DNA of 64,000 bases. Source: Escherichia coli (GTDB taxonomy: Bacteria; Pseudomonadota; Gammaproteobacteria; Enterobacterales; Enterobacteriaceae). This document shows positions 1 to 64,000 of the stretch, one piece after another. The number at the start of each line of letters is the position of its first letter. Positions within the stretch are counted from its first letter, which is position 1. Below the pieces are notes generated by a model, which ran no database searches, had not been told where the DNA came from, and saw only the letters and a program-made list of their open reading frames with translations. The stretch lies in NCBI RefSeq assembly GCF_003018235.1, contig NZ_CP027437.1; one strand, given 5' to 3'. The translations under genes were made by a program, and so were the position numbers.

Positions 1-1128
1 TTGGACCTGGCTTAAGATCTGGCTAAGTGGTTGTGATGATGTATCGTAGATTTTCAGCTCTGCGGATGGATTCGCGGGTGCGCTTACCGCTGCGGTGGTT
101 GCCGCCGGGGCGCTTACAGGCACCGGCTGGGCCGCAGGTTGTTCACCGGTCAGATCGCTAACCGAGGCTTGTGCCGGGCTGGCAACGCCATCCACGGTTT
201 GCGGCTGAGGTTGTTCTGCTACGTCTGCGGCAGGTGCGGCAGCTACCTGAGCCGCCACTGGCTGAGTGCCGATATTTTTCGCCGCTTCAAAGCCTTGCTG
301 AATAGTGCGACCAAATACCGCTGCCTGGCCATTCAGTGGCAAAAGCAGGGCGATTTTGTTGGTCGATGCGGGTTTAAACGCTTTTACGTTAACCAACTGC
401 GTTGGCAGCATTTTCGCGCCCGGGTTGTTCGGATAACGTTTCTGCCAGTCGGCGATCCCGGCTTTCATCATGTCGGGATCGTTACGGTTATCAAACCAGA
501 TGCGCTGCAGATCCAACCAGCCTTGCAGAATATTTTCGTCGGCATTGATCACCAGCGTATTCGCCTGTTCCTGAGTCATGGAGGAGAGCGCCTGCCAGGT
601 GGCGTCAATATTCTGCTGCTTTTCTTTCGCACCGAGCAGCGGTTCCTGAGCAATTAACGCGCGCAGTAAATCAATGGAAGGACGCCCCTGGCTGGCATCG
701 ATTTTTGCCTGCCAGTAACGCGCTTGCTGGTTTTGTTCTAAATCTGCAGGTGTGATTTTCGCCAGCAAGTTTTGCGCGCCAGCAAAATCTTTCTGCGCCA
801 GTTTAATCTCTGCCGCCAGCAGTGTTTTCTCGCGACGCTGAGAATCGTTCAGTTCTTGCGGTAGTTGGTTAAACAACTCCACCGCCTGTCCGGTTTTACC
901 TTCTTTCACCAGTGCACGAATGGCGAGTAATTGCCAGTTGATCCTGGTATCATCAGAACTTTGCTGCATCTGTTGCAGGTAAAAGGCAGAATCAGCCTGC
1001 GCCGTGCCCTGCATATAAGCAGTGGACTGATCGGGAGTATGGGTGCCACAACCGGCGAAAATCAGGGCTGCCAGAACAACAGGCAGACAACGCGCGGCTT
1101 TCAAACGAGAAAATGTTGAGGGTACCAT
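1..1128 (-). CDS. lpoA: Penicillin-binding protein activator LpoA (N-terminal 376 codons; 3' end runs off window start)
   Basis: Minus-strand frame open from ATG at 1126-1128 to position 1; translation starts MVPSTFSRLKAARCLPVVLAALIFAGCG (lipoprotein signal, lipobox) and matches recalled LpoA; divergent from rsmI as in E. coli. Confidence 0.85.
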   Translation of the reverse strand, partial: MVPSTFSRLKAARCLPVVLAALIFAGCGTHTPDQSTAYMQGTAQADSAFYLQQMQQSSDDTRINWQLLAIRALVKEGKTGQAVELFNQLPQELNDSQRREKTLLAAEIKLAQKDFAGAQNLLAKITPADLEQNQQARYWQAKIDASQGRPSIDLLRALIAQEPLLGAKEKQQNIDATWQALSSMTQEQANTLVINADENILQGWLDLQRIWFDNRNDPDMMKAGIADWQKRYPNNPGAKMLPTQLVNVKAFKPASTNKIALLLPLNGQAAVFGRTIQQGFEAAKNIGTQPVAAQVAAAPAADVAEQPQPQTVDGVASPAQASVSDLTGEQPAAQPVPVSAPAATTAAVSAPANPSAELKIYDTSSQPLSQILSQVQ

Positions 1129-1191
1129 AATGTATCCAGTGATATTTTTTTACGCAATGCTCAATATTAAATCGGCAATACGGACGACACA

Positions 1192-2055
1192 ATGAAACAA
1201 CACCAATCGGCGGATAATTCTCAGGGCCAGCTTTACATTGTACCGACGCCAATCGGCAATCTGGCGGATATCACCCAGCGTGCGTTGGAGGTATTACAGG
1301 CCGTTGATCTGATTGCCGCCGAGGATACGCGTCACACCGGTTTATTGCTGCAACATTTTGGGATTAATGCTCGGTTGTTTGCGCTGCACGACCATAACGA
1401 ACAACAAAAAGCCGAAACGCTGCTGGCGAAGCTGCAAGAGGGGCAAAACATTGCGCTGGTTTCCGATGCCGGAACGCCGCTAATTAACGATCCTGGCTAC
1501 CATCTGGTGCGTACCTGCCGTGAAGCGGGGATTCGCGTGGTGCCGCTACCCGGGCCGTGTGCTGCTATCACTGCGTTAAGCGCCGCGGGTTTACCATCCG
1601 ATCGTTTTTGTTATGAAGGCTTTTTACCTGCCAAATCAAAAGGCCGCCGTGATGCGCTAAAAGCCATTGAAGCGGAGCCGCGCACGCTGATTTTTTATGA
1701 ATCTACCCACCGTCTGTTAGATAGCCTGGAAGATATCGTTGCGGTATTAGGCGAATCCCGCTACGTGGTTCTGGCGCGTGAGCTAACCAAAACCTGGGAA
1801 ACCATTCACGGCGCGCCCGTTGGCGAGCTGCTGGCGTGGGTAAAAGAAGATGAAAACCGTCGCAAAGGCGAAATGGTGCTGATTGTCGAAGGCCATAAAG
1901 CGCAGGAAGATGACCTGCCTGCTGATGCCCTGCGCACGCTGGCGCTGCTACAGGCAGAACTGCCGCTGAAAAAAGCGGCGGCGCTGGCCGCAGAAATTCA
2001 CGGCGTGAAAAAAAATGCGCTGTATAAGTATGCGCTGGAGCAGCAGGGAGAGTGA
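1192..2055 (+). CDS. rsmI: 16S rRNA 2'-O-ribose C1402 methyltransferase RsmI
   Basis: 287-aa [31 protein letters not shown]..., tetrapyrrole-methylase-like fold typical of RsmI/YraL. Confidence 0.9.
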
Positions 2056-2158
2056 TATCTCTCCGTGGCCCCGTTTGAAGAACCCATGGGCCGCCTGCTA
2101 AACAATCAGTCTTTTTAGTGAATACCGCCGTAAATCCTCGCTCCGTGCGGACTGACCA

Positions 2159-3115
2159 TCAGGGAGCTAGTTGCGTGGTATAGTTGGCAGCGACCCAACG
2201 ATAACCCTTGCTGTTGCTTTTAACATGCCCCAGGCCAGGGAATGAGATATGGGCAGCTGCCACCCAGTAACCACCCTGAGCCGCATGTTTTAATACTCGC
2301 TCACGGGTTTTTACCGCTTGCTGTTGATCCACATCGAAATGTATCGCCACGTGAGGATCCGGCATCTGCACTGCTTTGGCATGAATAATATCACCCCACA
2401 ACACTAGCGTCTGGCCTTCACTCTCCACTGTGTACATCACGCTTCCAGGTGTATGGCCGGCCGTTGAGGTGGCCGTAATGTCTGCAAATACCGTTGCCGG
2501 TGCGATAAAGGTTTTCAGCTGACCTGCGTTGATCACTGGGCGGATGGTCTGCTCCGATTCGACAAAGGTGTGCTTCTGACTCTCTTCTACTTTCGAGGCA
2601 TTCGCCGGATTAAGCCAGAAATCCGCATCTTTCTGCTCAACGAATACCTGGGCGTTAGGGAAAGCTGGTTTGCCCTGACGGGAGATGCCACCAGAGTGGT
2701 CGGCATGAATATGCGTCAGCAGCACGGCATCAATGGTTTCAGCCGGATAGCCAGCAGCTGCCAGGTTCTCAAGCAGTTGGCCTCCATTGTTGCCAAACAG
2801 ATCGCCCGCACCGGCATCAATCAACACGCGTTGCTGACCATTATCAATAACAAATGCATTGATTGAAGTCTCCGTATGGGGTGTCAGAGAATCCTTTGCC
2901 AGTTGCTGGCGCAGTTTATCGGCAGGAATGTGGGTGAGTAATTTATCTAGCGGAATTGTCACCGTGCCGTCGGAGACGGCGGTAATACGTAGTTTGCCCA
3001 ATATCATGCGGTAATAGCCCGGTGCTTGTGTATCAGGAGGGGGCACAGGTATAGGCGTTGCTAACGCATTTACGGAGAGTACCAGTGAGGTCACCAGAGT
3101 CAGCAAAAGTTTCAT
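2159..3115 (-). CDS. Secreted metallo-beta-lactamase-fold hydrolase (unknown substrate)
   Basis: 318-aa ORF with N-terminal signal peptide (MKLLLTLVTSLVLSVNALA) and HxHxDH motif (THIHADHSGG); not part of the K-12 gene order at this position. Confidence 0.75.
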   Translation of the reverse strand: MKLLLTLVTSLVLSVNALATPIPVPPPDTQAPGYYRMILGKLRITAVSDGTVTIPLDKLLTHIPADKLRQQLAKDSLTPHTETSINAFVIDNGQQRVLIDAGAGDLFGNNGGQLLENLAAAGYPAETIDAVLLTHIHADHSGGISRQGKPAFPNAQVFVEQKDADFWLNPANASKVEESQKHTFVESEQTIRPVINAGQLKTFIAPATVFADITATSTAGHTPGSVMYTVESEGQTLVLWGDIIHAKAVQMPDPHVAIHFDVDQQQAVKTRERVLKHAAQGGYWVAAAHISFPGLGHVKSNSKGYRWVAANYTTQLAP

Positions 3116-3196
3116 TCTATCCTCGATAAGTTCTGTTATTACAGTACGGGCACCAGTATCCTTTTGCGGATAACATCATTCAAATTGATTAATATA

Positions 3197-4132
3197 ATGA
3201 ACTCTATCAGAGAAAATGATTTAAACCGGGTCGACCTCAACCTGCTAATCGTGTTCCTGGTGCTACATCGAGAGGGGGAGCGTTTCACGTGCAGCCAACA
3301 AGTTACACTTGGGGCAGCCAGCAGTCAGTGGCGCGCTGGCACGGCTGAGAGAAATGTTTAACGACCCGTTATTTGTGCGCACGGCAAAGGGGATGGCACC
3401 GACACCACGTGCACAAGATCTGGTTACGGCACTACTGCCGGTGATGGATCAAATGCAGCAGGTGATTTTTCAAAGGCCAGTTTTTACCCCAGAACAGGAT
3501 CAGCATACGTTTCGCCTGGGGATGAGTGACTGGGTCGAACGCTGGCTGATGCCTGGAATGATGGCAGATATAGCCCAAATGGCACCCGGGATTCGCTTAC
3601 AAGTCACGGCATCCGATCCTTTCCAGGATGGCGAAAAAGTGCAACAGGATAAGGTGGACGTAGCAATCTCCGTCGTGGAGCAGGTGCCCGCCGGAGTGGA
3701 ACGAGAAGTGATCACTCAAATGGGTTTTTGTACGATGTGGCATCCGCTCCAGTTATCTATCACTTCACCGTTAACCCTTGATGTATATACTGAAACCGAC
3801 CATCTTTTGGTCTCTTATCGCGGTGCAAGCAGTAGCTCTATCGATCTGATTTTGGCTGACTGCGGGCGTGGGAAGTGCGTTACGTCACGCCAAATTTCTC
3901 ATCGTTACCGTTGATGTTGAGACAGATACCGGCTTTAGCGACCGTACCGCAGGGGCTGGCAGAAGGTTGGGTAGCCGATTATGGGTTGCAATTTGCCGAT
4001 GTCCCACTCGAGGTTCCTGCTTTTACGCTCTCTCTACTCTGGAATAAGCGGCGTAATAATGATGAGGCGCTGCGCTGGTTACTAGAGAAATTACGTGCAC
4101 GAATGCAGGGCTGGGAGATGTTTTCAGAATGA
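3197..4132 (+). pseudogene. LysR-family transcriptional regulator disrupted by two frameshifts
   Basis: Three consecutive ORFs (3164-3361, 3309-3914, 3875-4132) in frames 2/0/2 together encode one LysR protein (HTH ...SVSRAANKLHLGQPAVSGALARLREMF, then substrate-binding domain); +1 shift in G5 run at 3274-3278, -1 shift near 3860-3875. Confidence 0.7.
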
Positions 4133-4189
4133 GTTTGAAAACGTAACAATGTGAACAGAAAATAAGGGCTTTCTAAATTAAATAATTCC

Positions 4190-4329
4190 TGTTGAATATC
4201 ATCGTTAGCGACAACATCATCCACGACTACCAGCAGATTTGCACCGATGGTGGATGTTCAGGTCACGCCAACCTGGCCATGAACCAGAAGGTTATCAATA
4301 CGGGTTAAGAGAATATTGAGTAATGTCAT
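4190..4329 (-). pseudogene. agaB: Remnant of PTS EIIB (mannose family, agaB-like) with premature TGA at codon 24
   Basis: ATG at 4327-4329 with AGGAG RBS; MTLLNILLTRIDNLLVHGQVGVT*TSTIGANLLVVVDDVVANDDIQQ; conserved RID..L(I/V)HGQV EIIB motif; in-frame TGA at 4258-4260; similarity ends around 4190, before the convergent LysR pseudogene. Confidence 0.6.
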
Positions 4330-4383
4330 AGTCTTATCTCCTGTTATCCTTGTCGCCTTTCATTTTTCGTTCTTTTGGCGGCA

Positions 4384-4413
4384 ATAAAAAAGGCAGATAA
4401 TTAATTATCTGCC
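4384..4413 (-). terminator. Rho-independent terminator downstream of the C-S lyase gene
   Basis: Perfect palindrome GGCAGATAATTAATTATCTGCC (4392-4413) followed on the minus strand by a U-run (A-run 4384-4391 on plus). Confidence 0.5.
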
Positions 4414-4420
4414 CTGTGGT

Positions 4421-5593
4421 TTATGCGATTTTTTGCATCCTTTCTAATGCTTGTTCAAGCCAGTATCTTTGGGTGCCGAAGTTTAAACGTAAGTAGTTTT
4501 CACCGTTTTGCACATAATGGCTGCCATCTTCAATAATGACTCCAGCGTTGCGGGCAAAATGATTGACCCATTCGGTCGCGGAGCGTCCACTTTCACTGAC
4601 ATCAATCCATGCCAGATATGACGATTCTGGTGTCATCATTTTCCATTCAGGAAAATGCGTCTTGAGGGCATCATTAAGCCAGTGGGAGTTATTGCGTAAA
4701 TAGATATTTAATGCATCCAGCCACGGTCTTGCATGCTGATAAGCCAGTGTAATTCCCCAAACGCCAAAAATATTCGGCGAAGTGATTGAGTTCATTTCCA
4801 GTCTCTGGCGAAAACGCTGCCTCAATCCTTTATTCGGAATGACTGAGTAAGATGTTTTCAGTCCCCCTAGGTTAAAGGCTTTATTTGGTGATGTTAGCAG
4901 GACCAGATTATCGTGATCGGCACATCCGGTAGCCAGGCAACTGACAAACTCGCCTTCCAGCAGGTGCTCGGCATGGACTTCATCCACGACCAGAATGACG
5001 CCGTAACGTTTACATAAGTCCGAAACCTGGCGAATCTCATCTGCCGTCCAGATTCGCCCGGAAGGGTTATGTGGAGAGCAGAAAAACCATAGTTTAGGTT
5101 TATGAAGTTTAAGCTGATCTTCAACCAGCGAAAAATCCAGTTGATAACGGTTATCCGCAATGCTTAACGGATTTGCCAGCACTTTAACCCCCTGGCGCTC
5201 TGTTGCCATGGCAAAAGGGTCATAGACTGGCGTATTCATCATGACGCTATCGCCCGGCTGGCAGAACGCCTGAACCATATAGTGCAGCGTTGAGACAGTA
5301 CCATAGGTTAGGGTGATCCAATTCTGCTCGATACTTACGTGGTGACGATCGCGCTGGAAGCCTATCACGGCCTCATAAAACTCATTAAAGGCGTATGTGT
5401 AGCCGAAAGTTCCGTGCTCAACAATCCGTTGAAAACCGTCAATTACCGCTGGTGGCGAAGTAAAATCCATATCAGCGATCCAAAGAGGGATAAAATCTTC
5501 TGCAACCGCACCGAAGCGTGAGCAGACAAACTGATGATCCCATTTGCGGCACTTGTCGCTTTTACGCTCGATAATTCTATCGAAATCGAACAT
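4421..5593 (-). CDS. PLP-dependent aminotransferase class I/II, MalY/PatB-type C-S lyase (cystathionine beta-lyase-like)
   Basis: 390-aa ORF, AGGAG RBS; N-terminus MFDFDRIIERKSDKCRKWD and overall pattern resemble E. coli MalY; 12 nt downstream of the PTS gene (operon). Confidence 0.85.
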   Translation of the reverse strand: MFDFDRIIERKSDKCRKWDHQFVCSRFGAVAEDFIPLWIADMDFTSPPAVIDGFQRIVEHGTFGYTYAFNEFYEAVIGFQRDRHHVSIEQNWITLTYGTVSTLHYMVQAFCQPGDSVMMNTPVYDPFAMATERQGVKVLANPLSIADNRYQLDFSLVEDQLKLHKPKLWFFCSPHNPSGRIWTADEIRQVSDLCKRYGVILVVDEVHAEHLLEGEFVSCLATGCADHDNLVLLTSPNKAFNLGGLKTSYSVIPNKGLRQRFRQRLEMNSITSPNIFGVWGITLAYQHARPWLDALNIYLRNNSHWLNDALKTHFPEWKMMTPESSYLAWIDVSESGRSATEWVNHFARNAGVIIEDGSHYVQNGENYLRLNFGTQRYWLEQALERMQKIA

Positions 5594-5605
5594 TTTTAAC
5601 TCCTG

Positions 5606-7177
5606 TTAAATTAAAGCTTCAAGGCCCGTTTTCACACTTTGAACTTGCGGGCCAATAATTACCTGCACACTGTGAGCATCCAGTACAACCACCGACAGGG
5701 CACCTGCATTCTTTAACGTGGCTTGATCCACTTTCGACATATCTTTCACCACCAAACGTAAACGAGTAATACAGTTATCCAGTGAATCAATATTTTCTTT
5801 TCCGCCAAGCGCACTCAAAATCACAGCATGATCATATTTAGATTTGCCTCGTGCTTTTGAATTTGCTGCAACAGCCTGTGCTGCATCCTCAGATGAGTCT
5901 TCACGGCCTGGGGTTTTAATATCATGCTTAAGGATGTACCAACGGAAAACAAAGAAATAAATAGCAAACCAAACAATACCCACCGGAAGTATTAAATACC
6001 ATTTAGTAGAAGTACCCTGCATGATACCAAATATTAATAAATCCAAAATCCCGCCATCAGTATTACCGATAGTCACGCCCAGGATTGCCATAACCATTAA
6101 GGCCAGACCGGACATGATAATATGGAATATATACAACGCAGGAGCAATAAAGAGGAATAAAAACTCAATTGGTTCAGAAATGCCAGTAACAACAGATACT
6201 AATACGCCTGAAAGCAGTAAGCCTTTAATTACAGGACGATTTTCTGGTTTGGCTGTACGATAAATTGCGTAAGCCACAGCAGGCAAACCAAACATAAAGG
6301 TTGGCATAAAGCCTTGGGATAAAAACGCAGTAACATGTGGGCTAAAGGGAAGACCGGCTTTTAATTCTGCATAGAAAATATTGAGTGCTCCGGCAACTTC
6401 ATGACCGTCGACAATTTCTGTACCGCCCGCAGGTGTGAAGCGAACCATTGCAAGCAAGATATGATGTAGCCCGAAAGGCTTAAGCAAAAGCACACCAACG
6501 CCATAAAGGAACGGGCCGAATACGCTGGTACTTTGAATAATGTGGCCAATACCAGCAATACCCATTGCAACATAGGTCCAGAGCAAAGGAATGGCCTGGC
6601 CTACTAATGATAATGTTAGCGAAGTGATGATGGGTACGAAGCGGATACCGCTAAAGAAGGCAAAGGCATCATGTAATACAGTATCCTGAAAACGTTCGTG
6701 GAGAAAATAAGTTATTACCCCGGCGATGATGCCACCTAAAACGCCCATCTCTAAGGTTTGAATACCTAATACTACAGATTGACCAACCTGCTTCATCGTG
6801 GCAGCATCGGCAAGTTGATGGGTAACAGTGAGATAATAATTAATACTCATGTTCATTAGCATATAGCCAACAAAACCTGAATATGCGCCTACTGCTTTAT
6901 TTCTCTTTGCCATTCCTAATGGAATTGCAATAGCAAACATAACAGGTAGATAAGTAAATGCAAAGCCACCTACCATTGCAATAAAGCCAAATGTAAGTTG
7001 GGTAAGCTCACCACCTAAAAAGGGGAAGTTATTAATTGTTGAGGGGCTGGTTACTGAACTACCTATACCTAACAGAAGTCCCATAAAAGCGAGTAATGAT
7101 ACTGGGAACATAAATGTTTTCCCTAAACTTTGGAAAAACTCCCAGACCCGTGACTTTATAGACTTTTCCTGTGTCAT
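5606..7177 (-). CDS. PTS glucose/maltose-family EIICB component (MalX-like)
   Basis: 523-aa ORF; membrane EIIC domain followed by EIIB domain with the conserved phospho-cysteine motif NCITRLR; AAGGAG RBS; resembles MalX/PtsG. Confidence 0.85.
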   Translation of the reverse strand: MTQEKSIKSRVWEFFQSLGKTFMFPVSLLAFMGLLLGIGSSVTSPSTINNFPFLGGELTQLTFGFIAMVGGFAFTYLPVMFAIAIPLGMAKRNKAVGAYSGFVGYMLMNMSINYYLTVTHQLADAATMKQVGQSVVLGIQTLEMGVLGGIIAGVITYFLHERFQDTVLHDAFAFFSGIRFVPIITSLTLSLVGQAIPLLWTYVAMGIAGIGHIIQSTSVFGPFLYGVGVLLLKPFGLHHILLAMVRFTPAGGTEIVDGHEVAGALNIFYAELKAGLPFSPHVTAFLSQGFMPTFMFGLPAVAYAIYRTAKPENRPVIKGLLLSGVLVSVVTGISEPIEFLFLFIAPALYIFHIIMSGLALMVMAILGVTIGNTDGGILDLLIFGIMQGTSTKWYLILPVGIVWFAIYFFVFRWYILKHDIKTPGREDSSEDAAQAVAANSKARGKSKYDHAVILSALGGKENIDSLDNCITRLRLVVKDMSKVDQATLKNAGALSVVVLDAHSVQVIIGPQVQSVKTGLEALI

Positions 7178-7314
7178 TTAATAGACTCCTTGATTTTTAT
7201 AAGCATAGTTTCAAGGTCATGAAAAAGTAATCATGACCTTTTATATTTGTGAGGTAAGTTGTTTTTTATTGTCTGAATACAGCTGCTAAGAAACTGTTAT
7301 TCACATATTTTTAA

Positions 7315-8184
<870 letters not shown>

Positions 8185-9339
8185 TTATGCCTGCCACGGA
8201 TGAATGATTACGCCTTGCACCACGCGGTTAACGGTGCCACTGGCTGATGGGGTATCCGGCGTATTGCCCATGTGCAGCGACTGCATCAGTGCAAACGTCT
8301 GGGCGTACATCAGGAAGCAAAATGCCTGCTCAACGTCGATAAAGTGACGGGACGGCGGCAGGATGATATGTGGACCGGCGGTAATAACGTCGTTGCTTTC
8401 CGCGGCGATAGCGATTACGCGCATCGCCTGGTTGTCACGACGAAGTTCAGCCAGCAGATCAAGATCATACTGGCGGGTGTAAGGGTGGCTGGAGACAAAT
8501 ACCACCACCAGCGTTTCGTTATCGACCAGCGATTTTGGTCCATGACGGAATCCGGTCGGGGAATCATAAAAGGCCGCCAGTTTACCCGCCGTCAGTTCCA
8601 GTACTTTCAGCGCCGACTCGCGTGCTGCGCCCTGTAAGCCACCGCTGCCGAGATAAACGATCCGTTTCCACGGTGCGTAACCAAACACACCTTCGCTGAA
8701 ATCGCTCAGTGAGGTTAGGATCGCCTGGCAACGATCCGCCACGTCGCGGAAGCTCTGGCTGTTGATCGTCTCAGGTGCGAAAACCGCGAGGCAGCTGGCC
8801 ATCATGGTGGTAATGCTGCTGGTCATCGCAAAGCCGCGATCGTGCGTTTCTGCGGGCATCAGCAGGGCAAACGCGTTGTCGCTGTTGATCGCGTTTTGGT
8901 AAAGAGCGCCCGCTTCGTTGCAGGTGATCGGCAGGTGATAGCACTCGGGTACAAATTGATTTGCCAGTTCCACGGCGGCGACGCTTTCCGGGCTGTTGCC
9001 GGATCGACCGAAGGAGATCAACAGCAGCGGATGAGCTGGATTCAGGTAGTCCATCGGATTGGTGACCAGATCGGTGGTCGGTACGGCGCTGAAGTTTTTA
9101 CCGGTATGGCTGGCGAGCCACGGCGCGATGATGTCACCGATAAATGCCGAGGTTCCGGCTCCGGTCAGGATTACCCGCAGATTCTCTTTGCGCAGTAACG
9201 GTTCAAGGAAGTTATTGAGCGCGGAACGTAGCGCGTCGATGTTGGTGAGTGAACGGATCCATGCGCGAGGCTGATGGCGGATCTCTTCTTCAGTCCATGT
9301 ACCGGTTGCGGCAGCAGCAGGGGTGTAATTTTCTGGCAT
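8185..9339 (-). CDS. agaS: Galactosamine-6-phosphate deaminase/isomerase AgaS (SIS domain)
   Basis: 384-aa ORF, tandem SIS domains, matches recalled AgaS length and N-terminus. Confidence 0.9.
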   Translation of the reverse strand: MPENYTPAAAATGTWTEEEIRHQPRAWIRSLTNIDALRSALNNFLEPLLRKENLRVILTGAGTSAFIGDIIAPWLASHTGKNFSAVPTTDLVTNPMDYLNPAHPLLLISFGRSGNSPESVAAVELANQFVPECYHLPITCNEAGALYQNAINSDNAFALLMPAETHDRGFAMTSSITTMMASCLAVFAPETINSQSFRDVADRCQAILTSLSDFSEGVFGYAPWKRIVYLGSGGLQGAARESALKVLELTAGKLAAFYDSPTGFRHGPKSLVDNETLVVVFVSSHPYTRQYDLDLLAELRRDNQAMRVIAIAAESNDVITAGPHIILPPSRHFIDVEQAFCFLMYAQTFALMQSLHMGNTPDTPSASGTVNRVVQGVIIHPWQA

Positions 9340-9520
9340 AACTCAATCCTTAGTCTGATGAACTTGACGTCGGGCGTTGTCGCTTTCGCTTACCTTTCGT
9401 TTCATTTCACTTGGTGATGTCTTTCGTTGATTAAAATCTATAGAAAAGAAACTGAAAGTTCAATGGAGAAAAAAGAAATAAAACGAAATTTGTGATCATT
9501 GAAAGAAAAGACAAGGGAAG
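9340..9520 (-). promoter_or_regulatory. agaS promoter region with AgaR-type operator repeats
   Basis: Arrays of TTTC/GAAA repeats (cgctttcgcttacctttcgtttcatttcac; gaaactgaaagtt; aaacgaaatttg) typical of DeoR-type AgaR operators upstream of agaS. Confidence 0.45.
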
Positions 9521-9560
9521 ATTAAAGGATGGCGTGATGACGTTGCTATGTTCACCGATT

Positions 9561-9614
9561 GCCGGATGCGGCGTACCGTAGGTCAAAGAAGACGCGTCAG
9601 CGTCGCATCCGATA
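9561..9614. repeat. REP (repetitive extragenic palindromic) element pair
   Basis: GCCGGATGCGGCG ... CGTCGCATCCGATA inverted units between agaA stop and agaS promoter. Confidence 0.5.
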
Positions 9615-9688
9615 CCCTGCACAGAGCACAACGAAAGAAAAAGAAAGGCCTTACGGGGGAAGTGAAGGCCCAATAAAGGAGCAAACCA

Positions 9689-10822
9689 TCAAAACGAAGC
9701 TAATTGACCCTGAATCCAGATTTGTTGCACATGCAGCCCGCTATCCAGCGCAACGATGCTGGCGCGTTTGCCCGGTTTAAGCGATCCCAGAACATCATCA
9801 ACACCCAGCATTTGCGCCGGATGCAGCGACGCCATATGGATGGCTTCGGCAGGCGTTACACCCGCCAACTCAACCATGTTGCGCACTGCCGCATCGACAG
9901 ACAGCGTACTGCCCGCCAGCCCACCGGACGCGGTACGGACAACGCCACCGTGCATCTGCACTTCTTCACCACATAACGTATAGCGACCATCCGGCATCCC
10001 GGCTGCCTGCATCGCGTCGGTGATGAGCACGATTCTCTCTTTTGCACAGCAACAACACAGCGACATCGCCGCCGGATGCACATGATGACCATCGGCTATC
10101 AGTTCCAGCCAGGCGCGCTTGTCCGTTAATCCCGCACCAACCATTCCCGGTTCGCGGTGATGTAAACCTGTCATCCCGTTATAGCAATGCACCAGGCCGT
10201 CGGCACCAGCGTCAAACGCGGCACGGGTTTGTTGCCAGGTCGCCGCGCTATGCCCCAGCATCACCCGTACGTTTTGCTGTTTAAGATGGCGGATGGCCTG
10301 CAATGCCCCTTCTTTTTCCGGTGCCAGCGCTACCACGCGCAAGGTGTGCTGAGAAACGGCAATCAACTGATCCAGCTCGGCAATTTCCAGCTCGCGAAAC
10401 AGCTCCGGCGGATGCGCGCCTTTATTCTGCGGCGTGAAGTATGGTCTTTCGAGATAACTCCCCAGCACTTGCGCACCAGGTCCGCCGCGTTGGCAACGTT
10501 GAGCAATACGTTTCAGCGCCGCATGAATGGTATTAAGCGGCGCGGTTACGGTGGTCGGTAACCAACTGCCGACACCTTCGCGTGCCTTGTGCATTGCCAG
10601 CTTGTCGAGCACATCCGGCGCGTCATCCATTACATCAACGCCCGCACCACCGTGTACATGGGTGTCGATGTAAGCGGGGCAGAGCAGTTCCGCATCGCGT
10701 TCAGTCACGCCCACTGGAATCGGTTCGATTGCTGCGATTACACCGTCAGCAATACGCAACTGATGGTCATCGAGCCATCCCTCTTCAGTCAGCAGCCTTC
10801 TGGCGCGCAGAACGTGTGTCAT
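9689..10822 (-). CDS. agaA: N-acetylgalactosamine-6-phosphate deacetylase AgaA (full length)
   Basis: Start chosen at MTHVLRARRLL (377 aa; track ORF extends 7 codons upstream); metal-dependent amidohydrolase; start overlaps agaF stop by ATGA. Confidence 0.85.
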   Translation of the reverse strand: MTHVLRARRLLTEEGWLDDHQLRIADGVIAAIEPIPVGVTERDAELLCPAYIDTHVHGGAGVDVMDDAPDVLDKLAMHKAREGVGSWLPTTVTAPLNTIHAALKRIAQRCQRGGPGAQVLGSYLERPYFTPQNKGAHPPELFRELEIAELDQLIAVSQHTLRVVALAPEKEGALQAIRHLKQQNVRVMLGHSAATWQQTRAAFDAGADGLVHCYNGMTGLHHREPGMVGAGLTDKRAWLELIADGHHVHPAAMSLCCCCAKERIVLITDAMQAAGMPDGRYTLCGEEVQMHGGVVRTASGGLAGSTLSVDAAVRNMVELAGVTPAEAIHMASLHPAQMLGVDDVLGSLKPGKRASIVALDSGLHVQQIWIQGQLASF

Positions 10823-11253
10823 ATTCCTTCCTCGACCGGACATTCTTCATGGCAGCGGCCTAACTCGTCCACCAAACTGGTCAGCCCACGGTGTCCACAC
10901 TCCAGCGCCTGCACACGGAACTCTTCACCGCTTAACCCTTCGCGCTCCAGCACCATCTCCAGTAGCAGTTGCAAATTGGTGCCGGTGATCACTTCACAGC
11001 CCGGTTTTTGCATCGCCAGCGTTGAAGCTACGCGAAACGGCGTGCCGCCCAGCAAATCCGTCAGAAAAACAATGCCGTCTTCACAATCGAGTTGGGCGAT
11101 GGCCTCTTCAAGCTGCGATGTAAGCAGCGCGGTGCTTGAGGTTTCGGGAAAATCGATGGCAATAAACTGCGATTGCTCGCCGAGGATTTGCTTCATTGCT
11201 TTTTCTATGCCACTGGCAAACCCGCCATGCCCTGTCAAAATAATACTTAACAT
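10819..11253 (-). CDS. agaF: PTS mannose-family EIIA component (GalNAc-specific)
   Basis: 144-aa ORF MLSIILTGHGGFASG..., EIIA-Man fold; position between agaE and agaA. Confidence 0.85.
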   Translation of the reverse strand: MLSIILTGHGGFASGIEKAMKQILGEQSQFIAIDFPETSSTALLTSQLEEAIAQLDCEDGIVFLTDLLGGTPFRVASTLAMQKPGCEVITGTNLQLLLEMVLEREGLSGEEFRVQALECGHRGLTSLVDELGRCHEECPVEEGI

Positions 11254-11270
11254 CTAATACCTCATTGTAT

Positions 11271-12155
11271 TTAAAGGAAATGGCAGAATTTACCGACGAT
11301 GCCGAGAACCACGGTAACTGCAATCAGGCGCAGCGGACTCCAGCCGCGGCGTACCAGCCAGAACATGGTCAGGGTGTAGACCAGCGGTAAGAAGGCTGGC
11401 ATCAGTTTGTCGATAACATCAGCCTGTAACTTAACCACTGCGTCGCCAGCGGTGATTTCCAGCGTGGTGCTTAAACGAACATAGGTTGCCACCAGCGCGC
11501 CGATTACCGTCATCCCAACGATTGACGCAGCATGGCCGACTTTTTGGGTATTCGCTTTAATGAGTGGAATCGCCGCCACGCCCATGCGGTAAGCATAATG
11601 CGCCAGACCAAAACGCAGCCCCAGGTGTACCACGTTGAACAGCACAATAAAGACGACTGCGCCAAGAATAGAGCCTTGTAGCGCGAGGCTTGCGCCTATC
11701 CCGCCACAAATCGGCAGTAGCGTCAGCCAGAACATCGCATCGCCAATCCCGCCGAGCGGCGCACCGACGGCAATTTTGGTGCTCTGAATACTGTTAACGT
11801 CCTGCTTAGAACGCTCCATCGCAAGGATAATGCCGATAACAAACGTCACCAGAAACGGATGGGTATTGAAGAAACCCATATGCCCTTTCATGGCGCGCGC
11901 CAGGTCGCGTTTATTAGTGTGGATCTTTTTCAGAGCAGGCAGCAGACCGTACAACCAGCCGGAAGCCTGCATACGCTCGTAGTTAAAAGACGCTTGTAAC
12001 AGCATGGAACGCCAGGCGACGCGGTTGATATCTTTTTTCGTCAGCTCTGCGCCAATGCTCTGATCTTCATACACGTTTTCATTGACGCCTGTCAGCAGTG
12101 TTTCTTCGTTTTCACTGACGTTCGGCAGGGTGGTTTGATTAGATGCCATCTTCAA
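11271..12155 (-). CDS. agaE: PTS mannose-family EIID component (GalNAc-specific)
   Basis: 294-aa membrane ORF; start uncertain (12155 or 12149), overlaps agaW stop. Confidence 0.8.
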   Translation of the reverse strand: MKMASNQTTLPNVSENEETLLTGVNENVYEDQSIGAELTKKDINRVAWRSMLLQASFNYERMQASGWLYGLLPALKKIHTNKRDLARAMKGHMGFFNTHPFLVTFVIGIILAMERSKQDVNSIQSTKIAVGAPLGGIGDAMFWLTLLPICGGIGASLALQGSILGAVVFIVLFNVVHLGLRFGLAHYAYRMGVAAIPLIKANTQKVGHAASIVGMTVIGALVATYVRLSTTLEITAGDAVVKLQADVIDKLMPAFLPLVYTLTMFWLVRRGWSPLRLIAVTVVLGIVGKFCHFL

Positions 12156-12918
12156 ATTCCTCTTTCTGTGCCGCAGGTTGAGTCGGTTCAGGAGATTTAC
12201 GCAGCAGATCGATCAGCGCCATCGCCAGCGCGGCGGCAGCAATAGCCAGCACCGGTAACTTGAGCCAGGCTGCGGCAACAAAGCCCAGGATGAAGTAGGG
12301 GATGTAGACGTTTTTCATCATGATTTTCAGCAGCACGGCAAAACCGATTGCTGGCATGATGCCGCCCGCGACGCCGAGGCCGTCGATTAATCGTTGCGGC
12401 AGGACATCAATGATGGTTTTGGCATGTTCTGCGCCGAAGTAGATAGGCAGGAAAGCGCAGAGAAAATAGAAAGTGCCGAGTGCCAGCAGTGCCAGATAGT
12501 TCACGCGTTCAATGCCGCGAGTATCGGCGTTCTCCGCCATCCGGTCGCAGCGGGACATTACGCCAGACATCACCGAGAACAGGAAGGTAATCCCCATCTG
12601 TACTGCGACAGCGAAAGGTACGGCGACACCGACCGCGACATCGGGTTTCACGCCAGTAGTAATGGCAAACGCCGTGCCGACGATAGTACCGATAATCACG
12701 TTAGGCGGTTGTGCGCCTGCCAGCGGGGCCAGCCCCATCCACACCAGTTCCAGCGTACCGCCGGTTAAAATACCGGTATGCAGATCGCCAAGTACCAGCC
12801 CGACTAACGGGCCGAGGACCACCGGGCGGTGCATATGGGTTAAGCCGTTAAACATATCCAGGCCAGCGATAAAGGCGATAATGCCCAACGCGAATGCCTG
12901 CAACAGACTGATTTCCAT
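12139..12918 (-). CDS. agaW: PTS mannose-family EIIC component (GalNAc-specific), intact
   Basis: 259-aa polytopic membrane ORF. Confidence 0.85.
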   Translation of the reverse strand: MEISLLQAFALGIIAFIAGLDMFNGLTHMHRPVVLGPLVGLVLGDLHTGILTGGTLELVWMGLAPLAGAQPPNVIIGTIVGTAFAITTGVKPDVAVGVAVPFAVAVQMGITFLFSVMSGVMSRCDRMAENADTRGIERVNYLALLALGTFYFLCAFLPIYFGAEHAKTIIDVLPQRLIDGLGVAGGIMPAIGFAVLLKIMMKNVYIPYFILGFVAAAWLKLPVLAIAAAALAMALIDLLRKSPEPTQPAAQKEEFEDGI

Positions 12919-12928
12919 GATGAATCCC

Positions 12929-13402
12929 TCAAAGTAATTTAAAGAGGTCCACAGCAGGCTCTGTCGGGACGCCCTGAACGAAGCATTCCACCCCAGCGGC
13001 TTTCAGGTCGTTAAATGCTGCGATATCGCCCGCATCCACAGAAACCGTTTTGGCGATTTGTTGCTTGCCATTGGCGTAGTGCATATTGCCAACGTTAATG
13101 CGATTCACCGGAACGCCACCTTTCACCAGCGTCAGGAAATCGGCAGGTGTTTTACAAACCAGCAGGATTTTCTGTCGATCGGCGGCGCGATGAATGTTGT
13201 CGATGACTTTTTGCAGCGTCCAGAAACGTACGGCGATCCCTTCTGCCAGTACCATTTCCATCAGGTTTTGTTGTACCGGATCTTCGGCAACCTCATCGTT
13301 GGCTACCAGCACCAGATTTGCCCCCGCAAATCCGACCCACTGAACGCCGACCTGACCGTGAATCAAGCGTTCATCAATCCGGCTTAAAATAATATTTGGC
13401 AT
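12929..13402 (-). CDS. agaV: PTS mannose-family EIIB component (GalNAc-specific)
   Basis: Start chosen at MPNIILSRIDERLIHGQVGV (157 aa; track ORF has a 12-codon upstream extension that would overlap kbaZ). Confidence 0.85.
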   Translation of the reverse strand: MPNIILSRIDERLIHGQVGVQWVGFAGANLVLVANDEVAEDPVQQNLMEMVLAEGIAVRFWTLQKVIDNIHRAADRQKILLVCKTPADFLTLVKGGVPVNRINVGNMHYANGKQQIAKTVSVDAGDIAAFNDLKAAGVECFVQGVPTEPAVDLFKLL

Positions 13403-13424
13403 AGCGTGTTCCTCTTTGTTTTGC

Positions 13425-14705
13425 TTATTGGCCTTCACAGGCTGTGTGGTACTGCGCCAGGATGTCCTGAATATGGTTGATAATGAGTTCCCGTGGCGTC
13501 GGTTGCAGCTCGCCGGAGCGAACTTTCACGTATTGCAGCGGCAGATACTGGCTGATGAGCGGCAGCGGAATCGGTGAATCCGCCAGATTACGAACCAGAT
13601 GGGCGAAAGCGTCATCAATCTGGCTGTCCGGCCAGTAATAGCGCACGCGATCCGAGTAGCTATAACCACGCGCCAGACGACGCGCGTTGCCGTCACCGTG
13701 GTAGTGGCTTTGCCAGTATTCCGGGCGGTCGAGCATCACGTTTTCCAGCACCTGACGCAGACCGGAACAGGCTTTCGCTGGTACCAGTTCTTCTTCAATC
13801 GCCGCCAGAGAAAAAAGGGCTTCACGCAGGGCGAAGGTCAGCGCCGGGCCAACTTTCAGAATGGCAAAGTGGTCAATCACCAGCTGGCGCAACGATTGCG
13901 GCGTTTGGTAATCGGTAGAGTGCGCTTCGAAAATCAGCGTTTCGTAGTTTTCGACCATCTGGCTTAATGCGGTCGCTTTAGCTGGCTGATAATCAATAAC
14001 GTTGGTGTGATCGAATTCGACGCCGGGTTGAACCACCAGGGCAATAATGCGTGGCCAGATGGCATTCAGGCCCTGCTTTTCAAAGGCGTGGCGATGGGCT
14101 TCCAGTGTGGCGCGGGCGGCATCCGGCGTGGTGACCGCCAGCTCGCTTAAGGTTTCATGCGCGCCGCCAGGTACCGGTACTTCGGTACCAATGACATACT
14201 CCAGATCGGCCGCGCCAAAATGTTCACGGCAGGTTTCTTCCGCCACTTTCGCCAGACGAGCGGCGCGTTCGGCCACGATGTCATCAGTTAAGGGAATCGG
14301 ATCGTCCTGACAGGACATGCTGCAATCAAGGTGAATTTTTTTGAATCCTGCCGCCACGTAGCTTTTAATCAAATCATCGGCATTGGCCATTGCCTGAGCG
14401 GCAGGCAGGTTTTGCCAGCGGTTTGGCCCCAGATGGTCGCCACCCAGAATCAACGCATCCTGTGGGAAATTCAACGAGTCGGCGAGCTGACAAACAAAGC
14501 CGCGAAAATCGGCGGGCGTCATTCCGGTATAACCGCCGAACTGGTCCACCTGATTGGAGGTTGCTTCAATCAGTAACGGTGTTTGGTTTGCACTGGCGTA
14601 GCGGATTGCAGCTTCCAGCACCAGCGGATGTGCGGAACAAACGGCATAAATCCCATTTGTTTTGCCCTCTTTGTGCTGTCTCACCATTTCTGTCAGATGT
14701 TTCAC
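13425..14705 (-). CDS. kbaZ: Tagatose-bisphosphate aldolase non-catalytic subunit KbaZ
   Basis: 426-aa ORF, GTG start; [33 protein letters not shown]... Confidence 0.9.
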
Positions 14706-14953
14706 TTTCCTCTCCAGTTCAGATTACTGCGATATTAATCTTTCGTTTTGTTTCAGTTGATACTGCGCCATGGTGAGATAAAAATAAAACGAAAGATAAT
14801 AGTTTTCTGATCTGATTCACAAAAGAAACATAATGAAAGCCACTGAAACGAGAGTAGCTTGCGCCAATGGGTAAGGTGGGCTTGCATTTGCTTAATAGAA
14901 AGGCGTTAATAGGCAAAACGAAATGAAACGAAAGTTTTACGAAAGGACTTACT
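14706..14953. promoter_or_regulatory. Divergent kbaZ/agaR promoter region with AgaR operator repeats
   Basis: Multiple copies of TTTCGTTTTGTTTC / AAACGAAATGAAACGAAAG type repeats in the 248-bp divergent intergenic region. Confidence 0.5.
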
Positions 14954-15763
14954 ATGAGTAATACCGACGCTTCAGGCGAGAAGCGAGTGACAGGCACCAG
15001 TGAGCGACGAGAGCAGATCATTCAACGCCTGCGCCAGCAAGGAAGTGTGCAGGTTAACGATCTGTCGGCATTGTATGGCGTATCTACTGTGACGATCCGC
15101 AACGATCTGGCGTTTCTGGAAAAGCAGGGGATCGCTGTGCGTGCCTATGGCGGCGCGTTGATCTGCGATAGCACGACGCCGTCAGTCGAGCCATCAGTGG
15201 AAGATAAAAGCGCGCTGAACACCGCAATGAAACGCAGCGTTGCGAAAGCTGCCGTTGAGTTGATTCAGCCAGGTCATCGGGTAATCCTCGATTCCGGGAC
15301 CACCACTTTTGAGATTGCTCGTCTGATGCGCAAGCACACTGACGTAATTGCGATGACCAACGGTATGAACGTGGCTAATGCGTTGCTGGAAGCGGAAGGC
15401 GTTGAGCTGCTGATGACCGGCGGGCATTTGCGCCGTCAGTCGCAATCTTTTTACGGCGATCAGGCTGAACAATCGCTGCAAAATTACCACTTCGATATGC
15501 TGTTTCTTGGCGTAGATGCGATCGATCTGGAGCGCGGCGTCAGCACGCATAATGAAGATGAAGCCCGTTTAAACCGTCGGATGTGCGAAGTTGCGGAACG
15601 GATCATCGTGGTCACCGATTCCAGTAAGTTCAATCGTTCCAGTTTACATAAGATCATTGATACTCAACGTATCGACATGATCATTGTTGATGAAGGCATT
15701 CCTGCGGATAGTCTGGAAGGACTGCGAAAGGCTGGGGTTGAAGTGATTCTGGTCGGGGAGTGA
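14954..15763 (+). CDS. agaR: DeoR-family repressor of the aga regulon AgaR
   Basis: 269-aa ORF with N-terminal HTH and C-terminal DeoR sugar-binding domain. Confidence 0.9.
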
Positions 15764-15817
15764 GAAAGGGTGCCCGCTGGTCAACACGAATGCGTTCGGC
15801 GGGCATTGTGAACACCA

Positions 15818-16282
15818 TCAATGGGTTTCTTCTGTCTCTCGGGTGAGGGTTTCCCAGTCGGCAGGAGGATGTCCTCTTTTTAACATTTTGCTGAATACGG
15901 TATAGGCATCTGTTTTTTTACCGTAGGTGCGCAGAGTGTTTTCATCGTTCATCCATCCCAGAATGATGACTTTCTCTTTTTCACTATAACGAAAGAAGAG
16001 ACGATAACGACCAGCACCAAATTTTACCCGTGACCAGTCTTTATTTTTCCCAGAGCCTAACGACTTGCCATGACGGAATGCCGGTGATGATGGATTGACC
16101 GTGATATGCTCCTCAATCACTTTATGGACTACCGCCAATAACTTTGTGGCGGCTTTTCTCTGATAATTTTCAGGATCTTTTCCCTTTAATATCTCGACTT
16201 CGGCAACTAAAGCGTCGTAGGTTTCCTGAAAACAGGGATGAGCATATAGCGCCCAACCATTAACCCTTTGTGGAAAATCCAT
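15818..16282 (-). CDS. yhaV: Type II toxin YhaV (ribosome-dependent mRNA interferase)
   Basis: 154-aa ORF MDFPQRVNGWALYAHPCFQETYDALVAEVE...; overlaps prlF stop by 1 nt. Confidence 0.9.
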   Translation of the reverse strand: MDFPQRVNGWALYAHPCFQETYDALVAEVEILKGKDPENYQRKAATKLLAVVHKVIEEHITVNPSSPAFRHGKSLGSGKNKDWSRVKFGAGRYRLFFRYSEKEKVIILGWMNDENTLRTYGKKTDAYTVFSKMLKRGHPPADWETLTRETEETH

Positions 16283-16617
16283 TATTCGTCGTCGCCAATC
16301 TCATCATCAATGTTGACGTCCAGGCCAGCGACCAGTTTCTTTCCTTGCTGAATGTTGAATGGACGAGTTTTTTGCGGGTTGTTCTGGATATCTGCATCCA
16401 GAAAACGCAAAAATGCATTCATGGTATGATCCTCCTGTTCATCTCCCAGTCGGCACATAAATACTTGCCCACCAGGCAGAATTTCGTAATGAATGCTGTC
16501 CTGGCCTGGCTTCAGTTTTAAGGCCTCACGCACTGGCGCGGGGATAGTTGTTTGTCCGCGTATCGTGACCTTTGATTCAGTGGTCAGTACAGCGTGAGAG
16601 CGAGCATTAGCGGGCAT
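16282..16617 (-). CDS. prlF: Antitoxin PrlF (SohA), AbrB/SpoVT-fold DNA-binding
   Basis: 111-aa ORF MPANARSHAVLTTESKVTIRGQTTIPAPVREAL..., acidic C-terminal tail. Confidence 0.9.
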   Translation of the reverse strand: MPANARSHAVLTTESKVTIRGQTTIPAPVREALKLKPGQDSIHYEILPGGQVFMCRLGDEQEDHTMNAFLRFLDADIQNNPQKTRPFNIQQGKKLVAGLDVNIDDEIGDDE

Positions 16618-16673
16618 GATTCACTGTCCTTTTACAGCCTGTTTTCTGCTCAAATTATAAGCTTGAACTAAGG

Positions 16674-16689
16674 TAATGCAAATGCATTA
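16674..16689. promoter_or_regulatory. Perfect 16-bp palindrome in prlF promoter (candidate PrlF-YhaV operator)
   Basis: TAATGCAAATGCATTA, 57-72 nt upstream of prlF ATG. Confidence 0.35.
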
Positions 16690-16716
16690 TTAATGGACGT
16701 GGGGACTTTAAACAAT

Positions 16717-16743
16717 AAAAACATGGCACTAAGGCCATGTTTT
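16717..16743 (-). terminator. Rho-independent terminator downstream of garD
   Basis: Hairpin AAAACATGGCC-ttagt-GCCATGTTTT followed by U-rich tract on minus strand. Confidence 0.5.
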
Positions 16744-16765
16744 GCGAGGGACGTTCCAAAAGAAA

Positions 16766-18337
16766 TCAGGTCACCGGTGCCGGGTTAAACACCGCCAGCT
16801 GGTTATGCAGTCCCCATTGATCTGAGAAGGTTTTCTTCTTCCCGCTGGCGACGTCGAGAATAAAGTGGAACAACTTCCAGCCCACCTCTTCAATAGTTTC
16901 TTCGCCAGTAGCGATGGTGCCCGCATTAATATCCATTAAATCAAACCAGCGGTTCGCCAGCTCGGTGCGGGTCGCCATTTTAATGACGGGTACCGCCATC
17001 AGGCCGTACGGCGTACCGCGACCGGTCGTAAACACTTGCACGGTAATCCCTGAAGCCACCTGTTGTGTGCCACAGACAAAATCGCTGGCTGGCGTCGCGG
17101 CGTAAATTAATCCGCGTTTAGTCGGGCGTTGACCGGGCGACAGCACTTCAACAATTGCACTTTTACCCGATTTAGCAATGGAGCCGAGCGCTTTCTCCAC
17201 CACGTTTGCCAGACCGCCTTTCTTGTTGCCCGGCGAAGGGTTGGCGCTGCGGTCGGTTTTTCCCATATTGAGATAGTTATCGTACCACTCCATCTCCTCC
17301 AGCAGCCGTTTGCCGACCTCTTTGTTCACTGCGCGTGGTGTCAGCAGATGGATCGCGTCACGCACTTCCGTGACTTCTGAAAACATCACCGTTGCGCCGC
17401 AGCGCACCAGTAGATCAGACGCATACCCAACCGCCGGGTTTGCCGTTACGCCAGAAAACGCATCGCTGCCGCCGCACTGCATGCCGACAACCAGTTCTGA
17501 AGCCGGACAGGTTTCTCGCTGCCGTTGATTCAGTTTGTGCAAATGGCGTTCGGCGACCTGCAAAATATCCTCGACCATGGACTGAAAGCCGACATGCTTT
17601 TCATCCTGCAAACTGACAATGCTGGCGCTTTCTACTGGAATAGCTTGCACATCATCTGTTCCAGTCAGCAGGCGCTCAGGCTGCAACTTTTCACAACCCA
17701 GACCAATCACCATTACTTCGCCGCCAAAGTTAGGGTTCAGCGAAATATTGTGGATGGTACGAATAGGCACAACTGCCGCCGGTGCGTTAATCGCCACGCC
17801 ACAGCCGTACAAATGATTCAGCCCCACCACGCCATCGACGTTCGGGTATTTCGGTAGCAGATCGCGTTCAATGATTTTTACTACATAGTCCACCACGCCT
17901 GCCACACAGTGGACGCTGGTGGTGATGCCGAGCAGGTTTTTGGTGCCCACGCTGCCATCGGCATTGCGATAGCCCTCAAAGGTGTATCCTTCCAGTGGCG
18001 GTAAGGGTTCCGGGACTTTGGTTGCCAGTGGCAGCGTGTGTAACGGTGGCGCTTCCGGTAGCACAACCATTGATTCGTCGATCCAGCTTCCGCGTGGGAT
18101 TGCGCGCACGGCGTAACCAATCACTTCGCCATAACGAATAATTTCACCATTAGCCGGAATGTCCAGCAATGCGACTTTATGCCCCTGGGGAATATGTTCA
18201 ATTAATTCCAGCCCATCCGGAAAACGCGTTCCTGCTTTCAGGCCATTATCATTAACAATAATTGCCACATTATCTGTGTCGTGAACTTTTATATAAAACG
18301 CAGTTGGCGTTTCTTGTCTGATTTCGATGTTGGCCAT
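16766..18337 (-). CDS. garD: Galactarate dehydratase GarD
   Basis: 523-aa [29 protein letters not shown]...; altronate/galactarate dehydratase (SAF + UxaA) family. Confidence 0.9.
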
Positions 18338-18711
18338 TGTGCAATATTCTCCAGCCAGGGGTTATTAAAATGAGGACCTGGTCTCATTTAAAAATAAATG
18401 ACTTCATTGGGTGAAATAAGAATGTCAGGAGTTTAAAGGCAGAAATGTGATCAATGTCAATCATTTCAGGGATTGCAGTGCCGCGCGGTAAGGTAAAGCG
18501 CAAATCTGTGCTTTAGCGCGCAACCTTATGTGCATATGCTCAAAATAATATTTAAATAGTATTAATTAAATTAGCATTTGCACAATGATTATTATTCTCG
18601 CGCTGCTTATACTAATTCCCGAGTTCATTGCCGTAACGGCATAAATAAAACTCATAAATAACACCTTCCCCATAATAATAAAAATCAGCATAAGTACCCG
18701 AGGTAAATAAA

Positions 18712-20046
18712 ATGATTCTGGACACCGTTGACGTAAAAAAGAAAGGCGTGCATACCCGCTATTTAATATTACTGATTATTTTTATTGTTACCGCCGTTAA
18801 CTACGCCGATCGTGCAACGCTGTCTATTGCTGGTACCGAAGTGGCAAAAGAGTTGCAGTTAAGTGCGGTTTCGATGGGTTACATCTTCTCTGCTTTTGGC
18901 TGGGCCTACTTGCTGATGCAAATCCCCGGCGGCTGGCTGCTTGATAAGTTTGGTTCGAAAAAAGTTTACACCTACAGCCTCTTTTTCTGGTCGCTATTCA
19001 CCTTCCTGCAAGGCTTTGTTGATATGTTCCCGCTGGCCTGGGCAGGGATCTCCATGTTCTTTATGCGCTTTATGCTGGGGTTCTCGGAAGCGCCATCATT
19101 CCCGGCGAACGCCCGTATTGTCGCCGCCTGGTTCCCAACGAAAGAACGTGGTACTGCCTCCGCCATCTTTAACTCGGCGCAATATTTCTCGCTGGCGCTC
19201 TTTTCGCCGCTGCTTGGCTGGCTGACTTTCGCCTGGGGCTGGGAGCACGTCTTTACCGTTATGGGGGTAATTGGTTTTGTGCTGACGGCGCTGTGGATCA
19301 AGTTGATTCATAACCCGACAGATCACCCACGTATGTCTGCGGAAGAGCTGAAGTTTATCTCAGAAAATGGCGCGGTGGTCGATATGGACCACAAAAAGCC
19401 GGGCAGTGTGGCAGCAAGCGGTCCCAAACTGCATTACATCAAGCAATTGCTCTCTAACCGCATGATGCTGGGCGTATTTTTCGGACAATATTTTATCAAC
19501 ACCATCACCTGGTTCTTCCTCACCTGGTTCCCAATTTATCTGGTGCAGGAAAAAGGCATGTCGATTCTGAAAGTGGGTCTGGTCGCCTCGATTCCGGCAC
19601 TGTGTGGCTTTGCGGGCGGCGTGCTGGGAGGTGTCTTCTCGGATTATCTGATCAAACGCGGTTTGTCCCTGACCCTGGCACGTAAGCTACCGATTGTGCT
19701 GGGAATGTTGCTGGCTTCCACCATCATCTTATGTAACTACACCAACAACACCACGCTGGTGGTCATGCTGATGGCGCTGGCTTTCTTTGGCAAAGGATTT
19801 GGTGCGCTGGGCTGGCCGGTAATTTCTGACACCGCGCCGAAAGAGATTGTTGGCCTCTGCGGCGGCGTCTTTAACGTCTTTGGCAATGTTGCCTCCATTG
19901 TCACTCCACTGGTGATTGGCTATCTGGTAAGTGAACTGCACTCCTTCAATGCAGCACTGGTTTTCGTGGGATGTTCAGCGCTGATGGCGATGGTCTGCTA
20001 CCTCTTTGTAGTTGGCGACATTAAACGTATGGAATTGCAGAAATAA
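18712..20046 (+). CDS. garP: Galactarate/glucarate/glycerate MFS transporter GarP
   Basis: 444-aa MFS ORF; first gene of garPLRK, divergent from garD. Confidence 0.9.
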   Translation: MILDTVDVKKKGVHTRYLILLIIFIVTAVNYADRATLSIAGTEVAKELQLSAVSMGYIFSAFGWAYLLMQIPGGWLLDKFGSKKVYTYSLFFWSLFTFLQGFVDMFPLAWAGISMFFMRFMLGFSEAPSFPANARIVAAWFPTKERGTASAIFNSAQYFSLALFSPLLGWLTFAWGWEHVFTVMGVIGFVLTALWIKLIHNPTDHPRMSAEELKFISENGAVVDMDHKKPGSVAASGPKLHYIKQLLSNRMMLGVFFGQYFINTITWFFLTWFPIYLVQEKGMSILKVGLVASIPALCGFAGGVLGGVFSDYLIKRGLSLTLARKLPIVLGMLLASTIILCNYTNNTTLVVMLMALAFFGKGFGALGWPVISDTAPKEIVGLCGGVFNVFGNVASIVTPLVIGYLVSELHSFNAALVFVGCSALMAMVCYLFVVGDIKRMELQK

Positions 20047-20061
20047 GCAAAGGTATAAGCG

Positions 20062-20832
20062 ATGAATAACGATGTTTTCCCGAATAAATTCAAAGCCGCA
20101 CTGGCTGCGAAACAGGTACAAATTGGTTGCTGGTCAGCACTCTCTAACCCGATTAGCACTGAAGTTCTTGGTTTGGCTGGGTTTGACTGGCTGGTGCTGG
20201 ATGGCGAACATGCGCCAAACGATATCTCCACGTTTATTCCGCAGTTAATGGCCCTGAAAGGCAGCGCCAGCGCGCCAGTAGTGCGAGTGCCGACCAACGA
20301 GCCGGTAATTATTAAGCGTCTTCTGGATATCGGTTTCTATAACTTCCTGATTCCTTTTGTAGAAACAAAAGAGGAAGCAGAGCAGGCGGTGGCATCAACC
20401 CGTTATCCACCGGAAGGCATTCGCGGCGTCTCCGTTTCTCACCGCGCCAATATGTTTGGCACCGTGGCGGATTATTTCGCTCAGTCGAACAAGAACATCA
20501 CCATTCTGGTCCAGATAGAAAGTCAGCAGGGCGTAGATAACGTCGATGCCATTGCCGCTACCGAAGGCGTAGACGGTATCTTCGTCGGCCCCAGCGATCT
20601 GGCTGCGGCATTAGGCCATCTCGGCAATGCCTCGCACCCGGATGTACAAAAAGCAATTCAGCATATTTTTAACCGTGCCAGTGCGCACGGCAAACCCAGC
20701 GGTATCCTCGCACCGGTCGAAGCCGATGCGCGTCGTTATCTGGAATGGGGTGCGACGTTTGTGGCTGTCGGCAGCGATCTCGGCGTCTTCCGCTCTGCCA
20801 CTCAGAAACTGGCTGATACCTTTAAAAAATAA
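20062..20832 (+). CDS. garL: 5-keto-4-deoxy-D-glucarate (2-dehydro-3-deoxygalactarate) aldolase GarL
   Basis: 256-aa HpcH/HpaI aldolase family ORF. Confidence 0.9.
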
Positions 20833-20861
20833 CCACCACCGCAACAAGAGAGATGATTGAT

Positions 20862-21752
20862 ATGACTATGAAAGTTGGTTTTATTGGCCTGGGGATTATG
20901 GGTAAACCAATGAGTAAAAACCTTCTGAAAGCAGGTTACTCGCTGGTGGTTGCTGACCGTAACCCAGAAGCTATTGCTGACGTGATTGCTGCAGGTGCAG
21001 AAACAGCCTCTACGGCTAAAGCGATCGCTGAACAGTGCGACGTCATCATAACCATGCTGCCAAACTCCCCTCATGTGAAAGAGGTGGCGCTGGGTGAGAA
21101 TGGCATTATTGAAGGCGCGAAGCCAGGTACGGTATTGATCGATATGAGTTCTATCGCACCGCTGGCAAGCCGTGAAATCAGCGAAGCTCTGAAAGCGAAA
21201 GGCATTGATATGCTGGACGCCCCGGTGAGCGGCGGTGAACCGAAAGCCATCGACGGTACGCTGTCAGTGATGGTGGGCGGCGACAAGGCTATTTTCGACA
21301 AATACTATGATTTGATGAAAGCGATGGCGGGTTCCGTGGTGCATACCGGGGAAATTGGTGCAGGTAACGTCACCAAACTGGCGAATCAGGTCATTGTGGC
21401 GCTGAATATTGCCGCGATGTCAGAAGCGTTAACGCTGGCAACTAAAGCGGGCGTTAACCCGGACCTGGTTTATCAGGCAATTCGCGGTGGGCTGGCGGGC
21501 AGTACCGTGCTGGATGCCAAAGCGCCGATGGTGATGGACCGCAACTTCAAGCCGGGCTTCCGCATTGATCTGCATATTAAGGATCTGGCGAATGCGCTGG
21601 ATACTTCTCACGGCGTCGGCGCGCAACTGCCGCTCACAGCTGCGGTTATGGAGATGATGCAGGCACTGCGTGCAGATGGTTTAGGAACGGCGGATCATAG
21701 CGCCCTGGCTTGCTACTACGAAAAACTGGCGAAAGTCGAAGTTACTCGCTAA
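20862..21752 (+). CDS. garR: Tartronate semialdehyde reductase GarR
   Basis: NAD-binding GxGxxG (GFIGLGIMG); three in-frame ATGs (20853, 20862, 20868), 20862 chosen. Confidence 0.85.
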   Translation: MTMKVGFIGLGIMGKPMSKNLLKAGYSLVVADRNPEAIADVIAAGAETASTAKAIAEQCDVIITMLPNSPHVKEVALGENGIIEGAKPGTVLIDMSSIAPLASREISEALKAKGIDMLDAPVSGGEPKAIDGTLSVMVGGDKAIFDKYYDLMKAMAGSVVHTGEIGAGNVTKLANQVIVALNIAAMSEALTLATKAGVNPDLVYQAIRGGLAGSTVLDAKAPMVMDRNFKPGFRIDLHIKDLANALDTSHGVGAQLPLTAAVMEMMQALRADGLGTADHSALACYYEKLAKVEVTR

Positions 21753-21848
21753 TGACGTCGTGCCCGGATGGCGTATTGCAATCCGGGCCTGGAATCCAGG
21801 CCGAATAAGAGAAACGCCCTCCGGCGTCATGTGGTAACAGGCATAGGT

Positions 21849-22994
21849 ATGAAAATCGTAATCGCCCCAGACTCTTATAAAGAAAGTTTATCTGCCAGCG
21901 AGGTTGCGCAGGCGATAGAAAAAGGATTTCGGGAAATTTTTCCTGATGCACAGTACGTTTCTGTTCCGGTTGCCGACGGTGGCGAAGGAACGGTGGAAGC
22001 GATGATTGCAGCCACCCAGGGTTCCGAACGTCACGCCTGGGTTACAGGGCCGCTGGGCGAGAAAGTGGATGCCAGTTGGGGGATCTCCGGCGATGGCAAA
22101 ACCGCGTTTATTGAAATGGCGGCGGCCAGTGGGCTGGAGCTGGTACCTGCGGAAAAACGCGATCCACTCGTGACCACTTCACGCGGCACAGGCGAGTTAA
22201 TCCTGCAGGCGCTGGAGAGCGGTGCAACAAACATTATTATCGGCATTGGCGGCAGCGCTACAAATGATGGCGGCGCAGGCATGGTACAGGCGCTGGGGGC
22301 GAAATTATGCGACGCCAACGGCAATGAAATTGGTTTTGGCGGCGGTAGTCTTAATACTCTGAATGATATTGATATTTCCGGCCTCGATCCGCGCTTAAAA
22401 GATTGCGTCATTCGCGTCGCTTGTGATGTCACCAATCCGCTGGTGGGTGATAACGGCGCATCGCGCATCTTTGGCCCACAAAAGGGAGCCAGTGAAGCGA
22501 TGATTGTCGAGCTGGACAATAACCTCTCTCACTATGCCGATGTCATTAAAAAAGCGCTGCATGTTGATGTGAAAGATGTCCCCGGCGCAGGAGCTGCGGG
22601 CGGTATGGGCGCGGCGCTGATGGCGTTTCTTGGTGCAGAACTGAAAAGTGGTATTGAAATAGTCACTACGGCGCTGAATCTGGAGGAACATATTCACGAT
22701 TGTACGCTGGTGATCACCGGTGAAGGGCGTATTGACAGCCAGAGTATTCACGGCAAGGTTCCGATTGGCGTCGCAAACGTGGCGAAAAAGTACCATAAAC
22801 CGGTGATTGGCATTGCGGGTAGCCTGACCAATGATGTTGGCGTTGTACATCAGCATGGCATTGATGCGGTCTTCAGCGTATTGACCAGCATTGGTACGTT
22901 GGACGAAGCATTCCGCGGGGCTTATGACAATATTTACCGTGCTTCACGTAATATCGCCGCGACACTGGCGATTGGAATGCGCAACGCGGGGTGA
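21849..22994 (+). CDS. garK: Glycerate 2-kinase GarK
   Basis: Start at MKIVIAPDSYKESLSA (381 aa); track ORF has a 27-codon upstream extension. Confidence 0.85.
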   Translation: MKIVIAPDSYKESLSASEVAQAIEKGFREIFPDAQYVSVPVADGGEGTVEAMIAATQGSERHAWVTGPLGEKVDASWGISGDGKTAFIEMAAASGLELVPAEKRDPLVTTSRGTGELILQALESGATNIIIGIGGSATNDGGAGMVQALGAKLCDANGNEIGFGGGSLNTLNDIDISGLDPRLKDCVIRVACDVTNPLVGDNGASRIFGPQKGASEAMIVELDNNLSHYADVIKKALHVDVKDVPGAGAAGGMGAALMAFLGAELKSGIEIVTTALNLEEHIHDCTLVITGEGRIDSQSIHGKVPIGVANVAKKYHKPVIGIAGSLTNDVGVVHQHGIDAVFSVLTSIGTLDEAFRGAYDNIYRASRNIAATLAIGMRNAG

Positions 22995-23018
22995 CAAGGG
23001 CGCGCAAACCCTCTATAC
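22990..23018 (+). promoter_or_regulatory. rnpB promoter
   Basis: -35 GTGACA (22990-22995), 17-bp spacer, -10 TATACT (23013-23018), 7 nt upstream of RNA 5' end. Confidence 0.6.
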
Positions 23019-23025
23019 TGCGCGC

Positions 23026-23402
<377 letters not shown>

Positions 23403-23412
23403 TGTTTTACGT

Positions 23413-23440
23413 AAAAACCCGCTTCGGCGGGTTTTTGCTT
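23413..23440 (+). terminator. Rho-independent terminator of rnpB
   Basis: AAAAACCCGC-ttcg-GCGGGTTTTT hairpin followed by T-rich tract. Confidence 0.6.
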
Positions 23441-23509
23441 TTGGTGCACAGGGTAAGATGAATAAATATCTACGGTATTAATAATAGACTTTGTAAGAAG
23501 TTATTAAGT

Positions 23510-24697
23510 CTATATTGCATTTAAAAGGTCGTAATTATACGTATAGTCCTCTCTGGTAAAATATTGATTCTCTGAGTTATAAGCTTCATATGTATTATAT
23601 TTTACGACTTCAAAGCAATTGTCTGAAGAATTTTCGTCTTTCTCGAGTGTATTATCTGGAAGGAATTCCTCTGAGCTAGAGTCCTCTATGTTTAAATCTG
23701 TATTGTAATTAATTTTTGGATCGATTAGATAAGCATTTCCTTTGACGCTTTCATAATCTTTAATGATTATATCGATGTAATAATCTATTTTTTCTGATGA
23801 GAATGCTTTCATCTCTGGTAATCTAATTCTGTTCAAGTAATTGTTAATTTTCGATGAGCTTTTATATATTTCTTTTGTTAATTCATTTTCTAATTCATCT
23901 GTTAGAGTTGCTCTTGGTATAGATTCTATAATTGCAAGTCTCATAATTTTTAATTGTTCTTCGGTAATATCCCCAAGCGCATTTAAACAACTTTCGACAA
24001 GCTTAATTTTTTCTTCAGAATACATATCGCTAATGCTTGTTATAACAGGCGTTATTTTTAGTAAATAATCCCAGGAGATTGTGGCGTTTTGTGTTGAACT
24101 AACGAAATTTACCTGAAACATGTTGGCATTAGTAAAATCTGTGTCATCCAATTTAAAAGGATTTAAAATTGTATTGGCCATATGTTTATCTGTAAAATCA
24201 TAAAGTTCTAAATCGACATTCCGTAAGTCCAGAGAGGATAGATCAACTATACCTCCAGTCCCACAACTAAAGATTACGTTCAACCTCCTGATTTCATTGT
24301 AAATGTCTTTCAATGGGCAATTAACATTGATATTGCCTGTGGATATTTCCTGGTTTTTTAACGGTTCATTAATGGTAAGTTCACAGGTATTGTCTGATCG
24401 TTGAATAATTCGGGCGTTATAACCTAAAAAATCCAGACGAAGAGACGAGTCATTATAAAGAATTACATTTTGTAAGTACGCTAATTCTTTTTGAAAATCA
24501 CCAGTGATAATGCATTTCCCACCTGGTTGTAACGCGTTAAGTAAAGTGACCATTTGAACAGAGGTCTGTTTTAGTTTTTCTATGCCTGGTGCTAGTGCTT
24601 CGAGGTTATTTCCTATGGGGCTTTCAGGAAGATCATTCATTTTTCGACGGGCTAAATCACAACTAATATCATTACCAATTGATGAAACAGGGGACAT
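23510..24697 (-). CDS. yhaC: Pentapeptide-repeat-like protein YhaC
   Basis: 395-aa ORF in strongly AT-rich DNA; matches recalled YhaC position and length. Confidence 0.8.
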   Translation of the reverse strand: MSPVSSIGNDISCDLARRKMNDLPESPIGNNLEALAPGIEKLKQTSVQMVTLLNALQPGGKCIITGDFQKELAYLQNVILYNDSSLRLDFLGYNARIIQRSDNTCELTINEPLKNQEISTGNINVNCPLKDIYNEIRRLNVIFSCGTGGIVDLSSLDLRNVDLELYDFTDKHMANTILNPFKLDDTDFTNANMFQVNFVSSTQNATISWDYLLKITPVITSISDMYSEEKIKLVESCLNALGDITEEQLKIMRLAIIESIPRATLTDELENELTKEIYKSSSKINNYLNRIRLPEMKAFSSEKIDYYIDIIIKDYESVKGNAYLIDPKINYNTDLNIEDSSSEEFLPDNTLEKDENSSDNCFEVVKYNTYEAYNSENQYFTREDYTYNYDLLNAI

Positions 24698-24718
24698 TAT
24701 TTTATCCTTTATAAATAA

Positions 24719-25288
24719 TCAATAAAAATCATTATTAAAATGATCGGGTGAAAAAAAGAGAATTTGCCAACAATCTGAAGGAATGGCTGTTTTATTAAAG
24801 TACGTAGGGGGGGTTAAGATGGCTTCTTTTCGGGTGAATTTTGCACAATACTTAGAAATCGTCTCCTTAATATATTCCAGCTCTTTTTTATTGACGACTG
24901 AGCAAGTACATTGTTCACCAAAAGGTGCAAAAGTGCCTACATCTAATGTTTGTATGATGTAATCGTCATGTTCTCCTGTAGAAATATCTATGATGAATGG
25001 ACTCATATTTTCCGGTTGGATTCGGATCATGACAGAAGGAATATCGCCTTGATAGAAATTCAATGCAGTAATTGCAGATAATACTCTCCGCAGTTCATTA
25101 CTTATACTGTAAATTTTATTAACGTCATTGGTGGAGACAATTTCTGCAAACTTTCTTTTTACCGTCCAATAATCAATATTTCTATTGTGATTGTTAACCA
25201 CTGCGTGCATTGGCGGGATTGAAGGGTGAAAAATATGTGCAATTGGGAAGCCTTTCATTGATGCCTGCCTTGTCATCATGACAAACAA
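24719..25288 (-). CDS. yhaB: Uncharacterized protein YhaB
   Basis: 189-aa ORF (possible start a few codons downstream), 21 nt upstream of yhaC, AT-rich. Confidence 0.7.
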   Translation of the reverse strand: MFVMMTRQASMKGFPIAHIFHPSIPPMHAVVNNHNRNIDYWTVKRKFAEIVSTNDVNKIYSISNELRRVLSAITALNFYQGDIPSVMIRIQPENMSPFIIDISTGEHDDYIIQTLDVGTFAPFGEQCTCSVVNKKELEYIKETISKYCAKFTRKEAILTPPTYFNKTAIPSDCWQILFFSPDHFNNDFY

Positions 25289-25513
25289 TAATAGATGCTT
25301 ATTTTCCTCGCAGGGTTCTTTCGCACTATCAAAAAACGCTCATTTACCCGGCGTTACAGTAAACGAAGCAACATTCTGTGGCCTACGCCGATCAAAAGCT
25401 CTGTGAAAATTTCCCTTGTTGTCTTTGTCTGACCTTATCGCGGCGACCAGCAATTATTCGTTTTGTGATCCTCAACACAAAATGCTATTCGTCACCTATG
25501 AGGGGAGAAGAAT

Positions 25514-25858
25514 TTATGGAAAACGATTGCATTCACAAAATGACGTCCTGTCAGAAGAGAAAAAGTTGACGTTAATCAATTGTTCGAGATGATCAATATT
25601 TGTATTCGAAATTTTAAAATATTGATAAAATAAATGTTTGTTCTCCAACAAATAGCGTGAAAAAATGTGACGTGCCGCATTATTTATCGCTGAAAATGAT
25701 TTATTTATAATAAAATTTGAGAACTTGCTCATTAAATTTAACTCAAAATTTGCCTGGTAATTATCCGGTAATTGCTTGAAATATGGTCTCAGCCCCTTTT
25801 TTGTATTAACCACATAACGAATGATGTTATCGCCATAAAATATGGTTATCCCCGTCAT
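25514..25858 (-). CDS. tdcR: Putative tdc operon activator TdcR
   Basis: Small ORF divergent from tdcA at the position of tdcR; start placed at MTGITIFYG; AT-rich; true length uncertain. Confidence 0.5.
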   Translation of the reverse strand: MTGITIFYGDNIIRYVVNTKKGLRPYFKQLPDNYQANFELNLMSKFSNFIINKSFSAINNAARHIFSRYLLENKHLFYQYFKISNTNIDHLEQLINVNFFSSDRTSFCECNRFP

Positions 25859-25967
25859 TTTTTTTGACAAAAATCAGGGTTTATGCTGATTTTTATACTT
25901 TAACTTATTGATATATAAAGATATTTAATTGGAATAACGATACCATGGAAAGTATTGAAAGTTAATT

Positions 25968-25983
25968 TGTGAGTGGTCGCACA
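25968..25983. promoter_or_regulatory. CRP binding site in tdc promoter
   Basis: TGTGAgtggtcGCACA (TGTGA-N6-TCACA-like), about 65 nt upstream of tdcA. Confidence 0.55.
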
Positions 25984-26046
25984 TATCCTGTTCATTTCAT
26001 TTTGATACACTTCATGCCGTCAATGAGGTAATTAACGTAGGTCGTT

Positions 26047-26985
26047 ATGAGCACTATTCTTCTTCCGAAAACGCAGCACCTGGTAGTCTTTCAGGAAGTC
26101 ATTAGAAGTGGCTCTATCGGCTCGGCTGCAAAAGAATTAGGGTTAACTCAACCGGCCGTCAGTAAAATCATTAACGATATTGAAGATTATTTTGGCGTGG
26201 AATTAGTGGTGCGGAAAAATACCGGTGTAACATTAACACCTGCCGGTCAATTGTTACTCTCCCGTTCCGAATCCATTACCCGTGAAATGAAAAATATGGT
26301 TAATGAGATAAGCGGTATGTCTTCTGAGGCGGTGGTGGAAGTCTCATTTGGTTTTCCTTCATTGATTGGTTTTACTTTTATGTCCGGGATGATCAACAAG
26401 TTCAAAGAGGTGTTCCCGAAAGCGCAGGTTTCTATGTATGAAGCGCAACTGTCTTCGTTCTTACCGGCAATCCGCGACGGTCGACTGGATTTTGCGATTG
26501 GTACGTTAAGCGCAGAAATGAAGCTTCAGGATTTACATGTTGAGCCGCTGTTCGAGTCCGAGTTTGTGCTGGTAGCCAGTAAGTCCCGAACATGCACCGG
26601 CACCACCACGCTGGAGTCGTTGAAGAACGAACAGTGGGTGTTGCCACAAACCAATATGGGGTACTACAGCGAGCTGCTCACCACGTTACAAAGAAATGGC
26701 ATCAGTATTGAAAACATCGTTAAAACCGACTCAGTCGTGACAATTTATAATCTTGTTCTCAATGCTGATTTCTTAACTGTAATTCCTTGTGATATGACAT
26801 CACCTTTTGGTTCTAATCAATTTATTACTATTCCGGTTGAAGAAACATTACCTGTGGCACAATATGCCGCGGTATGGTCGAAAAATTATCGTATTAAAAA
26901 AGCAGCATCGGTTTTGGTGGAATTAGCCAAAGAGTATTCATCTTATAATGGGTGTAGACGAAGGCAATTAATTGAAGTTGGTTAG
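26047..26985 (+). CDS. tdcA: LysR-family activator of the tdc operon TdcA
   Basis: 312-aa ORF with LysR HTH (AAKELGLTQPAVSKIINDIE). Confidence 0.9.
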   Translation: MSTILLPKTQHLVVFQEVIRSGSIGSAAKELGLTQPAVSKIINDIEDYFGVELVVRKNTGVTLTPAGQLLLSRSESITREMKNMVNEISGMSSEAVVEVSFGFPSLIGFTFMSGMINKFKEVFPKAQVSMYEAQLSSFLPAIRDGRLDFAIGTLSAEMKLQDLHVEPLFESEFVLVASKSRTCTGTTTLESLKNEQWVLPQTNMGYYSELLTTLQRNGISIENIVKTDSVVTIYNLVLNADFLTVIPCDMTSPFGSNQFITIPVEETLPVAQYAAVWSKNYRIKKAASVLVELAKEYSSYNGCRRRQLIEVG

Positions 26986-27083
26986 TTATTTGTTTTTATT
27001 TAAACATAAATAATCCACCTGTCTGTTTTGCAGGTGTCGGTTACGGTTACCTACATATTTAATTCAGGCTAAGAGGTTTTATA

Positions 27084-28073
27084 ATGCATATTACATACGA
27101 TCTCCCGGTTGCTATTGATGACATCATTGAAGCAAAACAACGACTGGCTGGGCGAATTTATAAAACAGGCATGCCTCGCTCCAACTATTTTAGTGAACGT
27201 TGCAAAGGTGAAATATTCCTCAAATTCGAAAACATGCAGCGTACCGGTTCATTTAAAATTCGTGGCGCATTTAATAAATTAAGTTCACTGACCGATGCGG
27301 AAAAACGTAAAGGTGTAGTGGCCTGTTCTGCGGGCAACCATGCGCAAGGGGTTTCCCTCTCCTGCGCGATGCTGGGCATCGACGGTAAAGTGGTGATGCC
27401 AAAAGGCGCGCCGAAATCCAAAGTAGCGGCAACGTGCGACTACTCTGCAGAAGTCGTTCTGCATGGTGATAACTTCAACGACACTATCGCTAAAGTGAGC
27501 GAAATTGTCGAAATGGAAGGCCGTATTTTTATCCCACCTTATGATGATCCGAAAGTGATTGCTGGCCAGGGAACGATTGGTCTGGAAATTATGGAAGATC
27601 TCTATGATGTCGATAATGTGATTGTGCCAATTGGTGGTGGCGGTTTAATTGCTGGTATTGCGGTGGCAATAAAATCTATTAACCCGACCATTCGTGTTAT
27701 TGGCGTACAGTCAGAAAACGTTCACGGCATGGCGGCTTCTTTCCACTCCGGAGAAATAACCACGCACCGAACTACCGGCACCCTGGCGGATGGTTGTGAT
27801 GTCTCCCGCCCGGGTAATTTAACTTACGAAATCGTTCGTGAATTAGTCGATGACATCGTGCTGGTCAGCGAAGACGAAATCAGAAACAGTATGATTGCCT
27901 TAATTCAGCGCAATAAAGTCGTCACCGAAGGCGCAGGCGCTCTGGCATGTGCTGCATTATTAAGCGGTAAATTAGACCAATATATTCAAAACAGAAAAAC
28001 CGTCAGTATTATTTCCGGCGGCAATATCGATCTTTCTCGCGTCTCTCAAATCACCGGTTTCGTTGACGCTTAA
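27084..28073 (+). CDS. tdcB: Catabolic threonine dehydratase TdcB (PLP-dependent)
   Basis: 329-aa ORF; PLP lysine motif context [15 protein letters not shown]. Confidence 0.9.
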
Positions 28074-28091
28074 TTAATTCGTTGAGGATAG

Positions 28092-29426
<1,335 letters not shown>

Positions 29427-29451
29427 TCCGTAACTCAGGATGAGAAAAGAG

Positions 29452-30660
29452 ATGAATGAATTTCCGGTTGTTTTGGTTATTAACTGTGGTTCGTCTTCAA
29501 TTAAGTTTTCCGTACTCGATGCCAGCGACTGTGAAGTATTAATGTCAGGTATTGCCGACGGTATTAACTCGGAAAATGCATTCTTATCCGTAAATGGGGG
29601 AGAGCCAGCACCGCTGGCTCACCACAGCTACGAAGGTGCATTGAAGGCAATTGCATTTGAACTGGAAAAACGGAATTTAAATGACAGTGTGGCCTTAATT
29701 GGCCACCGCATCGCTCACGGCGGCAGTATTTTTACCGAGTCCGCCATTATTACCGATGAAGTCATTGATAATATCCGTCGCGTTTCTCCACTGGCACCCC
29801 TGCATAATTACGCCAATTTAAGTGGTATTGAATCGGCGCAGCAATTATTTCCGGGCGTAACTCAGGTGGCGGTATTTGATACCAGTTTCCACCAGACGAT
29901 GGCACCGGAGGCTTATTTATACGGCCTGCCGTGGAAATATTATGAAGAGTTAGGTGTACGCCGTTATGGTTTCCACGGCACGTCGCACCGCTACGTTTCC
30001 CAGCGCGCGCATTCTTTGCTGAATCTGGCGGAAGATGACTCCGGCCTGGTCGTGGCGCATCTTGGCAATGGCGCGTCAATCTGCGCAGTTCGCAACGGTC
30101 AGAGTGTTGACACTTCAATGGGAATGACGCCGCTGGAAGGCTTGATGATGGGGACCCGCAGTGGTGATGTCGACTTCGGGGCGATGTCCTGGGTCGCCAG
30201 CCAAACCAACCAGAGCCTGGGTGACCTGGAGCGCGTAGTGAATAAAGAGTCGGGATTATTAGGCATTTCCGGTCTTTCTTCGGATTTACGTGTTCTGGAA
30301 AAAGCCCGGCATGAAGGTCACGAACGCGCGCAACTGGCAATTAAAACCTTTGTTCACCGAATTGCCCGTCATATTGCCGGACACGCAGCCTCATTACGTC
30401 GCCTGGATGGAATTATATTCACCGGCGGAATAGGAGAAAATTCAAGTTTAATTCGTCGTCTGGTCATGGAACATTTGGCTGTATTAGGCGTAGAGATTGA
30501 TACAGAAATGAATAATCGCTCTAACTCCTGTGGAGAGCGAATTGTTTCCAGTGAAAATGCGCGTGTCATTTGCGCCGTTATCCCAACCAACGAAGAAAAA
30601 ATGATTGCTTTGGATGCCATTCATTTAGGCAAAGTGAACGCGCCCGCAGAATTTGCATAA
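29452..30660 (+). CDS. tdcD: Propionate/acetate kinase TdcD
   Basis: Start at [19 protein letters not shown] (402 aa); acetate-kinase family. Confidence 0.85.
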
Positions 30661-30693
30661 TTTAGTTGAAGTATTGTAGAGAGATTATTTTTC

Positions 30694-32988
30694 ATGAAGG
30701 TAGATATTGATACCAGCGATAAGCTGTACGCCGACGCATGGCTTGGCTTTAAAGGTACGGACTGGAAAAACGAAATTAATGTCCGCGATTTTATTCAACA
30801 TAACTATACACCGTATGAAGGTGATGAATCTTTTCTCGCCGAAGCGACGCCAGCCACCACGGAATTGTGGGAAAAAGTGATGGAAGGCATTCGTATCGAA
30901 AACGCAACCCACGCGCCGGTTGATTTCGATACTAATATTGCTACCACCATTACCGCTCATGATGCGGGATATATTAACCAGCCGCTGGAAAAAATAGTGG
31001 GCCTGCAAACGGATGCGCCATTAAAGCGTGCGCTGCATCCGTTCGGTGGCATTAATATGATTAAAAGTTCATTCCACGCCTATGGCCGTGAAATGGACAG
31101 TGAATTTGAATATCTGTTTACCGATCTGCGTAAAACCCATAATCAGGGCGTATTTGATGTTTACTCACCAGATATGCTGCGCTGCCGTAAATCGGGTGTA
31201 CTGACTGGTTTGCCAGATGGTTATGGCCGTGGGCGCATTATCGGTGACTACCGCCGCGTGGCGCTGTATGGCATCAGTTATCTGGTGCGTGAACGCGAAC
31301 TGCAATTTGCCGATCTCCAGTCCCGTCTGGAAAAAGGCGAGGATCTGGAAGCCACCATCCGTCTGCGTGAGGAGCTGGCAGAGCATCGTCATGCGCTGTT
31401 GCAGATTCAGGAAATGGCGGCGAAATATGGCTTTGATATCTCTCGCCCGGCGCAGAATGCGCAGGAAGCGGTGCAGTGGCTCTACTTCGCTTACCTGGCG
31501 GCAGTGAAATCGCAAAATGGCGGCGCGATGTCGCTGGGTCGCACGGCATCGTTCCTCGATATCTACATTGAGCGCGACTTTAAAGCTGGCGTACTCAATG
31601 AGCAGCAGGCACAGGAACTGATCGATCACTTCATTATGAAGATCCGTATGGTGCGCTTCTTGCGTACGCCGGAATTTGATTCGCTGTTCTCCGGCGACCC
31701 AATCTGGGCGACGGAAGTGATCGGCGGGATGGGGCTGGACGGTCGTACGCTGGTGACCAAAAACTCCTTCCGCTATTTGCACACCCTGCACACTATGGGG
31801 CCTGCACCGGAACCTAACCTGACCATTCTTTGGTCGGAAGAATTACCGATTGCCTTCAAAAAATATGCCGCGCAGGTGTCGATCGTCACCTCTTCCTTGC
31901 AGTATGAAAACGACGATCTGATGCGTACTGACTTCAACAGCGACGATTACGCGATTGCCTGCTGCGTCAGCCCAATGGTGATTGGTAAGCAAATGCAGTT
32001 CTTTGGTGCACGCGCTAACCTGGCGAAAACACTGCTGTACGCAATTAACGGCGGGGTGGACGAGAAGCTGAAGATTCAGGTCGGGCCGAAAACAGCACCG
32101 TTGATGGACGACGTGCTGGATTACGACAAAGTGATGGACAGCCTCGATCACTTCATGGACTGGCTGGCGGTGCAGTACATCAGCGCGCTGAATATCATTC
32201 ACTACATGCACGACAAGTACAGCTACGAAGCTTCGCTGATGGCGCTGCACGATCGTGATGTCTATCGCACTATGGCATGCGGCATCGCGGGCCTGTCGGT
32301 GGCAACAGACTCCCTGTCCGCTATCAAATATGCCCGCGTGAAACCAATCCGTGACGAAAACGGCCTGGCGGTGGATTTCGAAATCGACGGTGAATATCCG
32401 CAGTACGGCAACAACGACGAGCGCGTAGACAGTATTGCCTGCGACCTGGTTGAACGCTTTATGAAGAAAATTAAAGCGCTGCCAACCTATCGCAACGCCG
32501 TCCCTACCCAGTCGATTCTGACTATCACTTCTAACGTGGTGTACGGCCAGAAAACCGGTAACACGCCAGACGGTCGTCGCGCGGGTACACCGTTCGCACC
32601 GGGCGCTAACCCGATGCACGGTCGTGACCGCAAAGGTGCGGTAGCCTCATTGACGTCGGTGGCGAAACTGCCGTTCACCTACGCCAAAGACGGGATCTCG
32701 TACACCTTCTCGATCGTGCCTGCGGCGCTGGGCAAAGAAGATCCAGTACGTAAAACCAACCTTGTCGGCCTGCTGGATGGGTATTTCCACCACGAAGCGG
32801 ATGTCGAAGGCGGTCAACACCTCAACGTCAACGTAATGAATCGGGAAATGCTGCTGGATGCCATCGAGCACCCGGAAAAATATCCTAACCTGACAATCCG
32901 TGTCTCTGGCTACGCCGTGCGCTTCAACGCACTGACCCGTGAACAGCAACAGGATGTTATTTCACGTACTTTTACCCAGGCGCTCTGA
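30694..32988 (+). CDS. tdcE: 2-ketobutyrate/pyruvate formate-lyase TdcE (glycyl radical enzyme)
   Basis: 764-aa ORF; C-terminal glycyl-radical motif RVSGYAVRF. Confidence 0.9.
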
Positions 32989-33001
32989 CGCCGGAGGATG
33001 T

Positions 33002-33391
33002 ATGAAAAAGATTATCGAAACGCAACGTGCCCCAGGCGCAATCGGCCCTTATGTTCAGGGCGTTGATTTAGGCAGCATGGTCTTCACCTCCGGGCAAATT
33101 CCGGTTTGCCCACAGACCGGTGAGATCCCGGCTGATGTGCAAGATCAGGCGCGTTTAAGCCTCGAAAACGTCAAAGCGATCGTGGTTGCTGCCGGGCTGA
33201 GCGTGGGCGATATCATCAAGATGACCGTGTTCATCACCGATCTGAATGATTTTGCCACCATCAATGAAGTCTATAAGCAGTTCTTCGATGAACATCAGGC
33301 GACCTACCCGACCCGGAGCTGTGTACAGGTCGCGCGTTTGCCGAAAGATGTGAAGCTGGAAATTGAAGCCATCGCAGTACGTAGTGCGTAA
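33002..33391 (+). CDS. tdcF: RidA-family enamine/imine deaminase TdcF
   Basis: Start at MKKIIETQRAPGAIGPYVQ (129 aa) with GGAGG RBS; track ORF is N-extended. Confidence 0.9.
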   Translation: MKKIIETQRAPGAIGPYVQGVDLGSMVFTSGQIPVCPQTGEIPADVQDQARLSLENVKAIVVAAGLSVGDIIKMTVFITDLNDFATINEVYKQFFDEHQATYPTRSCVQVARLPKDVKLEIEAIAVRSA

Positions 33392-33462
33392 AGCCTCGTG
33401 AGCGGGACGGTCGCAAGGTCGTTCCGCTCCACTTCACTGAACGGCAATCCGAGGGTGTGGAT

Positions 33463-34827
33463 ATGATTAGTGCATTCGATATTTTCAAAATTGGGATTGG
33501 TCCCTCCAGTTCGCATACCGTGGGGCCAATGAATGCCGGAAAAAGTTTTATTGATCGGCTGGAAAGTAGCGGCTTATTAACCGCGACGAGCCATATTGTG
33601 GTCGATCTGTACGGGTCGTTGTCACTGACGGGCAAAGGCCATGCCACGGATGTCGCCATCATCATGGGACTGGCAGGAAACAGTCCGCAGGATGTTGTCA
33701 TTGATGAGATCCCTGCATTTATAGAGTTAGTAACGCGCAGCGGGCGGCTGCCAGTGGCATCTGGTGCGCATATTGTTGATTTTCCTGTAGCAAAGAACAT
33801 TATCTTCCATCCCGAAATGTTGCCTCGCCATGAGAACGGAATGCGGATCACTGCCTGGAAGGGACAGGAAGCGCTATTAAGTAAAACCTATTACTCTGTC
33901 GGCGGCGGGTTTATTGTCGAAGAAGAACACTTCGGCCTGTCGCACGATGTCGAAACGTCCGTACCTTACGATTTCCACTCAGCAGGTGAACTGCTGAAAA
34001 TGTGTGATTACAACGGCCTGTCTATATCTGGTCTGATGATGCACAACGAGCTGGCGCTGCGCAGCAAAGCGGAAATTGACGCCGGTTTTGCCCGTATCTG
34101 GCAAGTGATGCATGACGGTATTGAACGCGGGATGAACACTGAAGGCGTGCTGCCTGGTCCGCTCAATGTGCCGCGTCGTGCCGTAGCGCTGCGTCGTCAG
34201 CTGGTTTCCAGCGATAACATCTCTAACGATCCGATGAATGTCATCGACTGGATCAATATGTACGCGCTGGCGGTTAGTGAAGAAAACGCAGCTGGCGGGC
34301 GTGTGGTAACGGCACCGACTAACGGTGCGTGCGGCATTATTCCGGCAGTGCTGGCTTATTACGATAAGTTCCGTCGTCCGGTAAACGAGCGGTCAATTGC
34401 CCGCTATTTTCTGGCCGCGGGGGCTATTGGCGCGCTGTATAAAATGAACGCCTCCATCTCTGGCGCGGAAGTCGGCTGTCAGGGGGAGATTGGCGTGGCC
34501 TGTTCAATGGCGGCGGCAGGGTTAACTGAACTACTGGGCGGCAGTCCGGCGCAGGTATGCAATGCGGCGGAAATCGCGATGGAGCATAACCTTGGGCTGA
34601 CCTGCGATCCGGTTGCCGGACAGGTACAAATCCCGTGCATTGAACGTAATGCCATTAATGCCGTGAAAGCAGTAAACGCCGCGCGGATGGCGATGCGCCG
34701 CACCTCGGCACCGCGTGTTTCACTCGATAAAGTGATCGAGACGATGTATGAAACCGGCAAAGATATGAACGATAAATACCGCGAAACATCACGCGGAGGA
34801 CTGGCTATTAAAGTGGTCTGCGGCTGA
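33463..34827 (+). CDS. tdcG: L-serine dehydratase TdcG (Fe-S)
   Basis: Start at [19 protein letters not shown] (454 aa); serine dehydratase alpha/beta family. Confidence 0.9.
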
Positions 34828-34850
34828 CATTACTGTCAGCTTTCATCCTT

Positions 34851-34878
34851 GGGTGCACAAATGTGCACCTTTTTTTTG
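34851..34878 (+). terminator. Rho-independent terminator of tdc operon
   Basis: GGGTGCACAAATGTGCACC hairpin followed by T8. Confidence 0.7.
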
Positions 34879-35101
34879 TGATCTGCCGCAAATAGAGAAT
34901 GAATATTCTCTTGCAGTTAATTTAGTAGAAAATTCTTATCCATCTCCGTTATTTCAAAGTCTTGATTGTGAAGATTTTCTCTGACCTCGCGCGTATCATT
35001 TCTTTATTCTAATAACTCGCCTGCAAAAACGTAGACCGCATATCGCCTTGATGCGGCTCGGAAAAAAATAATAAGCCCTACAAAATATTGAGCGAGAAAT
35101 T

Positions 35102-36433
35102 ATGGAAATTGCATCGAATAAAGGCGTCATTGCAGACGCTTCGACCCCGGCGGGTCGTGCTGGAATGAGTGAGAGCGAGTGGCGAGAAGCGATCAAATTC
35201 GACAGTACTGACACCGGCTGGGTGATTATGAGTATCGGGATGGCGATTGGCGCGGGGATTGTTTTTCTCCCGGTGCAGGTCGGTTTGATGGGATTGTGGG
35301 TATTTTTGCTCTCATCGGTGATTGGTTACCCGGCAATGTATCTGTTTCAGCGGTTGTTTATTAATACGCTGGCAGAATCACCAGAATGTAAAGATTACCC
35401 GAGCGTCATTAGCGGTTATTTAGGTAAAAACTGGGGCATCCTGTTAGGTGCACTCTATTTCGTAATGCTGGTGATTTGGATGTTCGTCTATTCCACCGCC
35501 ATCACCAACGATAGTGCTTCCTACCTGCATACCTTCGGCGTGACGGAAGGGTTGCTGTCAGACAGTCCCTTTTATGGTCTGGTACTGATTTGCATTCTGG
35601 TGGCGATCTCCTCACGCGGCGAGAAATTGTTATTCAAAATTTCGACGGGGATGGTGCTGACCAAGCTGCTGGTGGTCGCGGCGCTGGGCGTGTCGATGGT
35701 GGGAATGTGGCATCTGTATAACGTCGGTTCGCTACCGCCGCTGGGGCTGCTGGTGAAAAACGCCATTATTACGCTGCCGTTTACCCTGACGTCGATTCTG
35801 TTTATCCAGACGTTAAGCCCGATGGTGATCTCTTATCGCTCGCGGGAAAAATCGATTGAAGTAGCGCGGCATAAAGCATTGCGGGCAATGAATATCGCGT
35901 TTGGCATTTTGTTTGTCACCGTCTTTTTCTACGCCGTGTCGTTCACGCTGGCGATGGGACATGACGAAGCGGTAAAAGCCTACGAGCAGAATATTTCCGC
36001 GCTGGCGATTGCCGCACAGTTTATTAGCGGTGATGGCGCAGCGTGGGTGAAAGTGGTCAGCGTCATTCTCAATATCTTTGCTGTAATGACTGCATTCTTT
36101 GGCGTCTATTTAGGCTTTCGCGAAGCAACGCAAGGGATCGTAATGAACATCCTGCGTCGCAAGATACCTGCCGAGAAGATTAACGAAAATCTCGTTCAGC
36201 GCGGCATCATGATTTTCGCCATTTTGCTGGCCTGGAGCGCCATCGTACTGAACGCCCCGGTGTTGAGCGTCACCTCTATCTGTAGCCCGATTTTCGGCAT
36301 GGTAGGGTGCCTGATCCCGGCGTGGCTGGTTTACAAAGTACCGGCATTGCACAAATACAAAGGGATGTCTCTGTACCTGATTATCGTCACTGGTTTGTTG
36401 CTTTGTGTTTCTCCGTTCCTGGCATTTTCTTGA
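35102..36433 (+). CDS. cyuP: Cysteine/serine transporter CyuP (YhaO)
   Basis: 443-aa HAAAP-family membrane ORF, paralogous to TdcC. Confidence 0.85.
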   Translation: MEIASNKGVIADASTPAGRAGMSESEWREAIKFDSTDTGWVIMSIGMAIGAGIVFLPVQVGLMGLWVFLLSSVIGYPAMYLFQRLFINTLAESPECKDYPSVISGYLGKNWGILLGALYFVMLVIWMFVYSTAITNDSASYLHTFGVTEGLLSDSPFYGLVLICILVAISSRGEKLLFKISTGMVLTKLLVVAALGVSMVGMWHLYNVGSLPPLGLLVKNAIITLPFTLTSILFIQTLSPMVISYRSREKSIEVARHKALRAMNIAFGILFVTVFFYAVSFTLAMGHDEAVKAYEQNISALAIAAQFISGDGAAWVKVVSVILNIFAVMTAFFGVYLGFREATQGIVMNILRRKIPAEKINENLVQRGIMIFAILLAWSAIVLNAPVLSVTSICSPIFGMVGCLIPAWLVYKVPALHKYKGMSLYLIIVTGLLLCVSPFLAFS

Positions 36434-36460
36434 TTTACCTGAAATTTTAAGGTTTTTAAT

Positions 36461-37771
36461 ATGTTTGATTCGACTTTAAATCCGTTATGGCAGCGTTACA
36501 TCCTCGCCGTTCAGGAGGAAGTAAAACCGGCGCTGGGGTGTACTGAACCGATTTCACTGGCGCTGGCGGCGGCGGTTGCTGCGGCAGAACTGGAAGGTCC
36601 GGTTGAACGTGTAGAAGCCTGGGTTTCGCCAAATCTGATGAAGAACGGTCTGGGCGTCACCGTTCCCGGCACGGGAATGGTGGGGCTGCCAATTGCGGCG
36701 GCGCTGGGAGCGTTAGGTGGAAATGCTAACGCCGGGCTGGAAGTGCTGAAAGACGCAACAGCGCAGGCAATTTCCGATGCCAAAGCACTGCTGGCGGCGG
36801 GGAAAGTCTCAGTTAAGATCCAGGAACCTTGCGATGAAATCCTCTTCTCACGCGCCAAAGTCTGGAACGGTGAGAAGTGGGCGTGTGTCACCATCGTCGG
36901 CGGGCATACCAACATTGTGCATATTGAGACGCACAATGGTGTGGTGTTTACCCAGCAGGCGTGTGTGGCAGATGGCGAGCAAGAGTCTCCGCTGACGGTG
37001 CTTTCCAGAACGACGCTGGCTGAGATCCTGAAGTTCGTCAATGAAGTCCCGTTTGCGGCGATCCGCTTTATTCTCGATTCCGCGAAGCTAAATTGCGCGT
37101 TATCGCAGGAAGGTTTGAGTGGTAACTGGGGGCTGCATATTGGTGCGACGCTGGAAAAACAGTGCGAGCGCGGTTTGCTGGCGAAAGATCTCTCTTCATC
37201 CATTGTGATTCGTACCAGCGCGGCATCCGATGCGCGTATGGGCGGCGCTACGCTTCCGGCAATGAGTAACTCCGGCTCGGGTAACCAGGGGATCACTGCA
37301 ACAATGCCAGTGGTGGTGGTAGCAGAACACTTCGGGGCCGATGATGAACGGCTGGCGCGTGCGCTGATGCTTTCGCATTTGAGCGCGATTTACATCCATA
37401 ACCAGTTACCGCGTTTGTCTGCGCTTTGTGCCGCAACGACCGCAGCAATGGGGGCCGCCGCCGGGATGGCATGGCTGGTGGATGGGCGTTATGAAACCAT
37501 CTCGATGGCGATCAGCAGTATGATCGGCGATGTCAGCGGCATGATTTGCGATGGTGCGTCGAACAGCTGCGCGATGAAGGTTTCGACCAGTGCTTCGGCT
37601 GCGTGGAAAGCGGTGTTAATGGCGCTGGATGATACCGCTGTGACCGGCAATGAAGGGATTGTGGCGCATGATGTTGAGCAGTCGATTTCCAACCTGTGTG
37701 CGTTAGCAAGCCATTCGATGCAGCAAACGGATCGGCAGATTATCGAGATTATGGCGAGCAAGGCCAGATAA
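36461..37771 (+). CDS. cyuA: L-cysteine desulfidase CyuA (YhaM)
   Basis: 436-aa ORF of the serine dehydratase-like (UPF0597) family, immediately downstream of cyuP. Confidence 0.85.
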
Positions 37772-37790
37772 TCGCCAGGTTTTGGGTATC

Positions 37791-37824
37791 GTGCCGGATA
37801 AGGCGTTTACGCCGCATCCGGCAT
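37791..37824. repeat. REP element
   Basis: GTGCCGGATAAGGCGTTTACGCCGCATCCGGCAT, canonical REP palindrome. Confidence 0.55.
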
Positions 37825-37830
37825 CTGTCT

Positions 37831-37995
37831 TTACGCGGTAGCTTCATCCTCGGCTAAACGCGTTTCAGCATCCGCGACGATGGCTTCCAGCTCGCTCAAT
37901 ATCTCTTCATAGCCAAAATTTTTGGCGGTGCGAGCAGGTTCTTTCGCCACCACGGGCTTCACTGGCTGACGCTTTTTGGCCGATTTTTTACTCAT
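37831..37995 (-). CDS. yhaL: Small protein YhaL (54 aa)
   Basis: Minus-strand ORF M(M)SKKSAKKRQPVKPVVAKEPARTAKNFGYEEILSELEAIVADAETRLAEDEATA, below the track's 60-aa cutoff; read by hand. Confidence 0.7.
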   Translation of the reverse strand: MSKKSAKKRQPVKPVVAKEPARTAKNFGYEEILSELEAIVADAETRLAEDEATA

Positions 37996-38017
37996 CATCA
38001 TCTCCCTGTAAAAACAA

Positions 38018-38719
38018 CTAGACAGGCAAATCTATCAGCAAAGCGCGCAGTGGGGAATCGGCAACCAGCGTAATGTTAGCCTCGTCACGAATAAACGCCC
38101 CATCACCGCAGGTCAGCGCTGCTTTCTCTTCATAATGCGTAAGCGCATGAAATTTCCCGTGAATCGATTGTAAATACGCGCGTGGCCCATGCAACTGGAA
38201 ATTCGCACTTTCGCCTTTGTCGAGCACAATATGATGCAGCCATACTTGCTGGCGCAATTGCAGGCTTCCCATCGCACCCTCTGGCGAGGCAATTAATTGC
38301 TGCTTGTCCATATTAAGCGCCAGCTTTTGAATCAGCGGATTCTCTCGCTGCGGGCAGGCATCCAGCCAAAGCTGCATTCGCGTTAACGGTTTGTCTTTGC
38401 TGAGATTGTGTTCGCTATAGCTGACACCCGGCTGGGTAGAGAGCAGCAACACCTCACCAGCGCTGGCCTGAACATGATTGCCTTCGCTGTCGCGATACTC
38501 AGCTTCTCCATCCAGAATCACATTTAAAATATCGACTTTGGGATAGGTTCGCGGCTGAAAGGCGGCACCTGGGGCCAGCACTTCCTGGTTAAGCACGCGC
38601 AGGGAGGCATAGCCTAACAATTTCGGGTCGAAGTAGTGTCCAAAGGAAAAAGTATACCGGGCCTGCAACCATCCGTAGTCTGCTTGTCCACACTGCCTGG
38701 CAGTTCGGGTAGTAATCAT
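38018..38719 (-). CDS. yhaK: Pirin-like bicupin protein YhaK
   Basis: 233-aa ORF, divergent from yhaJ. Confidence 0.85.
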   Translation of the reverse strand: MITTRTARQCGQADYGWLQARYTFSFGHYFDPKLLGYASLRVLNQEVLAPGAAFQPRTYPKVDILNVILDGEAEYRDSEGNHVQASAGEVLLLSTQPGVSYSEHNLSKDKPLTRMQLWLDACPQRENPLIQKLALNMDKQQLIASPEGAMGSLQLRQQVWLHHIVLDKGESANFQLHGPRAYLQSIHGKFHALTHYEEKAALTCGDGAFIRDEANITLVADSPLRALLIDLPV

Positions 38720-38823
38720 AATTCTTGACCTCTCTTTACTTCCTTTTATGGTAAGGGGCTGGACGCTACATTGTTAGCCAGATATTCTGCCCGGTATGTT
38801 CAAATTTCCTGAATGAGAACGGA

Positions 38824-39720
38824 ATGGCCAAAGAAAGGGCATTAACGCTGGAAGCACTACGGGTTATGGACGCGATCGATCGCCGGGGCAGTTTTGCGGC
38901 GGCGGCGGATGAGCTGGGACGCGTGCCTTCCGCACTTAGCTACACCATGCAAAAACTGGAAGAAGAGCTGGATGTGGTGCTGTTTGACCGCTCGGGCCAT
39001 CGCACCAAATTCACCAATGTCGGGAGGATGTTGCTGGAGCGAGGGCGCGTTTTGCTGGAAGCCGCAGATAAACTGACTACCGATGCGGAAGCCCTCGCGC
39101 GCGGTTGGGAAACGCATCTCACCATTGTGACCGAGGCGTTGGTACCGACACCTGCCTTTTTCCCGTTAATCGACAAACTGGCGGCAAAAGCCAATACCCA
39201 ACTGGCAATTATCACCGAAGTGCTGGCGGGGGCGTGGGAACGGCTGGAGCAGGGGCGGGCGGATATCGTTATCGCGCCGGATATGCATTTTCGTTCCTCG
39301 TCGGAGATCAACTCGCGCAAACTCTATACCTTAATGAACGTCTATGTTGCCGCGCCTGATCACCCGATTCATCAGGAGCCGGAACCGTTATCTGAAGTGA
39401 CGCGCGTGAAATATCGTGGAATTGCGGTGGCGGATACCGCTCGTGAGCGCCCGGTATTGACCGTACAGCTGCTGGACAAACAGCCGCGCTTAACGGTGAG
39501 CACGATTGAAGATAAACGTCAGGCATTACTGGCGGGGCTTGGCGTGGCGACGATGCCGTATCCGATGGTCGAAAAAGATATCGCGGAAGGGCGGTTGCGT
39601 GTCGTCAGCCCGGAATCGACCAGCGAGATCGATATTATTATGGCCTGGCGTCGTGACAGTATGGGGGAAGCGAAATCCTGGTGTCTGCGGGAAATTCCCA
39701 AACTTTTTAGCGGAAAATAA
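38824..39720 (+). CDS. yhaJ: LysR-family transcriptional regulator YhaJ
   Basis: 298-aa ORF with LysR HTH. Confidence 0.85.
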   Translation: MAKERALTLEALRVMDAIDRRGSFAAAADELGRVPSALSYTMQKLEEELDVVLFDRSGHRTKFTNVGRMLLERGRVLLEAADKLTTDAEALARGWETHLTIVTEALVPTPAFFPLIDKLAAKANTQLAIITEVLAGAWERLEQGRADIVIAPDMHFRSSSEINSRKLYTLMNVYVAAPDHPIHQEPEPLSEVTRVKYRGIAVADTARERPVLTVQLLDKQPRLTVSTIEDKRQALLAGLGVATMPYPMVEKDIAEGRLRVVSPESTSEIDIIMAWRRDSMGEAKSWCLREIPKLFSGK

Positions 39721-39742
39721 TATTTATTATTGTTAATAAAAA

Positions 39743-39760
39743 GGGGCGAAATATCGCCCC
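39743..39760. terminator. Bidirectional rho-independent terminator between convergent yhaJ and yhaI
   Basis: GGGGCGAAATATCGCCCC hairpin flanked by A-run and T-rich tract. Confidence 0.6.
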
Positions 39761-39770
39761 AATTTAAATA

Positions 39771-40127
39771 TTAATTTGAACCAAATTTCGGATCGTTTCC
39801 GTAACGATTGCTGCCAGAATTGCCCTCTAAACAGGCAAATACAAACAGAACTAACCAGCCAATGATCGGTACCAGATAGAGAAGCGCCCACGCACCTGAA
39901 CGGTCAGTATCATGCAGACGACGAACGCACAGAGCAATGACCGGAATGATTGTTGCTGCCAGGTAAATGAGAGAAAGGAACGGAAACTCTAAACCTAAAA
40001 TCAATTGAATGACATTGATAATAGCGCCGACGATGGCGTTAATCAGAGTAAACATCCAGTACTCTTTACGACGTGCGCGACCAGAGAAACCAACATAATT
40101 TTTTAATACGGATAAATACCACTGCAT
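39771..40127 (-). CDS. yhaI: DUF805 inner-membrane protein YhaI
   Basis: 118-aa ORF MQWYLSVLKNYVGFSGRARRKEYWMF... Confidence 0.8.
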   Translation of the reverse strand: MQWYLSVLKNYVGFSGRARRKEYWMFTLINAIVGAIINVIQLILGLEFPFLSLIYLAATIIPVIALCVRRLHDTDRSGAWALLYLVPIIGWLVLFVFACLEGNSGSNRYGNDPKFGSN

Positions 40128-40368
40128 AAAAACATCCCTTTAATTAAAAGTGACGAAAGTTTATTCCGGGTATTGTGTAAATGCTATTCGTATCTTTCTT
40201 TTTCGGATGTTATAAAGGTTTTGATATTTAAGATAAATACATGATTATTTTTTATAGGTAATTTATATAACGACATTGAAATATTTTAAATAAACATTAG
40301 TAAATTATTCATTCATCAACATAATGATAAAAGCCGGATGAGTCAGACATCCGGCGAGCAGATTTGTT

Positions 40369-40734
40369 TTAAGGTTCCAGTTTTGGATCAGGTCCAAAGC
40401 GGTTTTCGCCTGGCGTACCCGCCTGGCAGTTAAAGACGATGATAATAAGCCAGCCGATAAACGGGATTAAGAACAGCAGTGCCCACCACGCCGAGCGGTC
40501 GGTGTCGTGCAGGCGGCGGAACTGAACCGCCCACCACGGTAAAAACACCAGAATACCGTAGATTGTTGTCAGGATGCCTTCGCCACCAGCGCGTTGCCAG
40601 CCTAACATTTTATCCAGCAGCCCCAGCACGAACGTAAAGATGATGTTGACCAGAATAAACATCCAGTACTCTTTGCGCCGCGCACGACCCCGGAAACCGA
40701 CATAATTTTTTAGTACTTTCAGATACCAGTCCAT
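40369..40734 (-). CDS. yhaH: DUF805 inner-membrane protein YhaH
   Basis: Start at MDWYLKVLKNYVGFRGRARRKEYWMF (121 aa); paralog of yhaI. Confidence 0.8.
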   Translation of the reverse strand: MDWYLKVLKNYVGFRGRARRKEYWMFILVNIIFTFVLGLLDKMLGWQRAGGEGILTTIYGILVFLPWWAVQFRRLHDTDRSAWWALLFLIPFIGWLIIIVFNCQAGTPGENRFGPDPKLEP

Positions 40735-40869
40735 TTTTGCCTCAATTTTGCTCAATCACTTGTTTTTAAAGCAGCAAATTAAGAATAGACGTGAATGAAA
40801 TGGCAGTAAATATTCGTTCAAGGAATTAATAAAGTGCCGTGAAGGCGCGCTAAGACTGATGACAAGCGC

Positions 40870-40975
40870 AAAATCGCCAGATGCGCTACGCTTATCTGGC
40901 CTACGCGGCATTGTAACATATTGAATATAAACGTTTTGTAGGTTGGAGAAGACGTTCACGCCGCATCCGACATAA
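40870..40975. repeat. REP-like palindromic units between yqjG and yhaH
   Basis: CGCCAGATGCGCTACGCTTATCTGGCCTACG and GTTCACGCCGCATCCGAC units. Confidence 0.4.
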
Positions 40976-41025
40976 ATAACACGCACTTAGCTAATAATCA
41001 GAGGCACCTCGTAAGGTGCCTTTTT

Positions 41026-42012
41026 TTAACCGAAGCGAACATCTCGTCCATGCGGTTCATCGAGATCCTGCCACGGACCAATTGAAATAATCCCCGTAGG
41101 GTTGATGGTCTTATGGCTGCGGAAGTAGTGATTACGGATGTGATCGAAATTGACAGTTTCGGCAATCCCCGGCATCTGGTAGATATCGCGCAGGAAACCA
41201 TACAGATTCAGGTAATCGCTGATGCGGTGCTTATCACACTTGAAGTGGGTGACATACACCGGATCAAAACGCACCAGCGTGGTCCACAGGCGAATATCGG
41301 CTTCGGTTAGCTGGTTGCCGGTCAGGTAACGATGCTGGCCTAAAATCTGCTCCAGTCGCGCCAGCGATTCAAACACTTTCACTACCGCCTCGTCGTAGGC
41401 TTGCTGGCTGGTGGCAAAACCGGCTTTATACACGCCATTGTTAACGGTGTCATAAATCCAGCCGTTAAGTTCGTCAATTTTCGTTTGCAGGGCTGATGGG
41501 TAGTAATCACCAGCTTTCGCGCCCAGCGCATCAAACGCGGTATTGAACATGCGGATGATTTCTGCTGATTCGTTGCTGACGATGGTGTGGTTCTTTTTGT
41601 CCCACAGCACGGGAACAGTAACTCGTCCGCTGTAGTGTGGATCGGCGTGGAGATAAAGCTGATACAGAAATTCATGTTGATAGAGCGTATCTCCGGTTGC
41701 TCCCGGAAAACTGTCATCAAAGGTCCAGCCGTTTTCCAGCATCAGCGGGTTCACTACGGAAACGGAAATAAACGGTTCCAGTCCTTTGAGTTTACGCATG
41801 ATCAGCGTACGGTGCGCCCACGGGCAGGCGAGTGAAACATAGAGATGATAACGATCTTTCTCTGCGGTAAAACCGCCTATGCCAGTGGGGCCAGGAGTGC
41901 CATCGGCAGTGAGCCAGTTACGAAATGCGGAAGCTGAACGTTGAAATTTACCGCCGGTGGATTTGGTATCGTACCAGGTGTCATGCCAGACGCCGTCAAT
42001 CAGTTGACCCAT
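41026..42012 (-). CDS. yqjG: Glutathionyl-hydroquinone reductase YqjG (GST Xi class)
   Basis: Start at MGQLIDGVWHDTWYD (328 aa), GGAGG RBS. Confidence 0.85.
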   Translation of the reverse strand: MGQLIDGVWHDTWYDTKSTGGKFQRSASAFRNWLTADGTPGPTGIGGFTAEKDRYHLYVSLACPWAHRTLIMRKLKGLEPFISVSVVNPLMLENGWTFDDSFPGATGDTLYQHEFLYQLYLHADPHYSGRVTVPVLWDKKNHTIVSNESAEIIRMFNTAFDALGAKAGDYYPSALQTKIDELNGWIYDTVNNGVYKAGFATSQQAYDEAVVKVFESLARLEQILGQHRYLTGNQLTEADIRLWTTLVRFDPVYVTHFKCDKHRISDYLNLYGFLRDIYQMPGIAETVNFDHIRNHYFRSHKTINPTGIISIGPWQDLDEPHGRDVRFG

Positions 42013-42081
42013 TTTTCTCTCCTCCAATAGCAAAAACGAGGAGCTTCCTCCTCGTTTTTTATCGTTAAGTATAGCGCGTGC

Positions 42082-42474
42082 TTACCACTTTTTATTCAGC
42101 AGGCGGTCGATGCTATACGCGCCCGGACCGGTAATTGCCAGTAGCAGGAATCCGCCAGAAATTGTCAGGTTTTTCATGAACATCAGCGAGTTGACGCCTT
42201 CAGCAAAGTTGCTGTGAAATAAAAATGCCGTCAGCAGCGTAAAGCCCGCAGTAAACAGGGCTGTGGTGCGAGTCAGGAAACCAAACAGGATTGCCAGACC
42301 ACCACCAAACTCAAGCAGAATCACCAGCGGCAGCATAAAGCCTGGGACACCCATCGCTTCCATATATTGTTGGGTACCCGCGTAGCCAGTAATTTTTCCC
42401 CAGCCTGCGGTAATAAACAGAATCGGCATTAAAATGCGCGCTACCAGTACACCAACATCTTCTAATTTTTTCAT
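42082..42474 (-). CDS. yqjF: DoxX-family inner-membrane protein YqjF
   Basis: Start at MKKLEDVGVLVARILMPILF (130 aa). Confidence 0.8.
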   Translation of the reverse strand: MKKLEDVGVLVARILMPILFITAGWGKITGYAGTQQYMEAMGVPGFMLPLVILLEFGGGLAILFGFLTRTTALFTAGFTLLTAFLFHSNFAEGVNSLMFMKNLTISGGFLLLAITGPGAYSIDRLLNKKW

Positions 42475-42660
42475 CATACTCTCCACTGCGCCACTCAGGC
42501 TGCTGATTGTTTTTTTGTGCAAGGGCGCGGTATTAGCGTCGTTGCTGTCGATGGAGAGAATCATAAACGTGGTGAATGATGATTGTTAGCAAGGAAAACT
42601 GTCAAAAATCTTCAAAAAATTTGAGGGATAAGGCCGGAATGGCTCCGGCCAGAGAGGTTA

Positions 42661-42960
42661 TTAACCGCGAAGCTGTTGCTGCTTGAGGGTCGTTTTAACC
42701 AGACGCCAGGCGCTCCATAAGCCAAAACCGCGTCTGGCCCAGCGGACCAGCATATTAGGATGGCGAATCGTCCAGATCGCCATCACGCTACTGCCAACCA
42801 GCGCCCAGGAGCGCAGACTTAGCAGCATATTCCAGCGACGATCGTAAGCGCCTGTTGCCTCCAGCCATTCACGACGACTGGCAGAAAGATCCAGCCGTTG
42901 TTGCTGGATCTGGCTAAGCAGTTGCGCCTTACGTCGTTCACGTTCGACTTTACTGCTCAC
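42661..42960 (-). CDS. yqjK: Small membrane protein YqjK
   Basis: 99 aa from GTG start (VSSKVERERRKAQLLSQIQQQRLDL...); overlaps yqjE 3' end. Confidence 0.7.
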   Translation of the reverse strand: MSSKVERERRKAQLLSQIQQQRLDLSASRREWLEATGAYDRRWNMLLSLRSWALVGSSVMAIWTIRHPNMLVRWARRGFGLWSAWRLVKTTLKQQQLRG

Positions 42961-43354
42961 GGGACTCCTCCTCGAGCAGCTGCCGATCGTTTGCCAGCTC
43001 ATGGCGTGTATGGCGCAGCAAGGTGGATTTACGCGATTTACGTAACGTCCAGATACCGCCAATCAGTGCCAGTAGCAGCAACACCACGGTGGTGGCAATC
43101 ATCGCATTCAGGCGATATTGCGGATCAACCGCCCAAATAATCAGCACCATCAGGCTCATAAGACCAAATGCAGCGAAAAGCATCGTCAGGCCCAGCATCA
43201 GTAAAAGTTGAAAGAGATTCGCTTTTTCCTCTTCCAGCTCCACCACCGCCAGCCGCAGACGTGTTTCCACCATTTCAACCATGATGGAAACAATTCGCTG
43301 CCCGATGCCCAGAACGCTTTTACCGGGCCCTTGCGCGTGATGAGTGTCCGCCAT
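42950..43354 (-). CDS. yqjE: Inner-membrane protein YqjE (DUF1469)
   Basis: Start at MADTHHAQGPGKSVLGIGQRIV (134 aa). Confidence 0.8.
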   Translation of the reverse strand: MADTHHAQGPGKSVLGIGQRIVSIMVEMVETRLRLAVVELEEEKANLFQLLLMLGLTMLFAAFGLMSLMVLIIWAVDPQYRLNAMIATTVVLLLLALIGGIWTLRKSRKSTLLRHTRHELANDRQLLEEESREQ

Positions 43355-43356
43355 AA

Positions 43357-43662
43357 TTAACGACGCGACAGCAGAACGCCGAGCACTACACCGATTGCAG
43401 CGCCAATGCCCACGCCCGTCCATGGATTTTCACGCACATACTCATCGGCACGCGCTGCCGCAACACGGGTTTGTTTGGCGATGGCATCACCGGTTTCACC
43501 CAGGCGATAACGGCTCTGTTTCAGTGCCTGCTCCGCTTTGCTACGAATCTTACTCAACTCTTCTTTCGACTTCTCGCCAGATGAGCTAAGCACCTCTTCC
43601 AGCGTATCGGAAAGGGATTTCAACTCAGCACGCAGATGTTCCGTAGTGTGTTCTTTCGACAT
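43357..43662 (-). CDS. yqjD: Ribosome-associated membrane protein YqjD (ElaB family)
   Basis: 101-aa ORF with C-terminal transmembrane anchor. Confidence 0.85.
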   Translation of the reverse strand: MSKEHTTEHLRAELKSLSDTLEEVLSSSGEKSKEELSKIRSKAEQALKQSRYRLGETGDAIAKQTRVAAARADEYVRENPWTGVGIGAAIGVVLGVLLSRR

Positions 43663-43699
43663 AGTTTTCTCCAGGTGAGTAAGTAGTGACTATTGTGAG

Positions 43700-44068
43700 T
43701 TAGTAGTCGCGCGCTTCCAGCTTTTTCAGCTCTTCCTGCGCTTCTGCCAGTTTCCGTTCGCGTTTGGCAATCTTATCGGCATCGCCTTTTTGCTTCGCCT
43801 CGGCTAAATCTTGCTGGCGTTCCGCCACCTCATCTTTCTGCTTTGCGATTTTCTTCTGATGATCGGCACGCAGCTGGCTATCTGAACAGTTGGCCCGGAC
43901 TTCACTCAGGGCTTTATTCAGACCGTCAATACGATTCTGGTTTTGGTGTTTTTCGGCATAGCTGATCTCCTTAAGGATATTTTGCTCCTTTTCCTGACAC
44001 AGGGTAGTGGCATAACTACCGGCACTAAGAGCAAAAAGAGAAACAGCTAAAGCGATGCGGTATTTCAT
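43700..44068 (-). CDS. yqjC: Periplasmic DUF1090 protein YqjC
   Basis: Start at MKYRIALAVSLFALSAGSYA (signal peptide), charged coiled-coil-like remainder. Confidence 0.8.
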   Translation of the reverse strand: MKYRIALAVSLFALSAGSYATTLCQEKEQNILKEISYAEKHQNQNRIDGLNKALSEVRANCSDSQLRADHQKKIAKQKDEVAERQQDLAEAKQKGDADKIAKRERKLAEAQEELKKLEARDY

Positions 44069-44214
44069 TCTTGAACCTTCCATTGTGATTCGGACCTATT
44101 ACAAAGGAACGATTGTCCAGACAACGAAGCGGTAGTGTTAACCACCGCCTCATTAATCATAGACAGTTACGGTGAAATCACCAAAGTCAGTGATATGTTT
44201 CGGATAACAGGAAG

Positions 44215-44598
44215 TTATCCGAAGCGATGAGAGTTATCCCGCAACCGGGTCAGCCACTGCATAGCCTGACTATTATTGTCCTGCTGTGCAATGATGTAGC
44301 CATGGGGCAATGTTCTGTCGAGGACCTCTTTTGCGGCGGCACTCTGGTCGCTGGAGTCAAAGGTAATTAACAGAGTGTCATTTTTGGGGGTGATACTTTT
44401 GAAAGGAATGCCGTGAGCGTCAAGGTGATGCCAGATTGAAAAACCGTCTGGCATCGTTGTGCCTTGATGAACGGCACGAATCGCCAGCGTAGACTCTTGC
44501 TGGCGAACCGCGGACCAGGCCAGCAACAGTGTGCCGACCAGAAGTAAAACAGCGCCGGACCAGGCTAGCTGGCGAAGCGACATGCGAGGTATTTGCAT
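44215..44598 (-). CDS. mzrA: Modulator of EnvZ/OmpR MzrA
   Basis: 127-aa [31 protein letters not shown]... Confidence 0.85.
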
Positions 44599-44601
44599 CC
44601 C

Positions 44602-45264
44602 TTACCCCCGATTTCCATATTTCTTTTTCCATAACACGACCAGAGAACCTGCCAGGCCAAACACCAGCAGCACCACCGGGAGCAGCATCAGGCATGACAT
44701 CAGCTGGTCCTCGTACTTTAAAAATACCGGCGTTTTGCCGAGCATGTAACCCAGAGTTGTCAGGATCAATACCCACAGCAGACCGCTCATCCAGTTGAAG
44801 AACTGAAAGCGCGCGTTATTCAGCCCTGATAATCCGGCAATCGTCGGCAGCAGTGTTCTGACAAATGCAATAAAGCGACCAATTAACAGCGCCGATAAAC
44901 CGTGTTTATGAAAAAGATGGTGTGCGCGTTGATGATAATGCGCGGGTAAATGAGATAGCCAGTTTTGTACAGTGCGGGTATTGCCCAACCATCGCCCCTG
45001 AATATAGCTGACCCAGCAACCGAGGCTGGCGGCAACGGTCAGCAGCAGAATCGTTTGCGGATAGCCCATCGCGCCTTTCGCAATCAATACGCCGACCAAC
45101 ACCAGTAAACTGTCGCCCGGTAAAAAGGCCGCCGGAAGCAAGCCGTTTTCAAGGAACAAAATTACAAACAAGACAAAATACAACATGCCAATCATCGACG
45201 GATTGGCCAGGGTTTCAAAATCCTGCGCCCACAGGGCTTGCAGCAATTGGGTCAAAAGTTCCAT
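44602..45264 (-). CDS. yqjA: DedA-family inner-membrane protein YqjA
   Basis: 220-aa polytopic ORF, 3 nt upstream of mzrA. Confidence 0.85.
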
Positions 45265-45608
45265 TCATTATTCCTGGTGAATCGGTTAACGCCACGCTGG
45301 TTTTAAAAGATGCACTACCGCAATGTTATTGCTGTTTTGGTATGTTTTGCGGGTTTGATACATCAACACAGCCTGAACTATTCCCTGTTAAATCGTGAGA
45401 TAAGAAAGCATTCAAAAGCATAAATTCAAATTGAATCTAATTGTAACAAAGGTCAACGTTGTTCGTTATCAAAATTACATGTCCGTGGAGTCTGATTTTG
45501 CTGATTGCAGGGGAGGGTGGCGAGAGGATTTACACAGGCTGACACTTTATACTTTTCGCTTACCGACGAAGCAAACAGGCGCATTGCAGCGCCTGTCGGA
45601 TGGAAATT

Positions 45609-46385
45609 TCATTTGCTGCCGCTGGTGGCCGTATCGAGATGCACAACCGGGTTTTCTGCGAACAGATAGCGGTCGGCATTGAACTCGAAATCGTCGCTGG
45701 TTTCGTTAAATAACATGATTTTGGTGTTTTCCAGATGCTGCCACATTGCCAGCTTAGCAGCATGAGGATCTTTGCGAATTAACGCCTTGAGGATCTGATC
45801 GTGGTCATCGCACCAGTTATCGACAGTACGGGCATCAATGTGTTCGTGTAGTTTTTTCCAGTACGGGTTATGGCTACGTTGGGTCCACATTTTTTCAACG
45901 ATAGCCGCCAGGGCGGAGTTCTGCGTCGCCAGGGCTACCTGAATGTGGAACTGCAAATCCCACTCGGAATCACGGAAGCATTGTTCGCCGCGCGCCTGCT
46001 CCTGGATGGCCATCAATTTCATGATGTCCTGTTTCGTTACCTGAGTTGCCGCGAACTCGGCAATATTACTTTCGATGAGCTGGCGAGCCTGGAGCAACTC
46101 AAACGGACCGTAATTGGCGAATTCCATATTATTGTCCGCCGCCTGCTGATGACGCGGCTGGTTGGAAACCACGTGAATACCTGAACCTTTACGCACCTCC
46201 ACATAGCCTTCAACTTCCAGCATGATGATGGCTTCACGAACTACCGTACGGCTGACGTTCTTTTCATCGGCAATAAAGCGCTCAGCAGGCAGTTTATCAC
46301 CCACCAGATAGACGCCCTGTTCGATGCGCTCTTTCAGGTCAGCGGCAAGTTGTTGATACAAACGGCGTGGTTCAGTGATTTCCAT
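45609..46385 (-). CDS. exuR: GntR-family repressor of hexuronate regulon ExuR
   Basis: Start at [26 protein letters not shown] (258 aa). Confidence 0.85.
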
Positions 46386-46465
46386 ATGCGCTCCAGGCAT
46401 GATACGGCAGACTATATTTGTTATACCACTTTTGCGAGTTTAGCTCTACTCGCAGTGATGAAAAA

Positions 46466-46483
46466 GCCGCCTGAGAAGGCGGC
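46466..46483 (-). terminator. Rho-independent terminator downstream of exuT
   Basis: GCCGCC-tgagaa-GGCGGC hairpin followed on the minus strand by a U-run. Confidence 0.5.
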
Positions 46484-46514
46484 TTTGAAGGGAAACTAAA
46501 ACTTACACGAAGCC

Positions 46515-47813
46515 TTAATGTTGCGGTGCGGGATCGTTATGTGATTCCTGCGCCACCTCAATCGCCGGTTTGTTCTGCAACACGGTCCAGATAACCAGCG
46601 CACCTAACAGGTCGAACACTGCCAGAACTGCGAACAGCGGGCTGAAGCCGATGGTGTCAGCCAGTGCACCGACAACCAGCGCAAACAGCGTACTTGCCAG
46701 CCATGCGGACATCCCGGTTAAACCGTTCGCCGTTGCCACTTCGTTACGACCAAACACGTCGGAAGAGAGCGTAATCAGCGCGCCAGACAGTGCCTGGTGG
46801 GCAAAACCACCGATACACAGCAGCATAATTGCGACATACGGGTTGGTGAACAGACCGATCATACCCGGGCCAATCATCAGCACAGCACCCAGCGTTACGA
46901 CCATCTTACGGGAAACGATCAGGTTCACACCAAACCAACGCTGGAACAGCGGCGGCAGGTAACCACCGAGGATACAACCGAGGTCAGCAAACAGCATCGG
47001 CATCCAGGCAAACATCGCGATCTCTTTCAGGTTAAAGCCGTAAACTTTAAACATGAACAGCGGGATCCACGCGTTAAAAGTACCCCATGCCGGTTCTGCC
47101 AGGAAGCGCGGCAGCGCGATACCCCAGAACTGACGGTTACGCAGGATCTGACCAACGGACATTTTCTTCGCTGTGTCAACCTGGTGCTGGGCTTCCTGAC
47201 CATTAATAATGTAGTCGCGTTCTTCATCGGTCAGATGCTTCTGGTCGCGCGGATGTTTATAGAAAATCAGCCATGCCATCGCCCAGATAAAGCTCAATGC
47301 ACCGGAGATGATAAATGCCATCTGCCAGCTGTGCATTACGATTGCCCATACCACCAGCGGCGGTGCAATCATCGCACCAATCGAAGAACCTACGTTAAAG
47401 TAACCTACCGCGATGGAACGCTCTTTCGCCGGGAACCATTCGGAGCTGGCTTTCAGACCCGCCGGGATCATCGCTGCTTCCGCGGCACCGACCGCACCAC
47501 GAGCAACAGCCAGGCCGCCCCAGCTACCTGCCAGCGCGGTTGCACCACAGAACACGGCCCACAGCACAGCAAACATTGCATAACCGATTTTCGTACCCAG
47601 CACATCCAGTACATAACCTGCTACCGGTTGCATGACCGTATAAGCAGCAGAATAGGCTGCGATGATATAGGAATACTGTTGGGTGGAGATGTTTAACTCT
47701 TCCATCAGAGTTGGCGCAGCTGCCGCCACAGTGTTACGCGTCAGGTAACCAAGCACGGTGCCGAGCGTCACCAGTGCGATCATATACCAACGTAACCCTT
47801 TAATTTTACGCAT
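46515..47813 (-). CDS. exuT: Hexuronate (galacturonate/glucuronate) MFS transporter ExuT
   Basis: Start at MRKIKGLRWYMIALVTLG (432 aa); track ORF has a 40-codon upstream extension. Confidence 0.85.
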   Translation of the reverse strand: MRKIKGLRWYMIALVTLGTVLGYLTRNTVAAAAPTLMEELNISTQQYSYIIAAYSAAYTVMQPVAGYVLDVLGTKIGYAMFAVLWAVFCGATALAGSWGGLAVARGAVGAAEAAMIPAGLKASSEWFPAKERSIAVGYFNVGSSIGAMIAPPLVVWAIVMHSWQMAFIISGALSFIWAMAWLIFYKHPRDQKHLTDEERDYIINGQEAQHQVDTAKKMSVGQILRNRQFWGIALPRFLAEPAWGTFNAWIPLFMFKVYGFNLKEIAMFAWMPMLFADLGCILGGYLPPLFQRWFGVNLIVSRKMVVTLGAVLMIGPGMIGLFTNPYVAIMLLCIGGFAHQALSGALITLSSDVFGRNEVATANGLTGMSAWLASTLFALVVGALADTIGFSPLFAVLAVFDLLGALVIWTVLQNKPAIEVAQESHNDPAPQH

Positions 47814-48193
47814 GTAAAACCTCATCGTTTTGTTATATCCGCAGGAAGCGCGGCCATCATCCCGCCAGAGGCTGAAGATGTTAGTTACGACCGGGTAACC
47901 GAAAAAAAACCGGCACGCCCCGAACGTTGCCATGAAAGTTTCGTGCTAATTCGGCTTCCGTACCGGTTAACCCGATTCATCTAACAAATGAATGAATCGG
48001 CAATTTGCATTCCGTCGACTTATGATTTGCGACGGCAGAAAGATAACTTGTCATACAACTTTAAAAGGTGAGAGCCATCACAAATGTGGGAATATTTGTA
48101 GGGACATTACCTGACGACAGCGAGGCCAGTACTGGCGCGGCCTGCAGCGAGATTTACCACTTTGAGAGTAATTTTTTTAACTACGTTTATTGA

Positions 48194-49708
<1,515 letters not shown>

Positions 49709-49722
49709 GGTCTGGGGTTGAT

Positions 49723-51210
49723 ATGCAATACATCAAGATCCATGCGCTGGATAACGTCGCGGTCGCTTTAGCAGATTTGGCTGAAGGCACAGAAGTCAGT
49801 GTCGATAACCAGACTGTTACGCTGCGCCAGGATGTTGCTCGTGGACATAAATTTGCGTTAACGGATATCGCAAAAGGGGCCAACGTCATCAAATATGGCC
49901 TGCCGATTGGTTATGCATTGGCGGATATTGCGGCGGGGGAACACGTCCACGCCCACAATACGCGCACGAATCTGAGCGATCTGGATCAGTATCGCTATCA
50001 ACCTGATTTTCAGGATCTGCCTGCGCAAGCGGCAGATCGTGAAGTGCAGATCTATCGTCGCGCTAACGGCGATGTCGGGGTGCGTAATGAGCTGTGGATC
50101 CTGCCAACCGTGGGCTGTGTCAACGGCATCGCGCGGCAGATCCAAAATCGTTTCCTGAAAGAGACCAACAACGCCGAAGGTACCGACGGCGTGTTCCTCT
50201 TCAGCCACACCTACGGCTGCTCACAGCTGGGCGACGATCACATTAATACCCGCACCATGCTGCAAAACATGGTGCGCCACCCGAACGCAGGGGCAGTGCT
50301 GGTGATTGGTCTGGGCTGTGAAAACAACCAGGTTGCCGCATTCCGTGAAACGCTGGGCGATATCGATCCTGAACGCGTTCATTTCATGATCTGCCAACAG
50401 CAGGATGATGAGATCGAAGCCGGGATCGAGCATTTGCATCAGCTGTATAGCGTGATGCGCAACGATAAACGCGAGCCGGGCAAACTCAGCGAACTGAAGT
50501 TTGGTCTGGAGTGCGGTGGTTCTGACGGTCTTTCTGGTATTACTGCTAACCCGATGCTGGGGCGTTTCTCTGACTACGTGATTGCTAACGGCGGTACTAC
50601 CGTACTGACCGAAGTGCCGGAGATGTTCGGCGCAGAGCAGTTGCTGATGGACCATTGTCGTGACGAAGCAACGTTTGAAAAACTGGTCACCATGGTCAAT
50701 GACTTCAAGCAGTACTTTATTGCCCATGACCAGCCGATTTACGAAAACCCATCACCGGGGAACAAAGCGGGTGGTATCACCACGCTGGAAGATAAATCCC
50801 TTGGCTGTACCCAGAAAGCGGGTTCCAGTGTCGTGGTTGACGTGCTGCGTTACGGCGAGCGTCTGAAAACGCCGGGGCTGAACTTGTTAAGTGCGCCAGG
50901 TAACGATGCCGTAGCGACCAGCGCCCTGGCGGGTGCGGGCTGCCATATGGTGCTGTTCAGTACTGGTCGCGGCACGCCATACGGCGGCTTTGTACCGACG
51001 GTGAAAATCGCCACCAACAGCGAACTGGCGGCGAAGAAAAAACACTGGATCGACTTTGACGCGGGTCAGCTGATCCACGGTAAAGCGATGCCGCAGTTGC
51101 TGGAAGAATTCATCGATACCATCGTTGAGTTTGCCAACGGTAAGCAAACCTGTAACGAGCGTAACGACTTCCGCGAACTGGCGATCTTCAAAAGCGGCGT
51201 AACGCTATAA
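49723..51210 (+). CDS. uxaA: Altronate dehydratase UxaA
   Basis: 495-aa ORF, SAF + UxaA dehydratase family (paralog of GarD). Confidence 0.9.
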   Translation: MQYIKIHALDNVAVALADLAEGTEVSVDNQTVTLRQDVARGHKFALTDIAKGANVIKYGLPIGYALADIAAGEHVHAHNTRTNLSDLDQYRYQPDFQDLPAQAADREVQIYRRANGDVGVRNELWILPTVGCVNGIARQIQNRFLKETNNAEGTDGVFLFSHTYGCSQLGDDHINTRTMLQNMVRHPNAGAVLVIGLGCENNQVAAFRETLGDIDPERVHFMICQQQDDEIEAGIEHLHQLYSVMRNDKREPGKLSELKFGLECGGSDGLSGITANPMLGRFSDYVIANGGTTVLTEVPEMFGAEQLLMDHCRDEATFEKLVTMVNDFKQYFIAHDQPIYENPSPGNKAGGITTLEDKSLGCTQKAGSSVVVDVLRYGERLKTPGLNLLSAPGNDAVATSALAGAGCHMVLFSTGRGTPYGGFVPTVKIATNSELAAKKKHWIDFDAGQLIHGKAMPQLLEEFIDTIVEFANGKQTCNERNDFRELAIFKSGVTL

Positions 51211-51232
51211 AGTCGAAATGAGTTGTTAATAA

Positions 51233-51270
51233 AAAACGGCGTTTCATAATGTGAAGCGCCGTTTGCTTTT
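51233..51270 (+). terminator. Candidate rho-independent terminator after uxaA
   Basis: AAACGGCGTTTC / GAAGCGCCGTTT imperfect hairpin followed by GCTTTT. Confidence 0.45.
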
Positions 51271-51292
51271 CCAGACCTGCTAAGGATTTATC

Positions 51293-51844
51293 ATGACCGC
51301 GTATTGGCTGGCCCAGGGCGTGGGTGTCATCGCCTTTCTGATTGGTATCACAACATTTTTCAATCGTGACGAACGTCGCTTCAAAAAGCAGCTTTCGGTC
51401 TATAGCGCCGTTATTGGCGTACATTTTTTTCTTCTGGGCACCTATCCCGCGGGGGCCAGCGCCATCCTTAATGCCATTCGTACACTCATTACCTTACGCA
51501 CGCGTAGCTTATGGGTAATGGCGATTTTTATTGTGCTGACTGGCGGAATTGGCCTCGCGAAGTTCCATCATCCTGTCGAACTATTGCCGGTAATCGGCAC
51601 GATTGTCAGTACCTGGGCGCTGTTCCGCTGTAAAGGGCTGACCATGCGCTGCGTAATGTGGTTTTCAACGTGTTGCTGGGTGATTCACAACTTCTGGGCG
51701 GGGTCGATAGGCGGCACGATGATTGAGGGGAGTTTTCTGCTCATGAATGGCCTGAATATCATTCGTTTCTGGCGGATGCAGAAAAGGGGAATTGATCCGT
51801 TTAAAGTAGAGAAAACCCCTTCCGCCGTAGACGAAAGGGGTTAA
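51293..51844 (+). CDS. ygjV: Inner-membrane protein YgjV
   Basis: 183-aa polytopic ORF. Confidence 0.8.
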   Translation: MTAYWLAQGVGVIAFLIGITTFFNRDERRFKKQLSVYSAVIGVHFFLLGTYPAGASAILNAIRTLITLRTRSLWVMAIFIVLTGGIGLAKFHHPVELLPVIGTIVSTWALFRCKGLTMRCVMWFSTCCWVIHNFWAGSIGGTMIEGSFLLMNGLNIIRFWRMQKRGIDPFKVEKTPSAVDERG

Positions 51845-51848
51845 ACAA

Positions 51849-53093
51849 TTAATTACGCAGGGCGCTATTTGCCAGACGATCGTCTTCTGCCTGGCAAGCT
51901 GCCGCAGTGAACAGCACGTCAGTTGAAGAGTTCAGCGCGGTTTCGCAAGAGTCCTGCAATACGCCGATGATAAAGCCAACGGCAACCACCTGCATGGCGA
52001 TATCGTTCGAAATACCGAACATATTACAGGCCAGTGGGATCAGCAGCAAAGACCCCCCCGCCACGCCGGATGCGCCACAGGCACACAGAGAAGCCACTAC
52101 GCTCAACAGCAGCGCTGTGGGCAGATCGACCGGAATACCCAGCGTATTAACCGCAGCCAGCGTCAACACGGTAATGGTGATTGCTGCGCCTGCCATATTG
52201 ATGGTGGCTCCCAGCGGAATAGAAACGGAATAGGTATCGCGATCCAGATTCAGCTTTTCACACAGCGCCATATTCACCGGAATGTTCGCTGCAGAGCTGC
52301 GGGTGAAGAAGGCATACACACCGCTTTCACGCAGGCACAGCAGCACCAGCGGGAACGGGTTACGACGAATTTTCCACCACACCAGCAATGGGTTAACCAC
52401 CAGCGCCACCAGTAACATACAGCCAACCAGCACGACCAGCAGTTGCGCGTAGCCCCACAGTGTGGAGAAACCGGTGGTTGCCAGGGTAGAAGAAACCAGA
52501 CCAAAAATACCGATCGGTGCGAAGCGAATGACCAGTTTCACCATAAAGGTGACGGCATTCGACATATCGTTGATCAGGTTTTTGGTGGTCTCGTTACCGT
52601 GACGCAGTGCGAAACCGAGGCCAATTGCCCACACCAGGATCCCGATGTAGTTACCTTTCAGCAGCGCGTCGATGGGGTTGGAAACCATGCTCATTACCAG
52701 CCCGCGCATCACTTCTACAATGCCTGACGGCGGCGAAATATCACCCGCGCTACTGGATAAGTGTAGGGTAGAAGGGAAGGCAAAGCTGAAGACTACTGCG
52801 GCCAGAGCAGCAGAGAAGGTGCCCAGCAGATAGAGGAACAAAATAGGGCGGATATTGGTTTTCTGCCCGTGCTGGTGGTTAGCAATAGATGCCATCACCA
52901 GCATCAACACCAGGATGGGGGCAACGGCTTTCAGTGCGCCGACGAACAAAGTACCTAACAGACCAACAGCTTCCGCCGCGGGTTTTGAGATCCATGCCAG
53001 AAGAATCCCCAGAACAAGGCCGACCAGGATTTGTTTTACCAGGCTGCCATGAGCCAGACGCCGGAATAGCCCCGGTGAACGTTGCGTAGTCAT
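51849..53093 (-). CDS. sstT: Serine/threonine:Na+ symporter SstT
   Basis: 414-aa DAACS-family [28 protein letters not shown]... Confidence 0.9.
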
Positions 53094-53389
53094 TTTTCGA
53101 TCCTTTCATTGTGTTGTCGCACATCCCTGGTGCGTTCTGTCGACGCATCTTTCAGGATGTAACAAAGTGTTTGCAAGGTCGAGTATAAGGAAAGTTACAG
53201 CTTCGGGAAGCGAAAAATGCTGGATTTTAAAGAGAGGTCATGTTTTGCAACTTAATGGTTACATTTGTTTGACATAAACAGAGGGAAGGACTGGCTACTA
53301 AGGCTGATTAGATAACATATGGGCAAAACTATTTGGAATATGAGAACGGTTGCGCTCCTTTAATGTGCTATGCCATATAAAGTCACTGG

Positions 53390-53620
53390 CGCAGGGAGCG
53401 CGCAGGGGGCGGCCAATCGCCGCCGCCCCCTGCACCCCCAGGCTCTGGCGAACAAAATCGCCGCTGCGCGGTTCCCTCAGCTTATCCCTTGCGGCTACCG
53501 GGTCGGGCGTAAGGGAACGTCCCTGTAAGATGCGCCCTCGCCGCGCATCCATGCGCGTCGCCCCGGCCTCCAGGGAACGCTTCGGCGATTTTGACGCCAC
53601 CAACACCCGTGCGGTCTTTT
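53390..53620. other. GC-rich intergenic element with nested inverted repeats (function unknown)
   Basis: Hairpin CAGGGGGCGG/CCGCCCCCTG (53403-53432), long-range inverted repeat CAAAATCGCCG/CGGCGATTTTG (53453-53463 / 53583-53593), palindrome CGCGCATCCATGCGCG (53542-53557), repeated AGGGAACG motif; no convincing ORF. Confidence 0.3.
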
Positions 53621-53708
53621 TGTAAAGAGCTATAAGCCGATTACATAATTAATAGCTCACCTTTGTCTGGAATGAGTTATCTCTAGTAATGGCTTAATAT
53701 ACAGCGAA

Positions 53709-54674
53709 TCATTCTCCCCGCTGCTTATCATGCCGATAATTCACCCAGGCGTTGATAATAAATGTCATCACCAGAATGCCAAACACCACGCCCAGCGAGA
53801 CGGCGATTGGAATATGGTAGAAGTCGACAATCAGCATCTTGATACCGATAAACACCAGAATCACCGCCAGGCCATATTTGAGCATCGAGAAACGTTCTGC
53901 TACGCCCGCCAGCAGGAAATACATCGCACGCAGGCCGAGGATCGCAAACAGGTTTGAGGTCAGCACAATAAACGGATCGGTGGTCACGGCGAAGATAGCC
54001 GGGATGCTATCCACGGCGAAAATCACGTCGCTCAATTCCACCAGAATCAGCACCAGCATCAGCGGCGTGGCATACAGCAAGCCATTCTTACGCACAAAGA
54101 AATGCTCGTTGTCGATGGTGTCGGTCATGCGCAAATGACCGCGTAGCCAGCGCACCAGCGGCTTGTCGCCAATGCCTGATTCATCTTCATGGGCGAGCGC
54201 CATCTTCACGCCGGTAAACAACAGGAAGGCACCGAAGATATACAGGATCCAGTCGAACTGCGAAATCAGCCAGCTGCCAGTGAAGATCATGATGGTACGC
54301 AGAACAATCGCCCCGAGCACGCCATACACCAGCACGCGGCGTTGTAATGCCGCCGGAACAGAGAAATAGCTGAACAACATCAGCCAGACAAAGACGTTAT
54401 CGACCGCCAGCGATTTCTCAATCAGATAACCCGTGAGAAAGGCCAGTGCCTGTGGATCGGCAACGGCGCGACCTTCGGTTTGCACCAGATACCACCAGAA
54501 AGCGGCGTTAAACAGTAACGACAGCGTCACCCAGACCAGCGACCAGGCCGCAGCCTGTTTCATGGTCATGGCATGTGCCCCACGACGCCCCTGCAACAAC
54601 AGGTCGATAGCCAGCATAATGGCGACAACAACAGCGAATCCGCCCCATAGCAACGGCGTGCCGACAGTATTCAT
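53709..54674 (-). CDS. alx: TerC-family membrane protein Alx (putative Mn2+ exporter)
   Basis: 321-aa [30 protein letters not shown]... Confidence 0.9.
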
Positions 54675-54699
54675 AGAAGTTCCTTACACATAAAAAAAA

Positions 54700-54910
54700 C
54701 GGCCAACGTCGGAAGACGTCAGCCGCTGCTTTTTATGCATAGACCTCGCCTTCCGGCAAGGTCTCACTTACAACAAAAAAGGAATACGTCTGCGTATTCC
54801 TTTCGGGTTGCCCGGTGACCGGATGTGGTTTTTCACACATCGTAATGACGATCGACCGACAATGAAGTTACTCCCCTTTGCAGGTAACAAAGTATGACAG
54901 ACCATTCAGC
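54700..54910 (-). ncRNA. alx 5' leader: yybP-ykoY-family (Mn2+/alkaline-pH responsive) riboswitch element (SraF/PRE region)
   Basis: Minus-strand leader contains CUUUGUUACCUGCAAAGGGGAGUAAC... characteristic of the yybP-ykoY motif; located in the ygjR-alx intergenic region. Confidence 0.55.
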
Positions 54911-54957
54911 CAGTCAATGGTCTGTTACATACCTTTTACACTGTTTTACTTTGGCAA

Positions 54958-55944
54958 TTATAGTTTTACGCTATCTGCCGGAAAAATCACCCCAGTCTGG
55001 CGGCGGATCTCAGTCAGCAGTTTGGCGGTGATGCGACTGACCGCCAGCCCTGGATGATCCACCAGATGTTCATCCACCAGTTCAGCAAACAGCTCTGCTT
55101 CGTAGAGCATGGTATTAATATGCTGCGGTTGGGTGAGATCCTGCATCTGGCTGCCACGCGGAACAAAGCAAACTTTCTGGCATTCAGACAGTTTTTCAAT
55201 CACCAGCGATCCTGCTTCGCCCTGAATCTCGCTTGCCAGGACAGAATCGCTCACTTTTGAGTGCTGCAACGTAACGCTGAAATCACCGTAATCCATCACC
55301 ACCACGCCGTGGGCATCCACACCGCTTGCCAGCAAACTGGCGGTTGCCTGCACGCTTTTCGGTTCACCGAATAATGCCACCGCCGACGCCAGGCAGTAAA
55401 AGCCGATATCCATAATCGAACCGTTAGAGAATGCCGGATTAAAGGTGTTGGGATTCTCACCATCCAGGTAACGTTGATACCGCGAGGAATACTGGCAATA
55501 GTTGAAAAAGACTTTACGCAGTTTGCCGACTTTCGGCAGTGCCTGGCGTAACAGATGAAAGTTCGGCAGACTGGCGGTTTTAAATGCCTCAAACAGCACC
55601 ACCTGATTTTCCCGCGCACAGGCAATGGCGGCATCCACTTCCGCCAGATTCGATGCCAGCGGCTTCTCGCAAATCACATGAATTTTGTGGCTAAGGAAAA
55701 GTTGTGTCTGGGAAAAGTGCAGGGCATTCGGGCTAGCAATATACACCGCGTCAATGGCATCGCTTTCTGCCATCGCTTCCAGCGAGGTAAACAGATGCTC
55801 GACAGAAAAATCATTGGCAAAGTGCTGGGCCTGCTCAAGGCTGCGGGAATAAACGGCGGTTAACTTGTATTTACCGCTCTCATGGGCGGCCTCGACGAAC
55901 TGGCGAGTGATCCAGTTCGTACCAATCACAGCGAAACGTATCAT
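54958..55944 (-). CDS. ygjR: Gfo/Idh/MocA-family NAD(P)-dependent oxidoreductase YgjR
   Basis: Start at MIRFAVIGTNWITRQF (328 aa), Rossmann N-terminus. Confidence 0.8.
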   Translation of the reverse strand: MIRFAVIGTNWITRQFVEAAHESGKYKLTAVYSRSLEQAQHFANDFSVEHLFTSLEAMAESDAIDAVYIASPNALHFSQTQLFLSHKIHVICEKPLASNLAEVDAAIACARENQVVLFEAFKTASLPNFHLLRQALPKVGKLRKVFFNYCQYSSRYQRYLDGENPNTFNPAFSNGSIMDIGFYCLASAVALFGEPKSVQATASLLASGVDAHGVVVMDYGDFSVTLQHSKVSDSVLASEIQGEAGSLVIEKLSECQKVCFVPRGSQMQDLTQPQHINTMLYEAELFAELVDEHLVDHPGLAVSRITAKLLTEIRRQTGVIFPADSVKL

Positions 55945-56022
55945 AACGCGTGGATACTCCATAAAGGGATTCTGTCGTCAATGTAGCACGCCTTTTTCAT
56001 CTTCGACGTGCGCAGATACGCA

Positions 56023-56715
56023 TTATTCTTTCGCCGGACAGCCATGCTCACTAAACGGCCCAATCATGACCGATGGCCCGAGATATTTCGGCTGGCGATG
56101 GAGGATTTTTGCGTCAATCACCGCGCTGACGCGAGCGAGTTTCTCCCGCAGTTGAGTATAAAAACCGTGCTTCATATTGAGGTCTGGCGCGTTAAAACCG
56201 ATAGCGTCGATGCCGTACTGTTTTGCCAGCCAGATGGCGCGTTGGTTATGAAATTCTTGCGAAATAATGGTGATATGGTTTTCCCCAAACACCTTTTTGG
56301 CACGCACCACCGAATCAAGCGTTGAGAATCCGGCATAGTCGCAGAAGATCACTTTTGCCGGTACGCCTTTAGCGATTAAAGCCTGCTGCATACCTGATGC
56401 TTCATCGTAATTTTTACGTCCGTTATCGCCACTTACCAGTAGCCATTTCACTTTTCCGGCGTGGTACAACGCTGCTGCGGTATCAATACGTCGGGTAAAG
56501 TAGCGATTACCCGGCCTCGCCCCCAGCAATAAACCCACGTTACGCGCCGGAACGGCGTTGACATCGCTCCAGGTCAGCTGCTTGCTGGCGTTGACCATAA
56601 CGCGATCGGCAATAAAAATGGTCGCTCCTGCTATAAGCAACAATAAACAGCCAATCTTAAGAGTCCGGCGAGAAAAACAAATACGGAGAAGAAGGCGGGC
56701 AAAGGCGCGCAGCAT
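56023..56715 (-). CDS. ygjQ: DUF218 (ElyC/SanA-like) protein YgjQ
   Basis: 230-aa ORF with N-terminal membrane anchor. Confidence 0.8.
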
Positions 56716-56791
56716 GGTCGTTATCCTTAACGAAAGGGGGGAGGTCGATTTTAGGCGCTAAAGGAAGAAAAGATAACGCCTGACATCATTT

Positions 56792-57295
56792 TCAGATTTT
56801 GTCCTGCCCAAGCGACAACTGCGTTAGCCACAGCCGGGTGTCGAACTCAAGCTGGTGGTACTGCGGCTCCATATGGCAGCACAATTGATAGAACGCTTTG
56901 TTATGCTCTTTCTCCTTCAGGTGCGCCAACTCGTGCACCACGATCATGCTCAAAAACGGTTCCGGCGCGTTGCGAAACACGGTAGCGACGCGGATCTCCG
57001 CCTTTGCTTTCAGCTTGCCGCCCTGCACACGCGAAACAGCGGTATGTAACCCGAGCGCGTTTTTCAGCACATGGATCTTGTTGTCATACATCACTTTAGT
57101 GATCGGCGGGGCATTGCGCAGAAACTGATTTTTAAGATCCTGAGTATATTGCCAGAGGGCTTTATCGGTGGCGTAGTCGTGTGTTCCCGGATAGCGTTTT
57201 GCCAGCACATCGCCCAGACGCTGTTCGTTAATCAGCGTTCGCACCTGGGAAAGTAGCTGGTCGGGATAACCCTGAAGATAAGTAAGATTGCTCAT
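56792..57295 (-). CDS. ygjP: Metal-dependent hydrolase YgjP (HExxH, DUF45/WLM-like)
   Basis: Start at [17 protein letters not shown] (167 aa); zinc motif VVHELAHL. Confidence 0.8.
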
Positions 57296-57379
57296 AACCG
57301 CCCACGAAAAAGAGAAAAAGGGTATACTCACGCACCCTTTTCAGGGGCAACGTCGAAATTTTATCATTCAGGAGGGCCG

Positions 57380-58516
57380 ATGAGCCACTTAGACAACGGT
57401 TTCCGTTCACTGACACTACAACGTTTTCCGGCGACGGATGACGTTAACCCACTACAGGCGTGGGAAGCGGCGGATGAATATTTGCTGCAACAGTTGGACG
57501 ACACAGAAATCCGCGGCCCGGTGTTGATCCTGAATGATGCCTTTGGTGCGTTAAGTTGTGTGCTGGCGGAACATAAGCCATACAGCATTGGCGACTCATA
57601 CATCAGCGAACTGGCGACGCGCGAGAATTTACGCCTCAACGGGATTGATGAGTCGAGCGTGAAGTTTCTCGACAGCACCGCCGACTACCCGCAACAGCCG
57701 GGCGTGGTACTGATCAAAGTACCGAAAACACTGGCGTTGCTGGAACAACAACTGCGTGCGCTGCGCAAAGTGGTCACGCCGGATACACGTATTATTGCCG
57801 GTGCCAAAGCCCGTGACATCCACACTTCCACGCTGGAACTGTTCGAAAAAGTGCTCGGCCCGACCACCACCACGCTGGCATGGAAGAAGGCACGCTTAAT
57901 TAACTGTACTTTCAACGAGCCGCCGCTGGCCGATGCGCCGCAGACCGTTAGCTGGAAACTGGAAGGTACTGACTGGACTATCCACAACCATGCGAATGTC
58001 TTCTCCCGCACCGGGCTGGATATTGGCGCGCGCTTCTTTATGCAGCATCTGCCAGAGAATCTCGAAGGTGAGATTGTCGATCTCGGTTGTGGTAATGGCG
58101 TTATTGGTCTGACGCTGCTTGATAAAAACCCGCAGGCGAAAGTGGTGTTTGTCGATGAATCACCGATGGCGGTTGCTTCCAGCCGTTTGAACGTTGAAAC
58201 CAACATGCCCGAGGCATTGGATCGCTGCGAATTTATGATCAACAACGCGCTCTCCGGCGTTGAGCCTTTCCGCTTTAATGCTGTGCTCTGCAATCCGCCG
58301 TTTCATCAGCAACATGCGCTGACCGATAACGTCGCCTGGGAGATGTTCCACCACGCCCGCCGCTGTCTGAAAATCAACGGCGAGCTGTATATCGTTGCCA
58401 ACCGTCACCTGGATTACTTCCATAAACTGAAGAAGATTTTCGGCAACTGCACCACCATCGCCACGAATAATAAATTTGTGGTGCTGAAAGCGGTGAAGCT
58501 GGGGCGTCGTCGGTAA
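57380..58516 (+). CDS. rlmG: 23S rRNA m2G1835 methyltransferase RlmG
   Basis: 378-aa ORF with tandem methyltransferase domains; SAM motif VDLGCGNG. Confidence 0.9.
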
Positions 58517-58529
58517 GATTGGCAGCTAC

Positions 58530-58620
58530 CTGCCAGATAAGGCGTAAACGCCTTATCTGGCATACGTTCAGCACGTTACCCCCAGGTCGGATAAGACGCG
58601 GCAAGCATCGCATCCGGCAC
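58530..58620. repeat. REP/BIME cluster between convergent rlmG and fadH
   Basis: TGCCAGATAAGGCGTAAACGCCTTATCTGGCA and GTCGGATAAGACGCGGCAAGCATCGCATCCGGCAC units fill the 117-bp gap. Confidence 0.5.
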
Positions 58621-58633
58621 TTCAATGCACGAT

Positions 58634-60679
<2,046 letters not shown>

Positions 60680-60780
60680 TTATGTGGTCGGATGAGTTCT
60701 AATTTAGCCGTCGCCAGAGAAAAGGGAAAAGGGGAGTGCGGGGTTTGTGATGGGATTCAAAAAGAATACGCCCGGTGGTA

Positions 60781-60870
<90 letters not shown>

Positions 60871-60877
60871 TTGCAAA

Positions 60878-64000
<3,123 letters not shown>

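Follow-up and report, generated by a model that had tools for sequence, protein, structure and literature searches.

An intact gene for a probable exported DHCH/MPH-type lactonase beside its inactivated divergent LysR regulator in Escherichia coli

The enzyme considered here has its closest known relatives in the dihydrocoumarin hydrolases (DHCH), which are lactonases, and in methyl parathion hydrolase (MPH), a pesticide-degrading organophosphate hydrolase that evolved from them; the reconstructed AncDHCH1 (PDB 5hif, 6c2c) is the DHCH ancestor of MPH. Tokuriki and co-workers found that five changes (l72R, a 193S insertion, h258L, i271T and f273L) are both necessary and sufficient to convert a DHCH into MPH, which is periplasmic (PMC8222346). 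Extant and ancestral DHCHs act on dihydrocoumarin with a kcat/KM of >=1e6 M-1 s-1 and on organophosphates with values <1e2 (bioRxiv 10.1101/504811). OPHC2 (4le6), a Pseudomonas enzyme isolated for its weak phosphotriesterase activity, likewise has dihydrocoumarin as its best substrate, and its AHL and alkyl-lactone activity is undetectable (PMC3817169). The AHL lactonases AidC, LrsL, MomL and AidB share the fold, and at least LrsL and MomL are secreted (PMC9441902). In LrsL a histidine three residues past the bridging aspartate is close enough to the position of the lactone oxygen for a hydrogen bond, and the equivalent histidine of MomL is needed for binding and catalysis (PMC9441902).

The window analysed here, a 64,000-nucleotide stretch of E. 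coli chromosome, holds an intact gene whose product goes by the label 'MBL fold metallo-hydrolase' (Table 1). Our analysis replaces this label by an assignment that can be tested, namely a DHCH-type lactonase of the periplasm under a dedicated LysR regulator. With moderate confidence, we read the locus as encoding an exported DHCH/MPH-type lactonase and a divergent LysR regulator, the latter inactivated here. The ATG start of the gene is preceded by GAGGA. Inside the gene lies an antisense 98-aa open reading frame (2570-2866, + strand) with homologues in 58 of 80 loci; it resembles a shadow frame of a conserved gene and is not to be read as evidence for a second gene.

Table 1. Coordinates of the lactonase-like gene, its divergent partner and neighbouring genes in the window
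Feature	Position	Strand	Basis
lpoA	up to ~1130	-	
rsmI	1192-2055	+	
MBL-fold di-metal hydrolase CDS, DHCH/MPH lactonase clade (predicted)	2159..3115	-	intact ORF, 318 aa + stop
HxHxDH metal-binding motif (H135, H137, D139, H140)	2696..2713	-	residue mapping onto MPH numbering
Predicted Sec signal peptide coding region, residues 1-19 MKLLLTLVTSLVLSVNALA	3059..3115	-	sequence inspection and hydrophobicity
Divergent control region between MBL and LysR start codons, 81 bp	3116..3196	.	head-to-head arrangement
Conserved box ATCATTCAAATTGAT (ATCAATTTGAATGAT in MBL direction)	3175..3189	.	best-conserved stretch of five-genus intergenic alignment
LysR-family regulator pseudogene	3197..4132	+	alignment with intact O145 and TB06052 genes
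PatB/MalY-type C-S lyase	4421-5593	-	364 bits, above cut-off
MalX-type PTS EIIBC	5606-7177	-	733 bits, above cut-off
kbaY	7315-8172	-	

Membership of the MBL superfamily is indicated by a family HMM match, by the HxHxDH motif together with distal His/Asp/His ligands, and by an alpha-beta/beta-alpha sandwich fold. The first-pass annotation had proposed an MBL-fold enzyme with an HxHxDH zinc motif and had suggested a Pfam Lactamase_B search as a check; this search gave a significant match to PF00753 (E = 3.3e-18, residues 82-273), and with all seven metal ligands kept the proposal stands. In phmmer searches of the PDB, full-length homology was found to crystallised members of the DHCH/MPH clade, with AncDHCH1/Anc1-MPH (5hif, 6c2c) at E = 2e-87 over residues 23-313, MPH of Pseudomonas sp. 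WBC-3 (1p9e) at 3.9e-78, OPHC2 (4le6) and PoOPH (4o98) both at about 1e-72 and AbOPH (4xuk) at 1e-60, while the AHL lactonases LrsL (3e-46) and AidC (6.5e-34) were more distant. Pairwise identity amounts to 47.9% with AncDHCH1, 44.3% with MPH, which shares the di-metal site and the fold, and 38-41% with the Pseudomonas enzymes PoOPH and OPHC2, which have the same fold but are more distant. No orthology to a characterised housekeeping enzyme emerged from these comparisons.

An AF2 model built on a 31-sequence alignment reached a mean pLDDT of 83 and a pTM of 0.85, with pLDDT only 64-68 across residues 241-260, the segment that includes D242, H245, I258 and F260. Foldseek searches with this model returned 5hif and 1p9e at the top with a probability of 1.00, and TM scores were 0.84-0.91 to MPH/AncDHCH1 (0.84-0.89 for AncDHCH1). 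The structure prediction with active-site comparison that had been proposed earlier thus points to DHCH/MPH structures, the ligands being mapped by sequence. The E. coli protein groups with those of Enterobacterales and Vibrio in a neighbour-joining tree of the 80 homologues, while AncDHCH1 and MPH sit in a separate, Burkholderiales-rich clade. The enterobacterial/Vibrio proteins, known here from sequence, are about 45-48% identical to that clade, and at this distance the substrate class can be assigned at the family level only.

The stretch LLTHIHADHSGG in the open reading frame gives the metal-binding residues H135, H137, D139 and H140 (H135-x-H137-x-D139-H140), and the remaining ligands H221, D242 and H289 lie outside this motif in the same coding sequence. 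By alignment, H135, H137, D139, H140, H221, D242 and H289 correspond to H147, H149, D151, H152, H234, D255 and H302 of MPH. All seven MPH ligands are thus kept, as they are in 79-80 of 80 species-representative homologues and, identically, in AncDHCH1, and the metal site is predicted to be intact. Scored at MPH positions 72, 193, 258, 271 and 273, the protein has the ancestral lactonase state at five of five specificity positions (L59, no insertion, H245, I258, F260), the same residues as AncDHCH1 (L, no insertion, H, I, F). Within the family this is the default, found in 76-80 of the 80 homologues. H245 is also the histidine three residues past the bridging aspartate, the position at which AHL lactonases carry theirs. 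The PDB title of the PoOPH structure matched by Foldseek names an H250I/I263W mutant, and Luo et al. 2014 reportedly turned the native lactonase PoOPH into a phosphotriesterase through H250I/I263W; H250 and I263 of PoOPH are probably the counterparts of H245 and I258 here, by homology to the 258/271 pair of MPH.

The N-terminus of the protein, MKLLLTLVTSLVLSVNALA followed by TP, is organised like a Sec signal peptide: the n-region is basic, a hydrophobic core of 15 residues follows (mean Kyte-Doolittle value 2.05 vs -0.19 for the remaining protein), and A-L-A stands at positions -3 to -1 of a cleavage site predicted after Ala19 and before T20. Reading the N-terminal sequence for a Cys lipobox and for a twin-arginine motif found neither. 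The n/h/c layout is common to all 28 aligned enterobacterial homologues, and in the AF2 model residues 2-17 form a lone helix of low confidence that is followed by a disordered, Pro-rich linker. The earlier suggestion of a signal peptide and an exported enzyme therefore holds at the sequence level, and the protein would be exported via Sec, as a counterpart to the periplasmic location of MPH.

E. coli O145 and TB06052 have an intact LysR gene (314 aa) that stands head-to-head with the enzyme gene, 81 bp apart. The same head-to-head pair is annotated in Enterobacter kobei, Winslowiella, Serratia proteamaculans, S. rubidaea, Pantoea agglomerans, Atlantibacter hermannii and Cedecea neteri, that is, in seven of seven annotated loci outside E. 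coli (six genera), with spacers of about 48-95 bp and with all other neighbours differing. Of 80 species-representative loci, 61 have a LysR homologue in head-to-head position, on the opposite strand at extrapolated distances of about 52-173 bp. All loci with an enzyme identity of >=55% have the pair except two, one in Cupriavidus and one cut short by the end of its contig. Regulator identity declines from 83% to about 31% together with enzyme identity, a pattern to be expected if the two are inherited together. When open reading frames were clustered across the 80 loci, no neighbour other than LysR recurred, the next clusters (SDRs and lineage-specific synteny) being limited to <=20 loci. In this respect the locus differs from those of the DHCH/MPH clade, since the LysR pairing is mostly missing at the closest loci of that clade (below about 50% identity to the query). 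Taken together, a true regulator-target pair is well supported by gene order and sequence, in agreement with the first-pass annotation, which had noted the divergent LysR pseudogene as a typical pair; the copy in the window is frameshifted.

The two start codons are separated by a spacer in which one box stands out (Table 1). The majority of its alignment columns do not vary between E. coli, Enterobacter, Winslowiella and Serratia, in contrast to the diverging remainder of the spacer, and the box holds a T-N11-A element with an ATCA/TGAT dyad, which makes it a candidate site for LysR binding. A scan of positions 1950-3400 for promoters and terminators gave one promoter-like site, against 1.6 expected, and thus nothing above chance; this site overlaps the LysR start codon and is therefore uninformative. 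Family models were also considered as a route to the inducer of the regulator. The intact LysR orthologue scored best on the BsrA model, but its 196 bits fall short of the cut-off (480) and the match is uninformative; the regulator is uncharacterised.

Compared with the intact genes of O145 and TB06052, the LysR gene of the window carries two lesions. One is an additional G (five instead of four) at 3274-3278 and the other a 4-bp deletion of AAAA between 3869 and 3870. Both recur in four independent assemblies whose enzyme is identical (L096, L097, L099 and L100), while a further assembly with the identical enzyme (L098) has an intact 312-aa LysR and in another (L101) a different lesion leaves the gene in two pieces of 239 and 72 aa. 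An exact 40-mer spanning the LysR frameshift had no match among species-representative genomes. The repeated occurrence of the lesions, the intact copy and the distinct lesion show that the decay is real, recent and recurrent and not a sequencing artefact, and they suggest that the regulator has been lost more than once. The enzyme gene differs from its O145 copy by 14 nucleotides and 5 amino acids, none of them catalytic, and its dN/dS of 0.18 indicates purifying selection, although the loss of LysR is so recent that this value says nothing on selection after the loss.

Several other functions have to be weighed against an exported lactonase of the DHCH type. The one that we take most seriously, while still regarding it as unlikely, is a quorum-quenching AHL lactonase that would degrade the AHL signals of neighbours in the periplasm. 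The best NCBIfam model for the protein is in fact the AidB AHL-lactonase family (NF047979; 202.6 bits, E = 7e-60), LrsL and AidC are detectable relatives at TM scores of 0.82-0.92, the HxHxDH~H~D~H site and the histidine after the bridging aspartate are shared, and LrsL and MomL are secreted, as the protein studied here is predicted to be. The curated AidB cut-off of 360, however, is missed by a wide margin, and AncDHCH1 behaves alike with 210 bits, which means that the match reflects clade-wide shared ancestry and not membership. Identity is only 33% to LrsL and 25% to AidC vs 48% to DHCH, scores on the AiiA (31.5 bits, cut-off 375), AttM (27.3, 390) and YtnP (67.6, 425) models are all far below the NCBIfam cut-offs, and the nearer relatives of the protein prefer aryl lactones, with AHL hydrolysis by OPHC2 of the nearer clade below detection (PMC3817169). 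An organophosphate (methyl parathion) hydrolase, to which the 44% identity and common fold with MPH might point, appears highly improbable: R72, the S193 insertion, L258, T271 and L273, the residues needed for organophosphate activity, are all missing, and we rejected the assignment on these grounds. Enzymes of the ancestral state, which nearly all of the 80 homologues share, have organophosphate kcat/KM values <1e2 (bioRxiv 10.1101/504811). EMW16696.1 (E. coli 2845650), a GenBank record that belongs to the protein's 90% cluster, bears the name 'methyl parathion hydrolase', and with none of the five MPH residues present we consider this name an over-annotation. That the protein is a subclass B3-like metallo-beta-lactamase adding to beta-lactam resistance is a notion to which we give almost no weight. 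Predicted export, an HxHxDH motif of the B3 kind and weak matches to B3 models speak for it, but the protein reaches 48 of the 240 bits required by the B3 model (NF033105) and 42 of the 100 required for the class B core domain, so that a beta-lactamase was rejected on NCBIfam cut-offs. B3 enzymes also appear far down the PDB list (AIM-1, E = 3e-6), and in none of the 63 genomes does the NCBI pipeline call this protein a beta-lactamase. MBL nucleases of defence and anti-defence (Apyc1, Avs1a and LmuA) were rejected since their matches cover little beyond the metal motif; the Apyc1 match spans only residues 114-145 around HxHxDH (E = 3.5e-4), and PADLOC defence-nuclease matches reach 27-29 bits over partial regions. 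The first-pass annotation had held that function could not be read from the fold, and this is right as far as the fold goes. The sequence does narrow it: membership of the DHCH/MPH clade and the lactonase-state residues make beta-lactamase, sulfatase, nuclease and organophosphate-hydrolase readings unlikely.

A different kind of alternative is that the gene is a silent relic heading for decay in this strain, its regulator already gone. We regard this as rather improbable. LysR-family regulators commonly activate their divergent target, two frameshifts in LysR are common to a sublineage with an independent lesion in another strain, and no convincing sigma-70 promoter was found for the enzyme gene, all of which would fit silence. 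On the other side, the open reading frame is full length with its catalytic residues and signal peptide intact, the low dN/dS stands as given above, and the protein is 100% identical to that of the strain with an intact LysR (L098), an identity that shows only how recent the loss of LysR is. The relic reading concerns expression and is compatible with a lactonase.

The most likely function of the protein, as judged from its sequence, is that of a periplasmic lactonase. The mature enzyme would consist of about residues 20-318 after cleavage of the signal peptide, with two divalent ions bound by H135, H137, D139, H140, H221 and H289 and bridged by D242. A metal-bridged hydroxide would attack the lactone carbonyl, H245 would contact the ring oxygen, and the ring would be opened to a hydroxy-acid. 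Our best guess for the preferred substrates, by analogy with the characterised relatives, is aryl or delta-lactones of the dihydrocoumarin type, although dihydrocoumarin may be a convenient test substrate and not the native one, even for DHCHs. LysR and the enzyme would form a self-contained two-gene module, presumably induced by the lactone or its product. The regulator of a divergent pair is usually an activator, and if this applies here, the enzyme is probably non-inducible in this strain and its gene expressed at a basal level.

The enzyme gene is found in 63 of 5,426 complete E. coli genomes (about 1%), always as a single chromosomal copy next to rsmI, at 97.4-98.9% identity, and its carriers include the O145:H28 EHEC lineage. 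K-12 does not have the gene and carries agaBCDI-yraHIJK at the same position, in keeping with the earlier remark that the gene is not part of the K-12 order. Homologues with 60-86% identity occur in Erwinia, Yersinia rohdei, Winslowiella, Pantoea, Kosakonia, Phytobacter, Serratia, Rahnella, Cedecea, Pectobacterium and Vibrio. Many of these hosts are plant-associated, which is compatible with a plant lactone as substrate; dihydrocoumarin-type lactones are plant- or gut-derived and would fit the plant-associated Enterobacterales that share the gene. Full-text literature searches, which were not aimed at this clade or its accessions, returned no paper on an enterobacterial member. The kind of enzyme is known, and its enterobacterial member is an uncharacterised but ordinary accessory gene, mechanistically nothing unexpected and with no indication of antibiotic resistance.

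Rare in E. coli and widespread in plant-associated Enterobacterales, the module may mark adaptation to a lactone-rich plant or gut niche, and the enterobacterial clade offers natural relatives, not exposed to pesticides, for the DHCH-to-MPH evolutionary system. A bolder idea, which we hold to be a long shot, is that the LysR-lactonase pair acts as a portable sense-and-destroy module for a diffusible lactone, be it an AHL or a coumarin-type compound of plant or gut origin. If it were true, carriers including EHEC O145:H28 would be altered in their perception of, or survival in, lactone-rich habitats like the rumen and plant surfaces, for example by quenching the AHLs sensed by SdiA, and recurrent loss of the regulator would amount to adaptive tuning.

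The interval between kbaY and rsmI (2056-8172 of the window) is a hot spot of variation in E. coli, where at least four arrangements occur, namely agaBCDI-yraHIJK (K-12), agaBCDI only (GMF065), agaBCDI-LysR-MBL (AH04) and malX/patB-agaB'-LysR-MBL (the window and O145:H28). In the window, 135 bp from the 5' end of agaB survive (4183-4317, - strand) and are 95.6% identical to agaB of GMF065. The remainder of agaB and all of agaC, agaD and agaI are missing, from which the lineage is predicted to be without the galactosamine PTS, while agaVWEF are kept. The MalX-type EIIBC and PatB/MalY lyase genes (4421-7177) lie between kbaY and the agaB remnant, with GC contents of 41.7% and 46.5% vs 50.7% for the window, and they were apparently acquired separately from the LysR-MBL pair, because AH04 has the pair without malX/patB. 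For the core region with aga, gar and tdc (8200-32000), identity to each of the complete RefSeq E. coli genomes (5,426) does not exceed 98.9%, so that the lineage of this strain is not closely represented among complete genomes. The exact enzyme protein is nonetheless recorded from 38 contigs of E. coli.

Follow-up and report, generated by a model that had tools for sequence, protein, structure and literature searches.

Among LysR-family regulators with solved structures, DntR lies closest to the gene described here (PDB 1utb, 2uyf, and 5ae4; E ~1e-45 over residues 8–298). DntR belongs to the NahR group and responds to aromatic compounds. The likeness extends to the HTH_1 plus LysR_substrate layout, a divergently oriented catabolic neighbor, and a T-N11-A dyad between the two genes, and the ancestral gene would, from its sequence, be classed as a DntR/NahR-like LysR regulator. 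The two systems differ in their targets, an aromatic dioxygenase operon there and a single secreted MBL hydrolase here, and the ligand differs too. The likeness holds at the level of the family only, and the copy studied here appears to be non-functional.

A second and more immediate parallel is provided by the frameshifted accessory-regulator pseudogenes of Escherichia coli and Shigella, labeled “frameshifted” by PGAP, which are likewise disrupted by small indels relative to intact alleles of their species, are fixed within a clone, and have intact neighbors. Nothing essential separates the present case from these genes: it is ordinary gene decay, yielding a lineage-specific pseudogene of a known kind. 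What it offers in addition is a surviving series of alleles through which the successive hits can be ordered.

The window, by which we mean the entire 64,000-nucleotide stretch that was analyzed (assembly GCF_003018235.1, contig NZ_CP027437.1), is E. coli chromosome, an assignment that agrees with the source names of proteins identical to its own; it carries lpoA and rsmI, followed by the aga, gar, and tdc clusters and, further along, uxa, fadH, and ygjK. An accessory segment between rsmI (1192–2055) and the aga cluster holds the LysR gene, whose full extent, as defined by alignment to intact E. coli alleles, is 3197–4132 on the + strand. We conclude with high confidence that this gene is a true pseudogene passed on by vertical descent within a clonal lineage of E. 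coli, that it was lost in two steps, and that the neighboring hydrolase was its likely target.

Reading frames, lesions, and the restored protein

As a sequence-only reading of the window had proposed, the gene is in pieces, and three reading-frame fragments were found on the + strand. Fragment A (3197–3361) comprises 54 codons, of which 27 are native and 27 encode out-of-frame residues, and ends in TAA. Fragment B (3309–3914) lies in the +1 frame relative to A, carries residues 28–224 in their true frame, and closes with a TGA at 3912–3914; gene callers begin it at the ATG at 3354 and report a 186-residue protein (P0002). Fragment C (3875–4132), again in the frame of A, supplies the last 85 residues of the effector domain before the TGA at 4130–4132, and is called from the ATG at 3914 as a 72-residue protein (P0001). 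Stops follow soon after each shift, also as anticipated: the TAA falls 82 nt past the first and the TGA 45 nt past the second. No complete domain is encoded by any of the three fragments, and the window copy lacks the single unbroken frame spanning both domains that characterizes a functional regulator of this type.

The lesions were defined by aligning the window to two RefSeq-annotated intact alleles, each of 945 nt and 314 amino acids, from PapRG-06-5 (WP_163425381.1) and O145:H28 RM13514 (WP_029785796.1). The first is the extra G that had been suspected at 3274–3278 (+ strand), where the window has a run of five Gs and intact E. coli alleles read four. It is a +1 insertion into the ancestral G4 run at codons E26-G27-S28, just ahead of the helix-turn-helix proper, whose frame is lost; removing one G restores the sequence ...LHREGSVSRAANKLHLGQPAVSGALARL.... 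The G4 state occurs in the compared loci L001, L002, L006, and L007 and in the deletion-only assembly L022, and the G5 state in the window and seven near-identical assemblies.

At the second lesion, four nucleotides, AAAA, have been deleted, with the junction between T3869 and G3870 (+ strand). Where the intact alleles have CGTAAAAGGG, that is, CGT-AAAA-GGG read as CGT AAA AGG GAA, the window has CGTGGG, with CGT directly abutting GGG. The event takes codon K225 together with the first base of R226, and its placement is unambiguous since the flanking bases are T and G. On its own, the deletion would leave a 238-residue product consisting of residues 1–224 and 14 aberrant residues. The sequence-only reading had described two opposite-sign homopolymer frameshifts, the second a 1-nt loss near 3860–3875. 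This was half right: the location and the net frame (−1) stand, whereas the size does not, as the whole A4 run is gone rather than a single slipped base. A further difference, a C-to-A change at 4132, brings the stop two codons earlier than in the 314-residue alleles and is harmless, given that intact 312-residue alleles carry the same change.

With both indels undone, a protein of 312 amino acids is recovered, the length of the ancestral product, in which the Pfam domains HTH_1 (residues 14–73; 4e-18) and LysR_substrate (residues 99–304; 4e-21) are both complete. The repaired protein thereby displays the arrangement expected of the family, namely, an N-terminal winged helix-turn-helix followed by a substrate-binding domain in a chain of ~300 residues, and it differs at one residue from P0009, a catalogued intact E. 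coli protein of 312 amino acids. The three-piece split is therefore not a chance arrangement of reading frames. The best-scoring NCBIfam equivalog models, BsrA (Pseudomonas) and LeuO, are matched over nearly their full length; membership was rejected for both, with 203 bits against a cut-off of 480 for BsrA and 121 against 262 for LeuO.

It could be argued that the gene is still expressed, either because ribosomes shift frame within the G run and close to 3869 or because the G tract switches length reversibly as a contingency locus, and the two lesions do sum to −3 nt, so that the start and end of the gene share a frame. This sum affords no rescue, as the start frame contains stops between the lesions, the first at 3359–3361. 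Furthermore, orthologues from E. coli and from four further genera are each read in one unbroken frame (304–314 residues), and the site conserved among orthologues that would mark a programmed frameshift is absent. Phase-variable repeats usually comprise 7–8 units or more. The G5 and A4 tracts are far shorter, and G5 is found throughout the double-lesion clade (eight members: the window plus seven assemblies); the gene possesses neither the long tract nor the length variation among close relatives typical of a contingency locus. Continued expression by either route is, in our judgment, extraordinarily improbable.

Independent assemblies and the allelic series

The broken products recur widely. 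The exact 186-residue P0002, including its aberrant tail ...CGRGKCVTSRQISHRYR, is present on ~20–23 contigs of a large public protein collection, and the exact 72-residue P0001 on 21–24 contigs of the same collection. Eight assemblies from independent SRA runs were checked at the DNA level, seven of which have both lesions (SRR35421096, SRR21461730, SRR18885539, SRR3033418, SRR21721971, SRR29299487, and SRR2102939) and one the deletion only. The seven, whose run accessions are widely scattered, are 99.94–99.99% identical to the window over 6.5–14.1 kb and differ from it by 1–9 SNPs each, several of these private to one assembly. The window has a private SNP of its own, a C-to-T change at 3254 (+ strand; L20F) revealed by comparison with the related assemblies, which marks it as an isolate distinct from all others compared. 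Because the lesions are shared by seven assemblies that are near-identical yet not identical, they have been inherited within a clonal lineage. Of the two options that the sequence-only reading had left standing, a real pseudogene or two sequencing errors, the first is borne out by these seven assemblies and by a sister lineage with an intact allele. The gene is broken relative to intact orthologues, and the break is reproduced in independent sequencing of the lineage, as expected of a genuine pseudogene.

The second option, that both frameshifts arose in homopolymer runs during sequencing or assembly and that the organism itself has an intact gene, has some initial appeal: one lesion falls within a run of Gs, where such errors are classically seen, and artefacts of this kind do occur at this locus, as in the assembly L018, where an A3 run in the LysR gene is accompanied by other homopolymer-length differences that split malX. 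Nevertheless, exactly the same two lesions recur in seven independently sequenced and assembled isolates, with an eighth showing the deletion by itself, and homopolymer miscalling does not typically erase a whole A4 run. The same assembly pipeline yields G4 and A4 in the sister lineage, which makes a shared artefact implausible. The remainder of the window points in the same direction. A tblastn comparison was made with 65 coding sequences of RM13514 (O145:H28), 62 of which have a counterpart in the window and three of which are absent from it. The LysR gene alone was disrupted, upholding the earlier statement that the rest of the genes in the window are free of frameshifts; lpoA and ygjJ are incomplete simply because the window ends inside them. 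As none of the other 61 compared genes is disrupted, systematic error is excluded and the event is local. We accordingly regard sequencing error as very improbable, and take the gene to be a true pseudogene.

Several further differences from RM13514 emerged from this comparison. Set against RM13514 (L013), the window at 58516–58634 and 60652–60881 is missing a higB–higA toxin–antitoxin pair between fadH and rlmG and a 514-residue hypothetical gene between ygjK and fadH. The yhaV toxin gene (15821–16282, − strand) is intact in the window and annotated with an internal stop in RM13514. At the amino acid level, yhaI (39774–40127) and yhaC (23513–24697) are 85.6% and 92.4% identical, respectively, to their O145:H28 counterparts, against 98–100% for typical neighbors.

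The locus as a whole is rare, being found in 63 of 5426 complete E. coli genomes. In 62 of these 63 it has the intact length (994 nt matched, compared with 991 for the window copy), and setting the repaired window allele against two others from E. coli gives a dN/dS of ~0.2; together, these figures indicate that the gene is kept by selection where it is present. Comparison with related genomes had been suggested as a check for an intact allele, and one does exist, in the form of the nearly identical P0009, carried on at least 18 contigs, as well as in the two inspected annotated genomes and in the SRA run SRR12377556. Within the gene, the two indels are the sole differences between the intact sister allele (L006/P0009) and the pseudogene, an identity which implies that the decay is recent. 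Two indels with zero substitutions in 936 nt is a somewhat more indel-rich outcome than neutral decay would be expected to produce.

The deletion-only assembly, L022 (SRR30658444), combines the AAAA deletion with G4 and encodes a 238-residue product with an intact DNA-binding domain, in addition to the 72-residue piece. The reciprocal allele, with G5 only, was sought in the public protein collection as a 275-residue product with a TTG start or a 260-residue product with an ATG start, and was not found in either form. Given an assembly that has the deletion with G4, and with no G5-only allele found, the most economical reading of the sequences is that the deletion came first and the G insertion second. 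The order depends on this one assembly, whose flanks are ~0.7% diverged from the window, and a recombinant history or a reversion from G5 to G4 may be entertained in place of a simple deletion-first succession.

Two other alleles bear on the history of the gene. In L018 (GCA_974490345.1), the A run of the LysR gene reads A3 at the position equivalent to 3869, which could be seen as part support for a 1-nt loss and for a route from A4 through A3 to A0. The same assembly lacks a G from the malX G4 run (equivalent to 7022), which divides malX into pieces of 456 and 53 residues, and has an extra A near 9674. This pattern suggests homopolymer errors of the long-read kind and an unreliable A3, and the route through L018 was set aside on account of these other homopolymer-length differences. 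In E. coli F9792 (L007), the gene has an independent −1 change in a C4 run (equivalent to 3484–3487) and is annotated as “frameshifted” in RefSeq; the gene may have been inactivated naturally a second time here, or the homopolymer may have been misread by long-read sequencing.

Among complete RefSeq E. coli genomes, identity to the window reaches at most 97.8% at the locus and at most 98.6% over 20 kb of core genes, ceilings which indicate that the lineage of the window is not represented in that set. An exact-match scan for the deletion junction among GTDB species representatives returned no occurrence; with one genome per species, the scan is uninformative on alleles within E. coli. Relative to L022, L018, and L006, the density of SNPs is ~1% in the flanks (~1–2500 and 7500–14200, covering lpoA, rsmI, agaS, and agaA onward) and near zero in the core of the island (2500–7500), a distribution that suggests recent spread of the island between backgrounds by recombination.

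The partner hydrolase and the candidate operator

Divergent from the LysR gene, across an intergenic region of 81 bp, lies an intact gene on the − strand (2159–3115) for an MBL-fold hydrolase of 318 amino acids with an apparent N-terminal signal peptide. Its closest relatives by PDB sequence search belong to the methyl parathion/dihydrocoumarin hydrolase lineage: 5hif, a reconstruction of the dihydrocoumarin hydrolase ancestral to methyl parathion hydrolase, is matched at E = 2e-87 and methyl parathion hydrolase itself (1p9e) at 4e-78. The best NCBIfam model is that of the AidB-family AHL lactonases (7e-60); membership in this quorum-quenching family was rejected, as the score of 203 bits lies below the cut-off of 360.

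The pairing of this hydrolase with the regulator is conserved beyond E. coli. Orthologous LysR proteins at 54–67% identity occur in Erwinia toletana, Serratia sp., Yokenella regensburgei, and Franconibacter pulveris, and in each of these genera the LysR gene divergently adjoins a Lactamase_B protein of 313–318 residues across a gap of 76–90 bp, while all other neighbors differ. Within E. coli, the pair stands beside a complete agaBCDI set in PapRG-06-5 and F9792 and beside a malX/malY-like module in O145:H28 and the window. Because the pair persists next to differing PTS modules and across four further genera, the regulator is assigned to the hydrolase rather than to the PTS. Both had been put forward as possible targets, and conservation of the pair favors the hydrolase over the variable PTS neighbor. 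Decay does not extend to the hydrolase: its gene is intact, and the exact protein is common to strains with an intact and with a broken regulator. From conserved synteny and the behavior of the family, the ancestral protein was most likely a dedicated, ligand-responsive regulator of the hydrolase. A literature search found no paper on this hydrolase–LysR pair.

Alignment of the intergenic regions of the five genera brings out a dyad, ATCATTCAAATTGAT, at 3175–3189, 8 nt upstream of the start codon, with a T-N11-A core running from T3176 to A3188. The divergent gene and the T-N11-A dyad are thus found together in all five genera, an organization typical of LysR-family loci, and the dyad, unbroken in the window, is presumed to be the operator of the LysR protein. 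A second conserved block, CAGTATCC (3154–3161), is present in the intergenic region of the same five genera (L014–L017 and E. coli) and, with the dyad, makes up a candidate operator. An inverted-repeat scan of the intergenic region gave weak pairs only, the comparative alignment being more useful, and a promoter and terminator scan was uninformative, its sole hit being a −10-like hexamer that overlaps the start codon.

The sequences on the other side of the pseudogene have a history of their own. An agaB-like PTS IIB remnant of ~55 N-terminal codons (4164–4329, − strand), annotated as a partial pseudogene in O145:H28, carries in the window a TGG-to-TGA nonsense change at the W24 codon (GQVGVT*TSTIGAN), and is a second decayed sequence adjoining the LysR pseudogene. 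It is followed by genes for a MalY/PatB-like C-S lyase (4421–5593, − strand) and a MalX-like PTS IIBC protein (5606–7177, − strand). Compared with L001 (7322–10189), these two genes replace agaB-agaC-agaD-agaI in the window (4421–7177), leaving the 5′ stub of agaB behind. Judged by this comparison of sequences, one module has taken the place of another within the aga locus, in the window as in O145:H28.

Proposed course and expected consequences of regulator loss

By analogy with divergent LysR pairs, the intact regulator would bind the T-N11-A dyad in the 81-bp intergenic region, control its own expression, and turn on the hydrolase upon sensing a small ligand, probably an aromatic compound or a lactone. 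Activators predominate among divergent LysR regulators, and this protein was probably one as well. In the first step of the proposed course, the AAAA deletion at codons 225–226 cut the effector domain short by its final 88 residues and left a 238-residue stub that kept its DNA-binding domain. In the second, insertion of a G into the G4 run at codons 26–28 wrecked the helix-turn-helix too. What is left today is three short open reading frames beside a presumed operator and a hydrolase gene that both remain intact. The lineage would thereby be expected to lose regulation, most likely induction, of the hydrolase, and to represent a natural regulator knock-out.

Such a succession of hits invites the question of whether inactivation was adaptive rather than neutral, with selection favoring either loss of the regulator or a second hit that removed a harmful DNA-binding stub. 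Several observations lean this way: the pseudogene has two indels and zero substitutions relative to the intact sister allele; the 238-residue stub with its helix-turn-helix could still occupy the operator, and the second lesion removes exactly this part; an independent −1 frameshift in the C4 run is annotated in F9792; and the double-lesion allele is found on 20–23 contigs against one for the deletion-only allele. However, the numbers are very small, and the contig counts are explained equally well if outbreak or surveillance isolates were sampled clonally. The F9792 frameshift, for its part, may be a long-read error, and the intact length in 62 of 63 complete genomes, with dN/dS of ~0.2, argues that loss is not generally favored. 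Adaptive inactivation is, on balance, unlikely. We are similarly doubtful that the inserted G was selected specifically as a suppressor of a stub that misregulated the hydrolase or other DntR-like boxes. If true, this scenario would explain both the commonness of the double-lesion allele and the occurrence of two indels without substitutions.

Understood as ordinary decay, the locus has practical as well as biological implications. For annotation, a single frameshifted LysR pseudogene is preferable to two or three small hypothetical proteins, the form in which gene callers now report it (186 and 72 residues). The two indels are clean markers of one clonal E. coli lineage, and the intact, deletion-only, and double-lesion alleles make up a small example of the stepwise decay of a regulator. 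As a by-product, the analysis delineates a conserved module in several enterobacterial genera, consisting of a DntR-like LysR protein, a secreted protein resembling methyl parathion and dihydrocoumarin hydrolases, and an operator-like dyad. The lineage of the window, as a presumptive natural regulator knock-out, could be used to study this hydrolase–LysR module.

Follow-up and report, generated by a model that had tools for sequence, protein, structure and literature searches.

In E. coli, uptake of D-galactosamine (Gam) is provided by agaBCD, agaS encodes the deaminase, and agaI is dispensable (Hu et al. 2013, PMC3668189). E. coli O157:H7 is Aga+ Gam- owing to an amber codon in agaC, and residue Gly91 of AgaF is the one mutated in Aga-negative O157:H7 isolates (PMC3668189). 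We analysed a 64-kb stretch of E. coli DNA (the window) in which agaB persists as a short 5' stub at the end of the aga locus. Our account, which we hold with high confidence, is that this dead stub was left by a single ~3.0-kb microhomology deletion and has been decaying since. The gene itself is well known, and the same agaB lesion is already annotated in public genomes. The features of the region are listed in Table 1.

Table 1. Features at and around the agaB stub (positions in the 64-kb window)
Feature	Position	Strand	Remarks
MBL-fold hydrolase gene	2159..3115	-	318 aa; with the LysR gene at the K-12 yraHIJK position, next to rsmI
LysR-family regulator pseudogene	3197..4132	+	Convergent with the stub; +1 G at 3274, 4-bp loss at 3869/3870, TGA two codons early
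Sequence downstream of LysR, kept up to the junction	4133..4188	.	Where agaBCDI is intact, collinear with the beginning of the 329-bp LysR-agaI spacer
Deletion junction	4189..4192	.	Both parental sites have CTGT; overlap of the two blastn segments at 4183-4192
agaB 5' remnant, pseudogene	4189..4329	-	Codons 1-47 of a 158-codon gene
agaB codon 24, TGA	4258..4260	-	All intact agaB examined, and the stub of O145:H28, have TGG (Trp)
agaB codon 14, CTT (Leu)	4288..4290	-	In place of CGT (Arg); non-synonymous
Spacer between the PatB-like gene and the stub	4330..4420	-	Terminator-like hairpin 4415-4390; AGGAG 4342-4338
PatB/MalY-family C-S lyase gene, intact	4421..5593	-	390 aa; TIGR04350 at 364 bits (cut-off 340)
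malX-like PTS EIICB gene, intact	5606..7177	-	523 aa; TIGR02004 at 733 bits (cut-off 632)
kbaY	7315..8172	-	285 aa; last ~19 bp unlike the K-12 type; C-terminus SYKRLR vs SANRISA

We examined the reading frame of the stub and compared it with known agaB genes and family profiles. On the minus strand, an ATG at 4329-4327, preceded 8 nt upstream by the AGGAG ribosome-binding site, opens a frame that reads MTLLNILLTRIDNLLVHGQVGVT, then TGA, and then, in frame, TSTIGANLLVVVDDVVANDDIQQ. Positions 4183-4317 aligned to K-12 agaB with 96.3% identity over 135 bp (blastn). Of 5,300 complete E. coli genomes with any hit to the same segment, approximately 5,270 had it in agaB (94-98% identity, E = 2e-57 to 4e-49), which is far beyond chance. 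With the tryptophan restored at codon 24, the 47-residue translation matched the NCBIfam AgaB equivalog NF007288 (E = 1.6e-20), stub residues 5-47 falling on profile positions 2-44 of 153, at a score of 73.6 bits against a cut-off of 180. Set against what defines AgaB and the mannose-family EIIB proteins (NF007288, TIGR00854), the stub gives a significant profile match; it lacks a full-length domain (~150 residues) at the curated score, its frame is interrupted by TGA at codon 24, and the adjacent EIIC and EIID partner genes (agaC and agaD) are missing from the window. By these measures the stub is best regarded as a fragment of the NF007288 family, not a member protein. The initial annotation had described a minus-strand start with an AGGAG site, an EIIB-Man N-terminus and a stop at codon 24, all of which were confirmed in the sequence, and its assignment of the fragment to agaB agrees with both the K-12 alignment and the profile match.

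We then considered whether the stub has the properties of a unitary pseudogene. Its place in the aga locus, downstream of kbaY, is that of an intact agaB in E. coli PapRG-06-5, Escherichia sp. MOD1-EC7003 and K-12, among others. Two lesions disable it, the loss of 111 codons and the stop at codon 24. Constraint appears relaxed relative to intact copies, in a small sample and with counts of amino-acid changes as the measure. Judged from sequence, the stub is a unitary pseudogene, a leftover of the galactosamine PTS gene that encodes subunit EIIB; it is predicted to be non-functional, and in annotation it deserves the label agaB pseudogene.

The junction was located by comparison with PapRG-06-5 (locus L004), in which the order is rsmI - MBL hydrolase - LysR - agaI - agaD - agaC - agaB - kbaY; this genome served as the parental sequence as a related genome and not as the true ancestor. 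Window positions 2-4192 aligned to L004 6946-11140 with 97.8% identity, and positions 4183-4317 aligned to L004 14137-14271. Relative to PapRG-06-5, the window lacks 3,006 bp (L004 11141-14146), comprising agaB codons 48-158, agaC, agaD, agaI and 275 bp of the 329-bp agaI-LysR spacer. Base-by-base comparison on the plus strand gave ...AAATAACTCCTGT / CAGATAA for the LysR side, ...CATTAATTTCTGT / TGAATATC for the agaB side and ...AAATAATTCCTGTTGAATATC for the window (a slash marks the breakpoint). An imperfect 10-bp match, TAAyTyCTGT, surrounds the CTGT at 4183-4192, and when both parental sides were compared base by base, neither filler DNA nor a mobile element was found at the junction. The join is clean, CTGT is shared by both sides and nothing has been inserted, as in a microhomology-associated deletion. 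Homology to agaB ends within the CTGT, and the frameshifted LysR gene ends at 4132. A breakpoint had been expected between about 4133 and 4195, with alignment proposed as the means of finding it and any microhomology; the junction and its CTGT were found within that interval.

Because the sequence downstream of LysR is shared with agaBCDI-intact genomes up to 4188-4192, the loss of agaCDI and the rest of agaB is a plain deletion of ~3.0 kb at a CTGT microhomology, not a replacement. One illegitimate recombination at this 4-bp CTGT would have removed ~3.0 kb from agaB codon 48 to 56 bp past the LysR stop of the window (~50 bp past the stop of the intact gene). Along with the 3' 70% of agaB, it would have taken agaC, agaD and agaI in full and the greater part of the spacer between agaI and LysR. 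We infer illegitimate recombination from the anatomy of the junction, a 4-bp microhomology being weak evidence for any specific mechanism.

On the other side of the stub, the malX-like and PatB-like genes, annotated in relatives as malX and as a MalY/PatB family protein, lie between kbaY and the stub and are absent from K-12; the initial annotation mentions neither the gene pair nor this second boundary. K-12-type genomes do not align between a point ~19 bp before the kbaY stop and agaB codon 4; alignment resumes at codon 5 (4317). AgaB begins with MTLL in the window and with MTSP or MSSP in K-12-type genomes, and the C-terminus of KbaY, given in Table 1 for the window and K-12, is SANRLL... 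in Kluyvera and Enterobacter. The spacer between the PatB-like gene and the stub was not homologous to the kbaY-agaB spacer of K-12; it was homologous to the spacer upstream of the intact agaB of MOD1-EC7003. Stub codons 1-4 are part of the malX-like/PatB-like haplotype (malX'-patB'), as are the ribosome-binding site and the terminator upstream.

The aga locus of MOD1-EC7003 (NZ_PTRE01000040.1) has the order kbaY - malX' - patB' - agaB - agaC - agaD - agaI - yraHIJ-like. As in the window, kbaY is followed by the malX-like gene, the PatB-like gene and agaB, and the spacer and its terminator are homologous; in contrast to the window, agaBCDI is intact there, and beyond it stands a yraHIJ-like fimbrial operon instead of LysR-MBL. 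Between agaD and agaI, genes that abut in K-12, this locus also holds ~870 bp of tandem REP/BIME-like palindromic repeats (L006 11356-12231). The stub haplotype would most simply derive from a MOD1-like arrangement, through a parent that presumably read kbaY - malX-like - PatB-like - agaB - agaC - agaD - agaI - (convergent LysR) - MBL - rsmI. Among the sequences examined, malX'-patB', agaBCDI and LysR-MBL were not found together in one genome.

The same pieces could have come together in the other order, with the deletion occurring in a K-12-like kbaY-agaB haplotype and malX'-patB' imported later by homologous recombination, a course we consider rather unlikely. The crossovers would then have fallen in the 3' end of kbaY and the first codons of the agaB stub. 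This order would suit the position of both ends of the 3-kb malX'-patB' segment inside coding sequence, with the kbaY and agaB frames kept, and the closer similarity of stub codons 5-47 to typical E. coli agaB (96%) than to the agaB of MOD1-EC7003 (85%); the lack of a genome with the complete inferred parent among the sequences examined also speaks for it. However, the agaB-side crossover would have had only 135 bp of homology to work with, and the distribution is one-sided: the malX'-patB' pair occurs in only 30 of 5,426 complete E. coli genomes, all 30 have the deletion, and the junction is found in none without the pair. The co-occurrence of pair and junction fits a deletion inside the malX'-patB' haplotype equally well. 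For agaB, the outcome is identical under either order of events.

To place the loss relative to the neighbouring LysR-MBL cassette, we surveyed the region beside rsmI in the complete genomes. MBL-LysR was found there in 63 of the 5,426 genomes, 33 with intact agaBCDI and 30 with the stub; in the 33, rsmI-MBL-LysR is followed by intact agaI-agaD-agaC-agaB-kbaY. Since the cassette stands beside intact agaBCDI in these 33 genomes, it predates the loss, and two separate events are involved. The MBL-LysR/yraHIJK difference is, on this distribution, a polymorphism independent of the agaBCDI deletion. A single replacement, left open by the initial annotation, in which insertion of LysR-MBL displaced the 3' part of agaB, agaCDI and yraHIJK in one step and the junction is an island boundary, would explain why LysR-MBL of the window sits exactly at the place of agaCDI-yraHIJK in K-12. 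It is nevertheless very unlikely in view of the 33 genomes, with which the window is also collinear through LysR and a further ~50-56 bp, to 4188-4192. The initial annotation had yraHIJK replaced by the LysR pseudogene and MBL hydrolase; this holds as a description of the difference from K-12, but not as part of the same event as the loss of agaBCDI.

The LysR gene is intact (314 aa) in complete E. coli genomes. Its frameshifts were found only in the closest relatives of the window (L028 and L032), and three other relatives (L029-L031) have a 312-aa open reading frame. The MBL hydrolase gene is paired divergently with the LysR gene. Its product has a hydrophobic, signal-peptide-like N-terminus as judged by eye, and its best NCBIfam match was the AidB family of quorum-quenching N-acyl-homoserine lactonases, at 203 bits and below the cut-off of 360.

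To order the lesions within the stub, we compared its alleles with intact copies. Codon 24 is TGA in the window, N96 and 2020CK-00188, and TGG in O145, K-12, PapRG, LHM10-1, 18KM2445, 32F4 and MOD1-EC7003. Since the O145 stub has TGG at this codon, the nonsense mutation arose after the truncation. The R14L change was found, among the alleles examined, only in the window and five close relatives (L028-L032). In codons 5-47, stubs carried 2-5 non-synonymous changes each, compared with 0 in five intact E. coli copies; across alleles these were R14L, G18D, T23S, W24*, N42D/S and D44N. Such a pattern is as expected of unconstrained DNA, in what is a small sample. After the deletion, the 141-bp stub evolved free of constraint, the sub-lineage including the window gained the TGG-to-TGA change at codon 24, and the window's own lineage added R14L; its closest relatives also share the two LysR frameshifts. 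The description of agaB as cut to a 5' remnant with a TGG-to-TGA codon was thus borne out, with 47 codons remaining and the TGA being the derived state.

Retention of the stub for a function, whether as a translated peptide of 23 residues, a leader ORF or an RNA antisense to the 3' end of LysR, is most improbable. The good AGGAG 8 nt upstream of the ATG and the persistence of the stub, seen in many draft assemblies as well as in 30 or more complete genomes, are what such a function would call for. Yet the length of the ORF varies, the window, N96 and 2020CK-00188 stopping at codon 24 and O145 not, and the O145 RefSeq ORF has 59 codons and runs past the junction into non-agaB sequence. The changes strike residues invariant in intact copies, including G18D beside His17, a terminator-like hairpin lies just upstream of the stub, and the position of the deletion endpoint simply explains why the stub was retained. 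No promoter-like site was found on the stub strand, and an Rfam scan of 3000-8000 assigned no family to the stub, its sole match being a sub-threshold Termite-leu hit elsewhere.

We next assessed the distribution of the stub haplotype. Among 5,426 complete E. coli genomes, 30 shared the junction; most of these are O145:H28, and the others include N96, 2020CK-00188 and TB06052. RefSeq labels the orthologous stub as a pseudogene, 'PTS sugar transporter subunit IIB; incomplete; missing C-terminus', in AC2A8Y_RS02930 (E. coli N96), IUB69_RS08980 (2020CK-00188) and I3Y_RS29590 (O145 RM9872), and adds 'internal stop' in N96 and 2020CK-00188. These three stubs match the window in locus, junction and neighbours, and those of N96 and 2020CK-00188 also have its internal TGA. 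The window allele differs from all three by the extra R14L, and its LysR gene is frameshifted whereas theirs is intact; identity to the three genomes over window positions 3300-5000 was only 96-97.5%.

Closer relatives were found among other assemblies. An exact-protein look-up with the window's PatB-like protein returned 87 collection blocks. GCA_011972655.1 and GCA_040083855.1 were 99.96-99.97% identical to the window over 11.6 kb, and three further contigs (99.0-99.2% identity) carried the identical 141-bp stub. Altogether, this stub, including R14L and the TGA, was identical in five independent assemblies or metagenome contigs. An artefact of misassembly or sequencing as the source of the truncation or the TGA is excluded by these five independent assemblies and by the identical junction in 30 genomes that were finished independently; misassembly had been named beforehand as something that might overturn the reading. 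The remainder of the window (16000-64000; tdc, gar, uxa, exu and ygjK region) is collinear with E. coli, at 98.4-98.9% identity over 48 kb to the best of the 5,426 complete genomes. The lineage of the window thus has no close representative among finished E. coli genomes, although near-identical drafts exist. In the literature searched, no published description of the stub haplotype was found. Both the junction and the TGA that followed it can serve as lineage markers.

A mildly interesting by-product of this analysis concerns the malX-like/PatB-like pair, which looks like a conserved and unstudied part of aga loci in several genera. We scanned species-representative genomes with the PatB-like protein and then searched the loci by tblastn. 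Five Kluyvera genomes, Citrobacter sp. R56, two Aeromonas species and approximately eight genomes of Enterobacter or related genera have the order kbaY - malX-like - PatB-like in their aga loci. The enterobacterial loci have rsmI within ~0.1-2 kb after the pair; no rsmI was found at the Aeromonas loci. By tblastn, agaBCDI was absent from all of these loci. Between the window and MOD1-EC7003, malX' and patB' were 95.5% and 91.1% identical (flanking genes 86-96%), and between the window and Kluyvera they were 78% and 76% identical (flanking genes 76-83%). Because the divergence of the pair tracks that of the flanking aga genes, the pair looks old, vertically inherited and lost by most E. coli.

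Tentatively, the pair may be an ancestral, uncharacterised 3' module of the enterobacterial aga locus, with K-12 and O157 derived by its loss and the window lineage having kept it and deleted the Escherichia-specific galactosamine module. If this is true and the pair belongs to the AgaR regulon, it would represent a third, unstudied substrate branch of the pathway. Our searches found no literature treating kbaY, malX and malY together, and a role of the pair in amino-sugar catabolism appears undescribed. In the 137-bp spacer between kbaY and the malX-like gene (7178-7314, minus strand), positions 7188-7245 matched the Rfam family Termite-leu at 25.8 bits against a threshold of 51 (E = 0.019); this match is probably due to chance, and the spacer could hold a structured leader. 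In 18KM2445 (L025 3958-4212) and also in MEW, a 260-bp relic with 80% identity to the 3' end of the PatB-like gene plus its terminator follows agaI and precedes a yraH-like fimbrial operon, at loci with an otherwise K-12-type kbaY-agaB junction. This relic hints at a more complicated history of rearrangement between the malX'-patB' and agaBCDI modules.

To assess the consequences for the pathway, we searched the 64-kb window for the missing genes. In line with the absence reported initially, tblastn found no agaC, agaD, agaI or yraHIJK in it, the only matches being the paralogues agaW and agaE at 36-45% identity. In genomes that share the junction (N96 and the O145 genomes listed), the agaB fragment matched at one place only. 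A match to agaC-agaI was obtained in 5,283 of 5,426 complete E. coli genomes and none in 143, which is compatible with loss in the 30 stub genomes as a count that does not tell individual genomes apart. The window has full-length copies of agaR, kbaZ, agaV, agaW, agaE, agaF, agaA, agaS and kbaY, and residue 91 of AgaF is still Gly. Because these genes are full length and Gly91 is kept, the N-acetylgalactosamine branch should work. The predicted phenotype would be Aga+ (GalNAc) Gam-, uptake of D-galactosamine through AgaBCD being lost.

Lesions in this part of the cluster were also seen elsewhere. E. coli 32F4 has an agaI with an internal stop (L027 8422-9189), M217 and one other genome carry an IS1A insertion in the agaC-agaI region, and in WP4-S18-ESBL-08 agaI is split by an IS3 insertion.

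Compared with agaB (b3138) of K-12 and E. coli C, the stub has the same orientation and the same place downstream of kbaY, and its codons 5-47 are 96% identical in DNA to those of K-12. It differs in that only 47 of 158 codons are left, codon 24 is a stop, the protein begins MTLL where K-12 has MTSP, the upstream region is different, and agaC and agaD are absent. The Aga+ Gam- state predicted for the window is the one known from O157:H7, which carries amber mutations in agaC (codon 8) and agaI (codon 72) (PMC3668189); in the window, by contrast, the Gam transporter genes and agaI are physically deleted, not merely interrupted. K-12, through its 2.3-kb agaW'-agaA' deletion, is likewise a case of lineage-specific partial loss of the Aga/Gam pathway (PMC3668189), whereas the Aga branch of the window is untouched. 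These comparisons indicate that the loss of agaB is ordinary gene decay in a cluster known for lineage-specific decay.

Follow-up and report, generated by a model that had tools for sequence, protein, structure and literature searches.

Gene pairs encoding an EIICB of the phosphotransferase system (PTS) and a lyase of the PatB/MalY type, as well as operons combining PTS and aminopeptidase genes, were recognised in E. coli decades ago, and we know of no physiological substrate for any of them. To our knowledge, this includes the MalI-regulated malX-malY pair of K-12, whose lyase MalY is both a βC-S lyase and an antagonist of the regulator MalT. A comparable sequence of reactions is found in the MurP-MurQ system, in which MurNAc enters via the PTS and then loses its lactyl ether in a lyase-type step that yields GlcNAc-6-P. 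There, phosphorylation of a substituted amino sugar by an EIIBC of the Glc family is followed by an elimination in the cytoplasm, where the SIS-domain etherase MurQ, acting on the sugar ring, frees a standard amino-sugar-6-phosphate. In Staphylococcus hominis, a PatB enzyme and an M20 dipeptidase form a thioalcohol pathway, with uptake by a non-PTS route, in which a peptide is trimmed before its side-chain conjugate is removed by β-elimination in a hydrophobic pocket (PMC7385124, PMC11742315). Finally, the aga pathway of E. coli C and K-12 possesses a second PTS entry, agaBCD-agaI, which is located downstream of kbaY in the agaS unit and provides the mannose-family IIB, IIC and IID components for free galactosamine along with the NagB-like AgaI (PMC3668189).

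Here we describe an EIICB-lyase pair found inside the aga operon of an E. coli genome (Table 1); the whole stretch of DNA that was analysed, 64,000 nt of contig NZ_CP027437.1, is referred to as the window. A sequence-only reading had recognized an EIICB with an NCITRLR motif and a PatB/MalY-type lyase, placed between kbaY and a truncated agaB, with their own ribosome binding sites (RBS), an upstream palindrome and a strong downstream terminator. The family assignments are borne out by the model scores and the phospho-Cys position given below. The location is confirmed by the KbaY equivalog match and by the agaB stub, which is 96.3% identical to nt 13-147 of K-12 agaB and whose equivalent in other strains is annotated in RefSeq as an incomplete IIB pseudogene, and the proposed signals agree with the sequence and the folding z scores. 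The same reading had correctly noted that agaB directly follows kbaY in K-12 and that no mobility genes or flanking repeats are visible: no transposase or integrase ORFs were found between 1 and 16 kb of the window, and no direct or inverted repeats bound positions 4331-7314, where only short repeats at chance level occur. Similarity to K-12 ends at window position 7334, so that the last ~20 nt of kbaY are part of the variant segment; neither this kbaY tail nor either of the two spacers bears any relation to the spacer of K-12. Past the agaB stub come a LysR gene, which carries a frameshift in this genome, a gene for an MBL-fold hydrolase and then rsmI; agaCDI is not present there. Compared to K-12, agaB(3')-agaCDI-yraHIJK is missing, which in K-12 amounts to about 8.2 kb.

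Table 1. Features of the aga region in the window (positions in nt of the window).
Feature	Position	Strand	Description
agaB' remnant	~4183-4330	-	first ~148 nt of galactosamine PTS IIB gene; in-frame stop
Intrinsic terminator (predicted)	4390-4415	-	11-bp stem and T run; MFE -13.9 kcal/mol, z = -4.4
Lyase gene	4421-5593	-	390 aa ORF; PatB/MalY-family, PLP-dependent
RBS-like AGGAG	5600-5604	-	ahead of lyase, read from sequence
EIICB gene	5606-7177	-	523 aa ORF; Glc-family, MalX-type PTS
RBS-like AAGGAG	7186-7191	-	ahead of EIICB, read from sequence
Stem-loop, kbaY-EIICB spacer	7213-7240	-	10-bp arms, 8-nt loop, no U tract; MFE -14.9 kcal/mol, z = -6.3
kbaY	7315-8172	-	KbaY equivalog model, 661 bits
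agaS	8185-9339	-	opens the distal aga transcription unit
AgaR-operator matches (two), agaS promoter	9391-9492	.	0 and 1 mismatch to AgaR consensus
kbaZ-agaV-agaW-agaE-agaF-agaA	9689-14705	-	complete GalNAc PTS and deacetylase
agaR repressor gene	14954-15763	+	three AgaR-operator matches at 14737-14937

The EIICB consists of an EIIC and an EIIB domain and, like MalX, is devoid of an EIIA domain. It matches the malX-type EIIBC model TIGR02004 with 732.6 bits (cutoff 632.2), and its phospho-Cys motif (Cys469 in DNCITRLRL) aligns with the identical motif of MalX. PF02378 and PF00367 are recorded for the EIICB genes of four loci whose lyase is identical. Identity to K-12 MalX is 54%, while the lyase-linked EIICB of Enterococcus is closer (65%). 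The lyase in turn matches the PatB C-S lyase model TIGR04350 over residues 4-388 (364.4 bits; cutoff 340) and, among known structures, B. subtilis PatB (6qp3, E = 8e-80), MalY (1d2f, E = 1e-64) and cystalysin (1c7n, E = 1e-59). The PLP-binding Lys238 (SPNK238AFN; SGSK233SFN in MalY) and the carboxylate-binding Arg369 (YLRLNFG; FVRLNAG in MalY) are invariant in 14 orthologues, and for Arg376, the counterpart of Arg369 in S. hominis PatB (ShPatB), an α-carboxylate-binding role has been described (PMC7385124). The enzyme is a member of the PatB/MalY family, with a predicted C-S lyase activity. Within this family it belongs to an orthogroup whose members share at least 46% identity, with generic PatB proteins at 37% or less. 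The polar residues R16, T99, T102, H104, D125, S269, T271 and S272 are specific for this orthogroup, with hydrophobic or small residues in generic PatB. Mapped approximately by a constant residue offset (Val46/I39, Tyr72/Y65, Arg376/R369) and not by structural superposition, these positions fall at or near the leaving-group pocket of ShPatB (PMC7385124), which sets the orthogroup apart from the hydrophobic pocket of the S. hominis enzyme. Compared to malX-malY, the pair combines the same two families in the same order, but differs in its locus and by the absence of an adjacent MalI-type regulator. The lyase, only 31% identical to MalY, represents a separate orthogroup with invariant polar residues of its own; MalY matches 2 of the 26 orthogroup-specific residues.

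To place the pair in its transcriptional context, matches to the AgaR consensus were located in the window. All five (0.12 expected) lie at aga promoters (agaS; kbaZ/agaR), and those at the agaS promoter are the nearest regulatory sites upstream of the pair. The kbaY-EIICB spacer of 137 nt contains neither a promoter-like site on the minus strand nor an AgaR match, and the pair is encoded on the same strand as agaS-kbaY. The EIICB-lyase pair lies inside the predicted aga transcription unit, with predicted AgaR operators at the promoter of this unit; the terminator behind the lyase is the predicted end of the agaS-kbaY-EIICB-lyase unit. Like agaBCD-agaI, the pair follows kbaY and would give the aga pathway an additional PTS entry, with a Glc-family EIICB and a PLP-dependent lyase in place of the mannose-family components and the NagB-like protein, and in cryptic Escherichia the two modules occur in tandem. 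There, the terminator hairpin is also found after the lyase. The spacer hairpin occurs at the equivalent position in six Enterobacteriaceae, in two of which its arms are entirely different.

In other bacteria, members of the lyase orthogroup have PTS genes within a few kb at every readable locus. A Glc-type EIICB gene immediately precedes the lyase gene wherever the pair is linked to aga genes, in the stand-alone pair of Hafnia, and in Enterococcus, Olsenella and Aerococcaceae; the last three also contain LicT, with EIIA-Glc in addition in Enterococcus and Olsenella. No aga genes adjoin the loci of Hafnia, Enterococcus and Olsenella. In Pelosinus, Clostridium, Caloramator, Lucifera and Caproiciproducens, the lyase instead follows a Fru-type PTS related to K-12 FryB (67-78% identity) and FryC (51-62%), together with YpdF-like (42-45%), YpdE-like (48%) and PepV-like peptidases and, in one case, manA. 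The lyase of these Firmicutes is appended to clear homologues of the K-12 fryBC-ypdEF cluster, whereas the K-12 fry operon has no lyase and the module of the window has no peptidase and a Glc-family transporter. The PepV-like dipeptidases next to the lyase in Firmicutes also recall the S. hominis pathway, which however lacks the PTS partner always present here. The Collinsella lyase has Lac-type PTS genes and peptidase genes on the other strand, no more than about 2 kb away, and in Companilactobacillus the lyase adjoins RidA and a GntR regulator, followed by a Man-type Aga-like PTS, an AgaS-family gene and two NagA genes. A gene for a D-2-hydroxyacid dehydrogenase recurs near the orthogroup. 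A 687-aa protein encoded in the Companilactobacillus cluster has no NCBIfam or Pfam match. Large ORFs beside the lyase in Collinsella and Olsenella, likewise devoid of a family match, were discarded as probable wrong-strand artefacts of high-GC DNA. Upstream of the stand-alone Hafnia pair, no AgaR operator was found at up to 3 mismatches; the loose CTTTC-like boxes seen in this spacer were treated as uninformative.

Based on these comparisons, we propose that the pair is a conserved distal module of a variant aga operon that imports and splits an amino-acid glycoside, a proposal to which we give an even chance. Transcription would begin at the AgaR-controlled agaS promoter. The EIICB, receiving its phosphate from Crr (EIIA-Glc), would import and 6-phosphorylate a glycoside with an amino-acid aglycone, and the lyase would form an external aldimine with the amino acid and perform a β-elimination, yielding pyruvate (or 2-oxobutyrate), NH3 and the free amino-sugar-6-phosphate, which would be catabolised by AgaA, AgaS and KbaYZ. 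The RidA and D-2-hydroxyacid dehydrogenase genes fit the release of aminoacrylate and subsequently of a 2-oxo acid, and thereby support a β-elimination. The substrate may be an amino-sugar conjugate of Ser, Thr or Cys; here, we infer the identity of the sugar from the gene neighbourhood alone, and possibly, as the most specific guess, it is the GalNAc-α-O-Ser/Thr of the mucin core. The logic would be analogous to that of MurP-MurQ, with a PLP enzyme acting on the amino-acid moiety and bearing no sequence relationship to MurQ. We know of no precedent for a PatB-type enzyme that β-eliminates an O-glycoside, and as a leaving group, an anomeric oxygen is inferior to a thiolate. A search of full-text literature, a body of text outside which the AgaR regulon reconstruction of Leyn et al. 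2012 lies, returned nothing on an EIICB-lyase module in an aga operon, nor did it yield a PLP-dependent glycosyl-serine lyase or a role assigned to fry/ypdEF.

A wider form of this proposal, which we put forward tentatively and regard as rather unlikely, would make the entire orthogroup cytoplasmic glyco-amino-acid β-lyases. PTSs of several families would import O-glycosylated Ser/Thr or short glycopeptides, YpdF-, YpdE- and PepV-like peptidases would trim them, and the PLP enzyme would free the sugar-6-phosphate without glycoside hydrolysis, the aga-linked substrate being mucin Tn GalNAc-α-O-Ser/Thr. To return to the narrower proposal, the pair of the window is an orphan EIICB-lyase pair embedded in a pathway with known intermediates, and its lyase relatives adjoin peptidases, RidA and amino-sugar genes, which leads to the concrete hypothesis that GalNAc-Ser/Thr and similar conjugates support growth and are cleaved. 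If correct, this would represent a non-hydrolytic route for mucin-derived glyco-amino acids, with a bearing on gut colonisation by Shiga toxin-producing E. coli (STEC) and other enterics. The wider form would represent a new enzymatic path for O-glycan core catabolism and would provide a testable function for the orphan E. coli PTS operons malXY, fryABC-ypdEF and frvABXR.

Among the alternatives, the one that fares best separates the pair from the aga pathway: the EIICB would merely duplicate existing glucose/maltose (or galactosamine) transport, and the lyase would serve sulfur amino-acid metabolism as an extra cystathionine β-lyase or cysteine desulfhydrase. Both proteins pass generic family models bearing these function names, PatB and MalY enzymes split cystathionine in vitro (PMC7385124), and the Hafnia pair stands apart from aga genes. 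We nevertheless consider this explanation unlikely, given that the two genes are 12-16 nt apart (12 nt in the window) or overlapping and travel together across three phyla, that among the readable loci no lyase of the orthogroup occurs without a nearby PTS, that peptidase, RidA and amino-sugar genes recur in its neighbourhood, and that the pocket carries polar, invariant residues specific to the orthogroup.

A regulatory role, in which the EIICB would take up a free sugar and the lyase would mainly antagonise a transcription factor in the manner of MalY, for instance MalT or one of the aga regulators, is suggested by the established moonlighting of K-12 MalY and by the EIICB-then-lyase order shared with malXY. 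We judge it to be improbable in view of the low identity to MalY, the 24 of 26 orthogroup-specific positions at which MalY differs, the invariant catalytic residues, the RidA gene adjoining the lyase in one lineage and the association of the orthogroup with PTS genes across phyla whose regulators (LicT, PRD-type, GntR, AgaR) are unrelated. The evidence leans towards a catabolic rather than a regulatory function of the lyase. Equally little weight is given to a thio-linked substrate that would be imported and split by true C-S cleavage; S-glycosyl-cysteine and glutathione-derived Cys(-Gly) S-conjugates of sugar-like molecules are the candidates. Such a cleavage would correspond to the known chemistry of the PatB family (PMC7385124), and the PepV-like M20 dipeptidases encoded beside the lyase give matches to the Cys-Gly-3M3SH dipeptidase model as well, echoing the staphylococcal dipeptidase-plus-PatB pathway (PMC11742315). 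On the other hand, S-glycosides are rare in the gut compared to O-GalNAc peptides, and we know of no way for a 1-thio-sugar-6-phosphate to enter the aga pathway.

The conserved-module proposal further requires consideration of the age of the arrangement, since the sequence-only reading had assumed an insertion into the K-12 gene order by unclear means. In line with the recent horizontal acquisition of a foreign operon of the malXY type, placed between kbaY and agaB, the pair has a low GC content (42-47%; GC3 35% and 48% vs 59-65% for aga genes), the kbaY tail and the spacers differ from K-12 as described above, and 99.4% of the complete E. coli genomes are pair-less. The pair is present in 30 of 5,426, mainly O145:H28, all with the identical agaB truncation. 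However, these carriers are 2-4% divergent across the whole region, which marks the haplotype as old, and mobility genes and bounding repeats are absent. Moreover, the pair occupies the same slot in six other genera, so that the conserved aga linkage spans seven: it comes after kbaY in Salmonella enterica subsp. indica, two Kluyvera species, an Enterobacter MAG and the isolate RIT691. The same holds for two species of Morganella, where the downstream flank differs, and for two of Aeromonas, in which the aga genes are ordered differently and the EIICB and lyase genes overlap. In the cryptic Escherichia sp. MOD1-EC7003, the order is kbaY-EIICB-lyase-agaBCD-agaI-yraHIJK-rsmI, and agaBCD is intact 3' of the lyase in the cryptic Escherichia loci L093-L095; the position of the pair upstream of an intact agaBCDI accounts for the agaB stub of the window. 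A single blastn alignment of ~92% identity to cryptic Escherichia spans 4190-15596.

In addition, the dS values of the pair mostly match those of the neighbouring aga genes, both relative to the cryptic lineage (EIICB 0.185, kbaY 0.176, agaS 0.185) and to Salmonella (pair 1.7-2.1, agaS 1.95). With dN/dS values of 0.02-0.09 (EIICB) and 0.06-0.13 (lyase) and no internal stops, the two genes are intact and, by these measures, under purifying selection. A recent insertion is thus not supported and appears very improbable; the pair is, as judged from these comparisons, an old, conserved tail of a variant aga operon, for which the low GC3 leaves an older foreign origin possible. The segment represents a long-standing alternative organisation of the region between aga and rsmI, retained in about 0.5% of the complete E. 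coli genomes, with the O145:H28 STEC lineage standing out, and in several other enteric genera. An ancestral arrangement across Escherichia with K-12 as the exception, which the earlier reading had named as evidence against its own view, is largely supported by the other genera and cryptic Escherichia; K-12 itself, however, is no exception among E. coli, and its pair-less junction does not look like a clean deletion product, so that within E. coli itself either state may be ancestral. Finally, a relocated malXY or an assembly error is excluded by the identities to MalX and MalY and by the same layout in 30 independent complete genomes.

The two genes of the pair lie 12 nt apart on the minus strand, with the EIICB ORF upstream and the lyase ORF downstream; RefSeq labels the first malX and the second a MalY/PatB family protein. 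The EIICB carries Cys469 within the EIIB motif DNCITRLRL. Upstream and on the same strand, the GalNAc operon is complete (kbaZ-agaVWEF-agaA-agaS-kbaY), and agaR is divergent to it; downstream of the lyase gene, an agaB stub of 148 nt that contains an in-frame stop is followed by a LysR-family gene, an MBL-fold hydrolase gene and rsmI. ORF, profile and hairpin data bear out the gene pair, ribosome-binding sites, palindrome, terminator and truncated agaB described in the sequence-only reading, and K-12 indeed has kbaY directly before agaB, as claimed there.

Features of the pair and its surroundings in the window
Feature	Position	Strand	Details
MBL-fold hydrolase	2159-3115	-	apparent signal peptide; best model AidB-type N-acyl homoserine lactonase, 203 bits, below the cutoff of 360
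LysR-family gene	3164-4132	+	split into three overlapping ORFs; 7 stops in one frame
Terminator hairpin and T run, after lyase gene	4390-4415		MFE -13.9 kcal/mol, z = -4.4
PatB family C-S lyase, 390 aa	4421-5593	-	NCBIfam TIGR04350, 364.4 bits (cutoff 340)
Shine-Dalgarno-like AGGAG, lyase gene	5600-5604	coding strand	
Glc-family EIICB, malX-type, 523 aa	5606-7177	-	NCBIfam TIGR02004, 732.6 bits (curated cutoff 632.2)
Shine-Dalgarno-like AAGGAG, EIICB gene	7186-7191	coding strand	
Palindrome, kbaY-EIICB spacer	7213-7240		10-bp arms, z = -6.3
AgaR consensus matches, agaS promoter	9391-9492		
AgaR consensus matches, kbaZ/agaR region	14737-14937		

We class the pair as a putative PTS catabolic operon whose second step would be carried out by a PatB-type PLP lyase; in a full-text literature search (Leyn et al. 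2012 lying outside it), no paper on the module or on the proposed pathway turned up. The lyase of the pair falls in a PTS-associated orthogroup with sharp bounds: its members share at least 46% identity with this lyase, and the next sequences, generic PatB, reach at most 37%. In every readable orthogroup locus, PTS transporter genes are found a few kb or less from the lyase gene. A Glc-family EIICB gene (62-93% identity to the EIICB of the window) stands directly upstream in the aga operons listed below and in Hafnia, which has the pair alone, and likewise in Enterococcus dispar/canintestini, Olsenella uli and an Aerococcaceae MAG, where a LicT antiterminator gene lies beside the pair; EIIA-Glc was confirmed nearby in Enterococcus and Olsenella. 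Fru-family EIIA/EIIB/EIIC genes lie upstream of the lyase gene, with an M24 peptidase gene between, in Pelosinus, Clostridium, Caloramator, Lucifera and Caproiciproducens, together with a PepV-like M20 dipeptidase, a PRD regulator, sometimes an M42 aminopeptidase and, once, manA. Collinsella has Lac-family IIB/IIC genes within ~2 kb on the opposite strand as well as M24 and M42 peptidases, and Companilactobacillus futsaii has a Man-family Aga-like PTS downstream, after RidA and GntR, along with an AgaS-family protein and two NagA. Common to the loci are the PTS, the lyase and often peptidases, and the sugar genes vary by lineage (aga, agaS/nagA, manA). A D-2-hydroxyacid dehydrogenase gene adjoins the lyase gene in Enterococcus and Collinsella.

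This neighbour pattern fits a substrate made up of a sugar with a linked amino acid or short peptide. The PTS would phosphorylate the sugar part and peptidases would trim the peptide part; β-elimination by the PLP lyase would then remove the last amino acid as aminoacrylate, which would go on to pyruvate or 2-oxobutyrate plus NH3, and would leave a standard sugar-6-phosphate. Aminoacrylate, the proposed product, is a substrate of RidA. We give such a two-step mechanism, import followed by β-elimination, an even chance of being correct, and we know of no earlier case in which a PLP enzyme β-eliminates an O-glycoside. In the aga-linked version, the natural product would be GalNAc-6-P or GalN-6-P, and the simplest substrate would therefore be GalNAc-α-O-Ser/Thr, the core left from mucin digestion; GalNAc-O-Ser/Thr is thus put forward as a tentative and rather doubtful candidate for the aga-linked pair. 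Gut O-glycopeptidases such as OgpA cleave N-terminal to the glycosylated Ser/Thr (PMC7518263), so that the free α-amino group required by a PLP enzyme would remain.

The lyase of the window retains Lys238 (catalytic) and Arg369 (carboxylate-binding), and 26 positions do not vary within the orthogroup and are different in 63 outgroup sequences. Among these 26 are R16, T99, T102, H104, D125, N237, S269, T271 and S272, where generic PatB and MalY have hydrophobic or small residues. The leaving-group pocket of S. hominis PatB comprises Tyr25, Val46, Val108 and Pro134 and the asterisked Tyr72, Phe274 and Thr276 (PMC7385124). By an approximate mapping with a constant residue offset (anchors Val46/I39, Tyr72/Y65 and Arg376/R369), several orthogroup-specific residues fall at or beside these positions, pointing to a pocket that is polar and holds a basic residue, suited to a sugar phosphate.

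An unrelated housekeeping function, i.e. a glucose or maltose transporter next to a spare cystathionase, matches what the family names suggest but leaves the tight cross-phylum coupling and the neighbour genes unexplained, and we regard it as improbable. A thio-linked substrate (S-conjugate) would agree with the known chemistry of the family and with a dipeptidase parallel (PMC11742315); its product, however, would be without a known route into the aga pathway, which makes this option very improbable. It is also unlikely that a MalY-like regulatory role is the main function of the lyase, as only 2 of the 26 signature residues are shared with MalY at 31% identity, the catalytic residues do not vary and the linkage extends across phyla with four regulator types. 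The EIICB of the window is 54% identical to K-12 MalX, so that the protein comparison proposed in the sequence-only reading shows the pair not to be malXY orthologs; relocation of malXY is excluded by the same values.

The position of the pair is itself conserved. A full aga operon ends with kbaY and, directly after it, the pair in Salmonella enterica subsp. indica, Kluyvera cryocrescens, Kluyvera genomosp. 1, an Enterobacter MAG, isolate RIT691, and Morganella morganii and M. psychrotolerans, the downstream flank differing in Morganella; in Aeromonas veronii and A. lacus the pair also directly follows kbaY, with agaS after kbaZ and with overlapping EIICB and lyase genes. In Enterobacteriaceae, the pair-bearing aga cluster abuts rsmI as in the window. 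Escherichia sp. MOD1-EC7003, among the protein matches the only other Escherichia lineage with the pair, has the order kbaY-EIICB-lyase-agaB-agaC-agaD-agaI-yraHIJK-rsmI with agaBCD intact (~92% DNA identity over 4190-15596); the stub of the window is therefore a remnant of agaBCDI once located 3' of the lyase gene. A 28-nt relic of the agaB start occupies the same place in Salmonella indica. Relative to this cryptic Escherichia, dS is 0.185 for EIICB, 0.43 for the lyase, 0.176 for kbaY and 0.185 for agaS, and relative to Salmonella indica it is 2.06, 1.69 and 1.95 for EIICB, lyase and agaS. The pair has a dN/dS of 0.02-0.13 and no internal stops, also among E. coli carriers. Over the entire rsmI-agaR interval, the divergence between carriers is 1-8% per 500 nt, and the haplotype is thus old within E. 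coli. Neither mobility genes, including transposase or integrase, nor bounding repeats were found around the pair, in agreement with the earlier reading. Its suggestion of an insertion of unclear arrival is not supported, and a recent insertion is contradicted by the shared slot, the dS values, the old haplotype and the lack of mobility genes. The pair is very probably a conserved operon module and, on these comparisons, is a long-standing part of the aga operon in the Escherichia lineage that is absent from most E. coli. An ancestral arrangement, raised earlier as a counter-possibility, thus largely agrees with the slot shared by MOD1-EC7003 and other genera; K-12 is not the exception, however, as the pair is present in only 30 of 5,426 complete E. 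coli genomes. The two genes have a GC3 of 35% and 48%, lower than the 59-65% of the aga genes; a foreign origin at a much earlier time is therefore possible.

These 30 genomes, mostly O145:H28, share the layout rsmI-MBL-LysR-agaB'-lyase-EIICB-kbaY at 97.2-97.7% identity, all with the same junction past the agaB stub, which excludes an assembly artefact. The window represents an ordinary E. coli: identity to the best E. coli genomes is 99.3% in its tdc region, and positions 1-15593 are matched at 99.97% by the public assembly GCA_011972655.1. As the K-12 order is kbaY, agaB, agaCDI, yraHIJK and then rsmI, ~8.2 kb, from the agaB 3' end to yraK, is missing in carriers, and LysR-MBL takes its place. 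The K-12-type kbaY tail and 166-nt spacer are unrelated to the spacers of carriers, so the pair-less state reflects replacement, not a clean deletion.

The AgaR operator consensus, reportedly that of Ray and Larson 2004, has five matches in the 64-kb window versus 0.12 expected by chance, and every one falls at the agaS promoter or in the kbaZ/agaR region. Neither an AgaR match nor, on the coding strand, a promoter-like site was found in the kbaY-EIICB spacer, and the simplest reading would be one transcript agaS-kbaY-EIICB-lyase ending at the terminator. The spacer hairpin is found at the same position in six Enterobacteriaceae (the window, L004, L006, L013, L014 and L093, the last from cryptic Escherichia), with wholly different arms in the Enterobacter MAG and RIT691 and no U tract; Morganella has a terminator-like hairpin after kbaY in its place. 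The kept position with differing arms looks like compensatory change and points to a structural role, as RNA or single-stranded DNA.

Several further observations concern the compared loci. The Fru-family components are homologous to K-12 FryB (67-78% identity), FryC (51-62%), YpdF (42-45%) and YpdE (48%), and homologues of fryB-fryC-ypdF(-ypdE) occur with a PRD regulator, PepV-like dipeptidase and the lyase in the Firmicutes/Negativicutes loci L011, L018, L021, L023 and L027. These fry-like clusters offer a lead on the function of the orphan K-12 fry operon. In the C. futsaii locus (L028), a 687-aa protein (5403-7466) without NCBIfam or significant Pfam match is encoded between the Aga-like mannose-family PTS and the agaS/nagA genes.

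All E. coli carriers have LysR and the MBL hydrolase in place of agaB(3')-agaCDI-yraHIJK, and no MBL hydrolase gene was seen beside rsmI in the other genera examined. The LysR gene is also uncalled in the near-identical assembly L096 and is intact at 312-314 aa in other carriers. The rsmI-agaR interval (window 1-16400 against L001 and L002) is unusually mosaic among carriers, at 92-99% identity per 500 nt, and 96-98% identical to K-12, whereas the tdc region reaches ~99% identity to the best-matching E. coli genomes. The pattern points to old haplotypes or to frequent recombination. E. coli 18KM2445 (L100, 6001-6316) and strain MEW (H61), both pair-less and with a normal kbaY-agaB junction, carry in the agaI-yraH spacer a 316-nt relic 80% identical to window 4273-4593, a stretch that takes in the start of agaB, the hairpin of the terminator and the final 173 nt of the lyase gene. 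In O145:H28 RM12581 (L002, 20669-21133), the yhaV toxin gene beside agaR is an annotated pseudogene with an internal stop; it is intact in 2020CK-00188.

Follow-up and report, generated by a model that had tools for sequence, protein, structure and literature searches.

Conserved TTTC repeats as probable AgaR operators in the kbaZ-agaR and agaS control regions of an Escherichia coli aga locus

Two intergenic regions in the aga locus of an Escherichia coli strain are crowded with the tetramer TTTC and its complement GAAA. Are these repeats the binding sites of AgaR, the repressor encoded beside them, or do they have another origin? We addressed this question in a stretch of 64,000 nucleotides that we call the window. 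A sequence-only reading had proposed that dense repeat arrays in the kbaZ-agaR divergent region and upstream of agaS fit the degenerate operator pattern of AgaR, that they amount to at least four to five copies, and that their number suggests cooperative repression of the divergent promoters and of the internal agaS promoter. We found six sites that very probably (probability about 0.93) are operators of AgaR, the product of the agaR gene at 14954-15763. The evidence consists of motif scans, a comparison with K-12 and with other Enterobacterales, and published work on AgaR. Which promoters the sites control, and how they act together, can be proposed with graded confidence.

The locus and its variable surroundings

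Nucleotide matches and annotation identify the window as the E. coli aga (N-acetylgalactosamine) locus. The stretch around the repeats is matched at 95-99.8% identity by more than 5300 complete E. coli genomes, where agaR/kbaZ and agaS/nagA/agaA are annotated, and we took the gene order from the best-matching genome and from K-12 MG1655. The agaR gene lies on the plus strand, has its ATG at 14954 and encodes a repressor of the DeoR/GlpR family with 269 amino acids. The gene is intact; its product scores 465 bits against the NCBIfam AgaR equivalog NF040755 (cutoff 260), and the protein is 100% identical to K-12 AgaR in a tblastn search. The other genes of the locus are on the minus strand. kbaZ (agaZ; 13425-14705), with a GTG start at 14705, heads the kbaZ-agaVWEFA operon, in which agaV, agaW, agaE and agaF lie between kbaZ and agaA (9689-10843). 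A second operon is headed by agaS (8185-9339) and includes kbaY (7315-8172). The first repeat-rich region, 14706-14953, is exactly the 248-bp divergent spacer between the kbaZ start and the agaR ATG. The second, 9340-9520, is the agaS-adjacent part of the agaA-agaS spacer, and is the agaS promoter region.

Downstream of kbaY (2000-7300), the window's strain has no agaBCDI. At the place of these genes, we found a malX-like PTS IIBC gene (5606-7177, minus strand) and a gene for a C-S lyase of the MalY/PatB family (4421-5593, minus strand). The same stretch contains a LysR-type regulator fragment or open reading frame (3309-3914, plus strand) and a gene for an MBL-fold, AidB-like lactonase (2159-3115, minus strand). 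This layout is common to only 30 of 5426 complete E. coli genomes when at least 80% of the query must be matched (best identity 97.7%); an example is O145:H28. Without agaBCDI, the strain is expected to be without a galactosamine-specific PTS. On the other side of agaR, between rnpB and tdcR (23510-25288), the window has an intact yhaC (395 amino acids; 23510-24697, minus strand) and a 189-amino-acid open reading frame. At this position, strain A36, which matches the agaR region best, has no more than gene fragments, a difference that is ordinary strain-to-strain variation.

Six sites that fit the AgaR operator

The arrays are as dense as had been claimed. The two strings quoted in the sequence-only reading are present in the divergent spacer, TTTCGTTTTGTTTCAG at 14741-14756 and AAACGAAATGAAACGAAAGTTTTACGAAAGG at 14916-14946. 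This spacer has a combined TTTC and GAAA count of 13, compared with 3.0 +/- 1.6 (maximum 10) in 5000 composition-matched shuffles. The agaS upstream region (9340-9520) also has a count of 13, compared with 2.2 +/- 1.4 (maximum 11) in as many shuffles. Measured in 248-bp intervals across the 64 kb, the two regions are the densest, with 14 tetramers each; the mean is 3.1 and the next-best interval has 10. Both regions are AT-rich (63-65%), and it could be supposed that the tetramers are so dense merely through the base composition of such intergenic DNA, without any specific function. However, the observed count was not reached in any of the 5000 shuffles.

Motif scans break this density down into discrete sites. 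The core pattern TTTCRTTTYRTTTY occurs eight times with at most one mismatch, where 0.59 matches would be expected, and seven of the eight are inside the two regions. We also searched with the 24-bp sequence WRMMTTTCRTTTYRTTTYNYTTKK, which is reportedly the AgaR consensus of Ray & Larson 2004 and of the EcoCyc summary. With up to three mismatches allowed, it has five matches in the 64 kb (0.12 expected), two of them perfect, and all five are in the two regions. A PWM built from the aligned blocks of other species, with the window left out, finds six sites of 27-32 bits, four in the divergent spacer and two ahead of agaS. The next non-overlapping match in the window reaches 11.4 bits, and the best match in shuffled sequence 16.3 bits. 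Both scans thus uphold the proposed fit to the AgaR operator pattern. The count of at least four to five copies was right in spirit, with four plus two strong sites by the PWM.

We designate the sites of the divergent spacer O1 to O4, beginning at the kbaZ side. O1 (AATCTTTCGTTTTGTTTCAGTTGA, 14737-14760) is nearest kbaZ and is the only one of the four on the plus strand. It scores 30.7 bits, matches the 24-bp consensus with three mismatches and is identical in K-12. O2 (TATCTTTCGTTTTATTTTTATCTC, 14775-14798, minus strand) scores 28.7 bits and includes a match to the core pattern at 14781-14794. O3 (TGGCTTTCATTATGTTTCTTTTGT, 14819-14842, minus strand) scores 27.2 bits, has two mismatches to the consensus and overlaps a CRP-like site by 3 bp. 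O4 (AAACTTTCGTTTCATTTCGTTTTG, 14914-14937, minus strand) scores 31.5 bits and matches the consensus perfectly; 29.5 bp separate its centre from the agaR ATG downstream. The two sites upstream of agaS are S1 (TACCTTTCGTTTCATTTCACTTGG, 9391-9414, plus strand), with 31.9 bits and no mismatch, and S2 (CAAATTTCGTTTTATTTCTTTTTT, 9469-9492, minus strand), with 28.1 bits and one mismatch.

The sites share a simple anatomy. Each is a row of 5-bp units (N-TTTC), three to four in succession, that can be written as CTTTC / RTTWY / RTTTY / NNTTN, and conservation falls along the run of pentamers. A distance of 10 bp separates the first TTTC from the third, which places both on the same helix face. The operators are asymmetric and have no dyad symmetry. 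A published description of the E. coli AgaR sites as 'palindromes' (PMC4694137) is therefore one that we reject, since the sites are direct 5-bp repeats.

The operators of K-12 are nearly the same. All 15-bp cores are identical to those at the homologous K-12 positions, in regions for which AgaR binding has been reported. The divergent spacer corresponds to K-12 3278666-3278913 in reverse and differs from it by 5 SNPs in 248 bp, of which one is in an operator, at a weakly constrained position in the O3 flank (14840). S1 has a single flank difference, at position 2, where the window has A and K-12 has G, and S2 is identical. The AgaR operators of the K-12 aga/gam regulon are reported to have been treated, with footprinting, by Ray & Larson 2004 (Mol Microbiol 51:813) and again by Leyn et al. 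2012 (JBC 287:28047). This regulon resembles that of the window in locus, repressor, operator cores and the asymmetric, T-rich consensus. By contrast, K-12 lacks the full agaVWEFA segment of the window's strain, and the latter lacks agaBCDI.

In the literature, AgaR binds the PZ, PR and PS regions and represses all three promoters, and GalNAc or GalN relieves this repression. Deletion of agaR makes the regulon constitutive, and the aga genes are induced 30- to 500-fold in vivo. A reporter study used an AgaR site from PkbaZ, given as CTTTCGTTTCATTTTCGTTT (PMC8667592 Table S3). This site corresponds to CTTTCGTTTCATTTCGTTTT in the window (14915-14934, minus strand), which is inside O4, with one T placed differently. 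The mismatch may be an error of typing or of PDF reading, or may reflect the construct that was really used. A single AgaR site at +1 of a synthetic promoter gave no more than about 10-fold repression (PMC8667592).

Not every tetramer in the two regions belongs to an operator. Those at 14845-14848, 14941-14944, 9422-9425, 9384-9387 and 9501-9508 are poorly conserved (0.19-0.54), and this is a point in favour of chance as their origin. Likewise, the tail ACGAAAGG (14939-14946) of the second quoted string is poorly conserved, and the tetramer within it at 14941-14944 overlaps the Shine-Dalgarno sequence of agaR. The third-densest interval of the window, around 21720 at the garR-garK junction, has scattered tetramers and no PWM match, and we attribute it to chance.

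We also considered a seventh operator at 9633-9646, a little beyond the second repeat-rich region, which contains three GAAA (TTTC on the agaA-sense strand) and reaches 11.4 bits, and rejected it. The run TTTCTTTTTCTTTCG at 9632-9646 on the minus strand is most plausibly the T-tract of the first operon's terminator. It belongs to a terminator-like hairpin, GGGCCTTCAC...GTAAGGCC, that follows the agaA stop codon (9632-9671, minus strand), was recognized by its fold and is moderately conserved. A terminator scan missed the hairpin at 9632-9671, probably owing to a bulge in its stem. A terminator after agaA is consistent with agaS having its own promoter. Between this terminator and the agaS promoter is a REP/BIME-like element with the sequence GCCGGATGCGGCG... 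(approximately 9535-9620). Compared with K-12 and strain A36, the left part of this element is strongly divergent and the flanks are conserved.

Conservation of sites and spacing across Enterobacterales

We compared 80 loci that have AgaR orthologues (81-99% identity), with a single genome standing for each species of Enterobacterales. The set covers Escherichia, Citrobacter, Klebsiella, Raoultella, Enterobacter, Kluyvera, Salmonella arizonae and diarizonae, Yersinia, Serratia, Buttiauxella and Cedecea, among others. The alignments comprised 73 distinct kbaZ-agaR spacers and 58 agaS upstream regions. The spacers of other species are 58-94% identical to that of the window, with a median of 71%.

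Conservation in these spacers is arranged in blocks. The 15-bp cores of O1 to O4 have values of 0.94, 0.96, 0.96 and 0.98, respectively, whereas the neighbouring spacer at 14843-14879 has 0.31. Upstream of agaS, S1 has a conservation of 0.80. The ribosome-binding sites of kbaZ and agaS are also conserved blocks. Within the 1.24 Mb of the 80 loci, 317 of 319 consensus matches fall either between kbaZ and agaR or ahead of agaS. These species yield a consensus, WAYCTTTCRTTWYRTTTYNNTTNN (WAYCTTTC-RTTWY-RTTTY-NNTT), that is essentially the same as the 24-bp sequence used above. Taken together, the shuffles, the conservation and the specificity of the matches exclude a compositional accident as the explanation, and we give it a negligible probability.

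The arrangement of the sites is also conserved. From the kbaZ side, the order of orientations is + - - - in 58 of 74 spacers. Among these 58 species, the centres of O1 and O2 are 38 bp apart in 56, those of O2 and O3 are 44 bp apart in all, and those of O3 and O4 are 95-98 bp apart in 56. The centre of O4 precedes the agaR ATG by 28.5-30.5 bp across species, and the length of the whole spacer is 248-251 bp in 66 of 74. Upstream of agaS, there is one site per orientation in 45 of 58 regions, and the S2-S1 distance is 77-79 bp in 41 of these 45. In PZ as in PS, the promoter-proximal site runs opposite to those upstream of it, such that O1 faces O2 and S1 faces S2.

The repeats could instead act in RNA, as leader structures of agaR or agaS, or could be residues of pentanucleotide slippage, i.e., a microsatellite. 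O4 and S1 are probably in transcribed leaders, as judged from the candidate promoters described below, and one locus gives the slippage idea a concrete example. In Citrobacter sp. NCU1, the site at the O1 position has expanded into CTTTC(GTTTT)7, so that the operator's own pentanucleotide unit forms a microsatellite; this locus is also without agaV and has a more divergent agaS (70% identity). Against both variants, a scan of 9000-15200 met no Rfam family, sites are found on either strand and upstream of promoters as well, nearly all species have 3-4 units, and the spacing between sites is kept at the DNA level. We therefore consider an RNA-level or slippage origin highly improbable, and favour operators read by AgaR as DNA.

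Candidate promoters and a model of repression

Several other elements are interleaved with the operators. A CRP-like site, TCTGATCTGATTCACA (14806-14821, plus strand), lies between O2 and O3, has one mismatch to TGTGA-N6-TCACA and a conservation of 0.84. It is centred about 61 bp away from the putative kbaZ start, and matches to the CRP consensus occur at chance level window-wide (26 compared with 24.7 expected). The agaZ/kbaZ promoter reportedly requires CRP. On the agaR side, the block CTTGCATTT (14880-14888) is conserved, as is GAAAGGCGTTAATA (14898-14911, plus strand; 0.95), which contains an orphan GAAAG unit and a possible agaR -10 and is not a full operator by the PWM. Upstream of agaS, the block TTGAACTTTCAGTTTCTTTTCTATAGATT (9435-9463, minus strand; 0.86) is the putative agaS promoter, with TTGAAC as -35 and TAGATT as -10. 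The spacer of this block contains an operator-like CTTTC-AG-TTTC-T-TTTC, which we call S3; it reaches 7.2 bits by the PWM and is not canonical. Strongly conserved TTTC/GAAAG units occur inside the putative -35/-10 spacers of both promoters, as CTTTCAGTTTCTTTTC for agaS and as GAAAGG beside TTAATA for agaR, and score at most 7.2 bits. Their role may be that of promoter elements or of weak, auxiliary contacts for AgaR.

These elements could suggest that a different factor reads the repeats, such as a paralogue of the DeoR family, CRP or a nucleoid protein, or that the repeats serve as bending A/T-tracts or UP elements, with AgaR being incidental. The CRP-like site among the operators agrees with this idea, and the blocks at 14880-14888, 14898-14911 and 9435-9463 are probably promoter elements rather than operators. 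However, the motif strictly co-occurs with agaR and its regulon in 80 species, and AgaR is the binder according to the literature. Moreover, the 20-mer derived from O4 confers AgaR-dependent regulation on a synthetic promoter (PMC8667592). A binder other than AgaR, or a role in DNA structure alone, thus appears very unlikely, and we retain AgaR as the protein that reads the six sites.

In the absence of N-acetylgalactosamine or galactosamine, AgaR would occupy its operators and keep PZ (kbaZ-agaVWEFA), PR (agaR) and PS (agaS-kbaY and following genes) off. The positions of the sites relative to candidate promoters fit such a role. Assuming that the CRP-like site works as a class I site at -61.5, kbaZ transcription would start at approximately 14752-14753, with CAGTAT (14765-14760, minus strand) as the -10. 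O1 would then span the kbaZ start and O2 the -35 region, and O3 would abut the CRP site at about -61. For agaR, the candidates are TTGCAT (14881-14886) as -35 and GTTAAT/TTAATA (14905-14911) as -10; on this basis, O4 would lie at the transcription start or immediately beyond it and be an autoregulatory operator. For agaS, with the candidate -35 at 9463-9458 and the candidate -10 at 9440-9435, S2 would lie at about -41 to -64, upstream of the -35, and S1 at about +14 to +37, in the leader. A sigma-70 promoter scan gave two promoter-like matches on the plus strand of the divergent region; it found no minus-strand promoter for kbaZ and, at its threshold, none for agaS.

Full repression would require several sites together, possibly through an AgaR oligomer that bridges O1 with O2 and S1 with S2. 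Joint action of several sites is favoured by the fixed spacing together with the difference between about 10-fold repression from one site and 30- to 500-fold induction in vivo. The cooperative repression that had been suggested from the number of copies is plausible given this spacing.

A more specific version of this model is tentative, and we regard it as possible rather than probable. The nearly fixed geometry, with the convergent pairs O1/O2 and S1/S2, O3 beside the CRP-like site and O4 95-98 bp farther out, may be the imprint of a defined complex of AgaR and DNA, in which an oligomer bridges the inverted operators across each promoter, prevents CRP from activating PZ, and links the autoregulation of agaR with the repression of kbaZ through one shared loop. 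The orphan TTTC units at 9438-9461 and 14898-14903 would serve as low-affinity contacts. The fixed number, orientation and spacing of the sites make such an assembly, with a loop and anti-activation at the CRP site, a testable idea. A PDB search gave no structure of AgaR or of AgaR with DNA, and its only related entry was the C-terminal domain of DeoR (7l6l). Likewise, we found neither a defined AgaR-DNA assembly nor a solved structure of 5-bp direct-repeat recognition by a DeoR/GlpR-family protein in the literature and the PDB.

The arrangement has parallels in E. coli. Multi-operator repression by GlpR and DeoR resembles the aga case in the repressor family, in the presence of several operators per control region and in their overlap with promoters, which for AgaR is deduced from the candidate promoters. 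The fixed distances between operators in the aga locus are compatible with cooperative binding or looping, as in those systems. DeoR operators are palindromes, in contrast to the direct 5-bp repeats of AgaR. The AgaR regulators of Streptococcus have the same name and regulate the GalNAc utilisation pathway as well (PMC4694137, PMC5018945). However, they belong to an unrelated family, GntR/HutC, and have other operators, and are thus analogues and not homologues of E. coli AgaR.

The repeats are the operators already known for AgaR in the aga regulon of enterobacteria; the fixity of site number, orientation and spacing across species is mildly new. The sites account for the N-acetylgalactosamine genes of this strain staying silent until the sugar is present. 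The results obtained in K-12 carry over to the strain, with little importance beyond correct annotation. Regardless, the cross-species operator matrix could guide mechanistic or structural study of how a repressor of the DeoR/GlpR family reads tandem 5-bp repeats.

Follow-up and report, generated by a model that had tools for sequence, protein, structure and literature searches.

The closest described counterparts of the operon considered here are mazEF, the VapBC/FitAB-type systems and prlF-yhaV of Escherichia coli K-12 itself. In mazEF, an antitoxin-first operon, MazE enters the major groove of its promoter DNA by means of a swapped-hairpin N-terminal domain, and negative autoregulation is strengthened by binding of the toxin (Zorzini et al. 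2015, PMC4333400). In VapBC/FitAB-type pairs (PMC8138530) promoter and operator overlap, the operator being an inverted repeat for which the antitoxin has a higher affinity when the toxin is bound. The prlF-yhaV operon resembles both systems in the features mentioned. It departs from mazEF in that the partner of PrlF is a member of the RelE superfamily rather than MazF, in that PrlF and YhaV are reported to assemble as PrlF2-YhaV4, the corresponding mazEF complex being MazF2-MazE2-MazF2, and in that its probable operator is one compact 7-2-7 repeat, the sequence of which is kept across phyla. The difference from VapBC/FitAB lies in the fold of the toxin, which is PIN in those pairs and RelE-like in YhaV.

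The E. coli operator is already known, autorepression of prlF-yhaV through a palindromic promoter sequence having been published in 2007. According to the account of Schmidt et al. 2007 (J Mol Biol 372:894) in the review PMC7781912, two PrlF2-YhaV4 hexamers bind cooperatively, as a pair, to a palindrome in the prlF promoter. YhaV is named as a co-repressor in the review PMC8138530, and PMC12107188 has PrlF and YhaV repressing the operon jointly; both of these publications likewise cite Schmidt et al. 2007. The last publication also reports strong derepression after a 7-bp duplication of the prlF1 type, confined to prlF and yhaV. For binding, the stoichiometry of the hexamer and co-repression we rely on this literature; our own analysis deals with the anatomy of the site, its overlap with the predicted promoter, the identity of the genes, the fold of PrlF and conservation throughout the family.

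In the window, by which we mean the whole 64-kb stretch of E. coli DNA analysed, the locus has the K-12 order garD, prlF, yhaV, agaR, and there is no demonstrable difference from the K-12 operator. The galactarate dehydratase gene, garD, ends at 16766 on the minus strand and is followed on that strand by an intrinsic terminator (16718-16743; 10-bp stem, 6-nt loop and U-run; -12.4 kcal/mol, z = -4.0), which insulates the prlF promoter from garD read-through. Downstream on the minus strand are prlF (sohA; 16282-16617), specifying a 111-amino acid antitoxin (NF007429, PF15937) with a predicted N-terminal DNA-binding domain of the AbrB/SpoVT/MazE type, and yhaV (15818-16282), annotated in RefSeq and specifying a 154-amino acid toxin of the RelE superfamily (PF11663). 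The start of yhaV overlaps the stop codon of prlF (ATGA), and agaR (14954-15763, plus strand) is convergent. Membership of the PrlF and YhaV families was confirmed by profile scores: PrlF reaches 141 bits against a cut-off of 32 with PF15937 and 168 bits against 125 with NF007429, and YhaV reaches 180 bits against 35 with PF11663. Of the 5,426 complete E. coli genomes, 5,167 share a 221-nt stretch which includes the repeat and is annotated there as garD and prlF, and the intergenic sequence is 99.5% identical to that of K-12.

The original prediction had placed a perfect 16-bp palindrome within the interval 16618-16716 and read it as an autoregulatory operator. The window contains a single copy of the sequence in question, TAATGCAAATGCATTA (16674-16689, plus strand). 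It is not a perfect palindrome: the reverse complement is TAATGCATTTGCATTA, 14 of the 16 positions are self-complementary, and the AA/TT centre breaks the symmetry. The site is correctly described not as a perfect 16-mer but as a 7-2-7 repeat, with two perfect 7-bp arms, TAATGCA (16674-16680) and TGCATTA (16683-16689), parted by a non-symmetric AA (16681-16682). Its inverted-repeat symmetry is suited to the DNA-binding domain of a dimeric antitoxin. We enter it as an operator inverted repeat at 16674-16689, assigned to neither strand and read as TAATGCATTTGCATTA in the orientation of the gene, on the basis of its anatomy, its conservation and the literature on PrlF-YhaV binding. The distance given, 57-72 nt upstream of prlF, agrees with the position of the ATG (16617, minus strand), and the promoter is indeed AT-rich (35% GC in the region vs 51% in the whole window). 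Two further readings were considered and set aside. A direct repeat, AATGCA AATGCA, can be discerned in the site, but homologues with a CT or AG centre lose it while keeping the inverted symmetry; and a half-site-like sequence, TCCATTA, which abuts the operator on its upstream side and might have marked a second E. coli copy, is not conserved outside the garD context.

A consensus scan identified one strong sigma-70-like site for prlF, and no other. It consists of a predicted -35 hexamer TTTGCA (16677-16682, minus strand), which lies inside the operator, and a predicted -10 hexamer TATAAT (16654-16659, minus strand), which matches the consensus perfectly; the two are 17 nt apart and match the consensus at 10 of 12 positions. 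The operator can thus now be placed on the -35 hexamer, in a position where it overlaps the predicted promoter of an antitoxin-first bicistronic operon. Transcription of prlF would start near 16647, putting the operator at approximately -42 to -27. A Shine-Dalgarno-like AAGGA (16627-16631, minus strand), read from the sequence and conserved in the alignment described below, precedes the prlF ATG by 9 nt. The conserved prlF leader, CTGTAAAAGGACAGTGAA (16620-16640, minus strand), contains the sequences GTAAA and GTGAA approximately 6 nt apart, overlapping the Shine-Dalgarno region. It could conceivably be the site of the CpxR-dependent repression of prlF reported in one paper (PMC9600279).

Taken by itself the repeat is only marginally above chance and is weak evidence. 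Inverted repeats with a spacer of 0-4 and arms no shorter than 7 bp were present in approximately 4.7% of 99-nt regions simulated with a Markov-1 model of matching composition, and about 22 were counted in the 64-kb window. The significance of this particular site derives from its conservation across distant prlF-yhaV loci. The pattern TAATGCANNTGCATTA has one exact match in the window; a match with two mismatches at 6917-6932 was rejected, being located inside a 523-amino acid ORF and consistent with chance. Elsewhere in the window a perfect 22-bp palindrome, GGCAGATAATTAATTATCTGCC, is situated at 4392-4413, between a MalY/PatB-like gene, the stop codon of which it closely follows, and a PTS IIB gene. 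Just 32 of 5,426 complete E. coli genomes cover this stretch to at least 80%, and the surrounding part of the window is therefore an uncommon accessory region.

The garD-prlF intergenic region was aligned with those of K-12, two divergent E. coli, E. albertii, two Escherichia spp. and Pseudocitrobacter, the PrlF of which is 74-75% identical, together with two loci having unrelated upstream flanks (L003 and L026). The longest invariant block of the region, TAATAATGCATTTGCATTAC in gene orientation (16673-16692, minus strand), comprises the operator with 3 nt upstream and 1 nt downstream, and stays invariant even where the flanks are unrelated. Next in order of conservation are the -10 and Shine-Dalgarno regions, the -10 hexamer being invariant in all intact aligned loci and reading TCTAAT in L026, a deletion remnant. 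Homology between the different genomic contexts starts exactly at the invariant block, which indicates that the prlF-yhaV cassette carries its own operator. When Escherichia sp. MOD1-EC7003 (L003), Pseudocitrobacter (L006) and L026 are compared with positions 16690-16700 of the window, similarity begins right at TAATAATGCA, so that the conserved cassette has its upstream limit at the operator.

The remnant itself, from E. coli EC42405 (L026, NZ_CP043414.1, 1501-1600), has kept the operator, the promoter, the Shine-Dalgarno sequence and the 8-bp sequence ATGCCCGC, while the coding sequence of prlF-yhaV is gone. The 8-bp sequence occurs twice in the window, at the start of prlF (16610-16617) and 11 nt past the stop codon of yhaV (15799-15806), and the arrangement in EC42405 has the look of a deletion between two short direct repeats. 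In place of garD, a second agaR-like gene lies upstream in that genome. In two further loci prlF and the operator are kept and yhaV is apparently disrupted: Enterobacter sp. BIGb0383 (L005, 1836-2305) has only an 80-amino acid yhaV ORF, and the annotation of E. coli F8111-1SC3 (L027) records yhaV as a pseudogene that contains an internal stop.

Beyond the close relatives, a site of the form YAATGCA-NN-TGCATTR, which we call class A, is found upstream of prlF-yhaV pairs of the Gamma-, Beta- and Alphaproteobacteria and in a Deinococcota MAG, with PrlF proteins down to approximately 30% identical. The exact sequence TAATGCAWWTGCATTA is present in Pseudocitrobacter, in a Rhizobium MAG (PrlF 30% identical) and in the Deinococcota MAG (32-35%); in the two MAGs it lies 25-26 nt before the start codon and a Pfam-confirmed YhaV gene follows. 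Sites with one mismatch are carried by Enterobacter, by Pseudosulfitobacter, Phaeobacter, Dinoroseobacter, Ancylobacter, two Bradyrhizobium and Ralstonia, and by several plasmids, Pantoea and E. coli IncF plasmids having two tandem copies each, 17-18 bp apart, and a Citrobacter plasmid three, 18 bp apart. The tandem operators of these plasmid loci are at 631-682 (L014), 651-684 (L015) and 800-832 (L016). Those of the Citrobacter and E. coli IncF plasmids are 180-220 nt upstream of the annotated start codon, which implies a long leader or a misannotated start.

Twenty of 21 non-Escherichia PrlF-YhaV loci have a site no more than 250 nt upstream, 14 being of class A and six of a second class (B) which is described below; the remaining locus, that of Roseivivax, has a variant with two mismatches. 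In approximately 63 kb used for comparison, 40.6 kb being the remaining DNA of these loci and 22 kb coming from control loci, no site of either class was found, and the rate expected by chance is approximately 1.5e-4 per locus. The site is inherited together with its cognate toxin and antitoxin genes across taxa and genomic contexts. A scan of viral contigs with the PrlF alignment returned one partial, uninformative locus. The class A motif is missing upstream of an orphan PrlF-like gene (L021), a PrlF-VapC pair (L024) and the AbrB-PIN pairs (L009-L013), and is therefore specific to PrlF-YhaV rather than general to antitoxins with the AbrB fold. Among class A sites there is almost no variation at positions 2-7 and 10-15, in contrast to the centre (positions 8-9), which is TT, AA, AT, CT or AG, and the orientation of AA/TT relative to the gene flips between loci. 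This variability explains the asymmetric centre of the E. coli site and makes it unimportant. In the non-enteric loci the site directly follows a TTGACA or TTGAAA -35 and its TTAC end is at the -10; its position relative to the promoter is therefore unlike that in E. coli, with the RNA polymerase region still overlapped.

These comparisons bear on whether the block could be kept only as core promoter DNA, that is as a -35 with AT-rich sequence upstream of it and with no repressor site at all. Such an explanation would account for the predicted -35 TTTGCA inside the block and for its extension by 3 nt into AT-rich sequence. We regard it as very improbable, however, as in the alphaproteobacterial, Ralstonia and Bradyrhizobium loci the repeat is flanked by a separate TTGACA -35 and the -10, two to three tandem copies are present on some plasmids, and symmetric conservation of the arms around a free centre is the signature of a site for a dimeric protein and not that of a sigma-70 hexamer.

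A similarly slight probability attaches to the repeat being the site of another regulator rather than of PrlF-YhaV, the stress-response regulator CpxR being an example. The CpxR consensus is a direct repeat of GTAAA, which the repeat does not resemble. Although CpxR-dependent repression of prlF has been reported in one study (PMC9600279), the site travels with the cassettes, on plasmids and chromosomes, across phyla the host regulators of which are unrelated, homology between contexts begins exactly at the site, and the type of operator changes along with the PrlF clade. Least probable of all is a hairpin or terminator acting at the RNA level in garD read-through, or a chance palindrome in AT-rich DNA: a small hairpin can form (-5.2 kcal/mol, z = -2.6) and about 5% of the simulated AT-rich regions contain a similar repeat, but the stem is weak and without a U-tract, the terminator scan did not report it, there was no Rfam match at E ≤1, garD already has its proper terminator upstream (16718-16743), the site is upstream of the predicted prlF transcription start, the arms are invariant in sequence across homologues instead of showing compensatory, structure-preserving changes, and chance is excluded by conservation across phyla.

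E. coli PrlF falls just under the cut-offs of the AbrB-type models (19.7 vs 24.7 for PF04014 and 27.2 vs 28.3 for TIGR01439), while the homologues in L008, L022 and L024 pass them. A profile built from 14 PrlF proteins matches, over the N-terminal 40 residues or so, the AbrB-family structures 5itj, 5itm and 2l66 (E approximately 1e-4) and SpoVT 2w1t (E approximately 1e-3), AbrB/SpoVT matches overall ranging from approximately 1e-4 to 3e-3. In Foldseek searches with the AlphaFold model of the PrlF monomer (pLDDT 72.7) the top matches were SpoVT, AbrB-N and EcMazE, including the EcMazE-DNA complex, at probabilities of 0.96-1.00, and SpoVT superimposes on the model at 1.4 Å over 45 columns. A sequence search of solved structures revealed none for PrlF or YhaV. 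The profile and model comparisons thus point to an N-terminal domain of the AbrB/SpoVT/MazE type in PrlF.

The repeat is very probably the published operator through which PrlF-YhaV represses its own promoter, as the original prediction had proposed for PrlF as an AbrB/SpoVT-type antitoxin acting alone or with YhaV. This reading is supported by the genes and the fold, the overlap with the -35, the invariant block, the recurrence with YhaV pairs across phyla, and the literature. The earlier statement that PrlF-YhaV is known to bind its own promoter agrees with what the two reviews cited above relate of Schmidt et al. 2007 and of YhaV as co-repressor. We infer that the sequence bound in the published work is this 16-mer, because the promoter has no other inverted repeat with 7-bp arms and no other conserved block. 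A full-text search of the papers available found neither the 16-mer nor its core quoted, the sole match being an unrelated mammalian paper, and the Reg-Seq preprint, which has prlF and yhaV among its promoters, makes no mention of the site in its text or supplement.

Repression would most probably proceed as follows. PrlF would dimerise through its swapped-hairpin N-terminal domain of the AbrB/MazE type to form a DNA-binding module with two-fold symmetry. The bases recognized would be those of the 7-bp arms, TAATGCA and TGCATTA, the 2-bp centre serving as a spacer, and either one PrlF dimer would span both arms or each arm would take one dimer. YhaV, held on the C-terminus of PrlF, would act as co-repressor by building PrlF2-YhaV4 hexamers, a pair of which would bind the palindrome cooperatively. 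The operator contains the -35 hexamer, so that repression is most simply explained by the bound complex blocking RNA polymerase. Degradation of PrlF, or its mutation as in the prlF1 frameshift, would derepress the operon.

The second class of site, B, has the form GTAAGG-N6-CCTTAC and occupies the same promoter position as class A. It is carried by Acetobacter, Komagataeibacter, Novosphingobium, Thioalkalivibrio, the cyanobacterium Gloeocapsopsis and Thalassospira, the last in a looser version, GTAAG-N8-CTTAC. Both classes share an outer frame, (G)TAA...TTA(C). Only two columns of the PrlF alignment separate the classes perfectly, R20 and A27: at position 20 the 14 class A proteins all have R and the six class B proteins all have K, and at position 27 class A shows A, E or T where class B shows K or R. 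The conserved loop T-x-R-G-Q-T-T-I-P-A contains both residues. Profile alignment places I25-P26-A27 of PrlF on I17-P18-A19 of MazE, A19 being a base-contacting position, and Q22 and R30 of PrlF on R15 and R23 of AbrB. In the MazE-DNA model the side chains of W9, N11 and R16 and the backbone amide of A19 contact DNA (PMC4333400). By way of the shared x-G-(N/Q) motif, R20 of PrlF may correspond to W9 of MazE, and this loop is presumably part of the surface which reads the bases.

It is conceivable, though somewhat doubtful, that the PrlF-YhaV family has two types of operator and that the switch between them is set by two residues of the DNA-binding loop of PrlF. The class A proteins form a single clade with class B basal to it, so that a single evolutionary event, of low statistical weight, may lie behind the switch; for the same reason we do not offer the covariation of class and residue as statistical proof. 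A plasmid of Roseivivax marinus (L020) carries the operator TAATGGTTTTGCATTA at 824-839, with one arm degenerate. Its PrlF has K at position 20, as in class B, and A at position 27, as in class A, and the locus looks like a hybrid.

For the family as a whole, the operator is a signature by which prlF-yhaV promoters can be annotated. The two operator types and the two residues are a possible, modest extension of what is known, the reading of DNA by AbrB-type domains being poorly resolved. If real and unreported, they would provide a recognition code, simple and open to testing, for a transcription factor of the swapped-hairpin type.

Follow-up and report, generated by a model that had tools for sequence, protein, structure and literature searches.

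The spacer of 96 nt that parts garR from garK in Escherichia coli is very probably the relic of a pair of REP palindromes, as judged from comparison with the spacers of related genera. The best explanation of the whole is a fixed, degenerate BIME/REPIN relic that acts as a stem-loop within the mRNA of the gar operon, and this explanation is held with somewhat better than even confidence. By orthology, the spacer appears to be BIME-derived and not a canonical REP. As a degenerate member of the REP/BIME kind, it is a rather unremarkable element, though its history is of some interest. No description of the garR-garK spacer was found in the literature on garPLRK, garK or garR.

The spacer and its inverted repeats

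All coordinates refer to the window, which is the whole stretch of 64,000 nucleotides that was analysed. Gene coordinates were taken from the RefSeq annotation of E300010, a strain with 100% identity, which places garR at 20862-21752, garK at 21849-22994 and rnpB at 23027-23403. The original prediction had described a 96-bp gap between garR and garK inside the gar operon. The length was confirmed, with the garR stop codon TAA (21750-21752, + strand) and the garK ATG (21849-21851, + strand) as the bounds of the gap, and the placement is borne out by the garP-garL-garR-garK-rnpB transcription unit, a single unit in which rnpB is insulated by its own promoter. The identity of 100% to E300010 holds for a stretch of 496 nt around the spacer, and this stretch is present in 5,425 of the 5,426 complete E. 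coli genomes. The search for a sigma-70-like site, as an internal garK promoter would have, found none between 21400 and 22200 of the window.

The annotated start codon of garK is well conserved, with ATGAAAATCGT being kept in all 80 loci of the comparison described in the next section. The likely core of its Shine-Dalgarno sequence is AGG (21839-21841, + strand), which lies 7 nt before the ATG in an invariant AACAGGC; the AGGC columns are invariant in all 24 spacers of the architecture called type B below and are common to type A too. The longest open reading frame of garK begins farther upstream, at an ATG at 21768 that lies 27 codons upstream, in frame and inside the first palindrome (REP1). 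This longer coding reading was rejected, since a 1-nt deletion in E. albertii breaks the frame and the ATG at 21849 is conserved in 80 of 80 loci. The stretch 21768-21848 of the window is an annotation trap for the garK start.

Two inverted repeats had been predicted in the spacer, CCCGGAT/ATCCGGG and a pair of arms flanking it, and a repeat finder recovered both at the same positions. The first is part of an 11-nt inverted repeat, GCCCGGATGGC / GCAATCCGGGC (21762-21772 / 21778-21788), which is 91% complementary. The outer repeat consists of the 5' arm ATGACGTCG (21752-21760, + strand) and the 3' arm CGGCGTCAT (21822-21830, + strand); it is 89% complementary, with nine of nine positions paired when G-U is allowed. 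Its first base is the last A of the garR stop codon, and its 3' arm overlaps the 3' arm of the second palindrome (REP2). A third repeat, absent from the original prediction, is a perfect 8-nt palindrome, GGCCTGGA/TCCAGGCC, at 21786-21793 / 21795-21802.

Two REP-like units can be laid out on the + strand of the spacer. The REP1-like palindrome TGCCCGGATGGCGTATTGCAATCCGGGCCTGG (21761-21792) is z1-like and in the iREP orientation. Its hairpin with 11-nt arms (21762-72 / 21778-88) has a predicted energy of -18.0 kcal/mol on its own and is the first strong hairpin of the spacer, starting 9 nt downstream of the garR stop (G21762, + strand). The foot of REP1 reads CTGG in E. coli in place of the ancestral CTAC. 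After a 3-nt linker, AAT (21793-21795, + strand, from the repeat finder), follows the REP2-like unit CCAGGCCGAATAAGAGAAACGCCCTCCGGCG (21796-21826, + strand), which is in the REP orientation and resembles a truncated y unit. Its tag, ancestrally GTAG, is now CCAG, and its own palindrome has decayed in Escherichia (in E. coli, GGAT to GAAT and ATCC to CTCC), leaving a self-hairpin of only -6.7 kcal/mol. The tails of the two REPs pair across the linker as a central hairpin, GGCCTGG-AAT-CCAGGCC (21786-21802, + strand; -13.7 kcal/mol). A small and nearly invariant hairpin, ACGCC-CTCC-GGCGT (21814-21827, + strand; -7.0 kcal/mol), is part of the RNAalifold consensus.

On the antisense strand, the hairpin GACGCC-GGAG-GGCGTT at 21813-21828, followed by TCTCTTATTC, scores as terminator-like, a by-product of the y-REP-like sequence. 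We know of no antisense transcript at 21813-21828.

Orthologous spacers and REP identity

The garR-garK spacers were taken from 80 loci with a GarK ortholog in species-representative genomes. It was found that two architectures occupy the same garR-garK site, namely a hairpin with a U-tract (type A) and a structure resembling a REP pair (type B). A stable hairpin of one form or another is present at this site in 80 of 80 species. Type A was found in 45 of them, including Klebsiella, the Citrobacter freundii group, Leclercia, Atlantibacter, Buttiauxella, Kosakonia and others. It consists of a GC-rich hairpin of 7-9 bp (-11 to -25 kcal/mol) that begins 4-8 nt past the garR stop, with a U-rich tract behind it. 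The stems vary by genus, e.g., GGGCGCG/CGCGCCC, GGGCACC/GGTGCCC and GGGCGCA/TGCGCCC. Type A scores as terminator-like on the + strand (orthologs L065 and L052) and is an ordinary terminator or attenuator within the operon. The spacer of E. coli resembles such a terminator or attenuator in its site, 4-9 nt past the garR stop, in its GC-rich hairpin and in the garK ribosome-binding region, which is the same. However, no U-tract follows any of its + strand hairpins, and no intrinsic terminator was found on the + strand between 21400 and 22200 of the window, whereas the type-A orthologs do have the features of one.

A third variant was observed among the type-A spacers. These spacers are 103-131 nt long and have an extra, inserted hairpin (e.g., CTTCAGGCCGCAGTGGGCCTGAAG) that lies past the terminator-like hairpin and before the garK ribosome-binding region. 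The variant occurs at L035, L037, L044, L053, L054 and L058 (Kosakonia and a MAG), at L020, L038, L043 and L049 (Phytobacter and a Kosakonia sp.) and at L041 (a MAG).

The E. coli spacer aligns without large gaps to 23 orthologous spacers of 95-101 nt. Type-B spacers are about 95-97 nt long. The type-B alignment (n = 24) covers Escherichia, Salmonella arizonae, C. amalonaticus, Pseudocitrobacter, Lelliottia, Kluyvera, Trabulsiella, Huaxiibacter and some Enterobacter, and has a mean column identity of 81%. In all 24 spacers, the distance from the garR stop to the stem is a constant 9 nt, without indels. The spacer in Pseudocitrobacter, Lelliottia, the Citrobacter amalonaticus group and others is a REP pair of the BIME/REPIN-like kind: a z1-like REP that ends in CTAC, a 3-nt linker and an inverted, truncated y-like REP that starts with GTAGGCCGGATAAG. 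In Pseudocitrobacter, Lelliottia and a Citrobacter MAG (L012), the pair reads GCCCGGTGGCGCTTxGCTTACCGGGCCTAC, 3 nt and GTAGGCCGGATAAGTGAAACGCCATCCGGC, and the type-B spacer of Pseudocitrobacter can be written as TGCCCGGTGGCGCTTAGCTTACCGGGCCTAC-ATT-GTAGGCCGGATAAGTGAAACGCCATCCGGCG. At one Pseudocitrobacter locus (L009), the pair makes up an inverted repeat with arms of 31 nt, 77% complementary and 1-3 nt apart, which is composed of two palindromes with a 7-bp foot each. The second REP of the orthologs, GTAGGCCGGATAAGTGAAACGCCATCCGGCG, contains an exact 14-nt match to the y REP (GTAGGCCGGATAAG) and has arms of 7 bp.

Compared with the E. coli z1/y REP consensus, the orthologs reach scores of 28-30 (30 for the first palindrome against z1), with a shuffle p ≤ 0.003. 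This match to the z1 and y consensus and the CTAC...GTAG of the orthologs are further likenesses to BIMEs and REPINs. About half of the 24 orthologs have the CTAC/GTAG pair (e.g., Pseudocitrobacter, Lelliottia and Kluyvera), with A-U and C-G at alignment columns 57/68 and 58/67 in 11 of the 24. The REP1 type is a genuine dispersed extragenic repeat. With a 33-nt query, it was found at 472 places in 266 plasmid records of Klebsiella, Citrobacter, Enterobacter and Salmonella; among the matches listed, none lies under an annotated gene and the highest number per record is 19. A regular expression for the REP1 type found no further copies in the flanks of about 9 kb of the 80 loci.

The two forms of the type-B spacer are bridged by L012, the Citrobacter MAG, which combines REP1 arms of the E. 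coli type with a canonical REP2. Several Enterobacter species have spacers of 56-76 nt with REP1 only, or with REP1 and a fragment of REP2, as a result of partial deletions. At the Pseudocitrobacter locus L009, the REP pair lies between two identical direct copies of the 8-bp sequence CGTTGTGC (3908-3915 and 3976-3983 of that locus). This repeat may be a target duplication or due to chance; the same bases form the G-U-rich outer stem. A mosaic locus was observed in Escherichia sp. MOD1-EC7003 (L007, about 3800-4800), where a tract from the end of garR through the spacer to about nt 800 of garK has an identity of 94-100% to Pseudocitrobacter, and the sequence on either side is like that of E. 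coli (91-98%). By this recombination tract, the canonical REP pair was swapped into the locus.

Two readings of the spacer had also been proposed, an element for the processing or stabilisation of RNA and a REP-like unit that modulates garK expression relative to the genes upstream, and together they are partly supported. The REP-like reading stands by comparison, the orthologous spacers being clear inverted REP pairs, but the E. coli copy itself fails the consensus test and is without GTAG/CTAC. The best local score of the E. coli spacer against y, z1 and z2 was 19, which ranks 119th among 3198 windows of the 64-kb window and gives a shuffle p of about 0.09, so that the similarity is not significant. 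As positive controls, the canonical REPs near 9521, 37789, 40876, 58532 and 60779 score 38-57. A strict REP pattern search across the window gave no match, and a looser regular expression and consensus scans were then used. The canonical REP/BIME copies in the window lie at about 9521-9600, 37789-37825, 40876-40960, 58532-58618 and 60779-60865 and are of the y, z1 and z2 types; some of them carry CCTGG tails instead of CCTAC.

A BIME is defined as two REPs in inverse orientation with a GTAG/CTAC tag at each foot, and GTAG (complement CTAC) at the foot of the palindrome is needed for the binding of TnpA_REP (PMC3333891). The gar spacer is like a BIME or REPIN in being extragenic (between the garR stop and the garK start, inside the transcription unit) and in having two imperfect inverted palindromes, tail to tail, with a short linker, that can be folded into one long hairpin. 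REP1 is an imperfect palindrome of 30-40 nt, as REPs are; REP2 is one in the orthologs only. The inverted pair is seen in the arms of L009, the minimum free energy (MFE) structure of E. coli is the corresponding long hairpin, and the alignment provides the positional homology between them. The spacer is unlike a BIME or REPIN in that the E. coli copy has neither both tags nor the second palindrome, shows no significant similarity to the consensus and is single-copy. REPs are dispersed at high copy number, whereas a BLAST search of 5,425 E. coli genomes, which at this scale would let paralogous matches below ~22 nt escape, found a single site for this element in each genome. BIMEs also vary in tandem number and linker or have a long L linker. 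The tandem number of the gar spacer is invariant between strains, its length is a constant 96 nt in 5,424 of 5,425 genomes, and it is more conserved than the flanking synonymous sites. Its 3-nt linker fits neither the long L linker of BIME-1 nor the other linker types checked.

In E. coli, CTAC...GTAG became CTGG...CCAG by a double change that leaves the pairing of the central hairpin intact, with A-U becoming G-C in one column pair and C-G becoming G-C in the next. Since the tags and the second palindrome have decayed in Escherichia, the element is probably no longer a substrate of the REP transposase. The K-12 MG1655 record has no repeat features across NC_000913.3 3266000-3326000 despite the canonical REPs there, and its silence on the spacer is therefore uninformative.

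RNA folding and sequence constraint

It was confirmed that the repeats and structure of the spacer go beyond chance. The core of 83 nt folds with an MFE of -37.7 kcal/mol, compared with -24.7 ± 3.6 kcal/mol for dinucleotide shuffles (z = -3.63), and none of the 200 shuffles was as stable; for a 116-nt context, z is -2.44. In the MFE structure, the 5' arm of REP1 is paired with the 3' arm of REP2 to give one long hairpin around the central GGCCUGG/CCAGGCC hairpin. This fold reaches -38.5 to -41.6 kcal/mol and contains about 23 bp, broken up by internal loops. The original prediction had drawn the repeats as nested, with an outer stem around the CCCGGAT hairpin. The arms of this drawing exist, but the fold is only sub-optimal at -35.9 kcal/mol, i.e., 2.6-5.7 kcal/mol worse than the MFE, and the ensemble probability of the outer stem is only 0.05 in a 113-nt context that takes in the garK start region. 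A search of Rfam 15 over the spacer gave a best score of 16.5 bits against a gathering threshold of 42.5 (E = 4.5), from an unrelated eukaryotic family.

The MFE of every type-B ortholog lies between -34 and -47 kcal/mol. All candidate helices are 88-95% paired across the 24 orthologs, with frequent compensatory change in the central hairpin only. In this hairpin, 89% of the cells pair, and compensatory changes of AU to GC and back (11 versus 8 sequences) and of CG to GC and back are seen. The REP1 helix pairs in 90% of cells, with three compensatory pairs, and the REP2 helix likewise in 90% across the alignment. The outer stem pairs in 88% of cells, many of them as G-U. Since it is rich in G-U in most genera, it forms in the sense-strand RNA only. 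In Escherichia and a few other lineages, three substitutions turn G-U pairs of the outer stem into Watson-Crick pairs. The predicted dominant fold differs between species, being one long hairpin in some and two separate hairpins in others, and the central hairpin is weakened in E. albertii; no single conserved fold thus explains the constraint on the spacer.

This constraint is strong within Escherichia. Compared with the window sequence, the spacers of E. albertii, E. whittamii and two divergent lineages labelled E. coli differ at 2-7 of 96 positions, an identity of 93-98%. The four-fold degenerate sites of garR/garK are only 59-81% identical in the Escherichia comparisons (Fisher p from 3e-5 to 7e-10), and over the 300 nt next to the spacer on either side, the identity at third codon positions is 66-90% (p from 1e-6 to 5e-4). 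In the four species comparisons, the spacer evolves 3-6 times slower than the adjacent synonymous or third positions. The difference between 93-98% identity in the spacer and 66-90% at adjacent third positions shows that the spacer is under purifying selection. The spacer is at least as conserved as the garD-garP promoter region, and far better conserved than the rnpB-yhaC intergenic region, which carries canonical REPs and is only 59-71% identical or unalignable. Within the species, 5,420 of 5,425 genomes have at least 99% identity over the spacer, and the flanks typically have 98.4% identity to the strain of the window. As for the neighbouring genes, rnpB starts 32 nt past the garK stop (region 22995-23403) and is 99% identical across Escherichia species, compared with 59-64% for the four-fold sites of garK. 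The third positions of the first 300 nt of garK are notably better conserved than those of the remainder of the gene.

Possible roles in gar expression

The proposed mechanism takes the relic to be two tail-to-tail REP palindromes, a z1-like iREP and a truncated y-like REP with a linker of 3 nt, placed directly 3' of garR where other genera carry a hairpin like that of an intrinsic terminator. In the garPLRK-rnpB mRNA, the element would fold into very stable stem-loops starting 9 nt past the garR stop. These stem-loops would act as intra-operon punctuation that blocks 3'→5' exonucleases and may also attenuate transcription. As a result, the garPLR segment would be stabilised and the output of garK reduced relative to the upstream genes. 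This mechanism, in which garPLR is stabilised and garK lowered, is put forward tentatively by analogy, with slightly less than even confidence. An effect on garK expression is plausible because the same site has a terminator-like hairpin in 45 of 80 other species. Since no U-tract follows any + strand hairpin in E. coli, any termination there would need Rho; otherwise the element would act post-transcriptionally.

The analogy comes from known REPs. According to PMC6061677 and the work cited in it, REP stem-loops define mRNA 3' ends and protect them against PNPase and RNase II, BIMEs can attenuate transcription, and the intercistronic REP of malE-malF is a demonstrated mRNA stabiliser (Newbury et al. 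1987, cited therein). Together with BIMEs and REPINs, the malE-malF stabiliser is the closest relative of the gar element, and the two are alike in that stem-loops of the REP type lie between two cistrons of one operon, directly past the upstream gene. The same protection of the upstream mRNA from 3' exonucleases, with expression skewed to the upstream genes, would be expected. The gar element differs in that its function is deduced, its sequence is degenerate and it is deeply conserved at its locus. Against the role of a barrier, it can be argued that conservation of nearly every base exceeds what a generic block to exonucleases needs.

An alternative is control at the level of translation. 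As the stem-loops start 9 nt past the garR stop, the terminating ribosome must unwind them; it could stall at the stem and lower GarR, or it could unmask the garK start, which is predicted to be paired, and so couple the translation of the two genes. Liang, Rudd and Deutscher are said to have reported in Mol Cell in 2015 that REPs within 15 nt of a stop codon stall terminating ribosomes. The gar stem, at 9 nt past the stop, lies within that distance and is like such stop-proximal REPs, although the gar element is not a canonical REP. The stop-to-stem distance, constant in the 24 type-B spacers and 4-8 nt in type A, is consistent with this alternative, and a constraint on the whole spacer would fit several overlapping pairings. 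In a 111-nt fold of E. coli, moreover, 21846-21852 (GGUAUGA) pairs with 21758-21764, masking the garK AUG (unpaired probability ~0.01). However, this helix is not conserved outside Escherichia, where other genera have ACUAUGA or GAUAUGA and L003 has a disrupting U→C, and it was not recovered by RNAalifold. Control at the level of translation is plausible but weakly supported, and is considered unlikely. Equally unlikely is that a REP pair which inserted past garR was domesticated in the Escherichia lineage and is now kept, base by base, as a dedicated cis-regulatory RNA. It would have lost the tags that make it mobile and strengthened a new outer stem through the three changes from G-U to Watson-Crick pairs, and a switch between alternative folds would link termination at garR to the translation or mRNA fate of garK.

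The spacer could also be a neutral fossil, i.e., a dead REP pair retained because its deletion brings no advantage. The loss of GTAG/CTAC and the decay of the REP2 palindrome would fit, as would the partial deletions of Enterobacter that leave spacers of 56-76 nt with REP1 only, the IS insertion tolerated by one E. coli strain and the replacement of the element by recombination in one Escherichia lineage. A fossil is nevertheless improbable, given a spacer that evolves 3-6 times slower than adjacent synonymous or third positions and far slower than the REP-bearing region downstream of rnpB, and a hairpin kept in some form in all 80 species. Still less probable is a site for an endonuclease, RNase III acting on the long hairpin or RNase E beside it, that would split garPLR from the garK-rnpB mRNA. 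The ~23 bp of the hairpin and the end of the polycistronic unit in a processed RNA, rnpB, speak for such a site, but the helix is interrupted, its conformation differs between species, there is no match to an Rfam family, and the 7-9-bp terminator-type hairpin with the same placement in type A is not an RNase III substrate. A role at the DNA level is the least probable of all. BIMEs bind gyrase, IHF and Pol I (PMC3333891), and a BIME-derived element might be a binding site for one of these or a live substrate of the REP-associated transposase. However, the GTAG for TnpA_REP binding is absent, the 3-nt linker leaves no room for an IHF-binding L motif, the copy number is constant across 5,424 genomes, unlike that of active BIMEs, and many conserved pairs are G-U, which are workable only in sense-strand RNA.

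Read as the relic of a REP pair, the garR-garK locus offers a natural series of REP/BIME ageing that comprises an ancestral terminator-like hairpin, a canonical REP pair, partial deletions and a tag-less relic under purifying selection. The locus is of value mainly for illustrating how REPs age and may be exapted, and its practical impact is modest. Should the relic be functional, it would explain how the output of GarK is set apart from that of GarP, GarL and GarR, and annotation of REPs by consensus would miss constrained derivatives that shape expression ratios within operons. If the reading as a domesticated element is true, a selfish palindromic repeat would have replaced an intrinsic terminator and been exapted as a locus-specific regulator.

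The IS insertion in strain CAVP773 was considered as a natural test of REP recognition. The inserted element, ISEc35, is not the REP-loop-specific IS1397, and the case is uninformative in this respect. In this strain, one of the 5,426 E. coli genomes, the IS5-like ISEc35 (L084, about 2951-4003) lies inside the 3' arm of REP1 and parts garR from garK; the insertion point corresponds to 21781-21789 of the window and is marked by a 9-bp duplication, ATCCGGGCC.
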